Source: Fibrobacterota bacterium (GTDB lineage Bacteria; Fibrobacterota; Fibrobacteria; UBA11236; JADFYW01). From it: 64,000 nt of DNA. Location of the stretch: contig JBHPJW010000004.1 in NCBI GenBank assembly GCA_042567505.1, positions 1,151-65,150 on the forward strand. The letters are read 5' to 3'. The position numbers and the translations under genes are program-made. This document shows, piece by piece, positions 1 through 64,000 of this stretch; positions within the stretch are counted from its first letter, which is position 1; every line of letters begins with the position of its first letter. The notes under the pieces are model-generated. The model saw nothing but the letters and a program-made list of their open reading frames with translations, was not told the DNA's origin and did not search any database.

Positions 1-135
1 TTGTCTTTCCAGGTCATTTTTTACCAGCGGTTCTTCCTTTGAAATAACGCCTAAAAATGCCAGGTTTATCTTGGCTTCACCCTCTATAGCTAATGCAAAG
101 CACAGGAAAAGCAAAAAAATGGAGTAGTATTTCAC
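1..135 (-). CDS. Partial CDS (N-terminus only, continues past the left edge); secreted or membrane-anchored protein of unknown function
   Basis: Minus-strand frame is open from GTG at 135 to position 1. It is absent from the ORF track because it is truncated. Translation VKYYSIFLLFLCFALAIEGEAKINLAFLG... has a signal-peptide-like hydrophobic N-terminus. It lies 66 nt downstream of the mutL stop on the same strand. Confidence 0.35.
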   Translation of the reverse strand, partial: MKYYSIFLLFLCFALAIEGEAKINLAFLGVISKEEPLVKNDLERQ

Positions 136-201
136 AGTTAAAATATCGGAAAAACCGGGAAAGACCTTTAAATTATGGTAACTAATATTTGATAAGGGGG
201 G

Positions 202-2028
202 TTATTGGCTATTAATTTTGAAATGCCTGTTGAATTCTTCCAATCGATAGCGGTGAATGACCACTTTTCCGGAAGGGGAAACCCAGGGATTTTTTGTAGC
301 AAACAGTCTGTCAATCAGGTTGGCCATTTTTTGATGGTCAAGAGGTTCTCCTGTCTCAATTCCTGCTCTTCCCGCATAGGCTCTGGCAATCCTGGTGAGT
401 AATTCCGGCGCTTCTTCAGAGTTTTTTTGCAGATCGGCTGACATTTCTAAAATTACCTGCCGGGCCTTGTTCTGATTCATTTCGGTGGGAATTCCTCTTA
501 GCTGGAAAGTCTCACCTCCAAAATAATCCAGATCGAATCCCAACAGATGAAAATAGTGCAGACAGTCATTTATCTGATGAGCCTCCTCTTTTCCGACCTC
601 GAGAATTTCTGTAAAAAGCAATTGCTGAGAACTGAATTTATTGGATGATTTCAGCGAGTCAAGGGCCTGTTCATAAAGGACACGTTCATGGGCTGCCCGC
701 TGATTGACAATCATCAACCCGCTCTGTACTTCAAAAAGAATGAAACGGTTATGCAATTGCAGATAGGGGATTTGAGTCACTGGAGTTTCATCCTGAAGTT
801 GGGACTGGTTTCCGTTGATGTTTTTATGGGGCGCAACAAGTGGATCAGGCCAGTTGACTAGATTTTGGAAATTTCGGGATGTTTGATCCTGTGACAGCAA
901 TGAGGTTTGTTCAGTAGAATGAGCGGAGTCCTCCTGTTGTTTTGATTCCGCAACATACATAAACTTCCCGGGTTCATTGAAGCTGGAGGAGAAACCTTCC
1001 GTGGAAGAGACATCGGGATACTCAAAAGACGGTGCGGATAGGACATTTTTTAGCGACTGTCGCACAGCAGTAACCAGGGACGAAAACACTTGGGATTCAT
1101 TTAAAAAACGGACCTCCCTTTTTGAGGGATGCACATTAACATCCACCACTTCCCTGGGAAGGTCTATAAATACCACACCGATTGGGCGCTTTCCCGGGGG
1201 GAGCGTCCCGTATCCTTGTGCAAAGGCCCTGGAAAGCATGGCGCTTCGCACACACCTGTTGTTGACGTAGAAAAATTGGTGGCTGCTGCGACCACGGCAT
1301 TGTTCAGGAGTTCCGGCATAGCCCCGCAGGCATATTTCCCCGTTTTCCCATTCGACTGGTACCATTTCATTATGTACGTTTGGACCGAATACTTCAGCAA
1401 CCCGTTTTTCCTGTGTATGCTGGTTCACAGAAAAAATCTCCCTATTCCCGTCAAGGATTATAAATGAAGATTCGTGATGGGCTAATGACAGTCTGGTAAC
1501 CACCTGGATGATTTTACTGATTTCGCTCCGGGAGCTCGCCATGAATTTTTTTCTGGCCGGAATATGGGTAAAAATGTTGCGCACAGAAACTGATGTTCCT
1601 GGATTTCTGCCTATTTCTTGAAATGATACCTCTTTTCCGCCTGAAACTGTAATTTCTGTGCCGGATTCTTCTGCTTCCTGTCGAGTTTCAATCTTCAGGT
1701 CAGCCACGGCAGCAATGCTTGAAAGCGCTTCTCCCCTGAAACCCATTGTGCCCACCTGTTCCAGGTCACTGGCGATACAAATCTTGCTGGTGGCATGCCT
1801 TTGCCATGCTTTGGAAATTTCGGCTTTGGGAATTCCGCACCCATTGTCGATTACTTTTATCAGGTCTTTACCGCCCCCCTCCAGAGAGATAACAATTTTT
1901 TTTGATCCTGCATCCAGAGAGTTTTCAACCAGTTCTTTTACAGCGGAGGCAGGCCTTTCAATCACCTCGCCTGCGGCTATTTTGTTTACTGTTTCCTCAG
2001 TCAGGATATTGATGGTGGAAGCGATCAT
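202..2028 (-). CDS. mutL: DNA mismatch repair protein MutL
   Basis: 608 aa. N-terminal GHKL ATPase motifs are present (INILTEETVNKIAAGEVIERPASAVKELVENSLDAG, DNGCGI, GFRGEAL), followed by a C-terminal dimerisation region. Confidence 0.95.
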   Translation of the reverse strand: MIASTINILTEETVNKIAAGEVIERPASAVKELVENSLDAGSKKIVISLEGGGKDLIKVIDNGCGIPKAEISKAWQRHATSKICIASDLEQVGTMGFRGEALSSIAAVADLKIETRQEAEESGTEITVSGGKEVSFQEIGRNPGTSVSVRNIFTHIPARKKFMASSRSEISKIIQVVTRLSLAHHESSFIILDGNREIFSVNQHTQEKRVAEVFGPNVHNEMVPVEWENGEICLRGYAGTPEQCRGRSSHQFFYVNNRCVRSAMLSRAFAQGYGTLPPGKRPIGVVFIDLPREVVDVNVHPSKREVRFLNESQVFSSLVTAVRQSLKNVLSAPSFEYPDVSSTEGFSSSFNEPGKFMYVAESKQQEDSAHSTEQTSLLSQDQTSRNFQNLVNWPDPLVAPHKNINGNQSQLQDETPVTQIPYLQLHNRFILFEVQSGLMIVNQRAAHERVLYEQALDSLKSSNKFSSQQLLFTEILEVGKEEAHQINDCLHYFHLLGFDLDYFGGETFQLRGIPTEMNQNKARQVILEMSADLQKNSEEAPELLTRIARAYAGRAGIETGEPLDHQKMANLIDRLFATKNPWVSPSGKVVIHRYRLEEFNRHFKINSQ

Positions 2029-2244
2029 GGTAAAAAAGTAACTATTTAATTTGTTTAGTAATTGGTTTTTTATGTTTGATGGCTGGCGATAAAAGCAAAT
2101 TGTGCTGTTTATTCATTACCTCTCAATGTCTGAGCAGTTGTGAACATATCCCATCATAGATTTGCTGTATATGTACTGGATTTGTAAATTTATCCCTGTT
2201 TTTTAAATAGATTTTAGAATATTAAAATTTACGGGATTAAGGTC

Positions 2245-3252
2245 ATGAAAATAAATAGCGCAATGGTTTTATGTATTACACTGTCATTCTACCAGCAGGG
2301 ATCCTGTTGGGACAGCGATAAAGACGGAATTCCCAATAAGTATGATGAATGTCGGAAAATAAAAGAAGACTTCGACAATTTTGAAGATACCGACGGTTGC
2401 CCGGATTTGGACAATGATAAGGATGGAGTGCCTGACACAAGGGATAAATGCCCCGATAAAGCCGAGGATTTGGATGGATTCGAAGACGTCAATGGGTGTC
2501 CGGATCCGGACAATGATCAGGATGGCATACCGGACAGTAAGGATAAATGCCCTAACCAGGCTGAAGATTTCGACTCCTTTGAAGACGCAGACGGATGCAA
2601 GGACACTGATAATGACAAGGACGGTGTTTCCGATGATAAGGACAAATGTCCTAATGCCAAGGAGGACAGAGATGGGTTCGAGGACGATAACGGTTGTCCG
2701 GACCTGGATAATGACAATGATGGCATCAAAGACGAAGTAGACAAATGTCCCAACCAGGCTGAAAACATTAACAATATGGAGGACGAAGATGGCTGTCCGG
2801 ACGTGGGCGAACTTCCCATTGAGGGATCTAAGTCTTATCCCGAGGTAAAATTCCGCACGGGAACAGATGAACTGACCTTTGAGTCATTCCGCTCTTTAGA
2901 CGCTCTGGCCAGAAAACTGGTCGCCTATAAGGATAAGCAGATAAAAATCCTGGTTTTTAAACCCTTCGCAATTAATGAAAAGACTTCCCTGGACATCCTG
3001 GCTGCTCAACATAAGGCTTTGGTGGAGTATCTTATTTCCAAGGGCGCATCCCCAAACCAATTGGCACCCGGGGATTTCAGCCCGGAGGCTTACCAAAAAG
3101 TCAAGGATTCAGATAAGGATTTCAACCAGGAAAAACCCGTGGAGATACATTTGACAAGTTTCACGCCGGGGCCGGGCTCAGTTCCCGAGTCTTCTCCGCT
3201 TCCGACTGCTGATTCGGTAATAAATGCCGCTCCTCATGACACGGTTAAATAA
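2245..3252 (+). CDS. Thrombospondin type-3 (calcium-binding) repeat protein with a divergent OmpA-like C-terminal region
   Basis: Signal-like N-terminus. Five tandem 33-aa units of the form DxDxDGxxDxxDKCP...EDxDGFEDxxGCPD. The C-terminal ~130 aa (KFRTGTDELTFESFRSLDALARKL...) only weakly resembles an OmpA-like domain. Confidence 0.7.
   Translation: MKINSAMVLCITLSFYQQGSCWDSDKDGIPNKYDECRKIKEDFDNFEDTDGCPDLDNDKDGVPDTRDKCPDKAEDLDGFEDVNGCPDPDNDQDGIPDSKDKCPNQAEDFDSFEDADGCKDTDNDKDGVSDDKDKCPNAKEDRDGFEDDNGCPDLDNDNDGIKDEVDKCPNQAENINNMEDEDGCPDVGELPIEGSKSYPEVKFRTGTDELTFESFRSLDALARKLVAYKDKQIKILVFKPFAINEKTSLDILAAQHKALVEYLISKGASPNQLAPGDFSPEAYQKVKDSDKDFNQEKPVEIHLTSFTPGPGSVPESSPLPTADSVINAAPHDTVK
2311..2805 (+). 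repeat. Five tandem 99-nt (33-codon) coding repeats encoding TSP3 units
   Basis: The periodicity is read directly from the translation (DSDKDG..., DNDKDG..., DNDQDG..., DNDKDG..., DNDNDG...). The same repeat explains the long spurious ORFs in other frames at 2289-2819. Confidence 0.8.
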
Positions 3253-3345
3253 GCTTTTCCCCGGAGGCTCTCTGGTGAGTCAATAGTTCCCCATCTGAGG
3301 AACCGGCAGGCCAGTCCCGGGAATCTAAATGCTGAAAGATGAACT

Positions 3346-4167
3346 GTGAAGCACCCTTCTTTTATTTTATTGTCCTTTCTCCTGGCCATGTCATCTCCAG
3401 GCCAGAATCCGAAGGGTTCATCACCCAAGGCCTGGATTGGGATTTCTTTTCTCGATGTTTCTTCCTCCAAAATTCCCCCTCAATATAAACATCGGACTAA
3501 AAACGGAGCTGTCCGGATACAGCAGGTATTTAAGGACGCCTCCGGAGATCAGGCGGGTCTGCAACCGGGGGATTTTATTCTCGCTATTGACCGTGTTCCT
3601 CTGGACGGACGGAAAACGCTTATTGAGTCTGTCAGCAGCAAATCTGTGGGTCAGGTTGTGGAACTGAAGATTGGACGGGGAGAAAAAATCTTTCATCAGA
3701 AAATGGCCCTTTCACCCCGGCCGGAGGACATGAAAGCCATTACCAGGCTCCTGATCGGAAGCAAGGCCCCTCCCTTGGACGGGTCCTACTATTCCAAGCA
3801 TGGCGGCAGTCTGGAAGAAAACCGGGGCAAGATAATCATCCTTGATTTCTGGGCGACTTGGTGCAGCCCCTGCTTGATGACACTGCCGATTCTGGAGGAA
3901 TTGAACAGGGATTATTACTCCCGGGGGGTGAGAATCATTGGTATAAGCTCTGAACCTCTGGAGACACTCAAATCATTTCAGCAGAAGCATCCGCATAACT
4001 ATGCCCTGTTCCACGATGACTCCCAGCAAACCCAAAAAAAATACATGGCCTGGTCGTATCCCACACTGGTATATATTGACCGTTATGGGATAATCCAACG
4101 GATTGAAGCCGGGGCCAGATCAAAAGAGCATATAGAAAGCAGGATACGGGAACTGCTGGGTTTATAA
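3346..4167 (+). CDS. Periplasmic PDZ-domain thiol:disulfide oxidoreductase (TlpA/ResA-like thioredoxin fold)
   Basis: Signal peptide, PDZ-like segment (GLQPGDFILAIDRVPLDG) and thioredoxin CxxC motif in ILDFWATWCSPC. GTG start. Confidence 0.8.
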   Translation: MKHPSFILLSFLLAMSSPGQNPKGSSPKAWIGISFLDVSSSKIPPQYKHRTKNGAVRIQQVFKDASGDQAGLQPGDFILAIDRVPLDGRKTLIESVSSKSVGQVVELKIGRGEKIFHQKMALSPRPEDMKAITRLLIGSKAPPLDGSYYSKHGGSLEENRGKIIILDFWATWCSPCLMTLPILEELNRDYYSRGVRIIGISSEPLETLKSFQQKHPHNYALFHDDSQQTQKKYMAWSYPTLVYIDRYGIIQRIEAGARSKEHIESRIRELLGL

Positions 4168-4194
4168 ATCCCTATTTTTTATAAATTGTGAGAA

Positions 4195-4401
4195 ATGGAT
4201 GAAACTGATAAGCAAAAGACATTAGGTATAAACCGGGACAAGTGCATATCCTGCGCGGGATGCGTGGGGCTGTGTCCGCAACTGGCCCTGGACATGTACC
4301 AGACAGAACTCCAGATATTTCAGAAGGAGTGTAATTTTTGCCGCATATGTGTCCGCTTTTGCCCTCTGGGAGCGTTAAGGATTGAAAAAGAAAAAGTATG
4401 A
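4195..4401 (+). CDS. 2x[4Fe-4S] ferredoxin
   Basis: 68 aa with two CxxCxxCxxxCP motifs (CISCAGCVGLCP and CNFCRICVRFCP). Confidence 0.85.
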   Translation: MDETDKQKTLGINRDKCISCAGCVGLCPQLALDMYQTELQIFQKECNFCRICVRFCPLGALRIEKEKV

Positions 4402-5590
4402 CGTGGCGGTGATAGGAGCCGGCCCGGCGGGCAGCGTATGCGCTAAAAACCTGGCGGGTATGGGCTATGATGTCCTGTTATGTGAAAAACGGCCGGTGGT
4501 GGGCGTTCCGGTAAGGTGTGGCGAGGCAACGGGAGCCAGAAAACGTCTTTCTGAATTTGCGCAGGTTAATGAAGACTGGATTGAAACAGACATACACGGC
4601 GTTATGCTGCACGCCGGCAGCCTGGATATCCGGTATGATAAACATGACATCGGGCTTATGATAGACCGCGCTCTGTTTGACCAGGACCTTGCGGGGCAGG
4701 CCGAGCGGGCGGGCGCCGAACTCTGTCTGAATGCCAGAGTTTCGGATGTCCTCTCTACACAGAATAAACACCGGGGTGTCAGGGTAGTTTATGACGGTCA
4801 GGAAGAGGAAATTCAGGCCTCCGTGGTCATAGGCGCGGACGGTGCGGAGACCCTGTGCGGCCGGTGGGCGGGATTGAAATGCCGGCATTTGCCTTCCCGC
4901 ACCTGTTCGGCCCTGGAATTCCGGATAGAAGGGGAATATGAATATCCCAACCATCTTTCCTTCTGGACCGCTTTTTCCGGAATAGATACAGGTTATGTGT
5001 GGGTGTTTCCCAAGCTGAAATCACAAGTGATAAACATAGGGGCTGGAAATATCACGCCCGGGCTGAACGAACCCAACATGCATGAGACTTTAATGAAGTT
5101 CAAGCAGGAATATTTTCCGGATTATAAGATCCTGGCTGCACACGGGGGAGCGGTGCCGGTAAGCGGCAACCTGGAAGAATCTGTTTCGGACAGATTTCTG
5201 CTGGCCGGGGACGCGGCCCATCACACCAATCCGCTCACCGGTGGAGGCATTATGAGCTCGATGCAGGCAGGTTTTCTGGCTTCAAAATGGGTACACAGGG
5301 CTTTCGTCAAGGGTGATTTTTCCCGGGATTTTTTTAGGAGATATGAAGAGGATTGTTGGGATAAAATCGGAAAGAGCCACCGGAGGCAGATGAGAATTCG
5401 GGATTTTATCCTAGGCCTGACGCAGCAGGAAGAAGAAAGGTTTTTTCAAATAATAAAGAGCATGGCCGAAAGCGGTTTTTCCTTGGTTTCAAAAGCGTTG
5501 GGTTACGGCCGGATATACGGGTTAATGTTGCGTAATCCCGGGTTAGTCTGGCGCATCCTGCAGGACACCCGAAAACCGTTTAAAGCATGA
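4382..5590 (+). CDS. Geranylgeranyl reductase family FAD-dependent oxidoreductase
   Basis: FAD dinucleotide fold YDVAVIGAGPAGS, then VRCGE and LAGDAAHHTNPLTGGGI motifs typical of the geranylgeranyl reductase family. The TTG start overlaps the ferredoxin 3' end by 20 nt; an alternative GTG lies at 4403. Confidence 0.8.
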   Translation: MKKKKYDVAVIGAGPAGSVCAKNLAGMGYDVLLCEKRPVVGVPVRCGEATGARKRLSEFAQVNEDWIETDIHGVMLHAGSLDIRYDKHDIGLMIDRALFDQDLAGQAERAGAELCLNARVSDVLSTQNKHRGVRVVYDGQEEEIQASVVIGADGAETLCGRWAGLKCRHLPSRTCSALEFRIEGEYEYPNHLSFWTAFSGIDTGYVWVFPKLKSQVINIGAGNITPGLNEPNMHETLMKFKQEYFPDYKILAAHGGAVPVSGNLEESVSDRFLLAGDAAHHTNPLTGGGIMSSMQAGFLASKWVHRAFVKGDFSRDFFRRYEEDCWDKIGKSHRRQMRIRDFILGLTQQEEERFFQIIKSMAESGFSLVSKALGYGRIYGLMLRNPGLVWRILQDTRKPFKA

Positions 5591-5671
5591 ATCGTGGATT
5601 CTTATGTGTCACGAGGTCTTCTTCGTCCCCGCGGTAATGTCATTCCCCGGCTTCTTGCGGGAAGAATACGA

Positions 5672-6169
5672 TTACTCCAAAACTCTCATGTTATCAAGAA
5701 CATTTGCCATGGAATCGAGCCTGGTAAACCTGGCCCAAACCGTATCTTTCAGGTCTTTCATTTCTATGAATTTTTTGCCGGTCTTTATCCTGAGCGCATA
5801 ATTGAGATGGCTTTTCCATGGCGAGACCGTCCCGGATAATAACTCCCTAATCTTATCATTTCTTCGGACTTGAATAAAAGATATCATGTCCTCGTCAAGA
5901 ATGTATTTCCCTTTTTCCTCATTAGATAAGTCGTCTTGCAGGAATTCTTCTAATAAATAAGTGCTGTCCTTATTAAAGGTTATGGCGATTGTATATATAG
6001 ATGTGTCGTTATAAACCAGCACGGTGTCCTTAAACTGAAATCTTCCTTCCAGAGCCAGCGTTTCTTTCTTTTTTTCAATTTTACAATTTAATATGACAAC
6101 TGAAAATAGCGCAGAGAGGGTCCACCGGATGAAAAGGTGAAGACTACTATGGTTTACATCCATCTTCAT
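5672..6169 (-). CDS. Hypothetical small secreted or lipid-anchored protein
   Basis: 165 aa with an N-terminal hydrophobic anchor (LSALFSVVILNC). No recognisable catalytic motif. It is convergent with the reductase gene and divergent from the next gene. The competing plus-strand ORFs at 5594-5839 look non-coding. Confidence 0.5.
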   Translation of the reverse strand: MKMDVNHSSLHLFIRWTLSALFSVVILNCKIEKKKETLALEGRFQFKDTVLVYNDTSIYTIAITFNKDSTYLLEEFLQDDLSNEEKGKYILDEDMISFIQVRRNDKIRELLSGTVSPWKSHLNYALRIKTGKKFIEMKDLKDTVWARFTRLDSMANVLDNMRVLE

Positions 6170-6354
6170 TTCCTTATTCTAAAAGTACAGATTACAGGTC
6201 CTTTCTGGCAATTTGAATTCTCTGCGATTGTGCGGATCCTGGCCGTATGAGCCAGAAACCCTACGTTTTCATTTTTTTTAACGAAATACTTGTTTTTTAT
6301 TTATCGTTTTCTATTATTATTCGTTAACCTTAGTTTTATGCAGGAGAAATAATT

Positions 6355-7647
6355 ATGAGAAAAGTGCTTCCCATCCTATTCAGCATACTGCTTTCGGGCT
6401 GTTCTCGAAGCGGGAATTATCCGGCAAGCCCGGAAGCAAGTGCGCTGCAAGGGTCGCTGAGGATAATTCTCAGGACTGCGGCCCTTTCTAAAAATAGTGC
6501 TGGTGCAATAAATCCCTCCATAGATTCTATTGCAATTTCGGTCTCAGGGACTGATATGGACAACATGATCCAGGCTTTCAAAACGGATGAGCTGGTACTG
6601 GAAATACATGGAATACCGCCGGGCGAAGGCCGGTTGGTGGAAGCCGGGTTGTTTGATACTGCCGGAGTTATGATTTATCAGGGGACGGCGGCCAATGTGG
6701 CCATTTTGGCTGGCGCCGGCAACCAAATCTCCATCAACTGTTTTCCAGTGTTTTCTGAAGTAATCGCCACCTTCCCTTTGGGGAAGGATAATCCATTGCA
6801 GGTCGCGGGTGGCGTCTTGTCTCTTATCAAAGGCCCAGACACAGCCAGCGCTGATCTGAGCATTATTGGCGGTGAAATCGGCCGGTTTTACCTGCCCAGA
6901 ATAAAAGGCGGAGAAAAATACGAAATCCAGGCATATTTAGAATTGGCCGACGGTACGATTATCTATCAGAATCAAAATTCCGATTCCATTCACATACCTG
7001 AAGGAGAATCTGTTTCTTTCGAACTTGGGATGGTTTCTAAGCTTGGTAAGGCCGCTTTGGAGCTGATTTTAAATCCTGAGTCCAGGGTAAACATGAGTAT
7101 AAGAACTCAGGACGCCATCAGGCGTCCGCCAGGACAAGGCGAGATTATTTTTACGGAATTTTTTCCGCAACCCTCTTCAAATGACAAGGGTTCAGACGGT
7201 GAATGGTTGGAGATCTATAACCGTTCCATGGATACATTGCTGCTTGATGGTTGCCGGATTGCCAAGTCCCGTACCGCCACCAGCGTCACCACGCGACATG
7301 ACCTGGACTCAGGGACGGTACTACTGCCGGGCGGTCTTTTAGTATTCGGGCGCGATAGTGTTACTTTTAGCGATTACCCCTATGCTTTGAGCCTGGTCGG
7401 GACAAAGCAGAGTATACTGTTTGTGTGTGAGGACAACGGCAAAGATGTTCTCGTTGATTCTGTCAGCTACACGTCTGAATATCCGCCTCAGGATTCCATT
7501 GCCAGCCAGGAGGGCCTTGTGTCTTCTCTGGTTTCTGCCAAAATAGGTGAACCGGCTGCTGCAGATAACTGGTGCCTTACAAAAATGGCTGAGGACGCTA
7601 CCTATGGCGCAGCAACTCCGGGGGAAGTGTTGTCAAACTGCCTCTGA
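6355..7647 (+). CDS. Lipoprotein with a C-terminal lamin-tail-domain (LTD)-like module
   Basis: Lipobox LLSGCS. C-terminal IIFTEFFPQPSSNDKGSDGEWLEIYNRS...LDGCRI matches the LTD signature. SD AGGAGA lies upstream of the ATG. Confidence 0.6.
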   Translation: MRKVLPILFSILLSGCSRSGNYPASPEASALQGSLRIILRTAALSKNSAGAINPSIDSIAISVSGTDMDNMIQAFKTDELVLEIHGIPPGEGRLVEAGLFDTAGVMIYQGTAANVAILAGAGNQISINCFPVFSEVIATFPLGKDNPLQVAGGVLSLIKGPDTASADLSIIGGEIGRFYLPRIKGGEKYEIQAYLELADGTIIYQNQNSDSIHIPEGESVSFELGMVSKLGKAALELILNPESRVNMSIRTQDAIRRPPGQGEIIFTEFFPQPSSNDKGSDGEWLEIYNRSMDTLLLDGCRIAKSRTATSVTTRHDLDSGTVLLPGGLLVFGRDSVTFSDYPYALSLVGTKQSILFVCEDNGKDVLVDSVSYTSEYPPQDSIASQEGLVSSLVSAKIGEPAAADNWCLTKMAEDATYGAATPGEVLSNCL

Positions 7648-7840
7648 ATCAGGGACGAACGGGGTCAGGTAAAAGGTAATTTGAACACCAGATAAGGAAT
7701 TCATCTGTTGGTTTTTTGTGCGAAGGAACTCGATGCCTGCTGCACGAAAGAGATGCCCGCAGTGATTAACCATTGTTTATCGGAAATCGTTAACTGATAG
7801 GCGGTGGAAATAGTAATTTGTTGCTACCAAGTGTTGCGCC

Positions 7841-8656
7841 GTGAATGCCCTTGCATTTTTTAAGAGCAGCGCCAAAGGTGATACTATGCCGCAAATTGAT
7901 ATCCGGAAACTGATAGCAATCGCAAGGGATGCTGGTGAGGAAATCCTGACTGTCTATCAAAGAGAAATTAAAATTGAATACAAGGGAAACAGGACCCCTC
8001 TAACCGAAGCCGACAAAAAGTCCAATCAATTGATTAAGGACAGGCTGAACGGGCTATACCCGGAAATACCCTTGCTGTCTGAAGAAGAAAGGGAAATCAG
8101 CTATGCGGAACGGAAAAAATGGGAGTATTACTGGCTAATAGATCCTCTGGATGGGACAAAGGAATTTATCAAGAAAAATGGGGAATTTACGGTAAATATT
8201 GCATTAATAAATAAAAACAGGCCGGTTGCCGGTGTGGTTTATGCGCCGGCCATGCAGCTTTTATACTATGCGGAAAGAGGCAATGGGTGTTATAAGCAAA
8301 AAAGCGATAATCCACCTGAAAAAATAGTCCCCTCAAGGGCCTTTGCCAGGGAGACGTTGGTGATAGCGGGCAGCCGTTCTCACCCCAGTGAGGATTTTAA
8401 ACAATTTATAAGAAAATTAACTGATGAGCATGGAAAAGTCGAAGTCCTATCCATTGGCAGTTCCCTGAAAATCTGCCTGGTAGCGGAGGGGAAAGCGGAT
8501 ATTTATCCAAGATTGGGCCCCACCATGGAATGGGACACGGCTGCCGCCCACGCGGTGGCCAATGAAGCGGGAAAAAAGATCTTGCGCTTCCATTCCGGAG
8601 GGGAATTAGTTTATAATAAGGAACATTTGGTTAACGATTGGTTCATAGTAAAGTAA
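7841..8656 (+). CDS. cysQ: 3'(2'),5'-bisphosphate nucleotidase CysQ (inositol monophosphatase superfamily)
   Basis: Motifs LLSEEE, WLIDPLDGTKEF and EWDTAAAHAV. GTG start at 7841; an alternative ATG at 7886 (MPQIDIRK) is equally plausible. Confidence 0.85.
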   Translation: MNALAFFKSSAKGDTMPQIDIRKLIAIARDAGEEILTVYQREIKIEYKGNRTPLTEADKKSNQLIKDRLNGLYPEIPLLSEEEREISYAERKKWEYYWLIDPLDGTKEFIKKNGEFTVNIALINKNRPVAGVVYAPAMQLLYYAERGNGCYKQKSDNPPEKIVPSRAFARETLVIAGSRSHPSEDFKQFIRKLTDEHGKVEVLSIGSSLKICLVAEGKADIYPRLGPTMEWDTAAAHAVANEAGKKILRFHSGGELVYNKEHLVNDWFIVK

Positions 8657-8661
8657 CGGTC

Positions 8662-9216
8662 ATGAAAACGGAGAGGGCTTTTAACGAGAACGAGAAGGAG
8701 AAGTGGTATGCTGTCTATACCAGATCCAAATGCGAGAAAGTGGTAAAGAAAGATATTTCCGAGTATTGCGTTGTTTATCTGCCCATCCAAATCGTAAAGA
8801 GGAAATGGTCTGACCGGTATAAAAAACTTGAAGTCCCGCTCATTCCTTCTTATGTGTTTGCAAAATTTTCAGGCAATAATCGCTTCAGGATATACAGGCA
8901 TCCCAATGTTGTCACTATCGTGGGAATAAATGGCAGGCCAAATCCAATACCCGAGAAAGAAATCGATCTTGTCCGCCGGATAGAAGCCAGCCGGCTGCCA
9001 TTTCAGTTTACCAGAAGTGATTACCATTTAAATCTGGGGGACAAGCTCCTGTTTAATTCAGGGCCTCTGATGGGCGAGGAGGGATATCTGCAGAGATTTT
9101 TAAATAATTCCAAGGTTTATCTTCATGTACCCTCATTAAATGGATATTTTGTAGCCGACATCAAAAAAGTATCGCCGCATTATTCGGAGATGGAAATAGA
9201 AGAAGTCTTTGGCTAG
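8662..9216 (+). CDS. UpxY-family (NusG-like) transcription antiterminator
   Basis: NGN-like N-terminus WYAVYTRSKCEKVVKKDI...LPIQIVKRKWSDRYKKLEVPLIPSYVFAKF and a KOW-like C-terminus (GDKLLFNSGPLMGEEGYL). I prefer the ATG at 8662, 6 nt after the cysQ stop, over the track start at 8638. Confidence 0.7.
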   Translation: MKTERAFNENEKEKWYAVYTRSKCEKVVKKDISEYCVVYLPIQIVKRKWSDRYKKLEVPLIPSYVFAKFSGNNRFRIYRHPNVVTIVGINGRPNPIPEKEIDLVRRIEASRLPFQFTRSDYHLNLGDKLLFNSGPLMGEEGYLQRFLNNSKVYLHVPSLNGYFVADIKKVSPHYSEMEIEEVFG

Positions 9217-9391
9217 ACATTTTTTTATGATAAATAGAACCGCATCACCTCAACCAGCTTTCCAGAATCCATACATGAGAAGGAGATTGCATCGAGGAAC
9301 GGGCTACCGGTGATATCTCCAGTTTCTTGAAGAAGATCCGTTTCTGGCGATGGAGATTATTACGATTCTTTTAGTAAACAAGTCTTGAGGC

Positions 9392-10267
9392 ATGAAGGCG
9401 ACACTAGCGATTATTGAGTTGTTCCGGCCACTCCAATGGATCAAAAATATTGTTGTGCTGGCTGCAATCTTCTTTTCAGGGATGTTGTTGCAGCCTCAAT
9501 ACCTTCTCCCCAGTCTCACAGCTTTCATTTTATTCTGTTTAATTTCCAGCGCCATATATTGTATTAATGACATTGCCGACCTGGTAAGCGACAGGGAACA
9601 TCCGATTAAAAAAAGAAGGCCGCTCGCTTCCGGAAGGCTTTCGACATCCACAGCCATGATTTGTTCTCTAGTCCTCATAGCGGTATCACTGTCGTCCGCT
9701 TTCCTTTTTGACATCAAATTGTTCATGGTACTAGGAGCCTATTTTCTACTCAATTGCCTGTATTCTTTCTTCCTTAAAACCATAGTGCTGGTGGATATTT
9801 TTTGCATCGCGTTTGCTTTCTTACTCAGGATTCTCGCGGGGAGTTGGGCCATAGATATCGAGCCCTCTCAATGGTTTATTCTCTGCACATTCATGCTGAG
9901 CCTCTACCTGGGTTTCTGCAAACGTTACAGCGAGCTCATTGTCACCTCTACCCATGAGATAAAACCAAGGAAAGTGCTCACAAAATATTCTCCGATTTTT
10001 TTACAGATTTTAATAGGCGCCTGCATGTCGGCTACCCTGATAACATATGGCCTATACACGGTAAGTGAGCGGACGATGGAAGTGCACCATACATCAAGGT
10101 TTATCTATTCGTTTCCCATTGTCGCATTCGGGCTTTTCCGCTATACCTACCTTATCCTGTATCTTAAAGGCTTCGGGGAAGACACAGCTCGGGATTTAAT
10201 CAAGGATATTCAGCTCATTGCCACAGTGGTTGTCTATATAGCTTCCATTTTTGTTTTAATTGTCTAA
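9392..10267 (+). CDS. UbiA-family polytopic transferase, candidate polyprenyl-phosphate 5-phosphoribosyltransferase (Rv3806c-like)
   Basis: 291 aa with about 8-9 hydrophobic spans and the Asp-rich motif INDIADLVSDREH (NDxxDxxxD). It is followed directly by DprE1-like and DprE2-like genes. Confidence 0.7.
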   Translation: MKATLAIIELFRPLQWIKNIVVLAAIFFSGMLLQPQYLLPSLTAFILFCLISSAIYCINDIADLVSDREHPIKKRRPLASGRLSTSTAMICSLVLIAVSLSSAFLFDIKLFMVLGAYFLLNCLYSFFLKTIVLVDIFCIAFAFLLRILAGSWAIDIEPSQWFILCTFMLSLYLGFCKRYSELIVTSTHEIKPRKVLTKYSPIFLQILIGACMSATLITYGLYTVSERTMEVHHTSRFIYSFPIVAFGLFRYTYLILYLKGFGEDTARDLIKDIQLIATVVVYIASIFVLIV

Positions 10268-10393
10268 GAGACGGTGCTTTTTCAGTTGGCAGGATTTATT
10301 GTAGAGGAACGGGATTGGCTCCTTCTCCTTCACTTCTGACTTTTTTATCATAAGGTAGTTATCTCTACTCTCTAAAATCTTAACCTTACTCCT

Positions 10394-11743
10394 ATGACTC
10401 TTCCTACTACTCTCATGAACGGCTGGGGGCAGTTTCGCCCCCTTGAGGCGTTTGTCCAATTTCCCAGGTATCCTGAGGAAGCGATGGCAAGTGATGGTTA
10501 CGGGACTCATCCGAGGGGAAGGGGGAGGAGCTATGGAGACGCAGGCCTGCCTGCATCAGGATATGTGTCAGTTGACACTCGCTTTTTAGATAATTTTATC
10601 GATTTTGATGGGAACTCTGGCGTCTTAACCACAGAACCAGGGGTTACCCTCCAGCAGATTCTGAGGGACTTTGTTCCCAAAGGATATTTTCTTCCAGTCA
10701 CTCCGGGCACAATGTTTGTCAGTCTGGGTGGGGCGGTGGCCAGCAATGTGCACGGAAAAAATCACCATTGCCATGGATCCATTGAGCATTTCATCGAGGG
10801 CATGCAGGTCCAGACGCCGAAGGAACTGTTATGGTGCTCACGAAATGAAACCCCTGAACTATTTAATGCAACCGTGGGAGGATATGGCCTCACGGGTTTG
10901 ATACGGCAAATAAAACTCAAATTGCTTCCGATTGAAACTTCCTATATCAAAGAGCGCACAGTTAGATCTAAGAATCTGGAAGGTTTATTTCGATTGTTTA
11001 AAGAGGAAGATGGACATTACCCGTATTCTGTTGCCTGGATAGACGCTCTGGCCCGGGGGAAAGCCATGGGGAGGGGAGTTCTCATGTTGGGCCGGCATGC
11101 GGAAAGAAACGACCTTACAGGAAAAGAGAAGGAAAACTATTTAAGTCATACAAATTCAAAAAAAGGCAGTGTGCCGGTGAATATGCCGTCCTTTTTCTGT
11201 AATTCTTTTAACATGAAGGCTTTTAATTACCTGTTTTATAAAAAAAGTAGAGATCATGCGGGGGTTATAAAGAATTACGAGTCTTTTTTTTATCCTTTGG
11301 ATCGGCTCTTAAACTGGAACAGGATGTATGGAAAATCCGGATTTCTGCAATACCAGTGCTGTGTCCCGGATCCTCATAGCGAGGAAGGTATATCCAAGTG
11401 CCTGGAATTTTTAACTGACCGCAAACTGGGTTCCTTTCTTTCTGTCCTCAAACGTTGCGGGGATGATACCGTAGCGTTGCCGTTCTGCAAAAAAGGCTAT
11501 ACTCTTGCGCTCGATATACCTTATCGATCAGAAAAAACCCTGGAACACCTGGATGAACTGGACAAATTGGTGATTGAGTATAATGGCAAGGTATATCTGA
11601 CCAAAGATGCCAGATTATCTCCGGAAGCCTTCCGGGCCATGTATCCGGAATTTCCACGCTGGATGAGATCAATAAAAAAGTATAATCCGGATGGGAAAAG
11701 TTCCTCCCGGTTAGCAGAAAGGCTTGAATTATGGAAACTGTAG
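10394..11743 (+). CDS. FAD-linked oxidase, DprE1-like (polyprenyl-phospho-ribose 2'-oxidase candidate)
   Basis: 449 aa. Has GRGRSYGDAG near the N-terminus and a VAO/FAD_binding_4-type architecture. Its size and gene context match DprE1. Confidence 0.65.
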   Translation: MTLPTTLMNGWGQFRPLEAFVQFPRYPEEAMASDGYGTHPRGRGRSYGDAGLPASGYVSVDTRFLDNFIDFDGNSGVLTTEPGVTLQQILRDFVPKGYFLPVTPGTMFVSLGGAVASNVHGKNHHCHGSIEHFIEGMQVQTPKELLWCSRNETPELFNATVGGYGLTGLIRQIKLKLLPIETSYIKERTVRSKNLEGLFRLFKEEDGHYPYSVAWIDALARGKAMGRGVLMLGRHAERNDLTGKEKENYLSHTNSKKGSVPVNMPSFFCNSFNMKAFNYLFYKKSRDHAGVIKNYESFFYPLDRLLNWNRMYGKSGFLQYQCCVPDPHSEEGISKCLEFLTDRKLGSFLSVLKRCGDDTVALPFCKKGYTLALDIPYRSEKTLEHLDELDKLVIEYNGKVYLTKDARLSPEAFRAMYPEFPRWMRSIKKYNPDGKSSSRLAERLELWKL

Positions 11744-12465
11744 CCGTGTTTGGCTCAACGTCGGGTATCGCCAGGGCAGTGGTGGGAGAACTAATCAGCC
11801 AGGGATATAATGTCGTTCTCTGTGCCAGGAGCAGCGAGGCATTGGAAAGGCAGGCCCGGGATATCAAAGTTAAGCACGGGAAGCAGATCGAGACCATTAC
11901 ATGGGACGTGCTCGACTTCGGGCGCCATAGAGAAAAAGTAAAGCACCTTGTTGAAAATCACCATATTACCGGGGCAGTTATTGCTGTGGGAGTAATGCCC
12001 TCCCAGGAAGACAGTGAACAGAACTATGGCCTGATCCAGGAAGTGTTTCAGACCAACCTGACAGGTCCGGTCATACTCATGACTGCACTGGCTCATTATT
12101 TTCAGAAAAAAAGAAGTGGTTTTATATGTTGTATCTCTTCTGTGGCGGGTGACCGGGGGCGGCAAAGCAACGCTATCTATGGCTCGTCCAAAGGAGGACT
12201 ATCCACGTATCTGCAGGGACTCAGGAACAAGCTTGCCCCTTATCATGTATTGGTACAGACTGTGAAACCAGGACAGGTGAGAACGCCCATGACTGCCCAC
12301 ATGAAGGATTCTCCCTTATTTGCGGATCCTGAGCGGGTCGCCAAGGACATCGTCAAAGGTTTGGAAAAAAAACGGGAAGTTGTTTATTCGCCCTTTTACT
12401 GGAGAGTAATCATGGGTATCATCAGGATCATACCGGAGTTCCTCTTCAAGCGCATGAAGTTATGA
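11731..12465 (+). CDS. Short-chain dehydrogenase/reductase, DprE2-like
   Basis: 244 aa. Cofactor motif VFGSTSGIARAV and catalytic YGSSK (YxxxK). The start overlaps the preceding oxidase gene by 13 nt. Confidence 0.65.
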   Translation: METVAVFGSTSGIARAVVGELISQGYNVVLCARSSEALERQARDIKVKHGKQIETITWDVLDFGRHREKVKHLVENHHITGAVIAVGVMPSQEDSEQNYGLIQEVFQTNLTGPVILMTALAHYFQKKRSGFICCISSVAGDRGRQSNAIYGSSKGGLSTYLQGLRNKLAPYHVLVQTVKPGQVRTPMTAHMKDSPLFADPERVAKDIVKGLEKKREVVYSPFYWRVIMGIIRIIPEFLFKRMKL

Positions 12466-12493
12466 CCAGTTTTCATATCTCCCAGAAAGACCT

Positions 12494-12522
12494 TTGACTT
12501 TGAGTTAAAAAAGGTGCATAAT
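12494..12522 (+). promoter_or_regulatory. Candidate sigma70-like promoter (TTGACT, 17-nt spacer, CATAAT)
   Basis: Read by eye in the 250-nt AT-rich gap between the SDR and the next gene: -35 at 12494-12499 and -10 at 12517-12522. The host promoter consensus is unknown. Confidence 0.25.
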
Positions 12523-12662
12523 CTAGGTAATAATTTGCCTCTATCGTGAATATGGCCTTGTTATCTTCAAACCTATTACATCCTAATAATGGAATTAGTA
12601 AAAACCATTTGCTTTCATACCGCGATTTAAGTTATAATTAGAATAGTTTGAGTTTTTTGAGG

Positions 12663-12679
12663 ATAGTCCATGGGACTAT
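12663..12679. repeat. Perfect 17-nt palindrome ATAGTCCATGGGACTAT
   Basis: 7-bp arms and a 3-nt centre, 37 nt upstream of the TTG start at 12716. It could be an operator or a small hairpin. Confidence 0.5.
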
Positions 12680-12715
12680 CAATAGCGGAGCTTTATTCAA
12701 AATAGTAAGTAGCTC

Positions 12716-13855
12716 TTGAAAATCCCCTTTTTTCAGCCCTGCATTGATGGAGAAACAGAATTGTCTGTTCTGGAAGTTTTGCGATCTGGATGGCTAACAA
12801 CCGGTTCAAAAACATTGGAATTTGAAAAAAAATTCGCTGAATATGTTGGTACCGATAATGCAGTCATGGTAAATTCCGGTACGGCCGCTCTGCATCTGTG
12901 TATGGCAGCTCTTGATTTGCAGCCGGGTGATGAGGTGATAACCACGCCCTATACTTTCGCTGCCACGGCGGAGGTGGTTGAATACTTTAATGCCAAACCG
13001 GTGTTTGTTGATGTGCGGAAAGACACCTTGAATATCAATGAAAAGTCCATAGAAGAACGAATCAACTCAAGGACCAGGGCCATCATTCCGGTGCATTTTG
13101 CCGGTCACCCTTGTGAGATGAATACGATAATGGAAATAGCGGACAGGCATAATCTTCTTATCGTTGAGGACGCCGCTCATTGCACTCCAGCGTATTATCA
13201 AGGCAGGCCGGTTGGCTCTTTGGGCCACTGCACCTGTTTCAGTTTTTATGCCAACAAATGTATCACCACCGGTGAGGGAGGGATGGTCACCACTGCTGAT
13301 TCTTCGTTGGCGGATAAAATACGCAGCCTTCGGCTGCACGGTTTGTCCAAAGACGCCGTTAACCGGTATCAGAAATCGGGCTCCTGGGAATATGATATAA
13401 TTGCCAGGGGATATAAATATAATCCCACGGATATTTCCGCGGCCATTGGCCTTGGACAACTTAAACAAGCCGACTCCTTTCACCGGGAAAGAAAAAAAAT
13501 TGCAGCCTGGTACACAGAACGGCTTCAAGACATCCCGGAGATCCATATACCAAAGGAAGCCGGTGGCGTGGATTCATCCTGGCACCTTTTCCCAATTCGA
13601 TTGTGCGGCCAGCTTCAGGGGAGGAGGAACGGAGTGATAGACGAATTAAGGAAAAGGGAGATTTCCGTGAGCGTTCATTTTAAGCCGCTGCATCTGCATT
13701 CCTATTATGCGGACAAATACGCGTACCGGCCGGAAGACTTTCCTGTAGCTAATGAAGCATACCAGGGACTAATCACTTTGCCGGTCTATCCCGGTTTAAA
13801 TGATAAGCAAGTGGACTTCATAGTTAAAAACCTGATTGAAATCCTGCATGAGTGA
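12716..13855 (+). CDS. DegT/DnrJ/EryC1/StrS-family PLP sugar aminotransferase
   Basis: N-terminus KIPFFQPCIDGETELSVLEVLRSGWLTTG, then EDAAHC, and the PLP-lysine context FSFYANKCITTGEGG. The conserved N-terminus requires the TTG start. Confidence 0.85.
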   Translation: MKIPFFQPCIDGETELSVLEVLRSGWLTTGSKTLEFEKKFAEYVGTDNAVMVNSGTAALHLCMAALDLQPGDEVITTPYTFAATAEVVEYFNAKPVFVDVRKDTLNINEKSIEERINSRTRAIIPVHFAGHPCEMNTIMEIADRHNLLIVEDAAHCTPAYYQGRPVGSLGHCTCFSFYANKCITTGEGGMVTTADSSLADKIRSLRLHGLSKDAVNRYQKSGSWEYDIIARGYKYNPTDISAAIGLGQLKQADSFHRERKKIAAWYTERLQDIPEIHIPKEAGGVDSSWHLFPIRLCGQLQGRRNGVIDELRKREISVSVHFKPLHLHSYYADKYAYRPEDFPVANEAYQGLITLPVYPGLNDKQVDFIVKNLIEILHE

Positions 13856-13940
13856 TGGCTGTTTGAAAATTGGTCCTGAAGCATTTAAGCTGGCGGAATC
13901 AGGCATGCCTGCAATATGATCTGATAAAAGGGGCGATGGA

Positions 13941-14756
13941 ATGAATTGGTTACTAAAAGCGCTTTATGCCATTTTGCCAAAACGGATTATAGATACACTG
14001 GGCGCTTCGGGTGTTTTAAGGCCATTGAGAGATTTTATGCTCCGTCCTCAGGGGAGGGAAAAACTGTGTGTGGAAAGCATACATTGGAAAGGGTACAACT
14101 TCAGATTCACCGCCCCCATCAGCATAGCGGTCAAGGCGAAAAAGAAAGGAATTGAGAGCACGCTGCTTACCCGTTACCTGCACTACCAAAAAGATGACTT
14201 TGTTATTTTGGATGTTGGCGCGAATTACGGATTTTTATCATTGGTTTTTGGAAACAGTGTTGAAGCGAACCATGGCCGCGTCTTTTCCTTTGAACCGGAC
14301 CCGGAAACTTATCAGGTCCTGACGCAAAACATCAGGTTGAACCAAATGGACAACACTATCCTGACCTTTAACCTTGCGGTCTGCGCTTCCGGCGGCAAAG
14401 TTGCAATGGAGAAACACCAAACCAGCAGCGTGATCGCAGACAAGGCCTCTCAAGTCGCGGGCGCGTACCAGATAGACGGGATTTCTCTCGACGAGTTCAC
14501 CCGGCAGCATTCTCTGGATAAAGTGGATTTCATAAAGATAGATGTAGACGGCGCCGAGCTGGAAGTGTTGAGAGGCGCTTTAGGCACTATAAAACAATTC
14601 CGTCCGATTATAGTCATTGAAATCGATGAGGTTTATGAGGAGGTGGGTCATTTGTTAAAGGACATCGGCTACAGGTATGAAGACCTCTGGGGAAAGGCCG
14701 TGGACCTGGCTGCCATGGAAGGGGTGTTGAACGTGTTTTGTATTCCTCTTCCATGA
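13941..14756 (+). CDS. FkbM-family SAM-dependent methyltransferase
   Basis: ILDVGANYGFLS (motif I) and FIKIDVDGAELEVLRGA (FkbM signature). Confidence 0.8.
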   Translation: MNWLLKALYAILPKRIIDTLGASGVLRPLRDFMLRPQGREKLCVESIHWKGYNFRFTAPISIAVKAKKKGIESTLLTRYLHYQKDDFVILDVGANYGFLSLVFGNSVEANHGRVFSFEPDPETYQVLTQNIRLNQMDNTILTFNLAVCASGGKVAMEKHQTSSVIADKASQVAGAYQIDGISLDEFTRQHSLDKVDFIKIDVDGAELEVLRGALGTIKQFRPIIVIEIDEVYEEVGHLLKDIGYRYEDLWGKAVDLAAMEGVLNVFCIPLP

Positions 14757-15892
14757 ACCTGCTAATAATCTCGCATACTCCGCATTATAGAACCCGGGAA
14801 GGCCGAACCATGGGATTAACGCCGACCGTGCGGGAAAATGAATATATCGCGGATCTTTTCAACAATGTGACCGTAATGGGATTTTTGCATGAAGCAAATC
14901 CGACTGAACCTTTAAGCGGATACGCTTGCCCCAAGATAAGGTTCAAACCGCTTTGGCCGTCGGGCGGCGATTCCCTGATGGATAAACTTAAGGTTGTTAT
15001 CACTTCGTTCAGCTACCTCTTTGCCATTCATGCGGAAGCCAGGAAACTTAAGTCCTCTGATTGGGTTTATGTCCGTTGCCCCTGCAATATCGCCCTGATT
15101 GCCTGCCTTTATCTGATTTTTTTCCGAAGGCCACGGCGATGGTTCAAGTATGCGGGAAACTGGAAGCCGGAAACCGGAACGGCTTTCTCTTACAGGTTAC
15201 AGAGATTCATTTTGCGGCATAACTTGTGCAGGGGGAAAGTCACTATAAATGGTGAATGGAAAAACCAACCGGGTCATGTGCTGAGTTTTTATAATCCCTG
15301 CTGCTCAACACAGGAGGTAGAGGAGGCAGAAAAGTTCACTGGATTAAAGAAACTGGAGCCTCCTTTTGAAATGCTGTTTGTTGGACGTATCGAGCATGAA
15401 AAAGGCGTTGGGCGGATTCTGGAGATTGCGGAGAAGCTTAAACAAAGGAAAGCGGCGTTCCATATTAACCTGGTGGGCGAGGGAAAGGACAGAAACGCCT
15501 TAGAGTCCCGATGCCGGAGCGCCCAACTGGAGGGGCATATAGACTTTACTGGATTTAAATCTGCAGAAGAATTAAAGCTGTTATATCAAAAGGCACAGCT
15601 CTTTATTCTTCCATCTCTTTCAGAGGGTTGGCCAAAGGTTTTGTCCGAGGCTATGAACTATTTTTGCATACCGATTGCCAGTGACGTTTCCAGCATTCCC
15701 CAGGTGTTCAAGAAATTTGACTGCGGAATAGCCCTGCCGGGAGATGAAATCGATATGTGGGTGGAAAAGATAATCAGCCTTTTGGGAGATCCGGAAAAGT
15801 GGGGCAGGCTGGGCGGAAACGGCAAGCGGGCCATGAGTAATTTCACCTATGAGAAAATGGTAAAAGAAATAAGGGAAAAGGTTCTGGTTTGA
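14753..15892 (+). CDS. GT4-family (GT-B) glycosyltransferase
   Basis: C-terminal GRIEHEKGV...PSLSEGWPKVLSEAM (E-x7-E region). I prefer the ATG at 14753, which forms an ATGA overlap with the upstream stop; the track start is 14738. Confidence 0.75.
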   Translation: MNLLIISHTPHYRTREGRTMGLTPTVRENEYIADLFNNVTVMGFLHEANPTEPLSGYACPKIRFKPLWPSGGDSLMDKLKVVITSFSYLFAIHAEARKLKSSDWVYVRCPCNIALIACLYLIFFRRPRRWFKYAGNWKPETGTAFSYRLQRFILRHNLCRGKVTINGEWKNQPGHVLSFYNPCCSTQEVEEAEKFTGLKKLEPPFEMLFVGRIEHEKGVGRILEIAEKLKQRKAAFHINLVGEGKDRNALESRCRSAQLEGHIDFTGFKSAEELKLLYQKAQLFILPSLSEGWPKVLSEAMNYFCIPIASDVSSIPQVFKKFDCGIALPGDEIDMWVEKIISLLGDPEKWGRLGGNGKRAMSNFTYEKMVKEIREKVLV

Positions 15893-16038
15893 GTTGTTTT
15901 TTATTTTTTCTTAAGGCGTTCAAGTCCAGCAATCAGTATATGCCACAAAACACCCATTCTCCCTCCTTATCTGTAAAAAAGAGTGAAAATAGAAGGTATT
16001 GAGAGGAAGAAGAAACTCACGGAAGTGCATAAAATATC

Positions 16039-17139
16039 ATGACCCGGAACACATTCTATAATTTATTGCTTGAAGAGATATTAGATAAAATTCATGAATA
16101 TCACCCTAAGAATATCGATCCTGTAATTCCATTTAAGCAGAGAGGGCGATTCCAATTGATAAGAAGGTTTCTTAAAAAAGCAATCTCAATAATTGGAAAA
16201 CGGTTGTGGTGGTATAATAAATTTGTTGTAGAAAAAGTTGATTTCGTAGGTGTGAATAAGTTATTTGAACTGCTATCGGATCAGCGCTCAAAAAAATTGT
16301 TGATAAAAATATTATGTTTTAGGCTTCTCGGTCATGAAAAGGTTGTTCTGCCTCTGAACACAGATGGATACTGGCAAAAGAGAAAAAGAGTGAAATCACT
16401 CATTAAAAGTGATGAGAGGATCCCCATTTCCCACGCCTTTTTGACATCCCTTTCCTATTGTGAATTATCAGAAATTGGATATGATATCAAATTGTTTACT
16501 GAAACAGAGGGGGTTGTCAACACCTTTATTTTAAGGCAGTATGAATATGCGAAGGAAAACACCTTAATAAGGGTGGAAAAAGGGGATGTGGTAATTGATG
16601 GTGGAGCGTGTTGGGGTGACACATCTTTACATTTCGCCAACGAGGCAGGAAAAAAAGGTTTTGTCTACTGTTTTGAATTTGTCGCTTCTAATATAAGCAT
16701 AATAAAACGTAACATGGAGTTAAATCCCGCGCTTAAGCACAGGATGAGAATAATTGAACATCCATTAGCGGAAATATCAGGTCAAGAAATTTATTACGCT
16801 GATGATGGACCTTCCACCAAAATTAAAAAGAATGAAAAATCTAACGATGATAAAAAAGCAAAAACTTTATCAATCGACGATTTTGTAGACGAATACCACG
16901 TACCTAAAGTTGATTTTATAAAAATGGATATAGAAGGCTCCGAACTTAGTGCTTTAAAAGGAGCGGAAAAAACATTAAAAACATTTAGGCCAAAGCTGGC
17001 CATTTCTGCCTATCATAAGTTAAATGATTTCGCAGAGATAGCCTTTTTTATATCGTCATTAAAAATGAGATTTAAAATATACCTTGACCATTTTACCATA
17101 TATGAAGGTGAAACGATTTTATTTGTAGAATTTATTTAA
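16039..17139 (+). CDS. FkbM-family SAM-dependent methyltransferase (second copy)
   Basis: VIDGGACWGDTSLHFA and FIKMDIEGSELSALKGA. The gene is visibly more AT-rich than its neighbours. Confidence 0.8.
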   Translation: MTRNTFYNLLLEEILDKIHEYHPKNIDPVIPFKQRGRFQLIRRFLKKAISIIGKRLWWYNKFVVEKVDFVGVNKLFELLSDQRSKKLLIKILCFRLLGHEKVVLPLNTDGYWQKRKRVKSLIKSDERIPISHAFLTSLSYCELSEIGYDIKLFTETEGVVNTFILRQYEYAKENTLIRVEKGDVVIDGGACWGDTSLHFANEAGKKGFVYCFEFVASNISIIKRNMELNPALKHRMRIIEHPLAEISGQEIYYADDGPSTKIKKNEKSNDDKKAKTLSIDDFVDEYHVPKVDFIKMDIEGSELSALKGAEKTLKTFRPKLAISAYHKLNDFAEIAFFISSLKMRFKIYLDHFTIYEGETILFVEFI

Positions 17140-17147
17140 TAAAATAT

Positions 17148-18065
17148 ATGAATCTCGGTTATATGCATAATCTTTATGCTGAGTCACTTTCGGAATTCGG
17201 GTCTGTGGTTGAATTGTCCCAATGTAGGGCATGGATTATCAGACGCCAGGTCCCGGACACCCAATTTTATGATGCCATGGGATGTTATCCTATTTTTTCC
17301 TGTGGAAAATGGTCCAAGCTTTATAATGATTTAGAGTCAATAAAGAAAGGCATAGTATGCTTATCAATGGTAACGGATCCCTTTGGCGATTATGAGGTTG
17401 ATTATCTGCGGAAATGTTTTCCTGACGTGGTCATTCCTTTTAAAAAACATTTTGTTATTGATTTAAGTGAGCGGCCGGAATCATTCGTAAGCTCACACCA
17501 CCTCAGGAATGCCCGTAAGGCCCTTGACAATCTTGAAATAGAATTTTGCAGGGAACCTGCGCAGTTTCTTAATGACTGGAATGGGCTCTATTCTGTTTTA
17601 ATCCAAAGGCATGGCATCAAAGGCATAACGGCCTTCTCAAAATCTTCTTTTAAAAAACAGCTGTCAGTGCCCGGTCTTTACCTGTTCCGGGCCCTTCATG
17701 AGGGCAGTACTGCCGGCATGATCCTGTGGTATGTCCAGGGACAGGTCGGATATTATCACCTGGGGGCCTATAGCGATACCGGGTATGATCATAAGGCCTC
17801 TTTCGCCCTGTTCCGGCATTGCATAGGTTTTTTTGCGGACCTGGGGCTTGAATGGCTCAGCCTGGGGGCCGGGGCCGGGGTGGCGAACGATCAGAAAGAC
17901 GGGCTGACCAGGTTCAAACAGGGATGGTCGACAGGAGAGAGAACGGCCTGGTTCTGCGGCCGGATTTATGACAAGCAAGAATATTCCAAGCTGGTAAAAT
18001 TGAAAAACGTCAGGGGCAGTGATTATTTTCCCGCCTATCGCAAGGGTGAGTTTGAGCAGGATTGA
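17148..18065 (+). CDS. FemAB-like / GNAT-fold acyl(aminoacyl)transferase
   Basis: 305 aa. The C-terminal half GMILWYVQGQVGYYHLGAYSDTGYDHKASFALF...DGLTRFKQGWS resembles the FemAB/BioF2-like GNAT family often found next to ACP genes in glycan loci. Confidence 0.5.
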   Translation: MNLGYMHNLYAESLSEFGSVVELSQCRAWIIRRQVPDTQFYDAMGCYPIFSCGKWSKLYNDLESIKKGIVCLSMVTDPFGDYEVDYLRKCFPDVVIPFKKHFVIDLSERPESFVSSHHLRNARKALDNLEIEFCREPAQFLNDWNGLYSVLIQRHGIKGITAFSKSSFKKQLSVPGLYLFRALHEGSTAGMILWYVQGQVGYYHLGAYSDTGYDHKASFALFRHCIGFFADLGLEWLSLGAGAGVANDQKDGLTRFKQGWSTGERTAWFCGRIYDKQEYSKLVKLKNVRGSDYFPAYRKGEFEQD

Positions 18066-18134
18066 GCCGTCAAGGTCAATTATTAATCGTTGATAACAGT
18101 TCATGGAGGACATATAATTAGAGGAAATCTATTT

Positions 18135-18368
18135 ATGGAACAGAAACTTATAGAATTAATATCATCTCTTTTAAGGCTGAAAAGGGAAGCTATCACTGAT
18201 TCCTTGTCCATGAAAGAAACGGATGTATGGGACTCGTTGAAGCACATGGAGTTGATAGTTTCCATTGAAGAGACTTTTGGGATTGAACTTCAAGTCAATG
18301 AAATATTAGCAATGCAGAGTGTGAAGGAAATCAAGAGAGTTCTCACGGAGAGGGGAGTAATGGATTGA
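18135..18368 (+). CDS. Acyl/peptidyl carrier protein
   Basis: 77 aa with the phosphopantetheine-serine context DVWDSLKHMELIVSIEETF. SD GAGGAAA lies 7 nt upstream of the ATG at 18135; the track start at 18090 is probably too long. Confidence 0.75.
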   Translation: MEQKLIELISSLLRLKREAITDSLSMKETDVWDSLKHMELIVSIEETFGIELQVNEILAMQSVKEIKRVLTERGVMD

Positions 18369-18369
18369 A

Positions 18370-19119
18370 ATGGAATTAAACGGTAAAAAGGCAATCGTCA
18401 CGGGAGGGGTGAGGGGAATCGGTTATGCCATAGTGAAACAGCTAATCGGAGAGGGAGCTCTGGTCGGCGTGTTTGACATCAATAGCGAAGGATTGAATGA
18501 AATCCAGGATGAGTATAAGGACATACGTACCTACCAGTGCGATCTTACTGAACCGCAGCAGGTCGAGGACTGCATTAACAGGTTTTTTGCCGAATGCGGT
18601 GAAATCAATATTCTAATAAACAATGCCGGCCTTCTTTTCAATTCCCCGCTGGTCCAGTTTTCCGCGGAGGGTATCAGAAAGCACGACATTAAAGCGTGGG
18701 ACAAGGCTATATCCATCAACCTGAGTTCCCTCTTCTACATGGCGGTGAATGTTGCGGAAAAAATGCTATTCAAGAGGACTAAGGGCGTCATCGCCAACAT
18801 AAGTTCTGTGTGCGCCTGCGGGAACAGGGGGCAGTCGGCCTATTCTGCAGCCAAGGCCGGAGTGAACGCACTTACCGCGACATGGGCGAAAGAATTAGGA
18901 GTAATGGGGATCCGGGTGGTCGGGATAGCTCCGGGTTACACAGACACGGAATCGACTCATCAGGTGCTGAATGAGGAGGTCTTGAAAGACATCAAGAGGG
19001 ACATACCCCTGAGGCGGCTGGGCAAGGCCGAAGAGATTGCCGAAGGGGTCGTTTCAGTAATAAGGAATGATTTTTTCAACGGCAAGGTCTTTGAGATTGA
19101 CGGAGGGCTGGTTTTATAA
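18370..19119 (+). CDS. SDR, 3-oxoacyl-ACP reductase (FabG)-like
   Basis: TGGVRGIGYA cofactor motif, NNAG, and catalytic YSAAKAG (YxxxK). Confidence 0.8.
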   Translation: MELNGKKAIVTGGVRGIGYAIVKQLIGEGALVGVFDINSEGLNEIQDEYKDIRTYQCDLTEPQQVEDCINRFFAECGEINILINNAGLLFNSPLVQFSAEGIRKHDIKAWDKAISINLSSLFYMAVNVAEKMLFKRTKGVIANISSVCACGNRGQSAYSAAKAGVNALTATWAKELGVMGIRVVGIAPGYTDTESTHQVLNEEVLKDIKRDIPLRRLGKAEEIAEGVVSVIRNDFFNGKVFEIDGGLVL

Positions 19120-19230
19120 TTTCATGCGCTGCCGCGGAAGAATGAGTTGGAACCTGACGCCGTCTTGACTTCCCATAAGGCTCGGGAGAAAATCGGCGGC
19201 CTGAATGAACACTGAATAAGAAAACATTAC

Positions 19231-20784
19231 ATGTACACCTACAATCTGGGCATTCGCTTTAATTCTGTTGCAGCAAAATACCCGGGCAATACGGCCTTGA
19301 AATTCAGTTCATCGGATTGTATTTCCTATGAAGAAATAAATAAGCTGTCCAACCGGTTGGCACGTTTCCTACTGGATAAAAAGATCTCTCGAGGCGACGT
19401 GGTATGCATTTCAGGCAGCAAAAAGGCGTCGACCTTTGCCGGAATGCTGGCCTGTCTGAAAACCGGCGCGGTCTACGCTATTCTCGATCCCGACAGCCCG
19501 GCTGAGAGGTTGAGAAAAATAATGGCCGCCTGCGGGCCAAAAGTGCTGCTGTGCGGGCCTCAGATGGAACAGAAACTCAGGAAAGCCTTGGGAGGGCTTG
19601 AAATCATTACCAATGAGCAGAGGGAATTAAAAGGAAAAATTTCCGGTTATGAGGAAACGATCCCGGAACAGGCTCATGCGGTGACGGGCTCAGACCCGGC
19701 TTATATCATGTTTACTTCCGGCTCCACGGGTTTCCCAAAAGGCGCTGTTATGAGCCACGCCAACGTGCTCAATCTCATAGACTGGAGCCATGATACCTAC
19801 GGCATTACCCCGGATGATGTCCTTACCAATGTCAACCCCGTCTACTTCGACAATTCAGTATTTGATTTTTATTCGGCGCTTTTTTCCGGCGCGGCCCTGG
19901 CGTCTTTCACTAAAGATACGGTAACAGACGCAAAAACGCTGGTGGACATGATTGACGAACTGAAATGCACGCAGTGGTTTTCAGTGCCCACCCTGCTTAT
20001 TTTCCTTCAGACCATGAAAGTCCTGAACAGCGAAAATTTGCTGCATATAAAAAGGATAATATTCGGGGGCGAGGGCTATCCGAAGGCCAAGCTGAAAAAG
20101 CTCTTTGATTTATATTCAGGCAGGATCGATTTCTTTAATGTGTACGGACCCACCGAATGCACTTGTATATGCTCGTCTTATAAGCTTTCCTCAGAAGACT
20201 TTAAAGACCTGAGCGGGTTTCCCCCCTTAGGGGAAATGATAAAAAATTTTTCCTATCTGATACTGGATACCAAAAACAGGAAGGTCAAGGACAATGAGAC
20301 AGGGGAGCTGTGCCTGCTGGGCCCGAACGTGGGAATGGGCTACTATAATGACCCGGAAAGGACCGGCTCGGCGTTTGTTCAGAATCCCTATAACCAGAGC
20401 CATGCCGAAGTGATGTATAAAACGGGAGATATGGTGAGGTACAATCCCAAAGACGGAAAAGTGTACATAGGCGGCAGGAAGGACAACCAGATCAAGCACA
20501 TGGGGTACCGCATCGAGCTGGAGGAGATTGAAACGGCGCTCAGCTGCCTGGATTACATTTCCCAGTCCGCGGTCCTACACGGCAGTTCAAGGGGATTAAG
20601 CCGGATCATTTCGGTAGTAAGCGCGAAAAAGGAAATAAATGAGGAGACCATCCGAGGTGATCTTAAACGGATTATTCCGGAATATATGGTGCCTTCTGAA
20701 TTTCATATTATAGATGAACTGCCCCGGAATCCCAATGGAAAGGTAGACAGGAAACGGCTGGCAGATGAATATTTAAACCAATAA
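19231..20784 (+). CDS. Stand-alone adenylation enzyme (AMP-dependent ligase, DltA-like size and motifs)
   Basis: 517 aa with MFTSGSTGFPKG, NVYGPTE, YKTGD, GRKDNQIKHMGYRIELEEIE and PRNPNGKVDRKRL. No condensation or thioesterase domain is present. Confidence 0.8.
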   Translation: MYTYNLGIRFNSVAAKYPGNTALKFSSSDCISYEEINKLSNRLARFLLDKKISRGDVVCISGSKKASTFAGMLACLKTGAVYAILDPDSPAERLRKIMAACGPKVLLCGPQMEQKLRKALGGLEIITNEQRELKGKISGYEETIPEQAHAVTGSDPAYIMFTSGSTGFPKGAVMSHANVLNLIDWSHDTYGITPDDVLTNVNPVYFDNSVFDFYSALFSGAALASFTKDTVTDAKTLVDMIDELKCTQWFSVPTLLIFLQTMKVLNSENLLHIKRIIFGGEGYPKAKLKKLFDLYSGRIDFFNVYGPTECTCICSSYKLSSEDFKDLSGFPPLGEMIKNFSYLILDTKNRKVKDNETGELCLLGPNVGMGYYNDPERTGSAFVQNPYNQSHAEVMYKTGDMVRYNPKDGKVYIGGRKDNQIKHMGYRIELEEIETALSCLDYISQSAVLHGSSRGLSRIISVVSAKKEINEETIRGDLKRIIPEYMVPSEFHIIDELPRNPNGKVDRKRLADEYLNQ

Positions 20785-20828
20785 GACTGATTAACTACAG
20801 GGAATTGTTCTCTTAAGGAGGAAAAGCC

Positions 20829-21500
20829 ATGAGCAAGATTGTAATATTTGGAGAGGGAAAAATCGCAGACGAGGCGTATTTCTATCTCACTAATGACAGT
20901 CCGCATGAGATTGCCGCTTTTACCGCAGATGCCGATTATATCTCCAAAAAGGAAAAGTTCGGCCTGCCGATCATTCCTTTTGAGGAAATCCTGGACAGGT
21001 ATCCGCCGGATGATAATAAGATGTTTGTCGCTTTGGGATACCAGAACCTGAACAAGCTGCGGGCGGAAAAATACCGGGAATGTAAAGAGAAAGGCTACAG
21101 TCTAATAAGTTATGTCAGCTCAAAAACCGGAAATTTCGGAAACGTGGAAATTGGCGACAATTGCTTTATCCTTGACAACGCCACAATGCAACCTTGTTGC
21201 AGAATAGGAAACAACGTTACGATATGGAGTAATAATCTGATTGGACATCACTCCGTAGTCGAAGACCACTGTTATATTGCGGGTAATGTAACAATATCCG
21301 GAAACACAACCATTGGCGCTTATTGCTTTATTGGTGTGAATGCCTGTATCGGTCATGAACTGCAAATCGGTGAAGAATGCATGATTGGGGCCCGCTCTCT
21401 CATAACAAAAAGCACTGAACCCAAGAGCGTTTTCATCGAACAGGACACGGAAAAGTTTAGGCTGGACAGCTCGTCATTTGTGAAAATGACAAGGCTTTGA
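20829..21500 (+). CDS. Left-handed beta-helix (hexapeptide) sugar N/O-acyltransferase, PglD/NeuD-like
   Basis: N-terminal Rossmann-like KIVIFGEGKIA, then a run of hexapeptide repeats (IGDNCFI..., IGNNVTI..., IAGNVTISGNTTIGAYCFIGVNACIG...). Strong SD AAGGAGG. Confidence 0.8.
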   Translation: MSKIVIFGEGKIADEAYFYLTNDSPHEIAAFTADADYISKKEKFGLPIIPFEEILDRYPPDDNKMFVALGYQNLNKLRAEKYRECKEKGYSLISYVSSKTGNFGNVEIGDNCFILDNATMQPCCRIGNNVTIWSNNLIGHHSVVEDHCYIAGNVTISGNTTIGAYCFIGVNACIGHELQIGEECMIGARSLITKSTEPKSVFIEQDTEKFRLDSSSFVKMTRL

Positions 21501-21567
21501 TTACATACAATTCAAATCCAAGAAATGGTAAATGGTAATGCCGACATGTAAGCTAAAGGAGTGAAAA

Positions 21568-22572
21568 ATGGATAAGGAACATCCTTTTATTTGCCCGGAG
21601 ACCTTAAGGCCTTTTACATTAGAAGTGGAAAAAGAGGAACAAAACCAAGTAGTGGAAGGGCGCCTCATATCAGAGAATAAAGTTATTTATCCAATACATA
21701 ACGGCGTTCCAGATCTTGTTTTTCCAAGGGTCCTGCCTGAAGAGGATCAAAGCGCTAAAAACTGGTATGACGACAACGCTGATGTATATGATGATTTTTT
21801 ACCTTTAACTTTTGATACTTTTTCTGTTGACGAACTGGCTATCCGGCGGGAGATGGTGTCTCAACTCGATTTAAAACCGGATTATAAAGTCCTGGAGACG
21901 GGGTGCGGCACAGGTAGGGATTCCGTCTTGATCGCCGAGCATCTCGGAGAAAACGGAGAACTGCACCTGCAGGACATTTCTTATAAAATATTAGAGAAGA
22001 GTTTTGATAAAATGAAAGAATATAAAACTCATATTACCTTCTCTCTTTCAAATGCATGTTACCTGCCGTTTCCTGATAATTATTTCGATGTTTATTACCA
22101 TTTCGGGGGATTTAATACGTTTTCAGAGAAGAAACGCGCATTTTCCGAGATTAGCAGGGTAACCAAAATTGGGGGCAAGGTAATTGTTGGGGATGAGAGC
22201 ATGCCGTCATGGCTGAGAAGCACTGATTTCGGAAAAATACTCATGAATTCGAATCCTCACTATAAATATGAACTGCCTCTTGAGTATATGCACGTTTCGG
22301 CAAGAGACGTGTCCTTGCATTGGATAATAGGGGGCGTATTTTATTACCTGAGCTATACTATTGGAGAAGGTGAACCCGATGCTAATTTGGATTTTGAGAT
22401 TCCCGGTCCCAGAGGAGGAACGCACAGGACAAGGTATTTCGGACATATTGAAGGCGTGTCGGAAGAAGTTATTGACTTAGCGAGAAAGGCCAGGGAAAAG
22501 ACTGGAAAAAGCATGTACAGGTGGCTGGATGACGCTATTAAGAAGGCGGCAAAGGATGATCTTGGCATTTAG
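21568..22572 (+). CDS. Class I SAM methyltransferase with an N-terminal Trm112-like segment
   Basis: N-terminus FICPETLRPF...IYPIHNGVPDLVFP, then motif I VLETGCGTGRDS. An acidic residue follows the second strand. Confidence 0.7.
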   Translation: MDKEHPFICPETLRPFTLEVEKEEQNQVVEGRLISENKVIYPIHNGVPDLVFPRVLPEEDQSAKNWYDDNADVYDDFLPLTFDTFSVDELAIRREMVSQLDLKPDYKVLETGCGTGRDSVLIAEHLGENGELHLQDISYKILEKSFDKMKEYKTHITFSLSNACYLPFPDNYFDVYYHFGGFNTFSEKKRAFSEISRVTKIGGKVIVGDESMPSWLRSTDFGKILMNSNPHYKYELPLEYMHVSARDVSLHWIIGGVFYYLSYTIGEGEPDANLDFEIPGPRGGTHRTRYFGHIEGVSEEVIDLARKAREKTGKSMYRWLDDAIKKAAKDDLGI

Positions 22573-22593
22573 CATTTTAGGCAAGGAACAGTT

Positions 22594-23370
22594 ATGAAAA
22601 AGAAAGTTACATATGACGCAGGCTATAGGGATTTTTATGATAAAAAAGAGAAAGAGCATTGGGATTTGCTAGAAAAGGCCATCCAGAAGGCGGATATTCC
22701 ATTAAACGAAGTAATGAAAAATTATGCCGCATATATAAGAAGGAGAGACATGCCCAGGCTTTTGGCCCATTATGAACTGTTCAGGATGGTAGAAAACCTG
22801 CCTGGCTCTATAGTAGAACTGGGCGTTTTTCTGGGTGCGGGATTGTTTACGTTCGCGAAATTACTGGAAACCTTCGTGCCCGGCGACAGGAGCAGGAAGG
22901 TTTATGGTTTTGATAATTTTAAAGGTTATCCTGATTTTACGGAAAAAGACGGTCAGGCTTTGCCATGGGTTAAGAAATTAATAGGAAATAAAAAATCAAA
23001 ATTATCATATATTGAGGATATGGTAAGGCTCCACAATAACGATAATCTCATTCCAGGGGTCGAGAGGGTTAAAATTATCCCGGGAGATATCAAAGATACT
23101 GTGCCTGAGTTTGTCAAGAGTTCCCTAGGTATGAGAATAAGCCTGCTTTATTTTGACGTTAATATATATGAACCAACAAAGGTAGGTCTGGAATTTCTGT
23201 ATCCGTTGGTGATTCCAGGGGGCGTAGTCGCGTTCAATGCTTATGGGGCGCCTCCCTGGGAAGGGGAGGCGAATGCAATAGAGGAATATTTTTCCAACCT
23301 CGGCAGGCAACCGGTAATGAATAAATTTTCTTTTTCAACACATCCCAGCGCTTATTTTATTAAAGAGTAA
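22594..23370 (+). CDS. TylF/MycF-type (macrocin-O-methyltransferase-like) sugar O-methyltransferase
   Basis: GSIVELGVFLGAG motif I, and LLYFDVNIYEPT resembling the metal/substrate region of the TylF family. Confidence 0.6.
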   Translation: MKKKVTYDAGYRDFYDKKEKEHWDLLEKAIQKADIPLNEVMKNYAAYIRRRDMPRLLAHYELFRMVENLPGSIVELGVFLGAGLFTFAKLLETFVPGDRSRKVYGFDNFKGYPDFTEKDGQALPWVKKLIGNKKSKLSYIEDMVRLHNNDNLIPGVERVKIIPGDIKDTVPEFVKSSLGMRISLLYFDVNIYEPTKVGLEFLYPLVIPGGVVAFNAYGAPPWEGEANAIEEYFSNLGRQPVMNKFSFSTHPSAYFIKE

Positions 23371-23390
23371 AACCTGTAAAGGAAATCCTT

Positions 23391-24332
23391 ATGAAATTCT
23401 CAAAAAAGGGATTGATTTTTTGCCCAAAAGGCGAACATAAGTTCATGAATAGCCATGCTCAAGTGCCTACTATACTGGAAGGTGAAAAACATTTCAGAGT
23501 ATATTTTTCCACAAGGCCCAATCCCAAATTAAGCCTGACCACCTTTTTAGATATAGACAAAAACAATCCCAAAAAAGTGATTTACCTGCACGACAAATCA
23601 ATTATCCCCTGTGGGGGACCTGGGACCTTTGATGAATTTGGCGTGATGCCCAGTACAGTTGTAAGGAAAGAGGGCGTTGTGTACATGTTCTATACGGGAT
23701 GGAGCAGAGGCGAAACGGTTCCTTATTTGAATGCTGTGGGATTGGCGGTTAGCGAAGATAATGGTAAAACATTTGAGAAACACAGCAAAGGCCCGATTAT
23801 AGAAAGAAGAGAGCATGAACCATTTTCCGCCATGTCGCCTTATGTGCTCTATGAGCATGGAACTTGGCACATGTGGTATTCTTCAGGCACCGGTTGGTAT
23901 AAATCAAAGGTAAAGTATGAGCCTATTTATTTGATAAAATATGCGAAATCGACTGACGGGATACATTGGAACCAAACAAATATCATATCGATTAATCCTA
24001 AAAATGAGCTTGAGGCCATGACAAGGCCCTCGGTAGTAAAAATTGCCGATAAATACCACATGTGGTTTTGCTATAGAGACAGTCTTGATTATCGGGGTGG
24101 GCGGGGGAGTTATAGAATAGGGTATGCTGATTCAGATGATATGATTAACTGGAGGCGTAAGGATTCAAAAGCAGGAATTACGGTTTCGAAAAAAGGATGG
24201 GATTCTGTCATGGTCCAATACCCCCAAATAATAAAATTAAAAAATAAACTTCTCATGTTCTATAATGGAAATGGTTTTGGGGCGTCAGGCATAGGGTACG
24301 CCGTGGGTGAAATGAATAAGATTAAATTATAA
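23391..24332 (+). CDS. Beta-propeller protein resembling GH32/43/130-clan glycosidases or phosphorylases
   Basis: Repeated blade-like segments GVVYMFYTGW, GTWHMWYSSG, KYHMWFCYRD and KLLMFYNGNG. No signal peptide. The assignment is by pattern only. Confidence 0.4.
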   Translation: MKFSKKGLIFCPKGEHKFMNSHAQVPTILEGEKHFRVYFSTRPNPKLSLTTFLDIDKNNPKKVIYLHDKSIIPCGGPGTFDEFGVMPSTVVRKEGVVYMFYTGWSRGETVPYLNAVGLAVSEDNGKTFEKHSKGPIIERREHEPFSAMSPYVLYEHGTWHMWYSSGTGWYKSKVKYEPIYLIKYAKSTDGIHWNQTNIISINPKNELEAMTRPSVVKIADKYHMWFCYRDSLDYRGGRGSYRIGYADSDDMINWRRKDSKAGITVSKKGWDSVMVQYPQIIKLKNKLLMFYNGNGFGASGIGYAVGEMNKIKL

Positions 24333-24351
24333 TTTAATCAGGATTAAAGAG

Positions 24352-25575
24352 ATGACTATAAAAAAAATTTCTGAACTTGCATCCTTCAACGGCAGGCCAT
24401 TTTTTAATCGAAAGCTTCATGTTGGCCAGCCCAATATCGGCAACAGGGAGAATTTGATAAGAAGGATAAATAAAATACTTGACAAAAAATGGCTTACCAA
24501 CGCTGGTCCATATGTTCAAAAGTTTGAACGGCAAATTGCCGAATATGTCGGCGTAAAACATTGTATAGCGATGTGCAACGGGACTATTGCGTTGGAAAAT
24601 GCTATTAGGGCGCTGGACCTGAGCGGCGAGGTCATTGTTCCGTCTTTTACTTTCGTTGCCACTCCAAATTCTCTGCAATGGCAGGAGATTGCGCCAGTCT
24701 TCTGTGACATCAATCCCGAGACGTTTACTATTGATCCCATGCAGATTGAAAGATTGATAACCCCAAGAACTACTGGGATTATCGGTGTTCATTTATGGGG
24801 AAGAATCTGTGATATAGATAAACTGTCTGAAGTGGCGGAGCATTATAAGCTGAAGTTGTTGTTTGACGCGGCCCATTCGTTCGGTTGTTCCTACAAAGGA
24901 AAAATGATAGGGGGATTTGGAGAGTTGGAGGTGTTCAGTTTTCATGCCACTAAGTTTTTAAACACGCTTGAAGGCGGAGCAGTGGTTACTAACAATGATA
25001 ACTTGGCGGTTAAAATACGCCTTATGAAGAATTTTGGGTTTACTGATTACGATAAGGTCGATTATATCGGCGTGAACGGAAAGATGAACGAAATTTCAGC
25101 AGCAATGGGCATTACAGGACTGGAGTCAATTGAATATTTTATTGATACCAATAAAACCAATTTTAATCTCTACCAGAAGGAACTTGAGGGCCTGAAAGGG
25201 ATAAAAGTGCTGCCTTATAATGAAAGCGAAAAATGCAACTATCAGTATGTCGTGCTTACTATTAATGAAAAAACTGCTCAAATCAGCCGAGATCAGCTCA
25301 TATCCTTATTGCATTCAGAAAACATACTGGCGCGCAAGTATTTTTATCCGGGTTGCCACCGCATGGAGCCATATCGGTCCTTTTTTCCTCATGCGGGTTT
25401 ATTATTGCCTCAGACCGAAAGGATGGCGGAAAAAACGGTTGTTCTGCCGACAGGGACCTCAATCAATAAAGATGATATTGCAAATATATGTGATATTATT
25501 AAAATTATAATTAATAACGCGCCGGAAATACAGCTTCAGGCATCTCAGATTAAAAAGCAGAACACCATGCATTAG
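24352..25575 (+). CDS. DegT/DnrJ/EryC1/StrS-family PLP sugar aminotransferase (second)
   Basis: FDAAHS and the PLP-lysine context FSFHATKFLNTLEGG. The antisense ORF 24334..24792 is a shadow of this gene. Confidence 0.85.
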   Translation: MTIKKISELASFNGRPFFNRKLHVGQPNIGNRENLIRRINKILDKKWLTNAGPYVQKFERQIAEYVGVKHCIAMCNGTIALENAIRALDLSGEVIVPSFTFVATPNSLQWQEIAPVFCDINPETFTIDPMQIERLITPRTTGIIGVHLWGRICDIDKLSEVAEHYKLKLLFDAAHSFGCSYKGKMIGGFGELEVFSFHATKFLNTLEGGAVVTNNDNLAVKIRLMKNFGFTDYDKVDYIGVNGKMNEISAAMGITGLESIEYFIDTNKTNFNLYQKELEGLKGIKVLPYNESEKCNYQYVVLTINEKTAQISRDQLISLLHSENILARKYFYPGCHRMEPYRSFFPHAGLLLPQTERMAEKTVVLPTGTSINKDDIANICDIIKIIINNAPEIQLQASQIKKQNTMH

Positions 25576-25725
25576 CATCCCTTAGGGCTGAGTGAGATTC
25601 GAGTCGTATACTAAACCGTAATTTTTTAAATAGGGAAAGAGCACCTCATATGGCCTCCTTGATAAAAGCATGATTAATCAAATAGCCATAGTAAGTAAAA
25701 ACTGCCTGCCCTGACTGACGACGGA

Positions 25726-27336
25726 ATGACCTCTCTTTTAAAGGGAAAAAAGTACCAACTGTTATTCAGGAATAATATCATTTATGATCTTCTAATGAAG
25801 AATATTATTCTAAGCAGAAGCTCTGACTCCAATGATATGACTTTAAAAAAAATTAGTAATCTGGCGAATTTTTCATGGTTTAATCATCCGGGTTTTTTTG
25901 CTGACGGTAAACTGGAGAATATGGCCTTTGAAATAGGCGCGAACTTAAAAGATGATGCGTATTGTGATCAAACTATTGTAAGCAGAGTAAGACGGGAATT
26001 TGAAAGGGAAACCAAAAAGAAGAACCTGCTGGTTGCAACACAATTGTATGATATCGGCGGACATACAAAAGTAATAGACAAGTTTATCAGGGATGATGTG
26101 GAATCGTCACACTTGATTGTTTTGACAAAGCAGAATAAAAAAATGCCAGAATGGTTGGAAGAGAACGCTGCTGAAAGCAAGGTTCCTGTTATTTGTCTGG
26201 AAACTGGTTCGTCGGTTGGAAGGGCTTCGACCTTAAGAAGCATAGCAAAGTATTTTGACAGGGTTTTACTCTTTATCCATCCGCATGATGAAATTCCCAT
26301 AGTCGCTTTTTCCGTTAAGATGGATCAGGTCGTGTTCATTGAAAACCACGCGCATTTCTGGTTTTGGCTGGGGATTACCGTAGGAGATGTGGTTTTCAGC
26401 CATTTGAAATATATGGATAGAATTGTCAAGGAAAGACGGCGTGCGAAAAATAGTTTCTATTTCCCTTTGGCCTATAAAAGGATCGCTGAAGATGATAACA
26501 ACAGGTTAAGCAAAAAAGAGGCAAAAGAGAAGATCGGGCTAGATCCGGATTGTTTTCTTATTGTTACAATAGGATCAAGAGAAAAATACGCGCCGAACAA
26601 GAGATATAATTTTTTCCTGACGGCTGAGAAAATTTTAAACAAAAATCCTTTTGTAACTATTGTGGTTATTGGCGTTGATTACCAGGATGGCTTTGTAAAA
26701 AAATATGTGCCAAAAAAAAATGATCGGATGAAATTACTAGGTCCGGTATGGAAACCTTACAAGTACTATGAAGCGGCAGATATAATCTTGGAATCATTTC
26801 CCTTATCGTCAATTGGGCCAATTTATGAAGCTGTCGTCTATCATGACGTATGTCCTTTATTCGCTTACGGTGAAGAAACAAACATACTGACATGCCAAAG
26901 AGAGGTTGCTGACCCTGTTATAGCGTTGGATGAAGAGGAGTATTTAAATGATTTGGATAAATTGGTAATGGATTCTCACTTGCGGGATAAGGTTACGAAA
27001 GAGGTAAAAGACCTTTTTATTAAAAGAGACATGGCGTTTTATGATTACCTCAACAAGATGTATCAGGATTATGATGGAATCAAACACGCACCGGCAAGAA
27101 TTCCGAAAGCTGTTTTCGAACCTGATCACAATGATCTGGAACTGGCGGGCGTGAGCAGAATGAAGACCTTCTCCAGTATATTTTCTTTTCTGGACAGGAC
27201 TTATCTTAAATTAAGGTTGATTGAAAAGCTCAGGATTCTTTTCTTCTTTTTCATAAGAGGCATGTTCTGGCCGGAATATTTCCGCATGGCGATAAATTTA
27301 CCGCGGAAAGTTTTGTTACTTTTTAATAAGACATGA
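25726..27336 (+). CDS. Unassigned 536-aa protein, possibly GT-B-fold glycosyltransferase-like; start uncertain
   Basis: Rossmann-like LLVATQLYDIGGHT and a second half FLIVTIGSREKY...TIVVIGV...MKLLGPV...YYEAADIILESFP reminiscent of GT-B C-domains. The stop overlaps the wzm start (ATGA). Several internal Met residues could be the true start. Confidence 0.35.
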   Translation: MTSLLKGKKYQLLFRNNIIYDLLMKNIILSRSSDSNDMTLKKISNLANFSWFNHPGFFADGKLENMAFEIGANLKDDAYCDQTIVSRVRREFERETKKKNLLVATQLYDIGGHTKVIDKFIRDDVESSHLIVLTKQNKKMPEWLEENAAESKVPVICLETGSSVGRASTLRSIAKYFDRVLLFIHPHDEIPIVAFSVKMDQVVFIENHAHFWFWLGITVGDVVFSHLKYMDRIVKERRRAKNSFYFPLAYKRIAEDDNNRLSKKEAKEKIGLDPDCFLIVTIGSREKYAPNKRYNFFLTAEKILNKNPFVTIVVIGVDYQDGFVKKYVPKKNDRMKLLGPVWKPYKYYEAADIILESFPLSSIGPIYEAVVYHDVCPLFAYGEETNILTCQREVADPVIALDEEEYLNDLDKLVMDSHLRDKVTKEVKDLFIKRDMAFYDYLNKMYQDYDGIKHAPARIPKAVFEPDHNDLELAGVSRMKTFSSIFSFLDRTYLKLRLIEKLRILFFFFIRGMFWPEYFRMAINLPRKVLLLFNKT

Positions 27337-28211
27337 GCAAAGAGCGAGCAAACCAAAACTCCAAGGTTGAGAAATCCGGGCTCGATTCACAGGCCGAGAT
27401 ATCAGTTATTGAACCTGTGAGCGGCTGGCGGCTTGTAGACTTTAAAGAGGTGTGGGCATATAAAGACCTCCTTTATTTTTTAGTTTGGCGGGACGTTAAA
27501 GCCAGATACGCCCAATCTGTATTAGGAATCGGCTGGGCGGTCATACAGCCTGTTTTCCGCATGATAGTCTTCACGATTATTTTTGGGAGACTGGCAAAAA
27601 TAAATTCTGACGGTGTTCCCTATGCCATTTTCAGTTACGTGGCTCTGGTGCCCTGGACCTATTTTTCCAGCGCTCTTGGGGGCGCCAGTTCCAGTGTTAT
27701 CGGTTCGTCGGGCATGCTGACCAAGGTGTATTTCCCCAGGTTGATAATACCGCTGTCCAGCGTTTTTAGCAAACTGGTTGATTTTATCATTGCTTTTTTC
27801 ATTGTTTTCGGATTGCTGTTATATTATAAGATGGCCCCTACCATGTGGGTTATCGTGTCGCCTTTGCTGGTCTTGATAATGATGCTTTCCGCCGCGGGAT
27901 TGGGCATGTGGCTTACGGCTCTGGCTGTCCAGTACCGGGATATAAATTATGCCATGAGTTTTCTTATACAAATACTCATGTATGCCGCGCCAGTCGTATA
28001 TCCTTTGAGTCTGATACCGGAAAGATACCACCTGATTTACAGCATAAATCCCATGGTATCGGTCATTGAAGGATTCCGGTCCGCTTTCCTGGCCACAAAT
28101 CCCATGCCATGGGACTTGATAGGGATTGGGATGATCTCAGCTGTTGTGTTATTTACAACAGGAACGCTTTATTTCCGCCGGATGGAACGCATTTTCGCAG
28201 ACGTGGTTTAA
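27333..28211 (+). CDS. wzm: ABC-2 type polysaccharide export permease (Wzm)
   Basis: WRDVKARYAQSVLGIGWAVIQP N-terminal signature followed by about 6 TM spans. Confidence 0.85.
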   Translation: MSKERANQNSKVEKSGLDSQAEISVIEPVSGWRLVDFKEVWAYKDLLYFLVWRDVKARYAQSVLGIGWAVIQPVFRMIVFTIIFGRLAKINSDGVPYAIFSYVALVPWTYFSSALGGASSSVIGSSGMLTKVYFPRLIIPLSSVFSKLVDFIIAFFIVFGLLLYYKMAPTMWVIVSPLLVLIMMLSAAGLGMWLTALAVQYRDINYAMSFLIQILMYAAPVVYPLSLIPERYHLIYSINPMVSVIEGFRSAFLATNPMPWDLIGIGMISAVVLFTTGTLYFRRMERIFADVV

Positions 28212-28328
28212 TGAAATCGAGCATAATGTATATCCATTGACATGAACACAAAATTAATATGATATCATTTAGAAGAATGTGCTGATGATGTTCACCTTCA
28301 TCTCAGGCAGTAAACATTCGACAAAAGG

Positions 28329-29636
28329 GTGAAAAGTTATTCCATGACAGAAACCGTTATTTCCATTCAGGGTATAGGCAAACGCTACCGCATTGGCCTG
28401 GAAGAGGAGAAACATGATACCTTTTTCGGGAAGCTTGTGGCCCAGATAAGCGCGCCGGTACGTAATTTAAAAAAGCTTAAAAGCCTGACCTCTTTTAAAA
28501 AAACAGCGGACGGGGAATCGGAAGATATAATCTGGGCGCTGAAAAATGTTTCTTTCGATATTTTCCAGGGTGAGATAGTAGGGCTGATAGGGCTGAATGG
28601 GGCGGGGAAGTCCACCCTTCTTAAAATTTTATCAAAGATAACTGTTCCGACAAACGGGAAGGCTACGATTAAAGGGAGAATCGGCAGTTTGCTGGAGGTG
28701 GGCACAGGATTCCATCCGGAATTGACGGGACGGGAAAATGTCTACCTGAACGGCACTATCCTGGGAATGAGCAAAAAGGAAATTGACAGGAAGTTTGAGG
28801 AGATTGTGGAATTCTCAGAAGTGGGGAAATTCATTGATACTCCGGTAAAGAGGTATTCCTCCGGAATGAGGGTTAGACTGGGATTTTCGGTAGCCGCCCA
28901 TCTTGACCCGGAAATCCTTCTCATCGATGAAGTGCTGGCGGTTGGTGATGTGGCGTTCCAGCAGAAATGCCTGGGGAAAATGGGAGACGTTGCCACGGAG
29001 GGGCGGACAGTGGTGTTCGTCAGCCATAACATGGAGATGATCCAGCGTCTGTGCCCCCGCACCATCCTGCTTGAAAATGGAGAGAAGAAAGGCGATGGGG
29101 ACACGAATGATATCATCAGCATGTATTTTAATCAGCCGTTCTTAAAAGTAAAGAAAAGCGATTCACTCTATGACGCCCCGCGAAAAAAGCAATACGGAAA
29201 GCTCATAAGGTTTACGTCTTGCATGATATTAAACGCGCAAGGAGAAAATGAAAACGCCTTGCGGCTGGGAGAGCCCTTTACCATAGTTATGGAGGCGGTT
29301 GCCCTGAAGGATATGCTGCATGTGGATTTCAGCATCTTCATAGAGACGTCAACGCGAATCATGGTCAATTCACATTATGTACATGAAAGCAACAAACTTC
29401 TCGACATAAAAAAAGGACAGACTGTTAAAATATCTTTTTTCTATGACCAGTTTATCCTTAACACCGGGAAATATGTGATAACCACAGCTGCATACCAGAA
29501 CAAATGGGCGATAGATGTTATCTGGGCGGCAACCGAGTTTGAGATTTCAAAGATAAATTATTCCAAAGCACAGCATTTCCTCCCCACGAACGGACTGATT
29601 CGGCATAATCCCGAGGTAAATATTTCGAAAGAATAA
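28329..29636 (+). CDS. wzt: Polysaccharide ABC exporter ATP-binding protein (Wzt) with a ~190-aa C-terminal extension
   Basis: Walker A GLNGAGKST, signature YSSGMRVRLGFS and Walker B ILLIDEVLAVGD. An additional C-terminal domain starts at about residue 250. GTG start, with an alternative ATG at 28344. Confidence 0.85.
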   Translation: MKSYSMTETVISIQGIGKRYRIGLEEEKHDTFFGKLVAQISAPVRNLKKLKSLTSFKKTADGESEDIIWALKNVSFDIFQGEIVGLIGLNGAGKSTLLKILSKITVPTNGKATIKGRIGSLLEVGTGFHPELTGRENVYLNGTILGMSKKEIDRKFEEIVEFSEVGKFIDTPVKRYSSGMRVRLGFSVAAHLDPEILLIDEVLAVGDVAFQQKCLGKMGDVATEGRTVVFVSHNMEMIQRLCPRTILLENGEKKGDGDTNDIISMYFNQPFLKVKKSDSLYDAPRKKQYGKLIRFTSCMILNAQGENENALRLGEPFTIVMEAVALKDMLHVDFSIFIETSTRIMVNSHYVHESNKLLDIKKGQTVKISFFYDQFILNTGKYVITTAAYQNKWAIDVIWAATEFEISKINYSKAQHFLPTNGLIRHNPEVNISKE

Positions 29637-29708
29637 AAAATGCCCGGAAATAAATATGAAAAAGCAGGCTTAGCGGAAGATGGGAAGAACTAAGAAGAGA
29701 GAGGCATT

Positions 29709-30677
29709 ATGCTTTTTAAAATAATGTCAAAATTATACCATCATTCACCTAAGGAGGTGGTCCAGGCAATATTCCGCCATTTCCGGATTTCCGGAAATGA
29801 ATCCGGCGTGTCTTCCGCAAACTTGGGAGAGGAAACGCTGGAGGCTGAAATCAGGAGGTCTTTTGAGCGGTACACGACTAAGAACCTGAAAGGGATAGAA
29901 TCAAACGCGTTTCGGTCGTATGTGGAGTCGTCAATTAACTCGGGAATAAGCGATAGCCATACCGAAGATATGTCTGTTGTATTTAAATGGGGGCACAACC
30001 ATGATTTTGGGGAATTCTCCGTCCAGGGGGCAATGGGGGACAGGCACATTAATCTTATGAAAACCATGTGCGGCAGGTTTCCCGTTTCTCTGAAGGACTT
30101 TAATGGAAAAGACGTCCTGGATATCGGGTGCTGGACCGGAGGAACTACTCTTCTTATGGCGGCTCTTGGGAGCCGGGTGCTTGCCATCGAGCCGGTTAAA
30201 AAATCCGCTGAGATGGCCTCTTTTCTGGTAAAGTCATTCGGCATTGAAAGCAAGGTTGACGTTCACCCTGTTTCAATTTATTCATTGGATGCGGAATCCT
30301 TTTACGACCGGTTTGACCTCATTTTATTTCCCGGAGTGATATATCACCTCACAGATCCGGTGATAGCTTTGAGGGTGCTTTTTAATTCCTGCCGGGTACA
30401 TGGCCAGATCCTGGTGGAATCGGCAGGCATAAACAGCCGGGAGCCTTATCTGTTGTTCAAAGGCGGATATGTGTACGATCAAAAAAAGAAGGAATACCAA
30501 CGAAGAAACTGGAACTGGTTCCGGCCTTCTCCTGCCGCAATGCATAATATGTTAAGAGAAGTCGGTTTTGACGAAGTCCAGACGTTCTTTCGGGAAGGCA
30601 GGGTGTATGGGTATGGGAAAAAACTTTCGGAAGTTCAGATGCGCCGGGACGGATTGTCAATTCCCGAAATAAAATAG
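29709..30677 (+). CDS. Class I SAM methyltransferase (CmoB/DUF1698-like)
   Basis: WGHNHDFGEF segment, then motif I VLDIGCWTGGTTLLMA and LFPGVIYHLTDP. Confidence 0.65.
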   Translation: MLFKIMSKLYHHSPKEVVQAIFRHFRISGNESGVSSANLGEETLEAEIRRSFERYTTKNLKGIESNAFRSYVESSINSGISDSHTEDMSVVFKWGHNHDFGEFSVQGAMGDRHINLMKTMCGRFPVSLKDFNGKDVLDIGCWTGGTTLLMAALGSRVLAIEPVKKSAEMASFLVKSFGIESKVDVHPVSIYSLDAESFYDRFDLILFPGVIYHLTDPVIALRVLFNSCRVHGQILVESAGINSREPYLLFKGGYVYDQKKKEYQRRNWNWFRPSPAAMHNMLREVGFDEVQTFFREGRVYGYGKKLSEVQMRRDGLSIPEIK

Positions 30678-30722
30678 CGTTATTTCTAAAAAATAAATAC
30701 CTAATCAACAAAAAGAAAAGAA

Positions 30723-31592
30723 ATGGAAAAAACATATACCTATTTACGGGATCTAAGAATAAGAGACAAGCTGTTTTTAGCAGTCTTCATGTTCATTTCT
30801 ATATGCATGCTTGCTGCCGGATGGTTTTTCTGGGGCGAACAATCTTTGGCGGTAATAATTTCGTTAATGATAGCAGTTTTGCTGACAGTTCAGATTTTCT
30901 ATTATCGCAGGAATCAAAGGCGCGTACAGGAGATGCATGAAGATTTATACAATCAAAATAATAATCATTACAGACAGATTGAATCAATGTTCTCAATTTT
31001 TTCTGTCTTAAAAATTAATCGTCCTCTGCCGCCTATGGGAGTGTGGTCGGTAGAGCCGGATTTTTTATCCCACTTGACCACTCTCATTCTCTCCGAGAGG
31101 CCGGCGTTGATTCTTGAAGCAAGTAGCGGAGTCTCAACCCTGGTTTCTTCCTATTGCTTAAAGAAACTGGGGTTGGGATCTATAGTATCGCTTGAACATG
31201 AAGAAGGTTATGCCAGAAAATGTCAGAGGGCAATAAGAGAACATGAATTGGAGGATATCGCCACGGTCCTTCATGCTCCGCTGAAAGAACATGAAATTAA
31301 AGGAAAGAGTTGGATGTGGTATGATACTTCCCAAATTGAAAAAATCGGTGTCATTGATATGATGATAGTGGACGGGCCGCCCAGAAATATCCAGCGGCAG
31401 TCGAGATATCCCGCTGTCCCCTTGTTAATTGAAAAAATGAAAGAACATGCTTTACTAATACTTGATGACGGAAGACAGGATGATATAAAAGAAATGGCCG
31501 CAATGTGGCAGGACGAGTTTCAATGCTTTGAATGCGAGACAATTAAAAGTAAAAATGAAATTATCGTTCTGCGAAAAATAGCGAAAAAATAA
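30723..31592 (+). CDS. Membrane-anchored class I methyltransferase-like protein
   Basis: Two N-terminal TM spans, then ILEASSGVSTLVSSYCL...SLEHEEGY...MIVDGPP, resembling the O-methyltransferase family 3 / Methyltransf_24 fold. Confidence 0.5.
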   Translation: MEKTYTYLRDLRIRDKLFLAVFMFISICMLAAGWFFWGEQSLAVIISLMIAVLLTVQIFYYRRNQRRVQEMHEDLYNQNNNHYRQIESMFSIFSVLKINRPLPPMGVWSVEPDFLSHLTTLILSERPALILEASSGVSTLVSSYCLKKLGLGSIVSLEHEEGYARKCQRAIREHELEDIATVLHAPLKEHEIKGKSWMWYDTSQIEKIGVIDMMIVDGPPRNIQRQSRYPAVPLLIEKMKEHALLILDDGRQDDIKEMAAMWQDEFQCFECETIKSKNEIIVLRKIAKK

Positions 31593-32566
31593 TGATACCA
31601 TTTGAGCTGCCTGGAAAGGCAATAAGGTTGCCTGAAACGGAAGACCATTCGATAGTGCTGATTACCGGGAACAGTTTGAGACATAAAAGGTTTGCACTCA
31701 GGCTGCAACAGGAGTTTGGGGATTTGGTAAGCGCCTGGTTTGAAATCGAAAGAAAACCGAAGAGTGAAAAGCTGGTTGGTAAGATAAATGTAAAGACGAT
31801 GCTGTATGTATTCATGAAAAAAACAGGATCGTATAAGTATTATTTTTTTATAAAAAATTGCGCTTATTTAATGAAGAGAAAAAAAAGCATTAATGCCTTC
31901 AAAATTATAAAGTCTGTTCAAGAAATAATGAGAAATGAACATGAGTTGCAGATGTACAGGAAAGAATTTAAACAGGCGGAAACGAGATTGTTTGCAAAAG
32001 AAGTCGCGAAGCTGAAGAAAGCCGTAAAAAAAGAACCGATTAAAATATCTAATCCGAATAGCCAGGAATTTTTAAAACAAATCAGGAATTTGTCCCCATA
32101 TTTTTTTTTAACCTTAAGCGGTCCGCTATACAAAGGGACGCTCCTGGATGCGGTTAGAGGAGTCTGCATAAACCAGCATGCGGGGCATTCGCCGGATATC
32201 AAGGGAACACGGACTATCGAGTGGGCCTTATATCGGCGAAGTCTCGAGTTCATTAGCAGTACGGTCCACCTGACCAGCACCGGAGCTGACTCCGGCCCGA
32301 TTTTGAGGCGTTCGCAGCCTTGCCTCCTGCCTTCGGATGATCCGGGAGCCTGTTTCGCCAGGGTAGTCGCCTTGGGCACCGAGATGATGATCGAAGTTGT
32401 TCGCGACATCATTGAGTGCAAGGAGGTTATAGTATTTGAGCAGCCCTTGGGAAGGGGGAAAACGTATTTGGGAAAAGACATGAAGGACTTCATCATAAGG
32501 AGAATTCACAACGATCACCAGAACGGATGGCTGAGGAAGGAAAAGGAAAGGATGCGTGAATTTTAA
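31592..32566 (+). CDS. Formyltransferase-family protein (sugar N-formyltransferase candidate) with a large Lys-rich insertion
   Basis: IVLITGNSLRH N-terminal strand. Catalytic-type INQHAGHSPDIKG (N-x-H) and STVHLTSTGADSGPIL (the Asp region). About 90 extra residues lie between the first strand and the N-x-H motif. Confidence 0.55.
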   Translation: MIPFELPGKAIRLPETEDHSIVLITGNSLRHKRFALRLQQEFGDLVSAWFEIERKPKSEKLVGKINVKTMLYVFMKKTGSYKYYFFIKNCAYLMKRKKSINAFKIIKSVQEIMRNEHELQMYRKEFKQAETRLFAKEVAKLKKAVKKEPIKISNPNSQEFLKQIRNLSPYFFLTLSGPLYKGTLLDAVRGVCINQHAGHSPDIKGTRTIEWALYRRSLEFISSTVHLTSTGADSGPILRRSQPCLLPSDDPGACFARVVALGTEMMIEVVRDIIECKEVIVFEQPLGRGKTYLGKDMKDFIIRRIHNDHQNGWLRKEKERMREF

Positions 32567-32622
32567 TCGGCGATTTGGGATCTGTATATTTTAGCGCCTT
32601 AAAAGGAACATCGGGATAAAGC

Positions 32623-33537
32623 GTGCCAACAAAAAAGACTCACTGGATAATTCTTTTATATCATGATGTGTCCTGGGAGGAAAATTCCTTTATCAACAGG
32701 ATTGGAGGGACTTGCCCACCAGATATCTTCAGGGAACACTTGGATATCATCTCGTCGTATGGAAACATCGTTTCCATAAAGGAGGGGCTTGAGTCGACAT
32801 TGAAAAATGAATCTGCTGACGTGCTGTTCAGTTTCTGGTTTGATGACGGTTTTCGTGGCGTTAGGAAATATGCTATGCCGTATCTTAACGAATTTGGAGT
32901 GACAGGAGCAATATCGATTTGCAGTAAATTCATCTCAAAGGAGGACCTGTTTTGGCGTTCAAAATTGTCTTTTATCGCAGAAGTGGATGGGATGCGGTTC
33001 TTGAGATCCAAATTGAAGCAGGAGGGCTATGCCATTACCACGTCTGTAAGAGATTTTGTCATGGACAATATTTCCGGGGGAATAATCCGGAAAATTGATG
33101 AGGTGTATAAACTGTTTGCGAATGACATTGTGCAAATGGATGCGTTCAGGATATTCGATGATGTTGCCGGCATTAAAAAGCTTCATGCAAACGGCTGGGT
33201 TATTGCCAACCATACAGCTTCCCATTTTCCTATCTCGGAGAATAATTTTTTGCATAAGTCGCTTGAGGAATTTTATGAATGCGATAAGTTCGCACAAACA
33301 CATATGAATATTGACCCTGAGTTCTGGGTGGTTCCGTTTGACAGGGCCGCGAAAAGGTCGGAAAAGTTCCGGTCTTTATTTGAATCGTCCAGAAGCGGCA
33401 AACACCTTGTTTATGTTGGAAATAGACCAAACACCAGGGAAAATTTATCCCGGAAAAAGTTGTTTCGGTTCGGAGCAAAAATCCTGGCGGAGAAGGAGTT
33501 CAAGGAAGCTGTGGAAATAATCTTAAGTGGTTTATGA
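32623..33537 (+). CDS. Polysaccharide deacetylase (NodB-homology) family protein
   Basis: FWFDDGFRGV (the TFDDG-type motif) and NHTASH (H-S/T-x-x-H). GTG start. Confidence 0.7.
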   Translation: MPTKKTHWIILLYHDVSWEENSFINRIGGTCPPDIFREHLDIISSYGNIVSIKEGLESTLKNESADVLFSFWFDDGFRGVRKYAMPYLNEFGVTGAISICSKFISKEDLFWRSKLSFIAEVDGMRFLRSKLKQEGYAITTSVRDFVMDNISGGIIRKIDEVYKLFANDIVQMDAFRIFDDVAGIKKLHANGWVIANHTASHFPISENNFLHKSLEEFYECDKFAQTHMNIDPEFWVVPFDRAAKRSEKFRSLFESSRSGKHLVYVGNRPNTRENLSRKKLFRFGAKILAEKEFKEAVEIILSGL

Positions 33538-34667
33538 AAAAAAGAATACCATTCAATAAAACATTTATTACCGGAAAAGAATCCGGCTATATTTCGCGTT
33601 CGGTTAAAAAGGGGGAAATTGAAGGGGGAGGCGTATTTGCCCGGAAATGCGAGAAATGGCTTGAGAACGTACTGAAAACAAAGAAAGCTTATCTTACCAA
33701 TTCCTGTACCGCGGGAATGGAGATGGCGGCTCTTTTGATGGGAGTTAAACGCTCTCATGAAATCCTTATGCCGTCTTTTACGTTCACCTCAACTGCGAAT
33801 GCCTTTTTATTGCGGGGAGCGGTTCCGGTGTTTATAGACATACGGGAAGACACACTGAACATAAACGAAGATAAAATTGAAGAGAGAATTTCAGAAAAGA
33901 CAAAAGCCATTTGTCCTGTCCATTATGCCGGTATCGGATGTGAAATGGAGAAAATTTTAAAGATTGCCCGAAAAAACCATCTCCTGATTGTTGAAGACGC
34001 GGCTCATGCTGCTATGGCGAGATACAAAAAGAAATATCTGGGAACTATAGGAGACATCGGTGTATACAGTTTCCATAACACAAAGAATATCAGTTCAGGT
34101 GAAGGCGGAGCGATTTTAATTAACAATCTTGAATATATAGAAAGAGCGGAAGTAATAAGGGAAAAAGGCACTAACCGGAATAAGTTCCTACGGGGCGAAG
34201 TTGATAAATACGAATGGGTCGATATAGGAAGCAGTTTTTTAGTCTCTGAGATTATCGCCGCTTATCTCTATGCCCAGCTTGAAAAAGGGGACATGATTAC
34301 CAAAAAAAGGGTGGATTGTTGGAATAATTATTATCATGGTTTGAAAAATCTGGGAAAGAAAGGTGACTTGACACTGCCTAGTGTGCCGGCAGGATGCCGT
34401 CATAACGGCCATATTTTTTATCTCCTGACAGAAAATCGGAAAATCCGGGATGCATTAAAAGATCACCTGTCCAAAAAAGGCATTCAGGCGGTTTTTCATT
34501 ATGTTCCATTGCACTTATCTCCCATGGGCAAGTCGCTGGGGTACAGGGAAGGGCAGTTGAAAACAACAGAATCAATCAGCAAGCGTATGCTCAGATTGCC
34601 ATTATATCCTTCCTTATCAAAAAGCGACCAGCAGTATATCATAAAGGCCGTCAAGGGCTTTTTCTAA
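33534..34667 (+). CDS. WecE/RffA-family dTDP-4-keto-6-deoxyhexose aminotransferase
   Basis: N-terminus RIPFNKTFITGKESGYI...GGGVFARKCEKWLE parallels the E. coli WecE N-terminus. Also has EDAAHA and the PLP-lysine context YSFHNTKNISSGEGG. ATGA overlap with the upstream gene. Confidence 0.8.
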   Translation: MKKRIPFNKTFITGKESGYISRSVKKGEIEGGGVFARKCEKWLENVLKTKKAYLTNSCTAGMEMAALLMGVKRSHEILMPSFTFTSTANAFLLRGAVPVFIDIREDTLNINEDKIEERISEKTKAICPVHYAGIGCEMEKILKIARKNHLLIVEDAAHAAMARYKKKYLGTIGDIGVYSFHNTKNISSGEGGAILINNLEYIERAEVIREKGTNRNKFLRGEVDKYEWVDIGSSFLVSEIIAAYLYAQLEKGDMITKKRVDCWNNYYHGLKNLGKKGDLTLPSVPAGCRHNGHIFYLLTENRKIRDALKDHLSKKGIQAVFHYVPLHLSPMGKSLGYREGQLKTTESISKRMLRLPLYPSLSKSDQQYIIKAVKGFF

Positions 34668-34695
34668 AAATCAGCAATTAAAGAGAAGAAGCGTT

Positions 34696-35616
34696 TTGGC
34701 CCCGGGCCCACTGATTACCATCGGCATTACCGCCTATAACGAAGGAGCATGGCTGCAGGAATGCTGGGAATCCGTGGTTGCGCAAAATTCTCAGCAATGG
34801 CAATCGGTAATGGTTTTAGACGGTGGAGCGGATAAAAAAACAAAAAGGATTTTTAAAAACATCTCACACGCCAAACTTAAGAAAATTGAGTTGACTGAGA
34901 ATTCCGGCCCTTATCCGGCAAGAACTGAAGCTATTAAAAACGCTGAAACTCCATGGTATTTTCATGTAGATGCCGATGACAGGCTGCCAGTTGACGCCGT
35001 GGAAAAATTGAGCGAATTGATAGCAAACAATCCCGGCGCTGAATACATAGCGGGAGATTGCCTGATGTTTGGCATTGGGCAGGATCGGGTAATACCGAGT
35101 GAGGTTTTCGATTATACTGACCAAGATGCAGAGTTGGTTCTTTTGGGGACCAGCCCTATCCGGGTATCGTTATTTAGGAAAGTGGGTGGATTTGAACCGG
35201 CATTGTACCGGGGAGGGGCTGATTTCGATTTCTGGGTCGGGGTCGCGGAGCTCGAAGTGGAAGGCGCCAGGGTAGAAGAGGTAATATATGAAAGAAGAAA
35301 CAGGAAAACGGGAAACGTAGGGACAAGTTGGGCGCTGAGGAAGGATAAAGTCGCTGATATCATACTCAAAAGGCATCCAAAATATTTTTCCGCAGGGCAG
35401 AGGAAACGAAGATATCTGCGGAAGAATTACTATATGATGGCAAGAACATGCAGGGCCGCAAAGCGGTACGCCCTGGCGGCTGGTTATGCCGAAAAAGCTC
35501 TTGAGTATGGATGTGATTTTAAAACAGTAGCCACCATCATCAGAGAAAAGAACCTGCCCAGATGGAGGATATATATAAGATTTATGCTGCAGGGGATGAA
35601 ATCGCTGTTCAAATAG
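34696..35616 (+). CDS. GT2-family glycosyltransferase
   Basis: ITIGITAYNEGAWL and HVDADD (DxD). The conserved N-terminus requires the TTG start. Confidence 0.75.
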   Translation: MAPGPLITIGITAYNEGAWLQECWESVVAQNSQQWQSVMVLDGGADKKTKRIFKNISHAKLKKIELTENSGPYPARTEAIKNAETPWYFHVDADDRLPVDAVEKLSELIANNPGAEYIAGDCLMFGIGQDRVIPSEVFDYTDQDAELVLLGTSPIRVSLFRKVGGFEPALYRGGADFDFWVGVAELEVEGARVEEVIYERRNRKTGNVGTSWALRKDKVADIILKRHPKYFSAGQRKRRYLRKNYYMMARTCRAAKRYALAAGYAEKALEYGCDFKTVATIIREKNLPRWRIYIRFMLQGMKSLFK

Positions 35617-35732
35617 CCTGGCAAAGAGCAGGCATGTCTCAGGGGACGGTAGCAGAGCCGGGGAAATGCAGGCCATGCGGCCGTTCCATGAGAAAGAGTT
35701 GGCAATAACCTGCAGGTACTTCTTTCGGTATC

Positions 35733-36917
35733 TTGAAAATCGCGTACCTGAATACCAGCCTGAATCCGGGTGGGGTCGCCACGTTGATGAAAAATCTGCT
35801 GCCCGAACTCGTCAAGCATGGTGTACATAGTGAACTCATCCTCACCCGGCAGCGGGGATTGCTGGCCGAGGTAATTGAGAAAGAAGGATATAAGGTCCAC
35901 CAATGTTTGCAGCATTGGCGATACAAATTTCCCTTATCGGACAAACTCGGGAAAAAGATCCGCGAGAGCGCAAAATGGTCCTTCTGGATCAGGCTGGCGA
36001 AGGTAATCAGGAAAATCAAGCCGGATATAGTGCATAGCAATGCTCATGGCATGTTGTGCACCTCCCAACTGCTTGGCGCCCGGATGGCCGGCGTGCCGTT
36101 TGTTTTGCGGATTGGCTCGCCCAGCAGCACCTACCAGTCCACCTGGAGAGGTAAAGACCTGTTCTGCCGCCTTTTGAGGCCCTGCGACAGGATTTTCGGA
36201 GTGAGCAAAAGTATATACGACGCTTATCCCGATTTTCTTGGAAAGGCCGGCAATAACGTAGTGGCTTCTGATGAGGGGATACCTAATGGCATTGCCGATC
36301 CGGGATTAAGAAACCAGGATCATAATCTTAACATAAGATCGGAATTGGGTATTCCCCGGGAAGATATCGTTTTGGGAAGCATAGGCAGGTTTGTTCCGGA
36401 AAAACAGTATCAGGACCTGATTGCGGCGGCCGCTAATATTATTAAGTCAGGCAGCCCGGTCCATCTTATCCTGGTGGGCTCAGGTTCATACTTATACGCT
36501 CTGAAAAACATCACCAGGGAGCTCGACCTGTCTGCTCGCGTGCATTTTGTCGGCGCTCAGACAAATCCGTCACATTGGTTGAATGTCATGGACATGTTTG
36601 TCTATTCGTCAGAATTCGAGGCGTTTCCGAATTCTATCCTGGAAGCCATGGCGCAGGGGATTCCTGTGATAGCCTCAAACGTGTACGGCAACAGGGACTT
36701 GATCCGGCATGAAGAGAACGGCCTGCTGTACCCTGGTTCAGACAGGGCCGCTTTGACCGCGTCTATCCAGCGTCTGATAGATGCTCCTGAGTTGAAAGAA
36801 AGGTTATGGCAACGCGCCAGGCGCGATTATCTGGAAAAATACCAGGTCTCGATATGCGCCCAGAACTATTTGAACCTGTATGAGGCCATGCTGGCGCAAA
36901 AGAACGGGAACAATTGA
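35733..36917 (+). CDS. GT4-family glycosyltransferase
   Basis: MKIAYLNTSLNPGGV N-terminus, and SSEFEAFPNSILEAMAQGIPVIASNVYG (E-x7-E). TTG start. Confidence 0.8.
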   Translation: MKIAYLNTSLNPGGVATLMKNLLPELVKHGVHSELILTRQRGLLAEVIEKEGYKVHQCLQHWRYKFPLSDKLGKKIRESAKWSFWIRLAKVIRKIKPDIVHSNAHGMLCTSQLLGARMAGVPFVLRIGSPSSTYQSTWRGKDLFCRLLRPCDRIFGVSKSIYDAYPDFLGKAGNNVVASDEGIPNGIADPGLRNQDHNLNIRSELGIPREDIVLGSIGRFVPEKQYQDLIAAAANIIKSGSPVHLILVGSGSYLYALKNITRELDLSARVHFVGAQTNPSHWLNVMDMFVYSSEFEAFPNSILEAMAQGIPVIASNVYGNRDLIRHEENGLLYPGSDRAALTASIQRLIDAPELKERLWQRARRDYLEKYQVSICAQNYLNLYEAMLAQKNGNN

Positions 36918-36949
36918 CATTTTACCTGTTTCCGGAGAACGTCTGAAAA

Positions 36950-38386
36950 ATGCTTTTTAATTCACTTGAATTTGTCTTTTTCCTGCCCCTGGTGGTTTTA
37001 GGGTATTCCTGCCTCCCTCCAAAGGCCCGGCTGCTGCTGTTGCTTTCGGCCAGCTATTACTTCTACATGTGCTGGAAGATAGAGTATATATTTTTAATTC
37101 TCACCTCCACTTTGGTAGATTATGTCGCCGGTATTCAGATAGAAAAACATCAGCTTCCGGCAAAGAAGAAAGCATACCTTTATCTCAGTTTGTTCATCAA
37201 TCTGGGGCTTTTATTCTTTTTCAAATATTTCAACTTCTTCAGTGAGAATGTTAATTTCGTTTTTAACAAATTTAACCTGTTTCACAATCTTCCCTATTTC
37301 AACATTGCCCTGCCCATAGGCATCTCTTTTTACACCTTCCAGACACTCAGCTACACCATAGATATATATAGAGGAAAAGCAAAAGCAGAGAAGGACCCCA
37401 TCGTGTTCGCTCTTTATGTTTCCTTTTTTCCCCAGCTGGTGGCAGGGCCCATAGAAAGGGCCACCCGGCTGGTCCCTCAATTGAAGAAATTGAATAAAAT
37501 CACGTTTTCAAATTTTTGCGAGGGTAGCCAGTTGATGCTCTGGGGGTTTTTCAAGAAACTCGTCATCGCGGACCGGCTGGCGGATTATGTTAATAAAGTT
37601 TATAATAATCCTCACTCTTCCTATGGCGTTCCCATCATTGTGGCCACCTACTTTTTCGCCTACCAGGTGTATTGCGATTTTTCCGGGTATACCGACATTG
37701 CGCGCGGCACGGCAAAAATATTCGGAATAGACCTGACCATAAACTTTAACAGGCCTTATTTTTCAAAGACCTTTACCGAGATATTCAAACGCTGGCATAT
37801 GTCTTTGACAACCTGGATTTATGAGTACCTTTTTTCCCCCCTTCTGCTGGCGACCAGGGGATGGGGAAGACTGGGGCTTTTCTTTTCCCTTGGCGTGACC
37901 TTTTTCCTCAGCGGTTTATGGCATGGAGCCGCCTGGAACATGGTCATGTGGGGAGTGGTGGCCGCCACCCTTTTATGCCTGGACGAATTACTGAAAAAGC
38001 CCAGGAAATGGTTGAGCAAGAAAATGCCTCTTTTTGCGTTCAACGGCTTGAGTATTTTTATCACCTTCCATCTCTGGTGTTTCGCCATCATGTTCTTCAG
38101 GGTGAACACCATCGGACATGTGCCGGTCCTGTTCAGGAATTTTTTCAGTCTGGAAAAGTTCGTGTTCGGGATAAACATCACCATGGGCGTTTATGAGATT
38201 ATGATAGGCGTCATTGCCATAATCATACTGGAAACGGTGCATGTTCTTCAGGAAAACAAGTGGGTTTCCTTTGAATGGAAGGACTATTCGTTCTGGAGCA
38301 AGGCCTCCATGGCTTACGCGCTTTTATTGGCTATCCTGCTATTTGGGCAGTTTAATTTAACGGAATTTATCTACTTTCAGTTCTAG
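36950..38386 (+). CDS. MBOAT-family membrane O-acyltransferase (AlgI/DltB-like)
   Basis: Typical N-terminus MLFNSLEFVFFLPLVV, more than 10 TM spans, and conserved His context LSGLWHGAAWN. Confidence 0.85.
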   Translation: MLFNSLEFVFFLPLVVLGYSCLPPKARLLLLLSASYYFYMCWKIEYIFLILTSTLVDYVAGIQIEKHQLPAKKKAYLYLSLFINLGLLFFFKYFNFFSENVNFVFNKFNLFHNLPYFNIALPIGISFYTFQTLSYTIDIYRGKAKAEKDPIVFALYVSFFPQLVAGPIERATRLVPQLKKLNKITFSNFCEGSQLMLWGFFKKLVIADRLADYVNKVYNNPHSSYGVPIIVATYFFAYQVYCDFSGYTDIARGTAKIFGIDLTINFNRPYFSKTFTEIFKRWHMSLTTWIYEYLFSPLLLATRGWGRLGLFFSLGVTFFLSGLWHGAAWNMVMWGVVAATLLCLDELLKKPRKWLSKKMPLFAFNGLSIFITFHLWCFAIMFFRVNTIGHVPVLFRNFFSLEKFVFGINITMGVYEIMIGVIAIIILETVHVLQENKWVSFEWKDYSFWSKASMAYALLLAILLFGQFNLTEFIYFQF

Positions 38387-38472
38387 TGTTCCCCATCCAG
38401 CAAACACGGCCGTTCCGGGGAGAGCTATGCTCGTACAATGAGCCTGCGGATCGCATTTAGTTTTTTTAAAGT

Positions 38473-39423
38473 ATGAAAACCGTGACCAAAACTTCCATAT
38501 TCATTTGCCTAGGAATTTCCCTATTCGGTCTGCTCTGGGTTCTGGGGAATTCGTACCATCCTTTTCAGTTCAACAGAACAAGGATCCAAAACATATATGA
38601 CAATGCGGAAAACCTGGAAGCCATCGCTGCCGGATCTTCCCAGGCGGGCGGGATAAACTTTCACCATTTGGGTATGCGGGGGTATGGATGCTGGAGGGGC
38701 GGAAGCGACATGTTCGAGACCAAATACCAGATTGAATCGGTTCTTTCCCGGGCGCCTCATTTGAACATGGTTTTTTATTCGGTTTCGTATACCTCGCCAT
38801 TTCTGGACAACGCACTGGACTTTATTCCTGATCGCTCAAAGCTCCGAATAAGGCATTACGCCTCTTTTGGCTCCTACAGGCTCATCAATGGTGATTTGAA
38901 AAATTTTATTCTGGGAAAATGTTCAGCCCTGATAAGGCGGGATCACTGGAAGCCGGTTATTTGGCCCGGAGCGCGCAAAAAAAACACGGCCACCACCGAC
39001 CAGTTCATATTTAAGGATGAAAAGTCCCTGACACCGGGTGAGATAGAAAAGCACGCTTTGCGCAGGACAAAAGAAGCCCTGAAACTGGTTTACCAGTCCA
39101 GGAAATTAAAAGCCGATTTGAAAGAGGGTATTTACCGCCAGACCGGAGAATTGATAAGAAAACTGAAGGCCAGGGGGGTCAGAATAATTTTTTTCACCAG
39201 TCCCTATCATCACAGGTATACAGAGAATTTCGACAGGAAGGTAGTTGAGGAAATGCGAACTTTCATGGCCCGTATCTCTACGGATTTCCAGGTCCCCTAT
39301 CTGGATTTTTCTGAGCATGAAAGGTTTAGAATAACTGAACAATGCTTTTTGAACAGTGATCATTTGAATAATCATGGCAGGCGGTTGCTGGCCGAAGAAA
39401 TTAAAAAAAGGATAAAATTATAA
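38473..39423 (+). CDS. Membrane-anchored DltD/AlgJ/SGNH-like accessory protein of the MBOAT
   Basis: Single N-terminal TM. Has an AAGSSQ segment (possible nucleophile block) and C-terminal NSDHLNNHG (a D-x-H block as in SGNH/AlgJ-type proteins). Its position immediately after the MBOAT supports the call. Confidence 0.5.
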   Translation: MKTVTKTSIFICLGISLFGLLWVLGNSYHPFQFNRTRIQNIYDNAENLEAIAAGSSQAGGINFHHLGMRGYGCWRGGSDMFETKYQIESVLSRAPHLNMVFYSVSYTSPFLDNALDFIPDRSKLRIRHYASFGSYRLINGDLKNFILGKCSALIRRDHWKPVIWPGARKKNTATTDQFIFKDEKSLTPGEIEKHALRRTKEALKLVYQSRKLKADLKEGIYRQTGELIRKLKARGVRIIFFTSPYHHRYTENFDRKVVEEMRTFMARISTDFQVPYLDFSEHERFRITEQCFLNSDHLNNHGRRLLAEEIKKRIKL

Positions 39424-39427
39424 TATC

Positions 39428-41005
39428 ATGAAATTAACTTTTGTAAATCTTTATTCGTCAGAAACAGTCGCAAGATACCTTCTTTCATCATATATCCTAA
39501 AAGCCTATTTGCTTAAACGATTTGCCGATACACCGGACCTCACGGTAACTATCCTCAATTTCCGGAATACGGCTGATGCAGCCAAAGTATGCGAAAAAAT
39601 TAAAAAAGACCAACCCGATTTTGTGGGGTACAGCTGTTACACATGGAATGTGGAAAAAGTATTTGACATTATTAAAGGCCTCAAGGATACTCCGGGAATG
39701 GGGCATGTCCTGGGCGGTCCGGAAATAAACATGAGCAGGATTGAGTCGCTGAAGGATTCCTGCTCGCGTAAATATTTTATCATAGGCCCGGGCGAGAAAA
39801 TCCTCGCTGATTTTGTGAGCTATCTGTATAAGGTGTCTGAGCAGAGGCCGGCGGAAGTCCCCGAGGGGGTGGCGTTTTGGAGTGAAGACAAAATAATATA
39901 TAAGGAATCAACCCATCAGTTTTCCAGTTTGGATGAAATACCGTCGGTTTATCTCAGCGGAACGCTGGAGGAGAAATTTTACGCGCGTCAGCAGGCTTTT
40001 CTGGAAACATCCAGGGGATGTAAGTTCAAATGCAATTACTGTATGTACCATAAGAACCTCTCTTCCGTTTCGTATTATTCGCTGGACCGGGTAATGGCCG
40101 AAATCGATTATCTGATTCTTGATAAGGAAATCTGGCAATTGAGGATCTTTGATTCTGACTTCGCATCAGACCTTTCGAGGGCAAAAAAAATTATCGAGCA
40201 CCTGATCGCCATAAAGCCTACATGTGATGTTTTTCCCTGGATTTACTGGGAGTTCACCTTCAGTGGAATCGATGAGGAGTTCATCCGGCTTTCAGGGTCG
40301 TTGAAGGACCGTGAGAGGATCCTGAACAGTTCCACCATAGAGCCGCAGGACAAGCCGCAGTGTTATTCAGATATGCTGGAGGGCTATCACATCATAAACT
40401 GCATCGGCATCCAGTCATTTAACCCAAAGGCCTTAAGGTCTGTGAACCGGATGCGGGTCCATACCCAGGAGTTTTTCGGATTCATGGAGACGGTCAATCA
40501 CCACAATGTAGTGCTGAAGATCGATTTTATTCTGGGGCTGCCCTTTGAGACATTGGATTCATATTTCGAGGGCCTTGAATTATTTCTGCCGTATTTAAAA
40601 GATACAGACCATGTGCTGAACATTCATCTTCTCCAGATTCTACCGGGATCCAAGCTTGAGAGGAAATGTGAAGAATTCCATATAAGGTATGCGCTGGAGG
40701 CGCCGAATTTTGTCTTTGCCACCAACACCCTGCCGGAAAAGGAGCTGAGGTACGCCACCAAATTAACAGCGGTGTTGTTCAGGGTGGTTAACTCTCCGCT
40801 GCGGAAGCTTATATACGAGACAAAGCGAAGCTCCGGCAAGGCGTTTTTGGAGATAATCCGGGATTTGTATGAATCAATATCGGCCAAAGAGGAGTTTAAG
40901 ACTTCCCAGCTTGTGCAGAAGGATTTCGTGGACGATTATTATTGGAACGGCGATATCTACAAAGAAATAACCTCTGCATACCTGGCTGATTATTTCAGGA
41001 CCTGA
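39428..41005 (+). CDS. B12-binding-domain radical SAM enzyme (class B type)
   Basis: N-terminal Rossmann-like cobalamin-binding region (DFVGYSCYTWN) and the radical SAM cluster motif SRGCKFKCNYCMY (CxxxCxxC). Confidence 0.8.
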   Translation: MKLTFVNLYSSETVARYLLSSYILKAYLLKRFADTPDLTVTILNFRNTADAAKVCEKIKKDQPDFVGYSCYTWNVEKVFDIIKGLKDTPGMGHVLGGPEINMSRIESLKDSCSRKYFIIGPGEKILADFVSYLYKVSEQRPAEVPEGVAFWSEDKIIYKESTHQFSSLDEIPSVYLSGTLEEKFYARQQAFLETSRGCKFKCNYCMYHKNLSSVSYYSLDRVMAEIDYLILDKEIWQLRIFDSDFASDLSRAKKIIEHLIAIKPTCDVFPWIYWEFTFSGIDEEFIRLSGSLKDRERILNSSTIEPQDKPQCYSDMLEGYHIINCIGIQSFNPKALRSVNRMRVHTQEFFGFMETVNHHNVVLKIDFILGLPFETLDSYFEGLELFLPYLKDTDHVLNIHLLQILPGSKLERKCEEFHIRYALEAPNFVFATNTLPEKELRYATKLTAVLFRVVNSPLRKLIYETKRSSGKAFLEIIRDLYESISAKEEFKTSQLVQKDFVDDYYWNGDIYKEITSAYLADYFRT

Positions 41006-41162
41006 TGCCGCCTGCTGAAGGAGACAAAACACTGAAACCGGATGACAGCCTTTAGAAACAAATCATGTTCATCCTGTAAAACGGACACTTAAAAGTTTTA
41101 CTTCTTAGTGAGAGTTATGCAGAGCCTAAATTATTCTTTTAAATTTTAACCGGACACTACTG

Positions 41163-42896
41163 ATGCGATTTAATGAGTTAAGGAAAAATCTGAAACGGGA
41201 TTTCTCTAACTTGAAATCGCTTAAAGTCGCTTTACTGGGGGACAGCGCCACGCAACTTCTTTCACAGGCCATCAGGGGTTATGGATTCGAGTCCCATTTG
41301 AATTTAGAAATGTTCGAAGCCGATTATGATCAAATAGAGCGTCAGGTTTTTGATCCGTCATCTGAGCTTTTTTCCCATAAACCGGATTTTGTTATCATTT
41401 TCCATTCCGCCTCCAGGTTGAAGCGGAGTTTCTGCCGGTTGAGCCATGAACGCAGGGGGGGGCTCGCAGAGGAGCACATTGAAAAAGTTGATAAAATATA
41501 CAATTCAATATTGTCAAAACACGATTGCAGGGTGATATATTTCAATTTCCCCGAAGATCACGATGAAGTGTTTGGCAACTACGCAAATAAGGTGCCGTCT
41601 TCATTTCTTTATCAAATCAGGAAATTGAATTACGAGCTCATGAACTTCAGTCAGACACACAACAATTTGTTTATTAATGATCTTTGCGCTCTGCAGAGCC
41701 GGTATGGGAAAGACTTCGCGTCGGACGCGAAAATGCGCGTCAATTACGACATGCCCTTCAGCCTGGAATTCCTGCCCCTGGCGGCAAAAAATATTGTAGA
41801 GATTATTGAAAGCATTATCGGGAGAATAAACAAATGCCTGATTCTTGACCTGGACAATACCCTTTGGGGAGGTGTTATCGGAGACGACGGCATGGAAAAC
41901 ATACAAATTGGCGATTTAGGAATCGGAAAAGCCTTTACTGAACTCCAGTTGTGGATTAAAGATTTGAAAAAGAGAGGCGTCATACTTACCGTGTGCAGCA
42001 AAAATGAAGAGAGCGCGGCCAAGGAACCTTTTGAACATCACCCGGATATGGTATTGAGGCTGGAAGACATCTCTCTTTTTGTCGCAAACTGGAACAACAA
42101 GGATGTTAATATTAAGTTCATAAAAGATACTTTACATATTGGATATGATTCCATGGTGTTTCTTGATGATAGCCCTTTTGAAAGAGGTCTGGTGAAAGCT
42201 TCCCTTCCGGATGTAAGCGTACCCGACCTGCCCGAGGATCCTGCGGAGTACCTTGATTATTTAACAAAACAAAATTTGTTTGAGACAGGTTCTTTTTCCC
42301 AGCAAGACGAAAAACGCACTCAGCAGTATCAACAGGAATCCCACAGGAGGGTCGCGCAGGATAAATTTTTAAATGAGGCTGATTTTCTGGCCAGCCTGGA
42401 CATGATAGCCGAGGTTGAGACCTTTACTTCCTTTAATACTCCCAGAGTAGCACAGTTGACGCAGCGATCGAACCAGTTCAACCTGCGCACGGTAAGGTAC
42501 ACTGAAGATGAGATCGCCCGGATATCGTCATCAGACAAATATCTTACGCTGGCTCTGTCCCTGGAAGACAAATACGGAGACTACGGGCTTATCAGCGTGG
42601 TGATTTTGGAAGACCAAGGTCTCTCTCTTTTTATAGACACCTGGATAATGAGTTGCAGAGTGCTGAAAAGGGGGATGGAGCATTTTACCCTGAGCCGGAT
42701 AGTCCGGCTGGCCAGGGAAAACAGGAAAGAAAAAATAATAGGAGAATATATCCCCACCGCCAAAAATGCCATAGTAAAAGACCATTATTTGAATCTGGGC
42801 TTTAAAAATGACGGCGGCAACTGGGTGTTGACTCCCGAAGACCACAGGGAGGAAGAATATTACATTAACCTCAAAAAAGGAGAAAAACACACATGA
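41163..42896 (+). CDS. FkbH-like HAD-IIIC family enzyme (carrier-protein loader candidate)
   Basis: LILDLDNTLWGGVIGDDG (HAD motif I as in the FkbH domain), VCSKNEE, and C-terminal WIMSCRVLKRGME containing the conserved Cys context of FkbH-type proteins. Confidence 0.75.
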   Translation: MRFNELRKNLKRDFSNLKSLKVALLGDSATQLLSQAIRGYGFESHLNLEMFEADYDQIERQVFDPSSELFSHKPDFVIIFHSASRLKRSFCRLSHERRGGLAEEHIEKVDKIYNSILSKHDCRVIYFNFPEDHDEVFGNYANKVPSSFLYQIRKLNYELMNFSQTHNNLFINDLCALQSRYGKDFASDAKMRVNYDMPFSLEFLPLAAKNIVEIIESIIGRINKCLILDLDNTLWGGVIGDDGMENIQIGDLGIGKAFTELQLWIKDLKKRGVILTVCSKNEESAAKEPFEHHPDMVLRLEDISLFVANWNNKDVNIKFIKDTLHIGYDSMVFLDDSPFERGLVKASLPDVSVPDLPEDPAEYLDYLTKQNLFETGSFSQQDEKRTQQYQQESHRRVAQDKFLNEADFLASLDMIAEVETFTSFNTPRVAQLTQRSNQFNLRTVRYTEDEIARISSSDKYLTLALSLEDKYGDYGLISVVILEDQGLSLFIDTWIMSCRVLKRGMEHFTLSRIVRLARENRKEKIIGEYIPTAKNAIVKDHYLNLGFKNDGGNWVLTPEDHREEEYYINLKKGEKHT

Positions 42897-43135
42897 ATAC
42901 TGAAGACGTACTCAAAGAAATGAACGAGATTTTTATTGATGTGCTTGAACTTGATGATATAGACTTAAAAGCCGAGACCACCACAGATGATGTGGAAGAG
43001 TGGGATTCCCTGACACATATTCCCCTGATAGCCGCCATAGAGAGCCATTTTAAAATTAAGTTCAAATCATCGGAAATTCAGAACTGGAAAAATGTCGGCG
43101 AAATGTGTGACGCGGTCATCGGCAAAGCCGGGTAG
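42893..43135 (+). CDS. Acyl carrier protein (second)
   Basis: 80 aa with EEWDSLTHIPLIAAIESHF, the same WDSL-type serine context as the ACP at 18135. ATGA overlap with the FkbH-like gene. Confidence 0.75.
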   Translation: MNTEDVLKEMNEIFIDVLELDDIDLKAETTTDDVEEWDSLTHIPLIAAIESHFKIKFKSSEIQNWKNVGEMCDAVIGKAG

Positions 43136-43219
43136 GATCAGCAAGAGATCAGTCTCCAACAATTGGTGTTTGCGTGACTGCGGCACAACACTAAAGATAA
43201 CCACAACCTGAGGTGCCCA

Positions 43220-44152
43220 ATGGAAAAAACGGAACAGGAACGCGTTGATCATTTCGTCGCCCGGTTTAGGGAACGAGCCCCGTTGTTTTGCAAAGAGATA
43301 CAGCGCGCCTTGAAGGAGGATGGGGATCTATTCTCCGAACTGGCAGGTCCCATGCTGGCCTGGGCGAGCGTTATGCTGGGGCCATCCTACGAAGACATCC
43401 TTATAGACAAATATTCCGACTTTGTGCTCAACGTGAACATGTCCCAGTTTGAATACGAGAAAAAAGGTAAATATCAATTCAGCAGTTGGCAGGAAGTGTA
43501 CGAGAAAACCTATGATCAGAAGGATTTTATGGATTCCTATCATTGGGGAGTGTATACTCATACCTTTGCCTGGTACCATCATCTTAAAATCTATGAGTTT
43601 TTCAGGGACAAGTTCCTGCTCCCCATGGCTGCGCGAAAAGAAGGCGGCCGGTTGCTCGATCTGGGGGCGGGATCCGGCATCTGGCATTTGCTGGCGAACC
43701 GCCACTTGCCCCAATGGGACATCACTGCGGTAGATATCAGTGAGACGTCCATCGGCCTGAGCAGGGAAATGGCCCAAAAGACAGTGCCTGAAGCCTCGAT
43801 TGAACACTTTTGCGCAGATGCTACTGCATTCCAGGCATCAGCGCCGGCTGATGCGGCAATATGCTGCTTCCTTATGGAACATCTTGAACGTCCGGAGGAA
43901 GTTTTGAATAATATCTCCAGGAACTTGAAAGAGCGCTGCTTTGCCTTTGTGACTTGCGGGCTCACAGGAGCCGAGATTGATCATATTTTTGAATTCAAGC
44001 GTGAGTCCGAGCCCATACTTATGGCAGAGCAGGCGGGTCTGCGGGTGGTGCGGATGTTCTCTGCCTCGCCGTCCCGGGTGCTGCAAAAGCGAAAATACCT
44101 TCCCAGGTCACTCGCCATGGTAGTACAGAAGCGGAAAAATGAAATCTGGTGA
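43220..44152 (+). CDS. Class I SAM methyltransferase
   Basis: Motif I LLDLGAGSGIW, acidic residue in AVDISE, and motif CCFLMEHL. Confidence 0.7.
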   Translation: MEKTEQERVDHFVARFRERAPLFCKEIQRALKEDGDLFSELAGPMLAWASVMLGPSYEDILIDKYSDFVLNVNMSQFEYEKKGKYQFSSWQEVYEKTYDQKDFMDSYHWGVYTHTFAWYHHLKIYEFFRDKFLLPMAARKEGGRLLDLGAGSGIWHLLANRHLPQWDITAVDISETSIGLSREMAQKTVPEASIEHFCADATAFQASAPADAAICCFLMEHLERPEEVLNNISRNLKERCFAFVTCGLTGAEIDHIFEFKRESEPILMAEQAGLRVVRMFSASPSRVLQKRKYLPRSLAMVVQKRKNEIW

Positions 44153-44271
44153 GTCCTTTCGCAACCGGGCGGCGCTGAAAACCCGCGATTCTGCGGCCCG
44201 AGATCTGCAGCCCCAGCCCCAGCAGAAGCACAGGGATCTGCGCGACAGTCCCTGGAAAAAGAACACAAGTC

Positions 44272-45018
44272 TTGTCCGTTTCTCATAGCTATACAGACAA
44301 AGATTACTGGGACCGTTTTTTTTCCGGTCAACCGCGGAAAGTGGTAGACGCGGCGCCTTTTGCCGATGTATTTGAAAAGTTCTTAATTAAAGATAATCAG
44401 AAAACCGTTCTGGAAGTGGGTTGCGCCGGCGGAGAATTCCTCTGCCATATCGCCAAACATTTTAAATACCGGGCGCATGGCATTGATTTTTCCGATGAGA
44501 TTGATACCACAGGCCGGATGTTTGCATATAATGGTTTGCCGGCGCCGGTTCTCTATCGGGAAGATTTTTTTTCCTGGAACAGCCGGTTTCAATTTGATTT
44601 GGTATGCTCGTTTGGTTTCGCCGAGCATTTCGACGATTTGTCCCTTGTCGTAAAAAAACATGCGGACCATGTAGCCCCCGGGGGGAAACTTATACTTTCG
44701 GTGCCTAATTTTTCCAAACTCCAATATGTTTTCCACCTGTTGGTGGAACCGCAAAGCCTGAAACATCATAATTTGAAAATAATGAACCTGAAAGCCTTTC
44801 AACGGGCTTTTGAACCCCTTACCTTTCAAATTCTGCACTTATCTTATTATGGCGCGTTTGGATTCTGGACCGTTAAAAAACCTGACAATGCCTGGAGCAG
44901 ATGGTGGGCGGGGCTTATCAAGAGGTCCGGTAAAACCTGGAAGCGGATCTTCAGGCACAAACCCAACCGCTGGGTGTCTCCCCACATAATCTGCGTCGCC
45001 CAAAAACCTGCCGAATAA
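44272..45018 (+). CDS. Class I SAM methyltransferase
   Basis: DYWDRFF N-terminus, motif I VLEVGCAGGEF, GIDFS, and FGFAEHF. TTG start. Confidence 0.7.
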   Translation: MSVSHSYTDKDYWDRFFSGQPRKVVDAAPFADVFEKFLIKDNQKTVLEVGCAGGEFLCHIAKHFKYRAHGIDFSDEIDTTGRMFAYNGLPAPVLYREDFFSWNSRFQFDLVCSFGFAEHFDDLSLVVKKHADHVAPGGKLILSVPNFSKLQYVFHLLVEPQSLKHHNLKIMNLKAFQRAFEPLTFQILHLSYYGAFGFWTVKKPDNAWSRWWAGLIKRSGKTWKRIFRHKPNRWVSPHIICVAQKPAE

Positions 45019-45065
45019 GGGTGAGTTTATGCCGGCAGGACCTTGGTATGTTTGCTTGAATTATT

Positions 45066-46151
45066 ATGGAAAGCGCCGTTGATACGGGGTGGAGGAAAGT
45101 ATTAGAGCATGATCCAACGCATGAATCAGGCTCGAACGGCCCCTTGGCCTCAATCATAATTCCCTTTTATAACCGGTCTGAGTTGCTCTGGGAGACGCTG
45201 GATTGTGTGAAGAACCAAACCCATTCTCCCCTTGAGCTGATACTGATTGACGACGGCTCAGAAGATGACATTGCCTCAGACATCAAGGCATCGCTGGAAG
45301 CGTTCGGGGAAAAATGGATGTTGGTGCGGATGGACAAAAACCAGGGGCCGGGAAAGGCGCGGAAACTCGGTCATCAGCTGGCCGCTGGAAAGTACCTTCA
45401 GTTCCTGGATTCTGATGATATCATTTCACCTGAGAAACTGAAACTGCAGGTTGGTTTTCTGGAAGACCATCCTGAGGTCATCATGACCTATGCCTTGACC
45501 AGGTACATGGATGAGGGGGAAACGGCCCCGGAGCAGCGCGTGTTAGGACGCACAGACCAGGATTTCAACCGGATTCTTCCTCATGTGATACCGAGGATGA
45601 TATGGCAAACTTCCAGCTGCCTGTGGCGATCCAGTGCCGTCAGTCCGGATTTCTGGAAACCGCTGTATGGCCCGGAAGACGTGCTTTTTGATTTTTATGC
45701 CGGATTGGCGGATAAACCTGTTGCCCGTACTCCCGGGGACAAGGTGTTGTTGTACAAGAGGGTTGATGAATCAGGGATTTCCCACGGCATAGGACTGAAC
45801 CCGGCATATCAGCAGGAAATATTGAAATATTTTGATTACGTGCATGCGGAATGTGTAAATAATAAAAAGCTGGATTCCAACCTTATCCGCCGCATTATGG
45901 ACTTTCAGGCGCAAAAGTACGCCAATAAAATCACCACTTTTTTGAATTTCAGAAGAGTCCCGGAAGTCGAACACTGTATCAGGATGGTTAGGGAAATAAA
46001 TGGGCGGTTTCTTCCGCCTGACGTAAGGATATCCCTGTTGATTAACAGGATTTTTAAAACCTACGTTGGCTTTACTTTTCTGAGAAAATGGCGCTGGGTG
46101 AAAAAATTAACCTATCGCAAGATTAAAAGCATGTTCAACAGTCCCCGATAA
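45066..46151 (+). CDS. GT2-family glycosyltransferase
   Basis: ASIIIPFYNRSELL, LILIDDGSEDD, GPGKARKLG and FLDSDD. Confidence 0.8.
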   Translation: MESAVDTGWRKVLEHDPTHESGSNGPLASIIIPFYNRSELLWETLDCVKNQTHSPLELILIDDGSEDDIASDIKASLEAFGEKWMLVRMDKNQGPGKARKLGHQLAAGKYLQFLDSDDIISPEKLKLQVGFLEDHPEVIMTYALTRYMDEGETAPEQRVLGRTDQDFNRILPHVIPRMIWQTSSCLWRSSAVSPDFWKPLYGPEDVLFDFYAGLADKPVARTPGDKVLLYKRVDESGISHGIGLNPAYQQEILKYFDYVHAECVNNKKLDSNLIRRIMDFQAQKYANKITTFLNFRRVPEVEHCIRMVREINGRFLPPDVRISLLINRIFKTYVGFTFLRKWRWVKKLTYRKIKSMFNSPR

Positions 46152-46171
46152 GCCGATCATTTACCGTAAAC

Positions 46172-47575
46172 ATGACAGAACAGCTTAGGATACTGCATAT
46201 CAACAACCATGATCTCGGCGGAGGGGCCGCCCGGGTGGCATGGGAGCTTCATCACGCCCAGAGGAAACGGGGCCATGATTCATGGCTGGCGGTGGGAAGC
46301 AGGAGGTCGGAAGAGGAACAGATTCTTCAGATTCCCGGGATTGCCACAGCCTGGAAAAGGGCCTGCGAAGGGATGCGAGGGAAGCTGGCTCCGTTCGAAA
46401 GAGAGGTGAAAGGCGTATGGCGGTTGATAAGCCTGTTAAAAACCTGGTCAGTCCCTCAGAGAGCCATAGAAGATCTCATGGGCAGGGAAAATTTCTACGC
46501 CCCTGGAACATACAAGATTCTTTCCCAGATAGGTTATAAGCCGGACATCATACACTGCCACAATCTGCAGGGCAGATATTTTGACCTCAGGATTCTGCCC
46601 CAATGGAGCAGGGACATCCCGACCGTCCTCACCATGCATGATCCCTGGCTTTTGAGCGGCCACTGCACCCATTCTTTTGAATGCGATCGCTGGAAGACAG
46701 GATGCGGGGCGTGCCCGGACCTGGATATCTTTCCCAGGATAACCAGGGACGGGACCCGTCGGAACTGGAACAGGAAGCGGAACATATACCGGAAAAGCCG
46801 CTTGTATGTGGTAGGAGACTGCAGCTGGGTTCATGAGAGAATGAAGGAATCAATGCTTGGCCCGGCAGTGGCGGGTTCGGAAGTCATTTTGCTGGGAGTT
46901 GATTTGTCGCTGTTCAAGCCCCGGGATAAGACTGACATCCGGAAACAAATGGGCCTGCCTTTAGACCGTCCGGTTCTGCTCTTTGCCGCCAGCACCATCA
47001 AACGGAACCAGTGGAAAGATTACCTCACCATGCAGGAGGCCGTGAAACTGGTCGGTGAGCGCCTGGGAACGGGACGGATTCTTTTCATGGCCCTGGGCGA
47101 GCAGGCGGAACCGATTATGGAGGAGAATTATGAAATACGTTTTTTCCCCTATGAAACTGATCCCGTGGTGGTAGCCGGATTCTACCAGGCTTCTGATCTT
47201 TATCTTCACGCCGCCCGGGCTGAGACGTTTCCCCAGGCCCCCATTGAGTCCCTGGCCTGCGGGACGCCGGTAATAGCCACAGCCATCGGAGGCATTCCCG
47301 AAGGAATAAAGGGACTCCGGAACGGGGAGGACGGGATTGATGGTGATAGTAACACGTATCCTGAACAGGAAGCAACAGGGGTGCTTGTGCCTCTGGGAAA
47401 CGCGCGAGCTATGGCTGGGGCGATTATGAAATTGATATCAGATAATCCATTAAGAATCCGGCTGGGGGAAAATGCCAGGAAGGACTGCGTTAGCAGGTTT
47501 GATCAGGAGCGGGTTGTCAACCAATACCTTGCGCTCTACAGGAGCTTGATCGGTTCGCGTTCTTCGATCGGATAA
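46172..47575 (+). CDS. GT4-family glycosyltransferase
   Basis: LRILHINNHDLGGGAARVA N-terminus, and C-terminal ARAETFPQAPIESLACGTPVIATAIGG. Confidence 0.8.
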   Translation: MTEQLRILHINNHDLGGGAARVAWELHHAQRKRGHDSWLAVGSRRSEEEQILQIPGIATAWKRACEGMRGKLAPFEREVKGVWRLISLLKTWSVPQRAIEDLMGRENFYAPGTYKILSQIGYKPDIIHCHNLQGRYFDLRILPQWSRDIPTVLTMHDPWLLSGHCTHSFECDRWKTGCGACPDLDIFPRITRDGTRRNWNRKRNIYRKSRLYVVGDCSWVHERMKESMLGPAVAGSEVILLGVDLSLFKPRDKTDIRKQMGLPLDRPVLLFAASTIKRNQWKDYLTMQEAVKLVGERLGTGRILFMALGEQAEPIMEENYEIRFFPYETDPVVVAGFYQASDLYLHAARAETFPQAPIESLACGTPVIATAIGGIPEGIKGLRNGEDGIDGDSNTYPEQEATGVLVPLGNARAMAGAIMKLISDNPLRIRLGENARKDCVSRFDQERVVNQYLALYRSLIGSRSSIG

Positions 47576-47594
47576 GACTCTTGGTATAACGCCT

Positions 47595-48656
47595 ATGCAA
47601 AAGATTGTCTCCTCGCAGCTGCTTCTGGTAACCAGACGCTGGGGCCAGAGGGGCGCACATTCAGACATTGATCATTTCCTGAGTTTTTTTCCAGGCGCTC
47701 ACGTGGTCTGCTCAGAGCATGGATGGAAAAGGCCGTATGCTATGCTAAAACAGATTAGCAAACTCGCCGGGCAGGACGGATATACCAGCTACAGCGCGGG
47801 GATTGAGTTGGTGGCTATGATTAAGGCGCTACGGTACAGGCCTAAGGTAATGCACTTCTGGTATGCTGAACATGATTATCATTTTGCCTGGCTGGCTGCC
47901 AGGCTGATAGGCGCCAAACTGGTTGGAAACTTCTTCTTTTCGGTGGAAGAGCTGGAGCGCAGGATTCCGAATAAGCATCATTTACGGCATCTGGATTTGA
48001 TAACTTCCTCCGGAAAACGGCAGATGGAATATTTGCGCAAGGTCCTAGGTCCGGAAAAGGTCGCCTATTTGCCCCTGGGTGTGGATACCGGATTTTTCGT
48101 TCCTTCCTTTCAGGATAATCCAAATCCCGCGAAGCACCCAATCCTGCTGCATGTGGGGGAAAACCGCCGGGATATCGTCACCTTAAAACAGGTCTTTTTG
48201 AAACTCCAGCAGCAGTTTCCCAAGACGCAACTGGAGATGGTCGGAGGAGACTTCGCCAGGAGGCGGTTTACCGGTATCAACTCGGTCACGTTTCACCCCT
48301 TTTTGGACGATGAGGACCTTCTGCAGGTGTATCAACGTGCGGACCTTTTGCTTCTGCCCTTGTTGGAAGGCGGTTCAAGCCAGACATTGAACGAAGCTCT
48401 TGCGACCGGGCTTCCCGTGGTTACTAACAATCTTCCCAACCTGGAGGATTATATTTCGAATTCCGCGGTATTCATGAGCCCTCAGGGGGACGCGGAATCC
48501 ATGGCCAATCATTGCGCTGCCTTATTACGGAACAGGCACAAGCTGCAGCAGGCCGCAAAAAGTGCCCGATCCCACGCAGAGCAGTATGACTTCCAGCATA
48601 TCCGAACACAACTGCTGGGATTGTATGAAGAGTATCTGGATTTTTCAGTTGTGTAA
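47595..48656 (+). CDS. GT4-like (GT-B) glycosyltransferase
   Basis: C-terminal LLLPLLEGGSSQTLNEALATGLPVVTNN (E-x7-E-like). The N-terminal domain is divergent. Confidence 0.65.
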   Translation: MQKIVSSQLLLVTRRWGQRGAHSDIDHFLSFFPGAHVVCSEHGWKRPYAMLKQISKLAGQDGYTSYSAGIELVAMIKALRYRPKVMHFWYAEHDYHFAWLAARLIGAKLVGNFFFSVEELERRIPNKHHLRHLDLITSSGKRQMEYLRKVLGPEKVAYLPLGVDTGFFVPSFQDNPNPAKHPILLHVGENRRDIVTLKQVFLKLQQQFPKTQLEMVGGDFARRRFTGINSVTFHPFLDDEDLLQVYQRADLLLLPLLEGGSSQTLNEALATGLPVVTNNLPNLEDYISNSAVFMSPQGDAESMANHCAALLRNRHKLQQAAKSARSHAEQYDFQHIRTQLLGLYEEYLDFSVV

Positions 48657-48720
48657 GGTCCAGAGGATTCTGAATTTTCGAATAGATTCTCCAGCTTAAC
48701 CCATTTGAAGTTGCCTGCTT

Positions 48721-48734
48721 GCCGTCACTTCGAA
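48721..48734. repeat. 14-nt element GCCGTCACTTCGAA (left copy of an inverted pair)
   Basis: Exact reverse complement of 51498-51511. It lies in the intergenic gap upstream of the methyltransferase at 48803. It is also part of a local hairpin CCGTCAC...GTGACGG (48722-48754). Confidence 0.6.
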
Positions 48735-48802
48735 TAGGTCTTTAAACGTGACGGATTTTGGCCTGTTTTAAAAGATCCCGCCTTTTAGACGCCTAGCCCC
48801 CC

Positions 48803-49561
48803 ATGTTCATATACTACAACAGGAAAAATGACACCTATAAGGTCATCCCGAAAAGGGTGGCCGCTTCATCTCAACTTTCAACTGAATGGCTGCTGCGGTC
48901 TCTGTTGATGGCCAGGAAGTGGTCCCGGGGAGTTCTGCTGGATATCGGCTGCGGCGACAAACCATACCGTGATCTGTTCGAGGCCCGGAGATATATTGGA
49001 GGAGACTGGCCCGATTCTCCACATGCAAGCGAGGGGATTGACGTCTTCATGGACGCTTCAATTTTGCCGTTTAAGTCATCAAGTTTTCATACTGTTATTT
49101 TTACAGAGGTTCTCGAGCACCTTGCCGATCCTCACAGGGCCTTAAGAGAGATTTCAAGGGTGATGAAATCCGATGGAAAGGTGATTTTATCCGTCCCGTT
49201 TGTCCATTGGATTCACGAATCTCCCCATGACTATTACCGGTACACGGAATATGGTTTAAAACGAGTGTTGGAGGAGAACGGCCTTGAGGTGATTGAGCAG
49301 CACAACCGGGGCGGGGCGCTCACGGTTGCCTTGGATATCTCCGGCCGGGCGGTGTCCATGCTGCTGTCACAGGTGTTAAAGAAACTCGGCGTTTCCAGGG
49401 CGCTGATTCAAATGACTCAAAGGGTAATGGTCGCTTGGCCGCAATTACTCTATGCCAAAGCCTTTTTTATCCTGTATCATTGGCTTCCGCGTCTGGCGGG
49501 TTTTCTAGATCCTTCTGTTCGTCTGACTCTGGGATATGTCATAGTGGCCAGGCGGAGGTAA
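48803..49561 (+). CDS. Class I SAM methyltransferase (Methyltransf_11-like)
   Basis: Motif I LLDIGCGDKPY, and FTEVLEHLADP. Confidence 0.75.
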   Translation: MFIYYNRKNDTYKVIPKRVAASSQLSTEWLLRSLLMARKWSRGVLLDIGCGDKPYRDLFEARRYIGGDWPDSPHASEGIDVFMDASILPFKSSSFHTVIFTEVLEHLADPHRALREISRVMKSDGKVILSVPFVHWIHESPHDYYRYTEYGLKRVLEENGLEVIEQHNRGGALTVALDISGRAVSMLLSQVLKKLGVSRALIQMTQRVMVAWPQLLYAKAFFILYHWLPRLAGFLDPSVRLTLGYVIVARRR

Positions 49562-49567
49562 GTTCAC

Positions 49568-51442
49568 GTGTGCGGCATAGCTGGTGAACTGAGATTTGAA
49601 GCGGCCGGAAAGGCCGGAGCGGATTGGGACTATATCTCTGAACTGATGCGGCGCCGGGGGCCCGATGATCAGGGGAGATGGGATGACGAATCCTGCACGC
49701 TTGTCTTCAGGCGTCTGTCTATTCTGGATTTGACTCCCGCGGGTCATCAGCCCATGTGCGATGACAGCGGGCGTTTCTGGCTTACCTATAACGGGGAGGT
49801 TTATAACTTCAGGGAAATGAGAAGGGACCTGGAAGGCAGAGGGATCAGCTTTACCTCTTCTGGGGACTCGGAGGTGGTCTTGTACGCTCTGAGGGAGTGG
49901 GGGAAGAGGGCATTGGATAAATTTAACGGAATATTCGCGCTGGCCTTTTACGATTCAGAAGGAAAAAAGCTATTGCTGGCCAGGGATCACGCCGGAATAA
50001 AACCGCTGTACTATATGCTGACAGAACAGGGCGTGATGTTTGCGTCTCAATATGACCAGGTGCTGGCCCATCCCGGAAGCGCCGGCCAGAAAGTTTCCCG
50101 CCGCGCCCTGGGCATGTATCTGCGGCTTGGCTACGTGTCCGCGCCGGACGCCATGCTGGAAAACACACACATGCTGGAACCCGGAGAATGGGTAGAGGTG
50201 GATTTTCGGGGTCATGTCCGCCGGGACAGGTTTTATTCCTTTCCCGTGTTTCAGGAAACGTCCCTTTCGGGGGAAGAAGGATATGAGGCCCTTGACGAAT
50301 GTCTTTCCCGGGCGGTACGGCGACAGATGATCAGCGATGCCCCGTTAGGCTGCTTTCTCTCCGGCGGAATTGATTCTCCCCTGATTGCGGCCATCGCACA
50401 GGCATCAAGCACAGCACCGTTAAAGGCATTCACCCTTGGGATTGATAACGATCGCCGTGATGAGTCCGGCGACGCGAGTCTATACGCCGGGGCGCTGGGC
50501 GTTGAACATCATGTAAAAAATATCAGGCTGGACGAGACTTTCTCATTGATACGGCAGGCGTTACATGCCGGCGGGGAGCCCTTTTCGGATTATTCTATCA
50601 TACCCACCATGCGCATCTCCGGAGAATCATCAAGGCAGGTCAAGGTCATGCTGTCTGGCGACGGGGGGGATGAGCTGTTCTGGGGATACGTGGATCGGTT
50701 TGCCTCCACTATACAGAGGAGTCCGGATTTCCGGCGTCCCCTCTGGTGGAGAAAAGCGAGATGGGGGATGAAGAAATACCTCAATCTGGGCGATGGATAT
50801 TATAATCTTGCGTATCCTGATATAGGCGCCTGGCAGCTGGATAAACACAGCCGTCTGCGCGAGGCCTGGTTTCGGCAGGTATTTCCGGAGGCGCCGGCAT
50901 GGCCGCAGGAAAGAACCGGTTTTGAGTACCGGGGATGGATTCGGGAGGAAACCGCTCAATGGCTTCGTTGGAATGAATTTGTCACGCACCTGACCATGGT
51001 GCTGTTAAAAGTGGATAGGGCCAGCATGTTCCATTCCCTGGAAGTCAGGGTTCCTTTTCTTGATAAAGAAGTAATTGACACGGCGCTCAAAATAGACTGG
51101 CAATCCTGCATTGACCTGAAAAGAAACATAGGTAAACTTCCCTTACGTCAGGCCCTGAAAAAAAGGCTGCCGGTACAGACCCTGGGTAAGAGGGGCTTCG
51201 AGGTGCCCATGGACAAATGGCTTAGGACATCACTGGCGCCCTTGCTGGAGGAATTTGTGTTCACCCGCAATCAGATCATGGGCGTCACGCTCAACACCTC
51301 CGGGATTAAGAAGATGTACGTGGAACATGAGTCCGGGCGCCTCAACCTTTCCCGTCCTCTCTGGTTAATCCTGAGCCTGTCCCTCTGGGAGAAACAGTAC
51401 CTGGACTACAGGGGAAGAAAGCGGCCAGACTCGGTATTTTGA
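49568..51442 (+). CDS. asnB: Asparagine synthase (glutamine-hydrolysing) family amidotransferase
   Basis: A GTG start gives MCGIAGE, the Ntn Cys nucleophile. PP-loop FLSGGIDS. 624 aa. Confidence 0.9.
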   Translation: MCGIAGELRFEAAGKAGADWDYISELMRRRGPDDQGRWDDESCTLVFRRLSILDLTPAGHQPMCDDSGRFWLTYNGEVYNFREMRRDLEGRGISFTSSGDSEVVLYALREWGKRALDKFNGIFALAFYDSEGKKLLLARDHAGIKPLYYMLTEQGVMFASQYDQVLAHPGSAGQKVSRRALGMYLRLGYVSAPDAMLENTHMLEPGEWVEVDFRGHVRRDRFYSFPVFQETSLSGEEGYEALDECLSRAVRRQMISDAPLGCFLSGGIDSPLIAAIAQASSTAPLKAFTLGIDNDRRDESGDASLYAGALGVEHHVKNIRLDETFSLIRQALHAGGEPFSDYSIIPTMRISGESSRQVKVMLSGDGGDELFWGYVDRFASTIQRSPDFRRPLWWRKARWGMKKYLNLGDGYYNLAYPDIGAWQLDKHSRLREAWFRQVFPEAPAWPQERTGFEYRGWIREETAQWLRWNEFVTHLTMVLLKVDRASMFHSLEVRVPFLDKEVIDTALKIDWQSCIDLKRNIGKLPLRQALKKRLPVQTLGKRGFEVPMDKWLRTSLAPLLEEFVFTRNQIMGVTLNTSGIKKMYVEHESGRLNLSRPLWLILSLSLWEKQYLDYRGRKRPDSVF

Positions 51443-51497
51443 TGGGTAGAGAGACTTAGGATTGAACCGTCAGATCCCCTGCTATTTGGCGGGTTCC

Positions 51498-51511
51498 TTC
51501 GAAGTGACGGC
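51498..51511. repeat. 14-nt element TTCGAAGTGACGGC (right copy of the inverted pair)
   Basis: Exact reverse complement of 48721-48734. It lies in the convergent gap between asnB and the minus-strand GT2. Confidence 0.6.
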
Positions 51512-51539
51512 TTCAGGTTTGTAACAATGGAACACAGCC

Positions 51540-52478
51540 TCAATCAAGGAAAATCAGGCCTCCCTTTTTAGAGAGTTCCCTGCTTTTTTTTACCCCGGGT
51601 AAGCTCAGTAAAACTTTGCACAGCACTTCACAGTCCGACCACAGCCTGGCGGGGGAAAGTTTTACCGCGCTGGTTATGATGCCCAGTATCAGGTCTTTGA
51701 TTTCGCGGATCGCTGTCCAAAGATATGGTTTGTTCAGGTCTTTTAACTTCAACAGAACCCTTACATATTTTCTTTTGGGATTTAGTTCCAGATCCACCGG
51801 TTTATCGTAAGAACTGAGGTGTTGGCCGTGGAAGATGACAGTGTTCGGGCAGATTCCCGCTTTATATCCGTGATACCTCAGCCTGGAGATGAAATCATTG
51901 TCTTCGCAGTAATGGGGAAATACAGGATCAAAGCCTCCAACGCGCTCAATACATCTTCTGGGTATCAGCCAGGCTGCGGCGCTGACAAAATTGATTTCAT
52001 AAATTTCTTTCAGCGGTTTTTTCAGATACAAATCGGAAAAGAAATACCGGCAGCTCCTTGAGTTGGCGAAAAAGGCGAAAGTGTACTCCAGTTCCGTCCC
52101 TTCTCCATTCAGATGCACCGGACTGAGAATTCCATACCCGGGATGTTTGACGGACATTTGTGTCAAATGGCTTACCGTGTTTTCGTTTATCCATGCGTCC
52201 TGGTTCAACAGAAAGATGAAGTCCGCCCCTTTGGCAAGAGCTATGTTAATTCCCTGGTTATTAGCTTTGCCAAAGCCCAGGTTTTGGCGGTTGCTAACGG
52301 TATGAATCTGGGGGAACTGTTTTTTTACGTAATCAACAGTTCCGTCAGTGGAATGGTTGTCAACCAGCACCGTGTTCAGAGGCACCGAGGAATTGGCCAG
52401 GCTTTCCAGGCATTTCTTTATCCAGGAAAGGCCATTCCAGGTGGCGATGATCGCATAGATGGAGATCTGCTTATCCAT
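51540..52478 (-). CDS. GT2-family glycosyltransferase (rhamnosyltransferase-like); the only minus-strand gene in the locus
   Basis: YAIIATWNGLSWIKKCLESL, VLVDNHSTDGT, GFGKANNQG and LLNQDA. I prefer the internal ATG at 52478 (MDKQISIYAII), because the 51-codon upstream extension of the track ORF (to 52631) overlaps the divergent gene. Confidence 0.75.
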   Translation of the reverse strand: MDKQISIYAIIATWNGLSWIKKCLESLANSSVPLNTVLVDNHSTDGTVDYVKKQFPQIHTVSNRQNLGFGKANNQGINIALAKGADFIFLLNQDAWINENTVSHLTQMSVKHPGYGILSPVHLNGEGTELEYTFAFFANSRSCRYFFSDLYLKKPLKEIYEINFVSAAAWLIPRRCIERVGGFDPVFPHYCEDNDFISRLRYHGYKAGICPNTVIFHGQHLSSYDKPVDLELNPKRKYVRVLLKLKDLNKPYLWTAIREIKDLILGIITSAVKLSPARLWSDCEVLCKVLLSLPGVKKSRELSKKGGLIFLD

Positions 52479-52586
52479 AGAAGATGTGGTTTCTGAAAGA
52501 ATTAGAAGAAATAATAGAAAAGCATGCATTCGAAATAAACTTGATTCTTTTGAATGCGCTGGTAAAATCAGTTTGTGGTGGTCGCC

Positions 52587-53525
52587 ATGGATAATACACC
52601 CCCGAAAGTTTCTGTCATCATGGCCACTCATAACCGGGCGGATATTTTGCCTGTCTCGGTCTCATCGGTTTTGGAACAGACCTTCAGGGACTTTGAGTTC
52701 ATCATTACCGACGACGCCTCCTCCGACCATACGCCCTCTGTCCTCAAGGACTTGCATAATGGGGATGACCGCATCATCTATCAGCGTTCGGAGCAGAACA
52801 TCGGTCCGGGGGCTGCCAGGAACATGGCAATAGAAAGGTCCCGTGGGGAGTATGTGGCCATTATGGATGATGATGACGCCTGCAGGCCTCACCGTCTTGA
52901 GAGGGAAATAAAAGTGCTGGACAGTCATCCCGATGTAGGCCTGGTTTTCTCTTCAGTTGAATGGATAAATGAAAACCAGGAGCTTATCCTGATTTCTCCC
53001 GGAATTGTCCAGGCCGGCCGGTTTCCGGAGGATCCCGATGGAGTGTTTGAACTGCTCCACCTGGAGGGAAGCAAAATCCCCAATCCCACCGTGATGGCGC
53101 GCAGGGACATAATCGCCGGCTTCAAATATCCCTCTTATCCCTGGGGTCCGGAAGACAGATATATGTATTTGCAAATGGCCGCCAGGGGAGTGAAAATGAA
53201 AGCCATTTCAGAGCCCCTGGTCATCCAGCGCCGGGAAACAAATGCCTCAAATCTCATGAACCAGAAGGCGAATGCCTTCCGGGCCCAGAGAATTATTAAC
53301 CAGATGATTATCTCCTGGCTCAGGCAAAACCGCATTACCAGGTTTGACCATCTGCACAAGCTGGCCGTCTCAAATCAGTTCATCCGTGAGGCCAGGTACT
53401 GGCAGGGGCTCCGAGGACTGTCTCTCTGCTTACTCTCGGTTCTCCGGGCGCCGGCTCATAAAAGGGCATACCAGACCTTACTATGGTTTATAAAAAAAGC
53501 GGTCAATAAGCTTGTTCCGTCCTGA
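52587..53525 (+). CDS. GT2-family glycosyltransferase
   Basis: VSVIMATHNRADIL, IITDDASSDHT, GPGAARN and IMDDDD. ATG at 52587, with an alternative GTG at 52575. Confidence 0.8.
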   Translation: MDNTPPKVSVIMATHNRADILPVSVSSVLEQTFRDFEFIITDDASSDHTPSVLKDLHNGDDRIIYQRSEQNIGPGAARNMAIERSRGEYVAIMDDDDACRPHRLEREIKVLDSHPDVGLVFSSVEWINENQELILISPGIVQAGRFPEDPDGVFELLHLEGSKIPNPTVMARRDIIAGFKYPSYPWGPEDRYMYLQMAARGVKMKAISEPLVIQRRETNASNLMNQKANAFRAQRIINQMIISWLRQNRITRFDHLHKLAVSNQFIREARYWQGLRGLSLCLLSVLRAPAHKRAYQTLLWFIKKAVNKLVPS

Positions 53526-54648
53526 TAGACAGAAGCCTTTCCGCGTGTTGTTCACCATACCGAACTTTATCACCGCCCATTCCGGACGGGCCATGCTGGA
53601 TATAATTGAGAGACTGGACAGGCACTTGTTTGAGCCCTGGATTTGTGTGCAGAAAAGGGGCGGAAAACTGGAAAAAAGAGCTGAAGATATGGGGGTTCCT
53701 CTTTTGGAACTTCCCTTTACCGTGAAGGCCCTGCCTTACCCGGGCCTGCTTTTCCGGGCATGGAATGCGGCGGCAAAATTTAGAAAATACCGGTTTGTCC
53801 TATGGCATTCCTTTCATTATCTGGACGATTATACTGAACCGCTCATTGCCAGGTTTTCCGGCGCAAGCAAGTGGGTGTATACTAAAAAGAACATGTCCTG
53901 GAACAGCCGCTCATGGTTTTTGAGAACGCTGTTCGCTTCTCATGTTATGGCTGAGAACAAAGACATGTTGAAATGTTTTTTTGACCGATCCTTGTTCAGG
54001 AAAAAGACCTCCCTTTCTCCCCGGGGCGTGGATACCGAAAAATACCGCCCGAACGCTGCTGTTCCCATGAACATTCGTGGAAAACTGGGAATCCCCCGGG
54101 ACTCACTGCTGATATGCTGTACCGCCCACCTCATCCCCATCAAGGGCCATCAGTACCTGGTCCGCGCGGTATCGCGGCTTGGAAAGGACATTCACCTGGT
54201 ATTGGCCGGCCGGGAGCAGCACGGGGCATATGCAAAGTCCATCAGGGACCTTATAAGGAAACTTGATCTGTCCGGCAGGGTCCATTTGTTGGGAGGCATC
54301 AGTAATATCGCCGACCTGCTTGGAGAAACAGACGTCTATGTACTGCCCACCATCCCTCCGGGAGAGGGATGCGGTGTAACCACCCTGGAAGCCATGAGCG
54401 CGGGCCGGGCATGTGTGGTCACGGATGTCCCCGGTTCGCGGGACCTGATAACACACGGGGAGAGCGGGTTTCTCGTGCCGGCTGAGGACTCGCACAACTT
54501 GTCTGAGGCCCTGCGGAGGTTAATTGACTCGCCTGAGCTGAGAGAAATAATGGGAAAAGCCGCCCGGCAGCGGGCTATAAGTCATTTCAGTGTTGAAGCG
54601 GAAGCGAAACGGCATGAAGCTGTCTATTTAGAACTGTTGAGGAGATAA
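53512..54648 (+). CDS. GT4-family glycosyltransferase
   Basis: FRVLFTIPNF N-terminus and PPGEGCGVTTLEAMSAGRACVVTDVPG. TTG start at 53512, which overlaps the upstream gene, or GTG at 53545. Confidence 0.8.
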   Translation: MFRPDRQKPFRVLFTIPNFITAHSGRAMLDIIERLDRHLFEPWICVQKRGGKLEKRAEDMGVPLLELPFTVKALPYPGLLFRAWNAAAKFRKYRFVLWHSFHYLDDYTEPLIARFSGASKWVYTKKNMSWNSRSWFLRTLFASHVMAENKDMLKCFFDRSLFRKKTSLSPRGVDTEKYRPNAAVPMNIRGKLGIPRDSLLICCTAHLIPIKGHQYLVRAVSRLGKDIHLVLAGREQHGAYAKSIRDLIRKLDLSGRVHLLGGISNIADLLGETDVYVLPTIPPGEGCGVTTLEAMSAGRACVVTDVPGSRDLITHGESGFLVPAEDSHNLSEALRRLIDSPELREIMGKAARQRAISHFSVEAEAKRHEAVYLELLRR

Positions 54649-54652
54649 TAAC

Positions 54653-56068
54653 ATGAGGTACAGTTTTTTTAAGAACTTAGACAGCTATATGAAGCGCGGG
54701 ATGATCAGCAAGTTATCGCCCTATGTGATCTGCGTGGTTTTTATCATCTTTTTTTCCTGGTGGTCTAATCCCGGCCTAAAAGGGCATAGAATCGGAGATT
54801 CGGATGGCTATGTTGACGTGGCGCTGGAGACCCTCAACGAGGACGCGACTTCACGGCCTATTGGATACCCATTGGTGATAAGGTTAAGTATGTTCCTGGC
54901 CGGGGGGGAAGGCAAACACGGTGCGGCATGGCCGAGATTAGTGGTGATAATGCAGATGATATCCCTGTCTGCCCTGATCTCAGCAATGTTCTGGTTGTAT
55001 ACGACCCTGGGAATCTCTCCATGGATAGCCCTTCCCGCTGCGCTGGCTGTCGGTGTGAATCCCAACACCATAAGAAACGTCGGTTTCATCATTCCCGAAC
55101 TCCTGCTTGGAGTCATCATATCTCTGGCATGGATTCAACTGGTCCGTTTGTACAATCATAAGCATGCGGCTTGGAAAAAGGTTTTGGGAAAGGCCGCGCT
55201 CATTGGCGGTCTGAGCGGACTGGCCCTGCTGTTCAAGCCAGTATGGATACTGGGGATAGTGCCGCTTATGGCCGGAGCCGGTCTGGTTTTTATTGCCAGA
55301 CCAAAAATAGCCGGGGCCGTGATGGGAGTGATGTTACTCACCCATGTTGTCATCTGGTGGAGCTGGCAGGTTTTTCTGCTAATCCATTTTAATCAAATCA
55401 AACCTTCCGTGGCTTCAGCAAATATGTTTAACTTCTGTTCTATCCGGGCAGGTTTGACGCATCATGCGGAGGGTACTCCTCTTTATCACTATATGGAGGA
55501 AAAGGGAATCCTGGATGAGGCAAAGAGCCTGACCTGGCATGATTTTGAAAAATGGAGCAGGATAAGGCAGCAGATCGGTTATCCGATAAGGTATGACGAA
55601 ACATTTTACCGGGCTGTTTTTGCCCGGGAAATAATGACGTTGATAAAAATCCAAATCAGCAGGTGGCCAAAGTTTTTTACTACCAGGACGCCCTTTCCAA
55701 GGGGCGGGGACGATTACACATTTCCCCTCATGCCGTCTTTTGTCCGATACCTGTATTACGGGTCTTACAACTGGTTGTTCAGGCCCATTGGACCGATCCT
55801 GCTCATTTTGTCCTTGGTTTACGGGATGTATAATCCCCGCCTGAGGCCGGTAACCATTAGCGCCGCTTTGATAATTCTGTATTTTTCCAGCGTTGTCACT
55901 TTTTCATCCTACCAGAATCCGCTTTTTATGCGTTTGAGGGTAGGGTTGGAAATGATGTTATTATTTATGGCCTTCCTTCCTTTATGCGTTTTTTCTCAAA
56001 AACTGCTGGACCGGTGGAAACCATTGCTTTCAGGCGCGCCAATTGAAAAAACTGATAACCGTCCATGA
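54653..56068 (+). CDS. Polytopic membrane protein, candidate GT-C-fold (ArnT/PMT/Emb-like) lipid-linked-sugar transferase
   Basis: 471 aa with at least 10 hydrophobic spans. An acidic cluster GDSDGYVD follows the first span, where GT-C enzymes carry their catalytic Asp/Glu motif. No Wzy or ligase signature was recognised. Confidence 0.45.
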   Translation: MRYSFFKNLDSYMKRGMISKLSPYVICVVFIIFFSWWSNPGLKGHRIGDSDGYVDVALETLNEDATSRPIGYPLVIRLSMFLAGGEGKHGAAWPRLVVIMQMISLSALISAMFWLYTTLGISPWIALPAALAVGVNPNTIRNVGFIIPELLLGVIISLAWIQLVRLYNHKHAAWKKVLGKAALIGGLSGLALLFKPVWILGIVPLMAGAGLVFIARPKIAGAVMGVMLLTHVVIWWSWQVFLLIHFNQIKPSVASANMFNFCSIRAGLTHHAEGTPLYHYMEEKGILDEAKSLTWHDFEKWSRIRQQIGYPIRYDETFYRAVFAREIMTLIKIQISRWPKFFTTRTPFPRGGDDYTFPLMPSFVRYLYYGSYNWLFRPIGPILLILSLVYGMYNPRLRPVTISAALIILYFSSVVTFSSYQNPLFMRLRVGLEMMLLFMAFLPLCVFSQKLLDRWKPLLSGAPIEKTDNRP

Positions 56069-57885
56069 CACGCGTTAACGGATCAGCCAACCCGGAAGAA
56101 ACCAGGCCTTTGTCCTGGATAGGGGACATTTTAATCGCTTTCAAGGATGCGGGTGACATATATGCTGAGAGGGTGAAGGTATCTCCCTGGGAATTGATGA
56201 CAGAAGATCCGGAATGGAAGGTCCATGTGTGCCCCGGTGGATCGCTAAAATGGAAGGGGACTCCTTACCGGAGGTTGACAGTGGACGGATGGGAATTCTG
56301 GGTGTTGGGGGAGTTTTATGATACGGATGATGGAGCATCGCAGCTGAAAAGGCTTACCCTGTCATCGGAAGATGGAAATGGCCTGAACGGGTATTTCCTG
56401 ATATTTGCGTGGGAAGCCAGGAATAAAAAATGGCATATTTGGACAGACAGGTTTGGCAGTCTGCACGCCTATTATACGGTTTCCGGAAGCCGGAGGGCGA
56501 TTTCCACTTACTCCCCCGCCCTCTATCCCCTGACAGCCAAGGAACTCGACTGGAGCGGTATCACAGGTTTTATGTCCACGGGAATTTTTCCTCAGGACAG
56601 AACTTATTATCAGGACGTTAAGATCTTCAGGCCGGCCTCCCATTACGTATTTGATTCAAAAGGCTCATTGGTTAAGCAGGAACGGTACTGGCGCTGGTGC
56701 CACAAACAGAATTTCAAACGTTCCTACCAGGAAACACTTGTACAATTGGACGATCTATTCAAAAGCGTCATTTTCTCTCATTCCAATCCGGGAAGAGTGG
56801 GCATCCCCCTTTCGGGAGGGCTGGATTCGCGGACCATTGTAGCCTGCCTGGATGAAGATGTGCTGGAGCGGAAACAGAAATCAATATTTGCATACTCCTA
56901 TGGTTACTATGACAAATCACCGGAAACAGAAATATCCCGCCGCATTGCCGAGGAAAGGGCCTTAGCATTTGAGAAGTATACAATCGGGCCCTACCTGTTT
57001 GACAAAATCGAGGACATTGTGGCGTGTGTTGAGGGCTTTCAAGACGTTAACCAGTGCCGTCAAGCCTTTGTCATGGAACGGTTTTATCCAAAGGTAGATT
57101 ATGTGCTTGGCGGCCATATGGGGGATCTGTGGTTTGATACCATGGGGGTTGCCGGTAACATGGCAAACAGCATGAGCGATGACGCCTGCGCCGCCCATGT
57201 TCTGCATAAAATTGAAAGGATTGGGCGCAATTGGCTTCAGCGGTATTTGTGCCGACCCATGCTCGGCTCAGACGGAGTGGAGGCGCTTCTGAGGCATATG
57301 GTCAAAGAAGAGCTGGATGCGGTCAGTCATATACAGGATCGTGACTTCCAGATAAAAGCCTACAAAGTGGAACAATGGGTGTTTCGCCTTACCAACGGGA
57401 GTTCAAAAATGTACCAGGCCGGCGCTTTCCCCAAAATGCCTTTTTATGATACAAGGTTTACGGATTTTATAGCAACCGTGCCTAATGCCTGTCTGAGAGG
57501 GAGGCGGCTCCAGATTGATTATCTGAAGAAATTCGCTCCGGAGCTGGCCCGGGTGAAATGGGAGGTCTATGACACTACCCTGTTCAGGTTGAAATATTTT
57601 AATAACCTGCTTTTGCCTAAAAGAGCTGTTAAAAAGTTCTGGCGCACTGTTAGGGGGAAAAGGCCCATAGAATTGAACTGGGAAGTTCAATTATTGAATT
57701 CCCGCGGAAGGGAGGGGCTGGAACACTGGCTGTTGAGAAAAGGCCTGCGCTTACATGATTTCGTTTCTCCCAATGAAATAAAACGGCTCGTCGACAGCTT
57801 CTATCAGGATCCTTACGCGGAAAAGAGGGGATATACAGTGTCCATGCTGCTTACTTTTTCGGCCTGGCTTGAATTGCTCAGCTGA
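56065..57885 (+). CDS. Asparagine-synthase-like ATP-pyrophosphatase/amidotransferase lacking the N-terminal Cys nucleophile
   Basis: PP-loop GIPLSGGLDSRT. The N-terminus MTRVNGSANPEE... has no MCG. ATGA overlap with the upstream membrane protein gene. Confidence 0.7.
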   Translation: MTRVNGSANPEETRPLSWIGDILIAFKDAGDIYAERVKVSPWELMTEDPEWKVHVCPGGSLKWKGTPYRRLTVDGWEFWVLGEFYDTDDGASQLKRLTLSSEDGNGLNGYFLIFAWEARNKKWHIWTDRFGSLHAYYTVSGSRRAISTYSPALYPLTAKELDWSGITGFMSTGIFPQDRTYYQDVKIFRPASHYVFDSKGSLVKQERYWRWCHKQNFKRSYQETLVQLDDLFKSVIFSHSNPGRVGIPLSGGLDSRTIVACLDEDVLERKQKSIFAYSYGYYDKSPETEISRRIAEERALAFEKYTIGPYLFDKIEDIVACVEGFQDVNQCRQAFVMERFYPKVDYVLGGHMGDLWFDTMGVAGNMANSMSDDACAAHVLHKIERIGRNWLQRYLCRPMLGSDGVEALLRHMVKEELDAVSHIQDRDFQIKAYKVEQWVFRLTNGSSKMYQAGAFPKMPFYDTRFTDFIATVPNACLRGRRLQIDYLKKFAPELARVKWEVYDTTLFRLKYFNNLLLPKRAVKKFWRTVRGKRPIELNWEVQLLNSRGREGLEHWLLRKGLRLHDFVSPNEIKRLVDSFYQDPYAEKRGYTVSMLLTFSAWLELLS

Positions 57886-58034
57886 TTGTATGAAAGACCG
57901 GGAATAGTCTTTGTCCGGTAGTCGGGAGTGAGAGCGTAACTGCGCAAATCTGAAGTCCGATCCATGACTGCAGAATCCTGTTTTTTTAACCTGGAAACTC
58001 TGGGAAAGAAAATAAAAACACGCTTGTATATCAA

Positions 58035-59222
58035 ATGCGAATATTAGTACTAGGTGCTTCCCGGCCTCTCCAGACCTTTTTATCCCGATTGTTTAACGGC
58101 CTTGCGGATTCAGGTCATCAGGTGATGGTGGGAGTGAAAAATCCTCCCTCCCGGCTTGAGGAAAAGAAGGGAAATGTCCGCTGGGTCCGTGTACCGGAAT
58201 GGTCCGGACCCGGGTGGTTGAAATCAGTCCGGTGTCTGCTCTGGGTGGTGGGCTCATACCTGAAGAAGCCCTCGGTAACCAGACAGGTATTAAGATATGC
58301 GGGTGAAGCGGTGAATCCAGAAAAAAAATACGAACTCTTGTTCAGGTCCCTGGCGGTTTTGCGATACCGCTTTGATATCGTGTACTTCCCCTGGAACACA
58401 GCTGCCATTAATTATCTGCCCCTCATGAACATCGGCATTGCCTGTGTTATCAGCTGCCGGGGAGCCCAGGTCAATATAGCTCCCCATAATCCGTTCAGGA
58501 AGCACATAAGAGAGGGGCTTAAAAACAGCTTTGAAAAAGCTGCGGCTGTGCACTGCGTTTCACGGCATATCCTTGATGAGGCGGTAAAACTCGGGCTGGA
58601 GAAAGCCAAGGCAAAGGTGATTACGCCGGCAGTGGATCCGGAGTTCTTTTGCCCTCCGGAGAGCCGGGGCAGGGAACGGGAGCGGTTTGTCCTCATCTCA
58701 ACCGGCTCGCTCATCTGGAGGAAAGGTTTTGAGTTTGCGCTCATGGCTGTTCAAATCCTGAAGAAGCAAGGCATTCCGGTGGTGTTCAGGATTATCGGGG
58801 AAGGGCCTGAAAGGCAGAGGATACTTTTTACCGCCGCTGATCTGGATATAGAAGATTCGATTGTTTTACTGGGAAGCCGCAGGCCGGTTGAAATTAGAGA
58901 TGAATTGCAGAGAGCCGATCTGTACCTTTTGTCCAGTCTGAGCGAGGGTATAAGCAATTCGGCCCTGGAGGCAATGGCCTGCGGTCTGCCGGTGGTCAGT
59001 ACTGACTGCGGCGGCATGTCCGAAGTGATTGTTTCCGGGGTTCAGGGTCTCCTGGTCCCCCTACAGGAGCCTTTATCAATGGCAGAAGCCGTTGCCGCTG
59101 TCTATCACGATCCTGAGGGTGGTCGGAAAATGGGAGAAAAGGCCCGGGAAACCATCCTGAAAGACTTTACCTTGAAACAGCAGGTAAGGGACTTCGACCT
59201 TGTGTTAAAATCCACAGGATGA
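58035..59222 (+). CDS. GT4-family glycosyltransferase
   Basis: MRILVLGAS N-terminus and SSLSEGISNSALEAMACGLPVVSTDCGG. Confidence 0.8.
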   Translation: MRILVLGASRPLQTFLSRLFNGLADSGHQVMVGVKNPPSRLEEKKGNVRWVRVPEWSGPGWLKSVRCLLWVVGSYLKKPSVTRQVLRYAGEAVNPEKKYELLFRSLAVLRYRFDIVYFPWNTAAINYLPLMNIGIACVISCRGAQVNIAPHNPFRKHIREGLKNSFEKAAAVHCVSRHILDEAVKLGLEKAKAKVITPAVDPEFFCPPESRGRERERFVLISTGSLIWRKGFEFALMAVQILKKQGIPVVFRIIGEGPERQRILFTAADLDIEDSIVLLGSRRPVEIRDELQRADLYLLSSLSEGISNSALEAMACGLPVVSTDCGGMSEVIVSGVQGLLVPLQEPLSMAEAVAAVYHDPEGGRKMGEKARETILKDFTLKQQVRDFDLVLKSTG

Positions 59223-60448
59223 AAATCGTCATTCTCGTACCCGGATTTCCGAAGCTGTCCGAGACCTTCATTATAAATAAATTCCTCGGTCTGCTACGCA
59301 TGGATATTGATGTATCTATTGTTTGCCAGCGCAAAAACACCTCAGACTGGCAATACTTTCCCCAGTTGGCGCGGGACCGGAAACTGCGGAAAAAAATTCA
59401 TGCCATACCTCCCCATGGCAGCGCTTTTCCTGTGGTTTTCTTGTTTCCCTTTGTTTTCTTGTTTGCCCTTTTTGCTCATCCGGCAAAGACCGTAAGATAC
59501 CTGGTCCGCGGAAAAAAGAAATTTGGCCTGTCCTTGATAAAGAGGTTTTATCTGGACGCAAAACTGATTCAAACCTCGCCGGACATTATCCACTTTGAGT
59601 TCGGCGCCCTTGCGGCCAGGCAGATGTATTTGAGTGAACTCTTGAACTGCCGCCTGGTAGTAAGTTTCCGGGGATATGACATAAATTATGTGGGTTTAGA
59701 GGACCCGGGTTATTACACCCGGGTCTGGCGGCAGGCACATGCGCTGCATTTCTTGGGTAAAGACCTCTGGAACAGGGCAAAAAAAAGGGGATGTCCGGAA
59801 AGTAAACCTGTATATTTTATTCCTCCCGCCATTGACACCGGTTTGTTCAATCCCGGCGAAAAGGAGCAGATAGCGGAGCGGGGCACGCCCGAAAGCCCAC
59901 TCAGGATTTTAAGTGTCGGCAGGCTGGAATGGAAAAAAGGCTATGAATTCGCCCTGCAGAGCATAAGAGTTTTAAGGGAAAAAGGCATTCATTGCCATTA
60001 CCGGATAATAGGGACTGGGGAACATATAAATGCTTTAATCTGCGCCCGCCGGCATTTAGAATTGGATTCCTGCGTGGAGATTCTAGGGCCGCTGCAGCCG
60101 GCTGGGGTCAAAAAGGAAATGGAGCGGTCGGACGTGTTTCTCCAGGCATCGGTCTCGGAGGGCTTTTGCAACGCCGTCATGGAGGCCCAGGCCATGAAAC
60201 TGCCGGTGGTTTGCACTGATGCGGACGGACTGGGTGAGAACGTGAAACATGGGGTAACCGGTTTTGTGGTCCCTCGCAGGAGCCCCCGGGCTTTGGCTGA
60301 CGCCATGGAGAAATTGGCCCGTAACCCGTTCCTGCGGCATGAATACGGAGAAGCGGGCCGTAACCGAATTATGAATAAATTTCAATTGAATGACCAAATA
60401 AAACTATTTGCAGATATGTATAATGATGCGGTTAAAGAAAAGTATTAA
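59219..60448 (+). CDS. GT4-family glycosyltransferase (WcaL-like architecture)
   Basis: MKIVILVPGFPKLSETFI N-terminus and ASVSEGFCNAVMEAQAMKLPVVCTDADG. ATGA overlap with the upstream gene. Confidence 0.8.
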   Translation: MKIVILVPGFPKLSETFIINKFLGLLRMDIDVSIVCQRKNTSDWQYFPQLARDRKLRKKIHAIPPHGSAFPVVFLFPFVFLFALFAHPAKTVRYLVRGKKKFGLSLIKRFYLDAKLIQTSPDIIHFEFGALAARQMYLSELLNCRLVVSFRGYDINYVGLEDPGYYTRVWRQAHALHFLGKDLWNRAKKRGCPESKPVYFIPPAIDTGLFNPGEKEQIAERGTPESPLRILSVGRLEWKKGYEFALQSIRVLREKGIHCHYRIIGTGEHINALICARRHLELDSCVEILGPLQPAGVKKEMERSDVFLQASVSEGFCNAVMEAQAMKLPVVCTDADGLGENVKHGVTGFVVPRRSPRALADAMEKLARNPFLRHEYGEAGRNRIMNKFQLNDQIKLFADMYNDAVKEKY

Positions 60449-60487
60449 ATCAAAAGTTAAGGCTCTTTTAAAAAGAGTAAACTATGA

Positions 60488-61204
60488 GTGCGCCAAGCAA
60501 AGCTAATATGAGCAAGCCGGACAATCCGGTACATGTAACGACTAACCACCGGCATGGAACTGAACCGAGAGTATGGTGAGGTAACAAACCATGCGAAGCC
60601 TCGGGAAAGGCCGTTTGTCAGCCACAACGCAAGTGAAGGTATTGAGCCCCGAAATAACTCTCTTTGCACAGGGCCAGGGGTTTCATTTCCCTGAAGCCAA
60701 CAGCGAAGCACACGCTAAAGAAGGTGAGTGTGTTTTCGACGTGCCGGGGTCTGAGTCCGTGGCGGGTAAACGAACTGTTCATATTGGAACTTGGGAGAAC
60801 CAAAGCATTTCAGGAAGCTGTAGAAGAACAGAAGATGTGATGATGCAGTATGCTGCTTTGGTGGTCGGACTAACTCATAGTAGAGGTGTAAATAAGGTAA
60901 TGCTTATTGAGGATAAGAAAGTCCACTCGAAGGGGTTAGCAGTTTCACGCAAAAAGTATGGCAAGGACAATATGCTATCCACAGAGGTAGATAAGGTCAT
61001 ACACAGAAATGGCTGGGTCATAATTTCCACCTACTTTTATATCTGCATGGTACTGGAAACAGACTTATCATACAAGCTTAGCAGGAATAAGCATGTTTAT
61101 AGGGTAACAAATAAATCGTTATGCCATGTAAGGAGTGAGATTGAAGAGCCGGATGTGGGAAATTCACAAGTCCGGTTCTGTGAGGGGCATGGGCTTTCTC
61201 ACAT
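60488..61204 (+). mobile_element. ORF-less group II intron (self-splicing ribozyme); 3' boundary uncertain by about 10 nt
   Basis: 5' GTGCG at 60488-60492 matches the GUGYG consensus. A canonical domain V lies at 61146-61178, a domain VI-like hairpin at 61179-61202, and the sequence ends AT. The ~717-nt length cannot hold a reverse transcriptase ORF. Confidence 0.8.
61146..61178 (+). ncRNA. Group II intron domain V
   Basis: GAGCCGGATGTGGGAAATTCACAAGTCCGGTTC. The 9-bp lower helix runs 61146-61154 with 61170-61178. The AGC catalytic triad is at 61147-61149. A 2-nt AA bulge sits at 61168-61169. The upper helix is GTGG/TCAC around a GAAA-type loop. Confidence 0.85.
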
Positions 61205-61302
61205 GAAAATGAAACTTAAAACATAGGAGAAAGTCACATGTCTACTCGACAGTTCATTATATTGGGGAAAAAAAGAAATTTATCGGTCAAAATGATGAAA
61301 AG

Positions 61303-61863
61303 GTGTTCTGGGATACCTTCGGGATAAAAAAGGTCCAATACGGGTGCGGGAGGAAATTTCTTCATGATTGGGTGAATCTTGACTATATAAACAGGGAAGA
61401 ACTGGAAAAAAACCAAGGATTGAGAGAAGATGATGTATATTACAAAATTGACTTGACTATGAGGCAACCCTTCCCGGACGGCCATTTCGAATACGCTTTT
61501 TCGGAGGATTTCTTAGAGCATCTAAATCAGTCGGACTCTTTGATTTTTCTCTGTGAATGTTACAGGACCTTAAGCAAGGGGGGGGTGCTTAGATTAGGCT
61601 TTCCAGGCCTGGAAAATGTGTTAACATCCCATTTTCCGGAAACAGATTTTAAAAGCGCCTGTTTGTTAAAAGAGCAGGCATATGCCCGTCATCAACACCT
61701 TCATTTTTATTCCAGAAAGGAATTGGAATTAGTGGCCCTGCACATAGGCTTCTCTGAAGTGCGTTTTGCCGATTACAGGATTTCTGAGTTCAAGGAGTTA
61801 AGAGGCCTCGATACCAGAGAAAACCAGAAGAACATGAATACTTACGTTGAACTGATAAAATAA
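61303..61863 (+). CDS. Class I SAM methyltransferase; N-terminus uncertain (possible frameshift at an A7 run)
   Basis: Motif I-like KVQYGCGRKF, FSEDFLEHL and GGVLRLGFP. The GTG start has no clear SD. A strong SD plus ATG at 61225/61238 is in another frame. Confidence 0.6.
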   Translation: MFWDTFGIKKVQYGCGRKFLHDWVNLDYINREELEKNQGLREDDVYYKIDLTMRQPFPDGHFEYAFSEDFLEHLNQSDSLIFLCECYRTLSKGGVLRLGFPGLENVLTSHFPETDFKSACLLKEQAYARHQHLHFYSRKELELVALHIGFSEVRFADYRISEFKELRGLDTRENQKNMNTYVELIK

Positions 61864-61868
61864 CCTGA

Positions 61869-63512
61869 ATGATGAACGCCGCTATCTCTCCGCGAATCGA
61901 CATCATCCGGACGGGATCCAACTCAGGAGAAAATGACTGGCCGTTGGGCAGCGTTTATTTCAGCAAGCCCTGCCCAGAGGAACTTTATAAGATACTTACC
62001 AAGGTCTTGTTGTCCTCTCGAGCTGAGTACATTTTATTCTGGGATGAGCATCTCGGCATGCCTGAGCCTGAAATGGTACGTGCTGTTTGCCGCCTGCCGG
62101 GAAACGTATGGCATGCCGGATTGCGTTTAGGGCTTTCGGGTCTGCCCAGGGTCCTGGATTTTGTTCATCCGGCCTGGACATTGAACCTCGATCCCAGCCC
62201 GGAAATTGAATCCAGCGGCTGGAGGATCTCTCTGAGGGCCTGCCTGGCGGAACGCCGGGTATTACAGGACCTGGAACATGTATCGCCCGAGTTCGATACC
62301 CTGGAAGGCGCCGGCCTGGATATGGGATACAGGTACATTACACAGGGAGTTTTTGTGCGGCATGTTCCCTGGCTGATACCCGGCGAGACCGGCAGTTCGC
62401 TTCCCAGCCCGTCTCTTAAGGATGAGGTACTTTTTTGTCACAGGAACTTCAATGGTTTCTGGAACCGCTGGGTTTTGTTCCGGGTCATAATGACGGCAGC
62501 TGTTCCGCGGTTACAATTCTGGAAGCATTGGTATGACATGAGGAAAAGTTCAAGAGAGCGCATGCGGCCCAAGCCATTTGCGCAAATAGGCCGTCTCCCC
62601 GGGGAGAGCGGGTCCGGGGCCGAAATAAGCATTCTGATCCCCACGCTGGACAGGTATCCATACCTTAAGACCCTGTTGAAACAAGTCAGGGAGCATGACA
62701 TAAAGCCGTATCAAATAATCATCATTGATCAGACTGCTCCCGAGAGACGAAAGAAAGATTTTTATGATGAATTCAATGATTTGCCGTTGAAAGTTATTTT
62801 CCAGGATTCTCCGGGGCAGTGCTCTTCCAGAAACGCGGGGATCAAAGCGGCCAAAGGCGAATACATTCTTTTTTTGGATGATGATGATGAGATCTCCCAG
62901 ACGCTCCTGAAGCGGCATCTGGAGAGCCTGGACGCCTGGCAGGCGCAGGTTTCCTCCGGAATCGCCCATGAGGACGGAATCGATCACCAGCCCCATAACT
63001 TTACCTTTGTCCGCACCAGTGACGTTTTTCCAACCAATAATACCATGATAAAAAAAACCATCCTCAACCAGAGCGGGCTTTTTGACCTGGCCTACAATCA
63101 TGGCTCAAGGGCCGACAGTGATCTGGGAACGAGGTTATATCTTGAGGGGAACTTCATGGTCCTTAATCCCGGGATTTCTGTGATACACCACCATGCTCCT
63201 CAGGGAGGGCTCAGGGTACATAAAGCCAGAACGGTAACCTATGCAAGCAGCCGGAACCGTCTTTTTCACAGGCATTTGCCCAGTGAGACTGAAATATACC
63301 GGGCCAGACGTTTCTTTACGCCTTCGCAGGTGAGAGAAATGCTGTGGATATTTGCCCTGGCGACTTTTAAGATCAGGGGCGGTCTCTCCAGGAAATGTCT
63401 AAAAATGATTTTAAGCCTGCTGGCTTTTCCCCATACCTGCTGGATTATGTTTAAGAGAAACAGGGCCGCCGGGAAAAGGTTAAAGGATTTTCCGGTGATT
63501 CCCCGATTGTAG
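61869..63512 (+). CDS. Two-module GT2-family glycosyltransferase
   Basis: C-terminal module ISILIPTLDRYPYL, IIIIDQT, SSRNAGI and FLDDDDE. The N-terminal ~230 aa looks like a degenerate GT2-like module. Confidence 0.7.
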   Translation: MMNAAISPRIDIIRTGSNSGENDWPLGSVYFSKPCPEELYKILTKVLLSSRAEYILFWDEHLGMPEPEMVRAVCRLPGNVWHAGLRLGLSGLPRVLDFVHPAWTLNLDPSPEIESSGWRISLRACLAERRVLQDLEHVSPEFDTLEGAGLDMGYRYITQGVFVRHVPWLIPGETGSSLPSPSLKDEVLFCHRNFNGFWNRWVLFRVIMTAAVPRLQFWKHWYDMRKSSRERMRPKPFAQIGRLPGESGSGAEISILIPTLDRYPYLKTLLKQVREHDIKPYQIIIIDQTAPERRKKDFYDEFNDLPLKVIFQDSPGQCSSRNAGIKAAKGEYILFLDDDDEISQTLLKRHLESLDAWQAQVSSGIAHEDGIDHQPHNFTFVRTSDVFPTNNTMIKKTILNQSGLFDLAYNHGSRADSDLGTRLYLEGNFMVLNPGISVIHHHAPQGGLRVHKARTVTYASSRNRLFHRHLPSETEIYRARRFFTPSQVREMLWIFALATFKIRGGLSRKCLKMILSLLAFPHTCWIMFKRNRAAGKRLKDFPVIPRL

Positions 63513-63573
63513 CTTTTAACTGGACTTCACCGGCTACCATGAGTAGAATAAAAGGAGAGGCATTGATAACCAG

Positions 63574-64000
63574 ATGATGAACCGCGCCTATCAAATACCG
63601 GTTTACAGCTACCAACCAAAGCATGTTGCCAAACGCCATGATGACGGGAGCCGCTTATGGTTTCCCAATAAAAAAAAAATAAAATGGATGATCGTACATA
63701 TCATCATAGGCGTTTTCTTCGGATATAACAGCATATATTTCAAAGCCTGGGGTGTCGGCGTCGTGATGTTGGGGGCCTACAGGATTATGGCGACGAAGAA
63801 CAGAACCGGCGCCGCGCACTATTTCGCCGGGTACCTTTTGGGCCTTGAACTTGTTTTGCGCATGACAAACACGGCCATCATCTGGGAGTTCGGCAAGTAT
63901 AGCATTGCGTTCCTTTTTGCTTTGGCGCTTTTTGTAGAGAAAAGACCCATGTCATATTCCCGGATTTTCGCTCCTTATGTATTTCTCCTCATTCCCGGGG
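63574..64000 (+). CDS. Partial CDS (runs off the right edge): integral membrane protein, possibly Wzy/O-antigen-ligase-like
   Basis: ATG at 63574 preceded by SD AAAGGAGAGG. The frame is open to position 64000 and is absent from the ORF track because it has no stop. The translation shows consecutive hydrophobic spans (WMIVHIIIGVFFGY, GVGVVMLGAY, YSIAFLFALALFV). Confidence 0.5.
   Translation, partial: MMNRAYQIPVYSYQPKHVAKRHDDGSRLWFPNKKKIKWMIVHIIIGVFFGYNSIYFKAWGVGVVMLGAYRIMATKNRTGAAHYFAGYLLGLELVLRMTNTAIIWEFGKYSIAFLFALALFVEKRPMSYSRIFAPYVFLLIPG

Follow-up and report, generated by a model that had tools for sequence, protein, structure and literature searches.

Genes at the locus

We analysed a stretch of 64,000 nucleotides from a Fibrobacterota contig (JBHPJW010000004.1), referred to below as the window. 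Five intact, co-directional open reading frames lie on its plus strand at 17148-21500, where an initial annotation made from the sequence had placed them, and Pfam and NCBIfam matches bear out their description as GNAT, ACP, SDR, adenylation enzyme and acyltransferase. Neighbouring genes are separated by 1 to 111 nt, terminator-like sites do not exceed chance expectation, and product lengths agree with those of homologues (517 aa against 517-521 for the adenylation enzyme, 249 against 249 for the SDR, 223 against 224 for the acyltransferase). The cassette is part of a nine-gene module (17148-25575), which continues with two methyltransferases, a GH130-like beta-propeller and a DesI-like sugar aminotransferase.

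The first gene (17148..18065, plus strand, as are all nine) encodes a tandem-GNAT protein of 305 aa that matches PF13480 (Acetyltransf_6, 33.6 bits against a cut-off of 22). Its AlphaFold model (pLDDT 93.5) has Weissella FemX as best Foldseek match (TM 0.71), and the top 30 matches comprise the FemX/FemA family, MprF aminoacyl-PG synthase domains, Sbb17/Sba18 and two proteins of unknown function. The designation "FemAB-like" therefore holds at the level of the fold, although identity to Fem enzymes is only 12-17% and the protein matches PF13480, not the FemAB family model.

The second gene (18135..18368) encodes a dedicated acyl or aminoacyl carrier protein (ACP), 77 aa long from its ATG, with a second possible start at a TTG at 18090. 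It matches PF00550 (PP-binding, 33.8 bits against 20.8), carries the serine motif DVWDSLKH and scores under every AcpP and DltC equivalog cut-off. The start codon of the third gene (18370..19119) comes 1 nt past the ACP stop, so that the two appear to be translationally coupled. Its product is a classical FabG/CylG-related SDR of NAD(H) type (249 aa; adh_short, E 1e-48; motifs TGGVRGIG and YSAAK). The fourth product (19231..20784, 517 aa) is a stand-alone, NRPS-type amino-acid adenylation (A) enzyme, the putative loader of the ACP. It contains AMP-binding (E 2e-76) and AMP-binding_C domains, and the Pfam/NCBIfam search revealed no condensation or thioesterase domain in it. The fifth (20829..21500, 223 aa) is a left-handed beta-helix (LbH) N-acyltransferase of the NeuD/PglB/VioB family (Hexapep, E 5e-22; TIGR03570, 166.6 bits against 160.8), whose solved sequence relatives are LpxD (54.6 bits), PglD (51), PerB (40) and VioB (33.6).

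Downstream follow a UbiE-type SAM methyltransferase with a Trm112-like N-terminal zinc ribbon (21568..22572; Pfam, NCBIfam) and a TylF-type enzyme (22594..23370; PF05711, E 8e-14), probably a sugar O-methyltransferase. The next gene (23391..24332) encodes a five-bladed GH130/GH43-like beta-propeller, no signal peptide being noted; its model (pLDDT 96.2) is best matched by BT_0996 and beta-1,2-mannoside phosphorylases (TM 0.71-0.73). The last product (24352..25575) is a DegT/DesI-like PLP aminotransferase (TIGR04427, PLP_DesI, 499.7 bits, under the equivalog cut-off of 650), which probably makes the acceptor amine, a 4-amino-4,6-dideoxyhexose. Its homologues, 54-66% identical, come after the cassette in the most closely related loci. 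As the initial annotation stated, the window holds three DegT-type aminotransferases (at 12716, 24352 and 33534), Wzm/Wzt (27333-29636) and an MBOAT protein (36950-38386).

Conservation of the module

Around homologues of the A enzyme, we compared gene neighbourhoods at 42 loci of other genomes whose 10-kb flanks were complete. An SDR, an LbH acyltransferase and a GH130-like propeller were found within 10 kb in all 42, and an ACP adjoins the A-enzyme homologue in 41. These four, together with the A enzyme itself, form the recurrent core. The five genes first recognised are real, but the set was incomplete, since the propeller belongs to the core. We note that this universal member has no place in the scheme proposed below. 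A DegT-type sugar aminotransferase is present within 10 kb in 38 of the 42 loci; the UbiE-type methyltransferase is a frequent member (31/42) and the TylF-type one an occasional member (6/42 at the threshold used).

The same neighbours recur around A-enzyme homologues in 80 species-representative genomes of many phyla, and the adjacency of the cassette genes is therefore far from chance. Cultured carriers include Pleomorphomonas oryzae DSM 16300, Thiocapsa roseopersicina DSM 217 and a Variovorax strain. Gene order is shared with contigs of Myxococcota/Deltaproteobacteria, Acidobacteriota and others, and in widely differing phyla the cassette is flanked by glycosyltransferases, by Wzm/Wzt, or by GT2 and GtrA. 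Such placement in glycan loci, with the frequency of the aminotransferase, supports the original idea that a carrier-dependent, non-acetyl group is attached to an amino sugar.

The FemX-like gene behaves differently from the core. It occurs in 24 of 84 loci, never alongside a gene for a WbqC-like protein, and every reasonably complete locus has one or the other. The two families are unrelated (hhalign probability 0.3%). FemX-like and WbqC-like proteins are thus alternative partners replacing each other, and the FemX-fold protein, to judge from its structural model, is probably an aminoacyl transferase that accompanies the core.

The adenylation enzyme and its substrate

The A-enzyme family is very large and well conserved: the database holds more than 7700 relatives, the best 120 of which, drawn from many phyla, share 58-67% identity with it. 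Relatives with solved structures (NRPS A domains, PltF-type ligases and DltA, the last at about 208 bits) are all similarly distant. The enzyme scores above the cut-off of the amino-acid-adenylation model TIGR01733 (353.1 against 317.4).

The binding pocket was examined, as the initial annotation had recommended. The window enzyme has the code DNFFIGVCIK; the pattern DNFF[V/I/S/T/A]GVCIK with Asp235 and Lys517 is kept in 81 of 82 homologues, and Asp235, the alpha-amino-binding residue, in all 82, even though overall identity is only about 42%. This invariance points to one particular alpha-amino acid as substrate, not a fatty or 3-oxo acid. Of the "acyl or aminoacyl" group suggested earlier, the aminoacyl part is favoured and the 3-hydroxyacyl part is not. 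The kind of domain and the invariance of its pocket are observed directly, whereas the nature of the substrate is inferred: the pocket comes closest to codes of the Ile/Val type, so that a mid-sized aliphatic side chain, possibly hydroxylated, is likely. This likeness is drawn from canonical codes and motif anchoring, not from a trained predictor.

Proposed pathway and its alternatives

The explanation we consider best, and hold with somewhat more confidence than doubt, is that the nine-gene module tailors an amino sugar of a surface polysaccharide with an amino-acid side chain. The target would be a nucleotide-linked amino-deoxyhexose of the Wzm/Wzt-exported polysaccharide, which would receive an amino-acid-derived N-acyl group, 17148-21500 being the acyl-building half of the module. 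By its family, the DesI-like aminotransferase would first form a 4-amino-6-deoxyhexose nucleotide. The A enzyme would activate one particular alpha-amino acid and load it onto the dedicated ACP. The NAD(H)-type SDR might then carry out hydroxy/oxo redox chemistry on the carrier- or sugar-bound residue; this step is the least certain, and the second and third steps are not yet compatible, as the SDR would find no obvious hydroxy or oxo group on an aliphatic amino acid. Next, the NeuD/VioB-type hexapeptide transferase would hand the ACP-bound residue over to the amine of the sugar, a role suggested by its strict co-occurrence and by the viosamine and wfp precedents discussed below; its use of acyl-ACP is a prediction, here as in Flavobacterium psychrophilum. 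The FemX-fold enzyme, whose slot a WbqC-like protein fills in other genomes, would add or extend an aminoacyl unit, most simply from aminoacyl-tRNA like its characterised structural relatives, and the methyltransferases would complete the sugar or the side chain. In the genome, which is 66% complete, we found no dTDP-glucose 4,6-dehydratase above cut-off and no phosphopantetheinyl transferase.

The universal FemX-like/WbqC-like slot could instead be the ACP-unloading enzyme. Here the donor roles would be swapped: the FemX-fold or WbqC-like protein would carry the aminoacyl group from ACP to sugar amine, while the hexapeptide enzyme would be an acetyl-CoA-dependent N-acetyltransferase capping the sugar or the amino acid. 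We regard this exchange of roles as unlikely, yet as the most serious of the competing explanations. Both in the window and in the most closely related loci the ACP gene is immediately preceded by the FemX-like gene, one of the two partners is present in every reasonably complete locus, and the structural relatives of the FemX-like protein are aminoacyl transferases, Sbb17/Sba18 even acting on an amino-sugar-containing acceptor. Moreover, the NeuD, PglD and VioB enzymes with studied biochemistry, sequence relatives of the LbH enzyme, use acyl-CoA. On the other hand, the characterised FemX-like relatives all take aminoacyl-tRNA and not a carrier protein as donor, and two unrelated families would need to recognise the same aminoacyl-ACP. 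The strictly universal transferase is the LbH enzyme, whose gene adjoins that of the ACP or A enzyme in both main gene orders.

Improbable, in our judgement, is the chemistry first proposed on account of the FabG-like reductase, in which a non-amino 3-oxo- or 3-hydroxyacyl group is activated, reduced on the ACP and transferred to give an amide as in modified viosamine or anthrose. The closest solved relatives of the SDR are indeed CylG and 3-oxoacyl-ACP reductases, the ACP and SDR genes seem coupled in translation, and the viosamine island produces a 3-hydroxybutanoyl group with an ACP and FabG-like and VioB-like enzymes. Against this, the loader is of amino-acid type and keeps Asp235 throughout its family, and no ketosynthase is among the recurrent genes of 84 loci. 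Furthermore, the SDR falls below all FabG equivalog cut-offs (TIGR01830, 186.5 against 297.75). Its beta-2 ends, as in most of its homologues, with an Asp of the NAD(H) type, whereas FabG has the NADPH signature.

There is very little to be said for a non-glycan product, such as a small aminoacyl metabolite or a lipid head group, with the glycan-locus position incidental. Stand-alone A/ACP pairs are common in small-molecule pathways and the universal propeller has no assigned role in glycan tailoring, but the sugar aminotransferase near nearly all A-enzyme homologues, the glycan genes flanking the cassette in very different phyla and the membership of the LbH enzyme in the nucleotide-sugar N-acyltransferase family TIGR03570 all speak against it.

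The initial annotation further saw all four Dlt roles present here. We rejected the view of the cassette as half of a Gram-positive-style D-alanylation (Dlt) system, because the A enzyme scores below the cut-offs of both DltA models (301.7 against 559.85; 311.9 against 476) and the distant MBOAT has a loader (FkbH) and carrier of its own, the latter an ACP (42893-43135) overlapping the FkbH stop codon. A DltA model exceeded its cut-off in only two of 14 control genomes and hence discriminates. The ACP likewise fails the DltC model (21.2 against 68), and the "DltD-like" gene (38473-39423) shows just a weak GDSL-lipase match below cut-off (E 0.0026). The co-occurrence check proposed at the outset also turned out negative: only two of the 42 full-flank loci have an MBOAT gene within 10 kb of the A-enzyme homologue and none has FkbH or a DltD-like gene, while the A enzyme and ACP of the module are absent from all 80 loci in which the closest MBOAT homologues lie. 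We take the MBOAT block, 16 kb farther downstream, to be independent of the module. That the A enzyme and ACP nevertheless feed the MBOAT/SGNH-like pair, which would acylate exported polymer outside the cytoplasm, is the least credible explanation of all: the four protein types share one strand of one long locus, the A enzyme is about equally close to DltA and other A domains, and an MBOAT does lie nearby in the two loci mentioned, but cytoplasmic nucleotide-sugar enzymes always surround the A/ACP pair.

Comparison with known systems

Several characterised or predicted systems resemble the proposed tailoring pathway in part. The tetronate genes of the Vibrio cholerae O1 rfb region (rfbK-O/wbeK-O), the example given in the initial annotation, belong to an O-antigen locus. 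They encode an ACP together with an AMP-forming ligase, reductases and an acetyltransferase-like enzyme and yield an unusual N-acyl group on a 4-amino-6-deoxyhexose, perosamine. By description, their ligase and reductases are LuxE/LuxC-like and iron alcohol dehydrogenase-like, differing from those of the module, and the acid is not an amino acid. Sbb17/Sba18, sharing with Weissella FemX the tandem-GNAT fold of the 17148-18065 product, are aminoacyl-tRNA-dependent peptide synthases that aminoacylate the amine of an amino-sugar-containing acceptor (streptothrisamine in the entry title).

The Dlt system (DltA, DltC, DltB, DltD, DltX) and V. cholerae AlmEFG, which places glycine on lipid A, likewise use a stand-alone adenylation enzyme to charge a small dedicated carrier with an amino acid for modifying an envelope glycoconjugate (PMC4278540). 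Here, in contrast, neither an MBOAT/DltD pair nor an AlmG-type lipid acyltransferase is genomically linked to the module, the acceptor is most probably a nucleotide sugar in the cytoplasm, and the transferase would be a hexapeptide or FemX-fold enzyme. In lincosamide synthetase (stand-alone A domain LmbC/CcbC, LmbN carrier), a carrier-delivered amino acid also ends up amide-bonded to an amino sugar, but condensation uses different machinery, is tied to mycothiol/ergothioneine chemistry and belongs to secondary metabolism, not to a surface glycan (PMC4351081).

The viosamine island of Pseudomonas syringae pv. tabaci 6605 (vioA, vioB, acp, vioR, vioS, vioM, vioT), with a counterpart in the flagellin glycosylation island of P. 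aeruginosa PAK, is tied to its product by genetics; vioA, vioB, acp, vioR, vioS and vioM lead to N-(3-hydroxybutanoyl)-2-O-methyl-viosamine (PMC3927599). It shares with our module a sugar 4-aminotransferase, a VioB/NeuD-type hexapeptide N-acyltransferase, a dedicated ACP, a FabG-like SDR and a methyltransferase, and its product is an N-acylated, O-methylated 4-amino-4,6-dideoxyhexose. It differs in that the KAS-III ketosynthase VioS starts the 3-hydroxybutanoyl chain, where the module has the amino-acid adenylation enzyme, and in its target, flagellin rather than, as proposed here, a Wzm/Wzt-exported polysaccharide; the module also has an NAD(H)-type SDR and, in addition, a FemX-like or WbqC-like protein and the GH130-like propeller. 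In the wfpC-wfpG block of F. psychrophilum, which includes a ketoacyl-ACP reductase, the PglD/NeuD-type homologue WfpG is predicted to acylate an amino sugar nucleotide with a group taken from WfpD, an ACP specific to the O-PS; two ketosynthases would build 3,5-dihydroxyhexanoyl there, and no adenylation enzyme takes part (PMC6519341).

We found no report in the literature of the product of such a cassette. Its closest known systems are the viosamine island and wfpC-G, and the adenylation enzyme here replaces their ketosynthase. We propose that this widely shared set of genes constitutes a horizontally mobile tailoring module.

Gene content and extent of the module

Five intact, co-directional genes in the ORF list span exactly 17148-21500, and together with their family matches they bear out the cassette proposed in the initial annotation. 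They encode a PF13480 GNAT of 305 aa (17148-18065, Pfam match), a PP-binding carrier protein (ACP) of 77 aa (18135-18368, Pfam; motif DVWDSL), a classical SDR of 249 aa (18370-19119, with TGGVRGIG and YSAAK), a stand-alone adenylation enzyme of 517 aa (A enzyme, 19231-20784) and a hexapeptide-repeat acyltransferase of 223 aa (LbH, 20829-21500). The A enzyme matches AMP-binding and AMP-binding_C only, and the domain search detected no condensation or thioesterase domain in it. Gaps between the genes amount to 1-111 nt, the SDR starting one base past the ACP stop codon. Promoter-like and terminator-like sites are not more numerous in the window than in shuffled sequence, and a scan of the window against Rfam matched no family.

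The wider locus contains three DegT aminotransferases, Wzm/Wzt (27333-29636) and many methyltransferases, and it also encodes FkbH, a B12-radical SAM enzyme and an MBOAT (at 36950); the aminotransferases, Wzm/Wzt and the MBOAT had been described correctly. The locus is headed by adjacent genes (9392-12465) for a UbiA-type prenyltransferase, a DprE1-like FAD enzyme and a DprE2-like SDR.

Every protein of the window was searched against 80 species-representative loci around A-enzyme homologues, and neighbours were counted in the 42 loci from other genomes with full 10-kb flanks. The SDR, LbH and a GH130-like protein (the propeller, 23391-24332) are found near the A-enzyme homologue in all 42 loci, the ACP in 41, any DegT aminotransferase in 38, a UbiE-type methyltransferase in 31 and the PF13480 GNAT in nine. 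Linkage of the propeller to the A enzyme is thus as tight as that of the ACP. The gene order of the window is repeated on three contigs bearing close A-enzyme relatives: PF13480 GNAT, ACP, SDR, A enzyme, LbH, UbiE-type methyltransferase, GH32/43/130-like protein, sometimes a TylF-type methyltransferase, DegT aminotransferase and then glycosyltransferases. Judged by this conserved order and by co-occurrence across loci, the unit extends beyond five genes and has a core other than the set originally recognized; in the window it spans 17148-25575, up to the end of a DesI-like DegT aminotransferase (24352-25575). The genome has one A enzyme of this kind and no second copy of the cassette; an AMP-binding protein on contig C186, considered as a second copy, is only 19.5% identical and is devoid of cassette neighbours.

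Two gene orders can be distinguished among the loci. The window type occurs in Acidobacteriota, Verrucomicrobiota and one Myxococcota genome. The proteobacterial type runs methyltransferase, propeller, LbH, ACP, SDR, PF12746 GNAT, A enzyme, and its flanks in Pseudomonas sp. MAC6 carry WbqC-like, GT2 and GtrA genes. In this locus (L080:1442-14843), which also encodes a 623-aa protein without Pfam match, and in many other proteobacterial loci, a GT2 and a GtrA-like flippase subunit flank the cassette, a layout that resembles bactoprenol-linked periplasmic glycan modification systems. In a deltaproteobacterial MAG (L001:2789-21566) the cassette comes after csrA and fliW and ahead of a gene for a TPR-GT41 protein; here flagellin, instead of a polysaccharide, may be the target of decoration.

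Several closely related cassettes (L008-L016) have Wzm/Wzt genes immediately upstream, and the C-terminal domain of the Wzt of the window (28329-29636) is not conserved. The idea that the cassette product is a chain-end cap read by this domain was rejected, since Wzt homologues align over the ATPase part only and no conserved binding domain backs it.

The propeller is a cytoplasmic, five-bladed, GH130/GH43-like protein. Its structure model (pLDDT 96.2) resembles GH130 beta-1,2-mannoside phosphorylases and BT_0996 (TM 0.71-0.73), and Asp81, Arg229, Tyr241, Arg256 and Asp271 are invariant in the alignment.

Adenylation pocket, carrier and the Dlt comparison

The A enzyme scores above the curated cut-off for NRPS-type amino-acid adenylation (TIGR01733, 353.1 bits, cut-off 317.4), and its core motifs A3, A5, A7, A8 and A10 are readable in translation (FTSGSTGFPKG, NVYGPTE, YKTGD, GRKDNQIKHMGYRIELEEIE, NGKVDRK). 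It has thousands of relatives, the best 120 of which are 58-67% identical and mostly auto-annotated as DltA. Solved relatives at like distance are A domains of linear gramicidin synthase, PheA, SrfA-C, PltF-type prolyl ligases and DltA.

Pocket residues were anchored on the FDxS, xPT, GGE, NxYGPTE and GK motifs, with PheA numbering. The ten residues of the window enzyme read D-N-F-F-I-G-V-C-I-K, and the pattern DNFF[V/I/S/T/A]GVCIK fits 81 of 82 aligned family members, whose overall identity goes down to about 42%. Every one of the 82 homologues retains Asp235, and 81 of them retain Lys517; the exception, itself among the 81 that fit the pattern, is cut at a contig end before this position. 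The near-invariant pocket points to one common substrate for the whole family, and preservation of Asp235 and Lys517 marks this predicted substrate as an amino acid. Among canonical codes, DNFFIGVCIK comes closest to that for Ile (DGFFLGVVYK), which provides a lead to the possible substrate; summed side-chain volumes likewise place the pocket nearer to those for Val, Ile and Leu than to those for Gly, Ser and Thr. A speculative route from threonyl-ACP to a 3-hydroxy-dimethyl-5-oxoprolyl group, by way of oxidation, N-acetylation, C-methylation and cyclisation, was rejected as unsupported, the pocket being unlike threonine codes and the window containing no small GNAT.

The product of 18135-18368 is a carrier protein, as follows from its PF00550 score (33.8, cut-off 20.8) and the DSL motif. 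The SDR, originally called FabG-like, falls under every FabG equivalog cut-off (TIGR01830, 186.5 versus 297.75; NF004197, 175.1 versus 332) and belongs to the general SDR family defined by TGxxxGxG and YxxxK; among solved structures it is most closely related to CylG and 3-oxoacyl-ACP reductases. In most of its homologues an Asp closes strand beta-2 (VFD, VAD). Since Asp at this position of classical SDRs denotes preference for NAD(H) and not NADPH, the SDR is marked as NAD(H)-type, unlike the NADPH signature tested for FabG. That it always neighbours the ACP speaks for action on a carrier-bound residue, or on a sugar-bound residue as proposed for VioR. LbH exceeds the curated cut-off of TIGR03570 (NeuD/PglB/VioB; 166.6 bits versus 160.8) across residues 3-202, covering both the N-terminal nucleotide-sugar domain and the hexapeptide helix. 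Its scores against LpxD (54.6 bits), PglD (51), PerB (40) and VioB (33.6) are too narrowly spread to indicate the acyl donor.

It had been proposed that all four Dlt roles are present across the locus, the A enzyme and ACP being completed by the MBOAT (36950-38386) about 16 kb downstream and its neighbours. We judged the relation to DltA by curated model cut-offs instead of phylogeny. The A enzyme scores 301.7 against TIGR01734 (cut-off 559.85) and 311.9 against NF003417 (cut-off 476), and the ACP 21.2 against the DltC model NF003464 (cut-off 68). The DltA model is discriminating, its cut-off being exceeded in only two of 14 control genomes; no DltA above cut-off was found in five Firmicutes and other genomes reached through the loci. 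Co-occurrence of the cassette with the MBOAT block, suggested as a check, speaks against a common system in both directions: an MBOAT lies within 10 kb of the A-enzyme homologue in two of the 42 full-flank loci, and the loci of the 80 closest MBOAT homologues contain neither the A enzyme nor the ACP. None of the 42 loci has FkbH, the radical SAM gene or the DltD-like gene within 10 kb of the A-enzyme homologue, and the "DltD-like" gene of the window is itself a weak GDSL match. Moreover, an 80-aa ACP with PF00550 match and the motif EEWDSL (42893-43135) overlaps FkbH, its start codon sharing an ATGA (42893-42896) with the stop codon of that gene, so the MBOAT block has a loader and a carrier of its own. 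On these family cut-offs, counts and the FkbH-ACP pair, completion of a Dlt system by the distant MBOAT was rejected. An A/ACP pair together with a distant MBOAT need not mean a Dlt system, which calls for caution in reading such loci.

Mutually exclusive FemX-like and WbqC-like partners

By sequence, PF13480 is the sole family of the 17148-18065 product, and only one weak match to a solved structure was found (9wqy, E 0.018). Its structure model (pLDDT 93.5) has the predicted tandem-GNAT fold of Fem-type aminoacyl transferases. Weissella FemX is the best structural match (TM 0.71, E 4e-14), other top matches are MprF aminoacyl-phosphatidylglycerol synthase domains and the peptide synthases Sbb17/Sba18, and most of the top 30 are aminoacyl-tRNA-dependent transferases. 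The designation "FemAB-like" is therefore right at the level of fold. The characterised structural relatives use aminoacyl-tRNA as donor.

A survey of 84 loci with queries taken from the Pseudomonas locus revealed that WbqC-like proteins (PF08889, e.g. L080:3187-3999) are present in 49 loci and FemX-like proteins in 24, both together in none. Eleven loci have neither partner; nine of these are cut contigs and two (L033, L041) have full flanks. Homology between the two proteins was looked for and not detected (hhalign probability 0.3%), and a profile search with the WbqC-like protein found no solved structure. On the tree of A enzymes the partner changes no fewer than four times, with at least three of these changes forced by well-supported branches, and all of 500 label shuffles required more changes than observed. 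Mutual exclusion, lack of detectable homology and repeated switching suggest non-orthologous replacement at one pathway step. WbqC was named for the E. coli O121 locus, the O-unit of which bears N-acetylglycyl-Qui4N; an aminoacylating role of WbqC would fit this structure. Two FemX-like homologues, L024:12280-13206 and L035:4054-4989, contain one and seven in-frame stops, respectively, and represent either decayed genes or assembly errors.

Proposed pathway, origin and significance

The cassette is real, intact and widespread, and it is a predicted variant of ACP-dependent amino-sugar N-acylation. In the pathway we propose, the aminotransferase would produce a sugar amine, the A enzyme would put an amino acid onto the ACP, and the SDR would alter the carried residue. 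LbH would then pass this residue to the sugar amine, the FemX-like enzyme might add or extend an aminoacyl unit, and methyltransferases would complete the product. This scheme builds on the domain types, the invariant pocket, the GNAT fold of the model and the co-occurrence; the substrate, the donor of each transferase and the order of steps are what we infer.

The nearest characterised system is the viosamine island of P. syringae, where vioA, vioB, acp, vioR, vioS and vioM lead to N-(3-hydroxybutanoyl)-2-O-methyl-viosamine (PMC3927599). Its gene set, namely aminotransferase, VioB-type transferase, ACP, FabG-like reductase and methyltransferase, is encoded together at 17148-25575 and recurs jointly across genomes. 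The nearest predicted system is wfpC-G of F. psychrophilum, in which the acyl group on an O-PS-specific ACP is the proposed substrate of a PglD homologue that removes it from the carrier (PMC6519341). In both systems a ketosynthase starts the chain (the KAS-III enzyme VioS in the viosamine island), whereas the window module, in which Pfam and NCBIfam searches detected no ketosynthase, has the amino-acid adenylation enzyme instead. The principle of an A enzyme with a carrier is common to AlmEFG and Dlt too, but these differ in transferase and cellular compartment. Our literature search on WbqC, on adenylation plus ACP in O-antigen loci and on 5-oxoprolyl side chains found no paper on the cassette.

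Hosts of the module include Acidobacteriota, Verrucomicrobiota, Planctomycetota, Bacteroidota, Cyanobacteriota, Desulfovibrionaceae, Legionellaceae, Rickettsiales and many other Pseudomonadota. In a sample of 200 other genomes of the phylum, an A-enzyme relative (43% identity) occurs in only one; it occurs in none of four same-family genomes and in none of 22 from a family tallied as same order; no relative was found in plasmid records at E 1e-80. The A-enzyme tree mixes phyla, the window grouping with Acidobacteriota, Verrucomicrobiota and Myxococcota, and GC content is 0.395 at 16-18 kb of the window but 0.477 at 18-20 kb. Rarity in its own phylum, the mixed tree and the GC step indicate that the module was probably acquired horizontally.

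An unlikely, more far-reaching reading is that the module forms a hybrid "glyco-peptide" line, in which the A/ACP pair and a tRNA-dependent Fem-type enzyme would each give one amino sugar an amino-acid unit, resulting in a short peptide-like side chain. The WbqC-like protein would be a non-homologous substitute of the Fem-type enzyme, and the propeller would have a new, non-hydrolytic role. If true, the WbqC family (PF08889) would thereby receive its first assigned function.

Unusual N-acyl groups on amino sugars influence antigenicity as well as phage and immune recognition of bacterial surfaces, and gene assignments exist for very few of the pathways that make them. WbqC has no known function (PMC5532660), and the cassette offers a testable hint on this uncharacterised family. 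Because the adenylation pocket is invariant, solving a single member of the A-enzyme family would correct the annotation of thousands of genes that currently bear the wrong label "D-alanine--poly(phosphoribitol) ligase".

Follow-up and report, generated by a model that had tools for sequence, protein, structure and literature searches.

Can a bacterium of Gram-negative type pass an acyl group from a carrier protein through its membrane and onto a glycan? Such delivery was known previously only for Gram-positive Dlt D-alanylation, and no description of a carrier-fed FkbH/ACP/MBOAT/SGNH system was found in the searchable literature. The question is raised by a cassette in a Fibrobacterota surface-sugar locus, which seems to assemble a small acid derived from glycerate on a carrier for an exported glycan, and which lies in the 64,000-nucleotide stretch of DNA analysed here (the window).

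Gene content of the cassette

Five co-directional ORFs on the + strand (36950-43135) encode an MBOAT, an SGNH/DltD-like partner, a B12-radical-SAM enzyme (rSAM), an FkbH-type loader and an acyl carrier protein, ACP1 (Table 1). A sequence-only reading of this DNA had named the same set (MBOAT, single-TM partner, B12-rSAM, FkbH-like protein and ACP), and all five were found at the coordinates it gave. The extent it drew holds for these genes but ends too early, omitting two SAM methyltransferases, MT1 and MT2 (43220-45018), which are probable members of this module. Glycosyltransferases flank the cassette co-directionally (35733-36917 upstream, 45066-47575 downstream) and a Wzm/Wzt ABC transporter is encoded in its locus. 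Profile searches of the window (Pfam/NCBIfam) found neither a PKS nor a FabH-like tetronate enzyme and, as the earlier reading had it, no FkbK/FkbI-type dehydrogenases.

Table 1 Coordinates of the cassette genes and of predicted functional residues of the MBOAT
Feature	Position in window	Strand	Basis
MBOAT acyltransferase, 478 aa, non-PLGG carrier-linked type	36950..38386	+	Pfam MBOAT E=6.5e-19
MBOAT His283, RWH motif, equivalent to DltB H289	37796..37798	+	DltB alignment; invariant in alignments A4/A5
MBOAT residues 296-307 (SPLLLATRGWGR), in place of PLGG(N/S)R	37835..37870	+	aligns with DltB horizontal helix HC
MBOAT His325, WHG motif, predicted catalytic, equivalent to DltB H336 and PatA H315	37922..37924	+	DltB alignment; invariant in A4/A5
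MBOAT C-terminal FIYFQF, an FxYxxF acyl-shuttle motif; Tyr475 predicted acyl acceptor	38366..38383	+	sequence; homolog ends
Membrane-anchored SGNH/DltD-like acyltransferase partner, 316 aa	38473..39423	+	608 relatives; AF2 fold; invariant residues
Cobalamin-dependent class B radical SAM enzyme, predicted C-methylation of ACP-bound acid	39428..41005	+	B12-binding and Radical_SAM domains
FkbH-type HAD-IIIC phosphatase/acyl loader, 577 aa; D229/D231, K313, D335/D336, Cys498	41163..42896	+	TIGR01686, FkbH_N
Dedicated acyl carrier protein ACP1, 80 aa; putative phosphopantetheine site Ser39 (WDSL)	42893..43135	+	PP-binding E=3.4e-7
Class I SAM methyltransferase MT1, predicted O-methylation of ACP-bound acid	43220..44152	+	Methyltransf_25/23/11 ~1e-13
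Class I SAM methyltransferase MT2, tentative member	44272..45018	+	Methyltransf_23 4e-14

The loader carries both motifs reported for it earlier, DLDNTLWGG at residues 229-237 and SCRV at 497-500, and matches FkbH_N (E=5e-71) and HAD-IIIC (E=5e-18), while residues 3-380 match PDB 3slr BF1531 at 1e-132. Loss of the HAD residues or the Cys would have told against the sequence-only reading; they are at least 97% conserved among 37 homologs, down to 28% identity. Characterised FkbH enzymes convert 1,3-bisphosphoglycerate to glyceryl-S-ACP (PMC7489565, PMC7901079). The subfamily, with its extra FkbH_N domain, has no characterised member (3slr is itself annotated 'uncharacterized protein BF1531') and its tailoring genes differ by locus (MaoC+SDR, MT, rSAM, MR_MLE), so that the loader could take another phosphorylated or hydroxy acid and the delivered group would not be glycerate-derived. 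We give this only a slim chance: over its full length the protein reaches 282 bits in TIGR01686 (E=4e-84; cutoff 146.65) with every HAD residue and the Cys conserved, MaoC+SDR partners fit the known formation of D-lactyl-ACP from an FkbH-loaded unit in PKS loading modules (PMC7901079), and MT partners fit a di-O-methylglyceroyl group (PMC3068675).

The start of ACP1 overlaps the end of the loader gene (ATGA) with an AGGAG ribosome-binding site upstream, and its PP-binding match and WDS39L motif bear out the WDSL carrier first described. MBOAT-linked loci have carriers of the ACP1 type (47-64% identity, serine motif conserved), while loci without MBOAT (hexapeptide/SDR; L035 and L036) have ACP2-type carriers; the window holds both. 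The second carrier, ACP2 (18090-18368), is accompanied by its own AMP-ligase, SDR, GNAT and LbH transferase.

The rSAM contains B12-binding (E=4.9e-9) and Radical_SAM (E=2.9e-8) domains, both past the Pfam cutoffs, and the motif C198-x3-C-x2-C, in agreement with the cobalamin-type CxxxCxxC enzyme already proposed. Its best NCBIfam match, the KedN5 C-methyltransferase family, falls below cutoff. Orthologs (43-55% identity) adjoin an FkbH-like gene in 7/7 sampled loci. Homologs of MT1 adjoin FkbH or ACP in L006, L008, L011, L014, L015, L018 and L033, and MT2 is 34% identical to a methyltransferase of the archaeal locus L036 whose gene adjoins FkbH-ACP-SDR-PPTase.

Recurrence of the gene set and its SGNH partner

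Had the genes not co-occurred elsewhere, the case for a cassette would have collapsed. In a survey of the FkbH subfamily (members with at least 48% identity; 29 evaluable distinct loci) an MBOAT gene lay within ~5 kb in 27 loci from six or more phyla, including Bacteroidota, Spirochaetota, Ignavibacteria, Verrucomicrobiota, Clostridia and Fibrobacterota, and FkbH, ACP and MBOAT occurred together in 27/29. The whole set is found again in L033 (FkbH 58%, ACP 55%, rSAM 55%, an MT, a non-PLGG MBOAT 38%, SGNH family protein 1e-10). The five-gene set is thus real, its recurrence across many genomes being far above chance, and its conserved core is FkbH, ACP, MBOAT and an SGNH-like protein. Contiguous orders include ACP-MBOAT-FkbH (L002, L119, L120) and FkbH-ACP-MBOAT-SGNH (L005, L007, L013, L118).

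The related loci are mostly polysaccharide loci with Wzx/Wzy or glycosyltransferases, and in the window the cassette is co-directional among glycosyltransferases in a Wzm/Wzt locus, all of which speaks for the locus polysaccharide as acceptor and against the same machinery acylating a membrane lipid, LPS core/lipid A or peptidoglycan. That the acceptor is one of these seems to us hardly probable, though L119 and L120 lie in a housekeeping context lacking polysaccharide genes or any other acyltransferase, their ACP-MBOAT-FkbH-MaoC string adjoining MR_MLE and FA_hydroxylase genes without an SGNH partner, and known MBOAT/SGNH acceptors are varied (peptidoglycan, LTA, alginate, cellulose; PMC12148441).

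By sequence alone the partner gives just a weak Lipase_GDSL_2 match (0.0026) and a single N-terminal TM helix (residues 2-27). An exhaustive HMMER search gathered 608 relatives, members of which match Lipase_GDSL_2, SGNH, DUF1574 and DltD models; Ser56, Asp79 and His297 are invariant across the family, and Gly70 and Asn113 are also SGNH-site residues. The AF2 model (pLDDT 94.7) is closest by Foldseek to DltD (3bma, 7dxm, 6pfx, 6o93) and next to PatB. A C-terminal block does exist where the sequence-only reading saw 'D-x-H', but the block is N294-S-D296-H297, with family consensus D-S-D-H, and corresponds to SGNH block V (DxxH), as its alignment to DltD indicates; position 294 is often Asn (28/73 members). 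A partner-family gene lies directly 3' of an MBOAT gene in 38/63 metagenome loci and in 12 FkbH loci. MBOAT and SGNH protein form an autonomous pair, found mostly without FkbH.

The MBOAT and its putative carrier-docking segment

The MBOAT matches DltB structures 8jem and 6bug at E~2e-19 and the DltB family TIGR04091 at E=1.8e-41, while a profile built from linked MBOATs matches DltB at 8e-53. It was first described as AlgI/DltB-type; MBOAT membership is borne out by Pfam and by the His motifs aligning with DltB, for one of which, the equivalent of His325, a catalytic role is published (PMC12148441), but the architecture is not DltB-like, having the FxYxxF acyl-shuttle motif fused at the C-terminus as in PatA and AlgI (PMC12148441). 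All complete MBOAT homologs adjoining FkbH have F[IVL]Y[FL]xF as their C-terminus.

Where unlinked MBOATs have PLGG(N/S)R, the window MBOAT has the hydrophobic SPLLLATR. Non-PLGG and PLGG forms number 30 and 7 among linked MBOATs and 6 and 69 among unlinked ones (Fisher p=7.5e-15, without correction for phylogeny); at least one non-PLGG copy is present in 30/30 linked loci, and all seven linked PLGG copies are the second MBOAT of their locus. The replaced segment aligns with DltB helix HC, on which DltC docks through contacts with M302, V305, I306, M309 and K312 (PMC11035591). Here the linked consensus PLVIAL falls over DltB RLVIVL, and window L299/L300, which fill the Gly-Gly columns of unlinked MBOATs, fall over V305/I306, with the residue register relative to DltB shifting slightly between linked and unlinked profiles. 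In L070 an ACP with an AMP-ligase loader precedes a non-PLGG MBOAT, so the signature tracks carrier proteins and not FkbH alone. The alignment of this hydrophobic segment with the DltC-docking helix lends independent, though sequence-based, support to the earlier inference that the ACP feeds the MBOAT.

Could the cassette instead combine two unrelated functions? The MBOAT/SGNH pair would then be an acetyl-CoA O-acetyltransferase like PatA/PatB or AlgI/AlgJ, and the FkbH/ACP/rSAM/MT product would N-acylate an amino sugar in the cytoplasm through an LbH, GNAT or other transferase of the locus, as for C. jejuni di-O-methylglyceroyl-Pse. The pair's autonomy fits this, as does the published view that non-Dlt MBOAT/SGNH pathways use acyl-CoA (PMC12148441). 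So does a reverse survey of 31 loci with adequate flanks, in which the nearest relatives of the window MBOAT (41-56% identity) lay near FkbH/ACP in just 2, whereas FkbH-linked MBOATs are only 30-41% identical to it; this seeming conflict is resolved because the window MBOAT carries the carrier-linked non-PLGG signature. Elsewhere rSAM-FkbH pairs mostly accompany cytoplasmic delivery genes (DegT, WbqC, hexapeptide, GNAT), seldom an MBOAT, and the window encodes homologs of the SDR (53%), hexapeptide transferase (52%), 313-aa protein (38%) and DegT (53%) of L035/L036, several such delivery genes lying 15-20 kb upstream of the cassette. Those upstream N-acylation-type genes, however, have a carrier (ACP2) and AMP-ligase loader of their own, and the L035/L036 ACPs are ACP2-type, not ACP1-type. 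With an MBOAT in nearly all FkbH-subfamily loci, frequently right next to the ACP and in some cases where neither amino-sugar genes nor another acyltransferase are present, and with a DltB-like docking segment in the window MBOAT, we regard two separate functions as unlikely.

Proposed route of the acyl group and comparison with known systems

The reading we favour, as reasonably likely and without experimental evidence, is an O-acylation system in which a carrier feeds the MBOAT/SGNH pair and the group delivered is a methylated glyceroyl, with a Dlt-like donor and PatA-like architecture. While gene content, motifs, folds, conserved linkage and the MBOAT signature are observed, all chemical steps (the rSAM reaction included) are inferences drawn from sequence and gene context, as are the acyl identity and the acceptor. 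FkbH would take a phosphorylated C3 acid of glycolysis (1,3-bisphosphoglycerate, if it acts like characterised enzymes); its HAD domain would dephosphorylate the acid, which would pass as a Cys498 thioester to the phosphopantetheine of ACP1 Ser39, giving glyceryl-S-ACP. On the carrier, MT1 and probably also MT2 would O-methylate the acid, and the rSAM would most likely add a C-methyl group. Acyl-ACP1 may then dock on the horizontal helix at the cytoplasmic face of the MBOAT (residues ~296-307), the phosphopantetheine arm entering the tunnel, with His325 catalysing transfer to Tyr475 of FIYFQF on the periplasmic side. Ser56 of the partner, with His297, is predicted to receive the acyl group and esterify a hydroxyl of the Wzm/Wzt-exported glycan. 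The downstream half is complete, comprising FxYxxF with Tyr475, the predicted catalytic His and an SGNH partner that has Ser/His and matches the DltD and PatB folds, the mechanism being taken from PMC12148441.

As in Dlt, a cytoplasmic loader would charge a small dedicated carrier protein, an MBOAT would pass the acyl group across the membrane to the Tyr of FxYxxF and an anchored SGNH-fold protein, the counterpart of DltD, would hand it on to the polymer (PMC12148441); both DltB His motifs recur in the window MBOAT, PLGG is absent from the carrier-docking helix in both (PMC11035591), and the partner fold is closest to DltD. Unlike Dlt, the loader is an FkbH-type HAD phosphatase/transferase and not the adenylating DltA, the predicted cargo is a (modified) hydroxy acid and not D-alanine, the cassette includes enzymes for tailoring on the carrier (rSAM, MTs), its host is of Gram-negative type (Fibrobacterota) and its setting a polysaccharide locus, and the MBOAT, at 142.6 bits, is far from the DltB equivalog cutoff of 375. 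The cassette has no DltX microprotein because FxYxxF is fused to the MBOAT C-terminus. In that respect it resembles PatA/PatB, AlgI/AlgJ(X,F) and WssH/WssI, with their two extra MBOAT C-terminal helices bearing FxYxxF, catalytic His, SGNH partner that is a separate single-TM protein using a Ser nucleophile, and extracytoplasmic polymer target (PMC12148441). Those systems use acetyl-CoA and no carrier, whereas the window couples loader, ACP and tailoring genes to an MBOAT lacking the PLGG(N/S)R that is near-universal among unlinked MBOATs sampled.

A chemical precedent for FkbH with methyltransferases is C. jejuni flagellin, whose pseudaminic acid bears 2,3-di-O-methylglyceroyl and whose glycosylation locus has an fkbH-domain gene, cj1302 (PMC3068675, PMC7099621); no experimental link of cj1302 to the modification was found in the C. 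jejuni literature searched. There the acid is amide-linked to a cytoplasmic nucleotide-sugar precursor (CMP-sugar; PMC3068675, SugarBase preprint) without involvement of an MBOAT, a route resembled by the rSAM-FkbH loci L035, L036 and L121. FkbH/OzmB-type polyketide loaders (methoxymalonyl-ACP, tetronates, D-lactyl modules) likewise pair an FkbH domain with HAD motifs and Cys with an adjacent stand-alone ACP. They differ in that the window lacks the polyketide enzymes and its acyl-ACP is predicted to be used by a membrane acyltransferase on a glycan, while the MaoC+SDR partners of related loci mirror lactyl-forming loading modules.

Conservation of the cassette core

The five co-directional ORFs that the sequence-only reading had placed at 36950–43135 are present as described (table below) on this Fibrobacterota MAG contig, and NCBI holds 100%-identical entries for both the FkbH-like protein and the B12-binding radical SAM enzyme (rSAM). 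The FkbH-like protein scores 282.5 bits on TIGR01686 (cutoff 146.65) and 66.1 on the HAD-IIIC model (cutoff 35.75). Its catalytic Cys and HAD residues, whose loss would have counted against a role in loading, are all kept: D229/D231, S279-K280-N281, K313, D335/D336 and S497-C498-R499-V500 show conservation of at least 97% across 37 homologs, whose identity falls to 28%. The family is very large, with more than 8000 homologs at E≤1e-20 and about 60% identity across phyla. The N-terminal two thirds of the window protein (residues 3–380, window 41169–42302) are ~60% identical to PDB 3slr, the 'uncharacterized protein BF1531' of Bacteroides fragilis, in which the FkbH_N and HAD domains are already solved with no function attached. 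Profile searches found no AMP-binding enzyme in 36950–45018, where the loader is FkbH-type, and no acyl-CoA dehydrogenase or 3-hydroxyacyl-CoA dehydrogenase domain in any cassette gene, in agreement with the earlier remark that FkbK/FkbI-type dehydrogenases are missing. Because these enzymes, which take glyceryl-ACP to hydroxymalonyl-ACP, are absent, methoxymalonyl-ACP chemistry is unlikely and was rejected.

Coordinates and assignment of the cassette, the second carrier system and the exporter
Feature	Position in window	Evidence or remark
GNAT	17148–18065	Acetyltransf_6
ACP2	18090–18368	Likely start about 18135; PP-binding 4e-8; 'DVWDSLKH'
SDR	18370–19119	
AMP-binding ligase	19231–20784	No other AMP-binding gene in this part of the locus; lies with ACP2, some 17 kb upstream of the cassette
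LbH/hexapeptide transferase	20829–21500	Two methyltransferases also in the ACP2 system (17148–25575)
Conserved 313-aa protein	23391–24332	
DegT	24352–25575	
Wzm/Wzt	27333–29636	Wzt with Wzt_C domain
MBOAT	36950–38386	Co-directional; Pfam MBOAT 6.5e-19; TIGR04091 (DltB) 1.8e-41
SGNH/DltD-like partner	38473–39423	Co-directional; single-sequence match to GDSL weak
rSAM	39428–41005	Co-directional; B12-binding and Radical_SAM domains, C198xxxCxxC
FkbH-like loader	41163–42896	Co-directional; TIGR01686 over curated cutoff; FkbH_N domain
ACP1	42893–43135	Co-directional; PP-binding, WDS39L; ATGA overlap with FkbH
MT1	43220–44152	Methyltransferase
MT2	44272–45018	Methyltransferase

The survey of FkbH homologs took in 31 reference-genome loci and others retrieved by an exact look-up of the protein (loci from other genomes have handles between L002 and L122). 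In nearly all of them FkbH adjoins an ACP1-type carrier, and in 27 of the 29 evaluable distinct loci (FkbH at least 48% identical) an MBOAT is no more than about 5 kb away, the exceptions being L032 and probably L008. The order FkbH-ACP-MBOAT-SGNH-like is found in L005, L007, L013 and L118; FkbH-ACP-MaoC-SDR-MBOAT-SGNH-like in L004, L009, L019 and L117; FkbH-ACP-methyltransferase, with an MBOAT nearby, in L006, L011, L014, L015, L018, L033 and the window; and ACP-MBOAT-FkbH-MaoC, preceded by a 33-aa ORF, in L002, L119 and L120, where it sits among housekeeping genes in the absence of polysaccharide genes and other acyltransferases. Co-occurrence as a unit, the check suggested with the sequence-only reading, holds for a core of FkbH, ACP, MBOAT and SGNH-like protein, but all five genes are rarely found together. 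Culturable species put forward as carriers of the minimal cassette are Pedobacter superstes, Paraflavisolibacter caeni, Tunicatimonas pelagia and Flavobacterium psychrotolerans. The string with the 33-aa ORF, in Ignavibacteria-like genomes, continues with MR_MLE and FA_hydroxylase genes (L119, 6081–12050; also L120 and L002, with 13 similar places reported); its neighbours include ComEC, no SGNH partner accompanies it, and the acceptor in such loci may be a lipid.

The protein encoded 86 bp downstream of the window MBOAT gave no significant match to related loci by tblastn and phmmer, and in a word-indexed protein search it matched nothing but itself. An exhaustive HMMER search recovered 608 relatives (254 at E≤1e-10), and a family profile search placed the MBOAT-adjacent protein of 12 surveyed loci in the same family. 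Alignment of 73 sequences shows S56, D79 and H297 to be invariant and G54, G70 and N113 nearly so, and the family therefore carries a complete S-G-N-H signature. The 'D-x-H' block noted previously does exist, but reads N-S-D-H; the family consensus is D-S-D-H, which is SGNH block V, and the (D/N)xxH block of the family profile aligns with the DxxH of DltD. Family members are matched by the Lipase_GDSL_2, SGNH, DUF1574 and DltD models (Pfam DltD in 8 of 73). The AF2 model (pLDDT 94.7) has a single N-terminal TM helix, and in Foldseek four DltD structures head its PDB fold matches, with SGNH esterases and PatB coming next; a search of viral structures gave generic SGNH esterases only. We conclude that it is a membrane-anchored SGNH/DltD-like acyltransferase partner; its DltD-type features (TM anchor, Ser-His-Asp, fold) place it in the fold class without making it an ortholog of DltD.

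A reverse survey of 80 metagenome loci around the closest relatives of the window MBOAT (41–56% identity) counts against a carrier-fed MBOAT: an FkbH homolog occurs in only 2 of the 31 loci with at least 2.5 kb on both sides. In 38 of 63 metagenome loci the gene immediately after the MBOAT belongs to the partner family, so that MBOAT and SGNH-like protein form an autonomous two-gene unit, mostly without a carrier system. Such a distribution is what would be expected of the main rival explanation, in which MBOAT and SGNH protein carry out an independent O-acetylation from acetyl-CoA while the ACP product is used in the cytoplasm.

MBOAT architecture and the segment between the conserved histidines

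His325 (WHG) and His283 (RWH) of the window MBOAT are invariant among the homologs aligned. FxYxxF is conserved in every complete MBOAT homolog examined, complete FkbH-adjacent copies ending in F[IVL]Y[FL]xF. PatA auto-acylates the Tyr of this C-terminal 'acyl-shuttle' motif before the SGNH partner receives the acyl group; the motif is missing from DltB, where the microprotein DltX serves instead, and a carrier protein is stated to be absent from all non-Dlt pathways (PMC12148441). The window MBOAT ends in FIYFQF (residues 473–478), as the FkbH-adjacent MBOATs do, and therefore has the PatA/AlgI architecture, not that of DltB. On its transfer side the cassette resembles PatA/PatB (catalytic His, C-terminal FxYxxF, adjacent SGNH partner), but it has a coupled carrier and an MBOAT without the PLGG motif. 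On the donor side it would work like Dlt, yet it has its own FIYFQF and lacks DltA and DltX, and its MBOAT falls below the cutoff of the DltB equivalog model (TIGR04091, 142.6 bits against 375); a true Dlt operon is ruled out by the missing DltA and DltX and by this score. Across the MBOAT gene (window 36001–38000) GC skew is ~0 and AT skew negative, against ~+0.16 upstream, a change that is untested but likely to stem from the Phe/Leu-rich composition of a membrane protein and not from foreign origin.

When MBOATs at loci with a carrier protein (linked) were compared column by column with those without (unlinked), one segment stood out, flanked by the two conserved histidines. Its sequence in unlinked MBOATs is 'RDYLY-IPLGG(N/S)(R/K)', whereas linked MBOATs have a hydrophobic stretch in place of the GG, followed by Arg (for example TPLSIYFRDYGK and TPIVLNRRYWGK); the window MBOAT has S296-P-L-L-L-A-T-R303-G-W-G-R. 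Non-PLGG and PLGG copies number 30 and 7 among linked MBOATs and 6 and 69 among unlinked ones (Fisher p=7.5e-15, with no correction for phylogeny). At least one non-PLGG MBOAT is present in all 30 linked loci, and the seven linked PLGG copies are without exception second MBOATs beside a non-PLGG one. The scarcity of FkbH in the reverse survey is largely explained by this division. In a neighbour-joining tree of 100 MBOATs most FkbH-linked copies fall in separate clades, with the window copy at a boundary; the tree is confounded by sampling and taxonomy and is suggestive only.

DltB, to our knowledge the only characterised carrier-dependent MBOAT, also lacks PLGG at this segment. DltC docks on its horizontal helix HC, making contact with M302, V305, I306 and M309 and forming salt bridges with K312 and R317 (PMC11035591). 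In pairwise alignment L299/L300 of the window MBOAT fall on DltB V305/I306 and R303 on K312, and the linked-MBOAT profile places 'tPLVIAL' on DltB 'MRLVIVL' (E=8e-53). The unlinked profile matches DltB more weakly (159 against 183 bits) and puts PLGG at the same part of the helix, slightly out of register. The PP-binding ACP1, with its WDS39L motif, is genetically coupled to an MBOAT that has a DltB-like hydrophobic docking segment. Nor is the signature confined to FkbH: in L070 a non-PLGG MBOAT comes immediately after an ACP that is probably loaded by an AMP-binding ligase, and the PLGG MBOAT of that locus has an SGNH partner to itself but lacks a carrier, so that the signature tracks carrier proteins in general. 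An acetyl-CoA donor without a carrier is at odds with both this signature and the genomic coupling of the MBOAT to FkbH/ACP, and we consider independent O-acetylation alongside cytoplasmic use of the ACP product unlikely, though biochemistry alone can decide.

In loci with two or three MBOATs (L004, L011, L015, L070, L106, L107 and L117) one copy is always non-PLGG and adjoins the ACP or FkbH, and the rest are PLGG and come with an SGNH partner of their own, which suggests that a single glycan receives two different esters, acetyl and a carrier-borne acid. Yet another form of the segment, 'YSLPY(I/V)KGKK', occurs in a small unlinked group (L052, L069, L088 and L110), in which FkbH and ACP were not found nearby; a DegT homolog is close in the first three.

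The loaded unit and its proposed transfer

Characterised FkbH enzymes of polyketide synthases convert 1,3-bisphosphoglycerate to glyceryl-S-ACP (PMC7489565); use of this substrate by the window subfamily, for which it is untested, is inferred from them. FkbH loading modules can also yield D-lactyl-ACP (PMC7901079), and the locus variants with MaoC and SDR would fit its formation; we found no literature for a bryostatin lactate-starter precedent. A methyltransferase lies directly beside FkbH/ACP in seven loci, the window having two, an arrangement that would fit O-methylation of the loaded unit. A chemical precedent comes from C. jejuni, in which pseudaminic acid carries 2,3-di-O-methylglyceroyl and the locus includes the fkbH-domain gene cj1302 (PMC3068675, PMC7099621).

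rSAM has the class B radical SAM layout of an N-terminal B12-binding domain and a CxxxCxxC core (PF02310, 36.5 bits, cutoff 32.1; PF04055, 34.5 bits, cutoff 29.5; C198KFKC202NYC205). It belongs to no characterised equivalog family, all NCBIfam matches being far under cutoff (best, the KedN5 family, 92 bits against 700), and methyl transfer as its reaction type is inferred only. Orthologs at 43–55% identity occur in many anaerobic lineages, and an FkbH-like gene adjoins the ortholog in 7 of 7 sampled loci, including those of a Methanospirillaceae archaeon and Ca. Scalindua (in L121 it is recognisable by BLAST only). An MBOAT is present in just one of the seven, L033, which holds a complete set: FkbH (58%), methyltransferase, ACP (55%), rSAM (55%), non-PLGG MBOAT and an SGNH family protein (1e-10). 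In the other six a more distant FkbH (28–33% identity) is accompanied by DegT, WbqC, hexapeptide or GNAT genes. With FkbH constant and MBOAT not, rSAM appears to act on the FkbH-derived unit whatever the delivery route. A third carrier type (97–108 aa, 'LDSLGF' motif) accompanies this distant FkbH subfamily in L034, L121 and L122; L121, with its CMP-sugar synthetase and DegT, is a locus of the nonulosonic-acid type and also contains an SDR, a GNAT, two rSAMs and two MaoC genes.

Bacteria often esterify their surface polymers outside the cytoplasm; D-alanylation aside, the MBOAT/SGNH systems known to us add only acetate from acetyl-CoA. In the carrier-fed mechanism that we propose, FkbH would load a glyceryl unit onto ACP1, MT1/MT2 and rSAM would methylate the bound unit, and acyl-ACP1 would dock on the MBOAT helix, the acyl group passing via His325 to Tyr475. 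The SGNH-like partner (Ser56/His297) would then esterify the glycan exported by Wzm/Wzt. Taken as a whole this mechanism is well supported by comparative evidence and we judge it probable, without experimental proof. Association of FkbH with MBOAT, DltB or AlgI is not described in the searchable literature, where the sole co-mention concerns cyanobacterial aeruginosins.

Whether the reading extends further is in our estimate evenly balanced: non-PLGG MBOATs would be a broad class, so far unrecognised, of trans-membrane acyltransferases that depend on a carrier protein and occur in many bacterial phyla, the helix segment acting as a donor-selectivity switch (Gly-Gly for CoA; hydrophobic for ACP docking, as in DltB). 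FkbH/ACP or ligase/ACP modules would feed glycerate-derived acids (glyceroyl, lactyl, O-/C-methylated glyceroyl) into glycan esters, with Dlt as one specialised member. If the cassette works as proposed, carrier-fed trans-membrane acylation would not be peculiar to Gram-positive teichoic acids and would occur widely, among other groups in Bacteroidota, Spirochaetota, Verrucomicrobiota, Fibrobacterota and Clostridia. Such a system would account for non-acetyl esters such as glyceroyl and lactyl on exported glycans (native gellan bears L-glycerate esters) and give a role to the uncharacterised FkbH-like family, BF1531 included. PLGG versus a hydrophobic helix would be a simple sequence marker predicting a CoA or carrier-protein donor from the genome. 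Ester decorations of glycans influence recognition by phages and by the immune system, as well as the physical properties of the polysaccharide.

The second carrier system and the wider locus

The ACP2 system resembles a pathway that N-acylates an amino sugar in the cytoplasm. The SDR, LbH transferase and 313-aa protein of this system share 36–53% identity with genes beside rSAM-FkbH in L035 (Bacillota) and L036 (archaeal), to which the DegT at 33534–34667 is also related; the single ACP of these two loci is ACP2-type, and the MBOAT-linked loci have ACP1-type carriers. The ACP2 system is self-contained with its own loader, therefore leaving FkbH and ACP1 to serve the adjacent MBOAT. In other systems Wzt_C, the domain found on the window Wzt, reads a terminal glycan modification.

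A ~310-aa protein recurs with a hexapeptide transferase and DegT in four loci (window 23391–24332, L032 2322–3245, L035 11181–12104 and L036 13353–14303) that span different phyla and one archaeon, with WbqC in three; it has no confident family and only weak GH130/GH32N-like matches. The stretch at 12716–51442 is unusually rich in modification genes, with at least 10 genes that encode a methyltransferase domain (two FkbM-type and one TylF-type among them), three DegT aminotransferases, a formyltransferase-like gene (31592–32566), a polysaccharide-deacetylase-like gene (32623–33537) and an asparagine-synthase-like amidotransferase (49568–51442).

Follow-up and report, generated by a model that had tools for sequence, protein, structure and literature searches.

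Group II introns lacking an ORF are uncommon in bacteria and mostly occur alongside related introns that encode an IEP (PMC4424553), and both trans splicing and trans mobilisation are possible for them (PMC2882425). Examples that depend on the maturase of a related intron are the TeI3 family of Thermosynechococcus elongatus and the dnaN introns of Trichodesmium (PMC2882425, PMC12584367). IIB1/CL1 introns of the Avi.groEL type, reported in 2007 and taken here as the citing paper outlines them (PMC12584367), are tied to the start and stop codons of protein genes and disturb their hosts little. The B.c.I4-type introns of the Bacillus cereus group are reported to carry an extra 53-56 nt after domain VI (PMC1865049, PMC2691827), and group IIC introns are summarised in PMC12584367 as lacking EBS2 and being located after terminator stem-loops.

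The intron analysed here lies in a 64-kb window (the whole stretch of DNA under study) and belongs to a lineage with many other members. Like the TeI3 and Trichodesmium dnaN types, it is a complete ribozyme whose domain IV lacks an IEP gene, and its ORF-less form occurs at several sites; lineage members also resemble them in having IEP-encoding kin in the same genome, and host expression would likewise depend on splicing. Unlike them, the IEPs of the lineage are En-less and not CL-like, and the window copy shows no recognisable N- or C-terminal ORF remnants. As in the citing paper's account of Avi.groEL-type introns, the lineage is specifically associated with start codons, in an arrangement that would disturb the host gene little. 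However, its domain I is just 302 nt and is colinear among relatives including the 5' 35 nt, and its IEPs of 435-465 aa have no En domain, whereas IIB1/CL1 introns have a CL1-type RT with a C-terminal En; the lineage is set apart from IIB1/CL1 by the description in that citing paper (PMC12584367), and overlap with other lineages of 2007 is possible. Extra sequence near the 3' end, relative to a standard domain VI, recalls B.c.I4, but in the window it makes up the distal portion of domain VI, with the branch-point A still 7 nt from the splice site. The lineage resembles group IIC in being specialised, in its En-less IEPs and in its generic gene-boundary target, and the window insertion site has a small hairpin upstream; in contrast to the terminator and attC stem-loops used by group IIC, EBS2-IBS2 pairing is present and covaries, and relatives occupy start sites of the form SD-ATGA. 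The window intron matches the Rfam models RF02005 and RF00029 in full, although its long domain VI is absent from them.

Structure and extent of the intron

Group II introns are recognised by a 5' terminal GUGYG, by a domain V that forms a hairpin of ~34 nt with a catalytic triad and a 2-nt bulge, and by a domain VI whose bulged branch-point A lies 7-8 nt away from a 3' terminus of the AY type. The element has the GUGYG terminus, the domain V and the domain VI branch-point A, with domains I-IV established by comparison and the exons joining in frame, and we consider it very probable that positions 60488-61250 constitute an intact group II intron, IIB-like and ORF-less, inside codon 22 of a methyltransferase gene (Table 1). 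A Rfam scan of the whole window returned RF02005 (group-II-D1D4-6) at 60521-60759, within domain I (112.2 bits, E = 6e-31), and RF00029 (Intron_gpII) over domains V and VI (53.1 bits; gathering score 40); both matches exceed the gathering scores of their models. The homology shared with relatives begins exactly at GUGCG (60488-60492) and stops at ...CTACTCGAC, the 3' end of the intron; the 3' termini of the relatives read ...CUACUCGAC.

Table 1. Coordinates of the intron, its domains, exon-binding sites and flanking exons within the window.
Feature	Position	Strand	Evidence
Group II intron, ORF-less	60488..61250	+	Rfam matches, homology limits of relatives, in-frame exon ligation
Domain I	60493..60794	+	consensus fold of 16 introns, column-to-coordinate map
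Domain II hairpin	60795..60866	+	comparative fold
Domain III	60870..60939	+	basal-helix covariation
Domain IV, short, no ORF	60940..61143	+	colinearity with relatives, fold
Domain V	61146..61178	+	RF00029 (53.1 bits), fold
Domain VI, long hairpin	61180..61250	+	MFE fold, covariation
30-codon ORF from domain VI ATG (MSTRQFIILGKKRNLSVKMMKRCSGIPSG, then stop)	61238..61328	+	direct sequence reading
Exon 1, SAM-methyltransferase	60423..60487	+	N-terminal segment common to homologues, spliced-product alignment
Exon 2, SAM-methyltransferase (through stop codon)	61251..61863	+	homologue coverage, Methyltransf_11 domain
IBS2 AAAGAG, SD-like purine tract in exon 1	60472..60477	+	pairing with EBS2
EBS2 CUCUUU	60660..60665	+	IBS2 pairing, aligned site in relatives
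IBS1 core AUGA	60484..60487	+	pairing with EBS1 loop UCAU
EBS1 hairpin, stem GGG/CCC, loop UUUCAUUU	60678..60691	+	loop-exon covariation in relatives

All six domains could be placed. In the consensus fold, 83 of the 108 consensus pairs in domains I-III show compensatory changes. Domain I is closed by CCAAG (60493-97) and CUUGG (60790-94), and contains a hairpin with a GUAA loop (60565-60604) and a receptor-like hairpin (60703-60739). Many compensatory changes were seen in the domain II helix (60799-60807 with 60854-60862), and the basal helix of domain III (CUAACUC with GGGGUUAG) covaries among relatives, while an internal-loop motif of domain III, CAUAGUAGAGG, is invariant across the lineage regardless of exon sequence. 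Domain IV is closed by a 9-bp helix (60940-48 with 61135-43). Domain V shows the AGC triad (61147-49), the AA bulge (61168-69) and a GAAA-type loop.

Domain VI is a long hairpin (z = -6.3 for the MFE fold) with its 3' strand at 61237-61250, a placement on which Rfam alignment, MFE fold and covariation agree; to align it, RF00029, whose model has no long domain VI, opened a 31-nt insertion. Across 51 sequences, 95.9% of basal-helix cells are paired, against 41-49% in slid controls, all four free pairs are compensatory, and the bulged A is invariant. In the window this branch-point A falls on position 61244, 7 nt from the intron end ...GAC (61250), and the same -7 position was found in folds of 45 of 50 relatives. 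An SD-like AGGAG (61225-29) and an ATG (61238-40), at the standard spacing AGGAG-N8-ATG, sit within the 3' strand of domain VI. The 30-codon ORF opened by this ATG does not share the methyltransferase frame, ends at the stop codon 61326-28 and is probably a by-product at this site.

These results bear on a preliminary description of the locus, which had proposed an ORF-less group II intron co-transcribed within a glycan operon. That identification is borne out by the covariance models, the comparative structure and 120 or more relatives, and the GTGCG start, the canonical domain V, the Rfam matches it had asked for and the small hairpin at 60463-60477, an inverted repeat, were all confirmed; the 3' end and the genomic setting were not. 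Since domain VI extends over 61180-61250, the intron measures 763 nt instead of 717 and ends 46 nt downstream of the previous limit, 61204. Both the GTGAG/CTCAC hairpin behind domain V and the AT at 61203-04 are present in the sequence, but the hairpin is not domain VI, and the SD thought to lie 21 nt beyond the element is inside domain VI, as a conserved feature of the lineage. The bulged A reported as missing is present, so that hydrolytic splicing need not be invoked.

The interrupted methyltransferase gene and exon recognition

On the sequence evidence, the intron splits a SAM-dependent methyltransferase gene at codon 22 and is not intergenic. The 5' flank, previously read as a non-coding gap opening 40 nt after the stop of the GT4 gene, is exon 1 of this gene: it starts at ATG 60423 or 60426, overlaps the GT4 stop codon (60446-48), and encodes MMRLKKSIKSKVKALLKRVNY together with the two initial bases of the codon for Glu-22, which exon 2 completes (A GTT CAT TAT ATT, giving E-V-H-Y-I). 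Methyltransferase homologues are 220-225 aa long and include the N-terminal segment encoded by exon 1; they span 97-98% of the query beginning at 61252. Joining 60487 to 61251 yields an uninterrupted methyltransferase of 225 aa that matches the family end to end, and its alignment with the homologue HMM is gapless over HMM positions 3-217. The spliced product scored 291.9 bits, which none of 1000 shuffles and none of 153 other peptides of the window reached, compared with 275.7 bits for the annotated ORF from GTG 61303. By protein evidence alone the junction is located to about +/-15 nt, and 60487/61251 is the sole high-scoring junction with GUGCG...AC termini. With high confidence, we predict the ligated junction to be ...AACTATGA/AGTTCATT..., and a read across it in spliced RNA would be ...GTAAACTATGA/AGTTCATTATATT... 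A degenerate junction pattern gave no match to an intron-less allele in metagenomes. Public annotation of the identical protein (P0001) treats the gene as unsplit and gives 186 aa from GTG 61303. We also considered whether the A7 run at 61268-74 might hold a frameshift or an 8-A variant, which would join the ATG-60484/ATG-61238 frame to the methyltransferase; this was rejected because the family profile fits the methyltransferase frame across the junction and through the run.

Exon recognition was examined through pairing and covariation. EBS2 and IBS2 form six Watson-Crick pairs out of six (60660-65 with 60472-77), and the aligned EBS2 site pairs with its own upstream exon in the relatives L049, L085, L019 and L105 and, by eye, in L121 (UAUUCC/GGAAUA). 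The EBS1 loop was found through covariation with the relatives' own exons, pairing over 8 bp in L084 and L029, 7 bp in L105, L072 and L121, and 6 bp in L036 and L116/L070. In the window the pairing is just 4 bp (UCAU 60683-86 with AUGA 60484-87), compared with 6-8 bp in well-matched relatives, and splicing could therefore be inefficient. The IBS1 core is an out-of-frame ATG plus one base, lying within the codons TAT GA/A. Another candidate for EBS1, UCAUAGU at 60875-81, pairs with the exon at seven of seven positions; it was discarded since the motif lies inside domain III and is invariant in relatives independently of their exons.

ORF loss and a lineage at start codons

Relatives of the intron were found at at least 119 genome loci in bacteria and archaea. 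Most are inserted one base 3' of the host start codon, at ATGA junctions in the context SD-N6-10-ATGA, and have a lengthened domain VI that contains a second SD and ATG matching the phase of the host gene. Among 59 relatives with the domain VI ATG, 46 have it in the phase of the longest exon-2 ORF; relatives without this ATG are distributed over the three phases as 19/14/16. The window copy occupies a site that resembles a start, AAAGAG-UAAACU-AUGA (AAAGAG-N6-ATGA), but this site falls within a coding sequence whose phase it does not share, so that splicing would be needed here. In a plasmid collection, only a relative in Caedibacter pKAP298 and a short domain V match in Sulfobacillus were found.

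In the window, domain IV has ~180 nt, whereas in full-length relatives it holds an IEP gene and reaches ~1.35 kb. Colinearity with L049, L019 and L105 ends at intron position 464 and restarts at ~640, continuing through 763; the IEP ORFs of full-length relatives, 435-465 aa, occupy this gap. The filler found in its place is homologous (57% identity) to that of L121, an ORF-less intron with the same short domain IV in a different host gene. As the preliminary description had stated, no RT or maturase was detected in the intron (Pfam, three frames), nor did tblastn with nine IEPs of the lineage find one anywhere in the 64-kb window, and the same searches revealed no recognisable N- or C-terminal ORF remnant in domain IV. 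The only tblastn signal within the intron came from an IEP whose C-terminus overlaps conserved domain V sequence. The 446-aa IEP of L019 matches TIGR04416 and RVT_1 only, without HNH/En, and among the group II RTs the solved CL RT (6me0) was the weakest match to the lineage IEP; for the class of the lineage, this PDB comparison argues against CL and speaks to that point only. A Fibrobacterota MAG carries a full-length member (L008), and one Sedimentisphaerales chromosome has two 100%-identical ORF-less copies of 719 nt together with one full-length copy, a lineage precedent for the movement of ORF-less copies in the presence of an IEP.

Taken jointly, these data raise the possibility, which we put forward tentatively, that the window intron is an off-target copy of an undescribed, start-region-homing, self-neutralising and trans-mobile lineage. 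Such a lineage, with En-less IEPs and a distribution over many bacterial phyla and Methanosarcinales/ANME archaea, would home to translation-initiation regions, EBS1 reading the AUG together with one further base and EBS2, in many cases, the Shine-Dalgarno tract 6-7 nt upstream. Insertion would be neutralised by a replacement SD and AUG in the lengthened domain VI (AUG UCU ACU CGA C, then the splice junction), and unspliced RNA could thus give host protein with an MSTR- extension. Folding of domain VI for splicing and ribosome binding for translation would be mutually exclusive, and ORF-less derivatives would be mobile in trans. In the open literature on start-codon targeting or on an SD and ATG in domain VI, we found nothing specific beyond the CL1/IIB1 family.

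Predicted splicing and its biological meaning

Since the intron interrupts the methyltransferase coding sequence, its splicing is predicted to gate production of the full-length enzyme directly; the effect suggested earlier for the GT2 and membrane-protein genes farther downstream is a putative one. The intron may have arrived by reverse splicing into a look-alike target, and it would leave the operon transcript as a lariat. Because domain IV has no RT/maturase gene, splicing would be either autonomous or aided by a maturase that a full-length sibling supplies from another place in the genome. Full-length methyltransferase would be made only from spliced mRNA; on unspliced RNA, translation of exon 1 would end at 60504-06, and only a 30-aa out-of-frame peptide would be produced, from the domain VI ATG.

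It is unlikely that the intron is a stranded, non-splicing relic, leaving the methyltransferase a pseudogene or expressed only as the 186-aa form from GTG 61303, with initiation there possibly assisted when the overlapping 30-codon ORF is translated. The 4-bp EBS1-IBS1 pairing, the lack of an IEP within the window, the overlap of ORF 61238-61328 with GTG 61303 and the annotation of the 186-aa form by NCBI are all consistent with decay. However, exon 1 is still open and stop-free, with a peptide that fits the family N-terminus far above chance; the conserved elements of the ribozyme core are free of disruptive changes and the comparative model shows its helices still paired; EBS2 and IBS2 match perfectly over 6 bp; and the truncated form would lack ~39 N-terminal residues, a segment of conserved length found in all close homologues. 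That the SD and ATG of domain VI serve to translate the downstream gene without splicing here too, as they apparently do in relatives, is highly improbable: both signals are intact and properly spaced, and the ATG of relatives shares the phase of the host gene, yet at this site its frame (61238, 61241, ...) is not that of the methyltransferase (61249/61252, ...), it meets a stop after 30 codons, and the two frames could be joined only by a one-base change in the A7 run, and throughout that run the alignment of the family already agrees with the other frame. Hardly tenable is the original proposal of an intergenic intron at 60488-61204, without a branch-point A, spliced hydrolytically and gating distal genes via the SD at 61225, since, despite the hairpin and AT on which it drew, the Rfam alignment, the MFE fold and the 51-sequence covariation place the 3' strand of domain VI beyond 61204, relatives end in their common 3' terminus, the SD and ATG in domain VI are a lineage feature, and the coding flanks join in frame with proper termini only at 60487/61251.

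The element in the window is a fresh case of a known intron type, and the start-codon strategy of its lineage is the more interesting finding. For annotation, an unannotated intron would split a methyltransferase whose public product is truncated to 186 aa from 225 aa, and one methylation step of a glycan pathway would depend on RNA splicing. [quoted passage not shown] The lineage itself would be a clear example of a retroelement aimed at the SD-AUG-AAN gene start, the most generic of genomic signals, that still spares its host because it supplies a second start site. Should the lineage be undescribed, group II introns would gain a further specialised lineage, one with a built-in competition between splicing and translation.

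Identity and extent of the intron

An Rfam scan of the whole window, run at gathering thresholds, returned exactly two matches, one to each of the group II models suggested by the preliminary description, and both lay within the intron stretch (Table). Together with the textbook domain V, which showed its 9-bp lower helix including the AGC triad, an AA bulge and a GAAA-type loop in both the Rfam alignment and the fold, these matches demonstrate that the group II element is real, far beyond chance. The GTGCG start was read at 60488, as previously described, and domains I-IV could all be built. In a consensus fold of 108 pairs, 83 were preserved through changes on both sides among 16 complete introns. 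The element has the defining features of a group II intron, the ORF-less kind included, and is a previously unannotated intron of an already known kind. The preliminary description was therefore sound in its observation and core interpretation, but misread the boundaries, branch point, Shine-Dalgarno (SD) sequence and genomic setting.

Table. Features of the intron and its host gene in the window.
Feature	Position	Strand	Remarks
RF02005 (group-II-D1D4-6)	60521-60759	+	112.2 bits, E=6e-31, full model
RF00029 (Intron_gpII, domains V-VI)	61144-61250	+	53.1 bits
Methyltransferase exon 1	60423-60487	+	
Domain I	60493-60794	+	closing helix CCAAG/CUUGG
Domain II	60795-60866	+	hairpin
Domain III	60870-60939	+	covarying basal helix
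Domain IV	60940-61143	+	closing helix of 9 bp
Domain V	61146-61178	+	catalytic
Domain VI	61180-61250	+	A61244 = branch A
EBS1 hairpin	60678-60691	+	only UCAU (60683-86) pairs, with AUGA (60484-87)
EBS2	60660-60665	+	CUCUUU; 6 Watson-Crick pairs with AAAGAG (60472-77)
Methyltransferase exon 2	61251-61863	+	

The 3' end had previously been set at 61204, just past a GTGAG/CTCAC hairpin in which no branch-point A could be found. Instead, 61180-61200 pairs with 61227-61250 in both the minimum free energy fold of 61140-61260 (z = -6.3) and the Rfam alignment, leaving the branch A bulged 7 nt ahead of the terminal GAC. This architecture recurs in a related intron that contains an RT, on plasmid pKAP298 of Caedibacter taeniospiralis; that intron likewise ends in UCUACUCGAC. 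In a genome scan, the domain V/VI junction signature matched at least 119 loci from many bacterial phyla and archaea, and among the matches listed nearly all ended domain VI with U or C followed by CUACUCGAC, or a close variant. In the basal helix of domain VI, compared in 51 distinct versions with both ends anchored, 95.9% of cells were paired, compared with 41-49% when the partner strand was slid; compensatory changes occurred in all four pairs left free by the search pattern, and the bulged A was invariant. Of 50 complete domain VI sequences, 45 also folded with the A bulged at -7. Therefore, the intron spans 60488-61250, a length of 763 nt.

The interrupted methyltransferase gene

The element had been placed in a non-coding gap, but both of its flanks are coding, and the exons join into a 225-aa methyltransferase. 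Homologues of this protein (220-225 aa) covered 97-98% of a query whose start, 61252, lies well 5' of the annotated GTG (61303), and had ~20 more N-terminal residues than that query. Joining 60487 to 61251 yields ATG(60423)...AAC TAT GA/A GTT CAT..., which encodes MMRLKKSIKSKVKALLKRVNYE followed by VHYIGEKKKF. Against a profile built from 74 homologues, the ligated product aligned to positions 3-217 without gaps across the junction, scoring 291.9 bits versus 275.7 for the annotated ORF. When all 1587 stop-free junction pairs were scored, protein evidence resolved the junction to only about +/-15 nt, and 60487/61251 was the sole top-scoring pair with GUGCG...AC termini. None of 1000 shuffles (mean 281.8, sd 1.4, maximum 288.4), and none of the 153 other window peptides, scored as high as the exon-1 peptide. 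Taken together, these comparisons indicate that the intron splits codon 22 of the gene.

The methyltransferase start (60423/60426) overlaps the end of the upstream glycosyltransferase (GT4) gene, whose stop is at 60446-48, by about 23-26 nt. A public protein from a 'Fibrobacterota bacterium' MAG (NCBI; P0001) equals the GTG-61303 ORF except for the initiator residue (listed identity, 99%), and is annotated as 186 aa (61303-61863) versus 225 aa for the intron-split gene; evidently, the intron is unannotated in that MAG. In exon 2, just 3' of the splice site, is an A7 homopolymer (61268-61274), where one extra A would hypothetically join the frame of an ATG in domain VI to that of the methyltransferase.

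Exon recognition and insertion at start codons

The motif UCAUAGU (60875-81) pairs 7/7 with the exon but was rejected as EBS1, since it lies in domain III and does not vary among relatives whose exons are unrelated. The true EBS1 is a hairpin loop that covaries with the 5' exon of each relative (L-numbers denote related intron loci in other genomes).

Table. EBS1 loops of relatives and their own 5' exons.
Locus	EBS1 loop	5' exon
L084	UCAUUUAC	GUAAAUGA
L029	ACUCCAUU	AAUGGAGU
L105	UCAUGGU	ACCAUGA
L036	GCAAGA	UCUUGC
L116/L070	UGACCC	GGGUCA
L072	CUAUAGA	UCUAUAG
L121	UCAUUUU	AAAAUGA

The aligned EBS2 site pairs with the respective upstream exon in L049, L085, L019 and L105 and, by eye, in L121 (UAUUCC/GGAAUA). 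IBS2 is often the host's SD-like tract, 6-7 nt 5' of IBS1 rather than adjoining it (window, L049, L085, L121, L019), such that EBS2 and EBS1 jointly read an SD-spacer-AUG arrangement; its distance to the splice site differs among copies, from -7..-12 to -13..-18. The window and L019, whose host genes are unrelated and whose EBS1 loops pair with only 4 nt, share the 5'-exon octamer AACTATGA (60480-60487), which is 7/7 complementary to the lineage-invariant domain III motif CUCAUAGU (60874-60881); this could be either coincidence or an extra contact.

Complete relatives are inserted directly after ATGA with an SD-like tract upstream (L061, GAAGGAGAATAGGTATGA; L114, CGGGAGGTTACAGCATGA; L121, TTAGGAATATAAAATGA; L009, GAAGGATAATAATATGA), and thus the lineage's insertion point, as read from sequence, is one base past the host start codon. 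In a large subset (e.g., L061, L114, L032, L100, L121), domain VI is lengthened and its 3' strand includes AGGAG-N5-9-ATG, the ATG being at -13 relative to the 3' splice site. The window counterpart falls within 61225-61250, and the 'SD' at 61225, formerly placed outside the intron, is this lineage feature. Among the non-redundant matches listed, the longest exon-2 ORF was in phase with the domain VI ATG in 46 of 59 loci (other frames, 3 and 10); loci lacking that ATG were split 19/14/16 (n=49, among matches listed). In principle, therefore, unspliced RNA of SD+ATG copies would be translatable to a host protein extended by MSTR-. The ligated exons of L121 encode a cytidylyltransferase-like N-terminus, MKKKVYIAMSADFIHPGH.

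The window target, AAAGAG-UAAACU-AUGA/A, resembles a start region but represents methyltransferase codons K-R-V-N-Y-E, out of frame. Nor does the ATG within domain VI (61238) share the frame of exon 2; the ORF that begins with it has just 30 codons. Since neither AUG is in frame, the spare start site appears to be of no benefit to the window copy, and splicing is predicted to be required for full-length methyltransferase.

The hairpin at 61180-61184/61198-61202 that had been taken to precede the intron end is conserved, by eye, as GUGAGG/CCUCAC in the SD+ATG sub-lineage (L006, L012, L019, L033, L048, L061, L076, L114). In competition with the long domain VI, it would release the SD and ATG and abolish the branch helix, and could be a splicing/translation toggle. 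Another sub-group has a ~120-nt domain VI (L018, L025, L029, L034, L055, L063, L092, L097, L107, L115) with a conserved insert, GUGACACUCY...CGAAAG...GGAGAAACAGGGAAUACAAA, before the usual AUAUUAUGUCUACUCGAC end. Archaeal members (Methanosarcinales, ANME, Methanoperedens; L004, L005, L010, L011, L017, L024, L038, L064, L066 and others) form a distinct sub-group, with domain VI reading GGGGGCUCAUAG...CUAUGAGYYCUACUYGAC, no ATG at -13 and no frame preference of the downstream ORF; the position of many of them at the ends of contigs suggests that these elements are multi-copy. In L015 (a WOR-3 MAG), the distal domain VI and 3' end (CCTCGTGGTGGACTCCCAAAAGGGGTTGGCCACGAGGCCTAC) are repeated directly after the 3' splice site (first ~120 nt), which may reflect either a partial intron copy in tandem or an error of assembly.

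ORF loss, spread and relation to known introns

As previously described, the intron is ORF-less: no RT or maturase domain was found in the element (Pfam, three forward frames), nor any sequence resembling an intron-encoded protein (IEP) in the 64-kb window. Its positions 1-464 (75-80% identity), and again those from ~640 onwards, are colinear with full-length L049, L019 and L105; between these blocks the relatives carry IEP ORFs of 435-465 aa, and the window intron ~180 nt without similarity to them. By its TIGR04416 match (343.9 bits vs. cutoff 300), the L019 IEP is a genuine group II RT/maturase; no En domain was found in it, and the CL-type RT was the least similar to it among the solved group II RTs compared. 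L121 (774 nt) is also ORF-less, with a similarly short domain IV in a different host gene; its identity to the window intron is 77% in domains I-III, 57% in domain IV, with conserved blocks, and 83% in domains V-VI. Given this shared short domain IV, ORF loss came before the two copies split. On a Sedimentisphaerales chromosome (OY762711.1), a 1929-nt full-length copy (IEP, 443 aa) is accompanied by two ORF-less copies of 719 nt, 100% identical to each other and each located at the start of a different gene; from such sequences, ORF-less copies of the lineage appear to move. All three copies begin GAGCG, not GUGCG (loci L009, L014, L048, L079). In bacteria, ORF-less introns are rare, and related introns that encode an IEP are usually present alongside them (PMC4424553); such introns without an ORF can be spliced and mobilised through a 'driver' IEP (PMC2882425); the OY762711.1 and L121 copies agree with this behaviour.

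Among specialised lineages already described, the IIB1/CL1 family, found at start or stop codons, comes closest, but neither of two features of that family is present in the window intron, so we did not file it there. Group IIC is excluded because EBS2 is present and the lineage's sites are start codons, and the intron is unlike B.c.I4 because its extra sequence lies inside domain VI, not after it. We found no description in the searchable literature of an SD+ATG in domain VI, nor of insertion after ATGA by an En-less lineage, and whether these features are new is uncertain. It is this lineage-level strategy that deserves follow-up.
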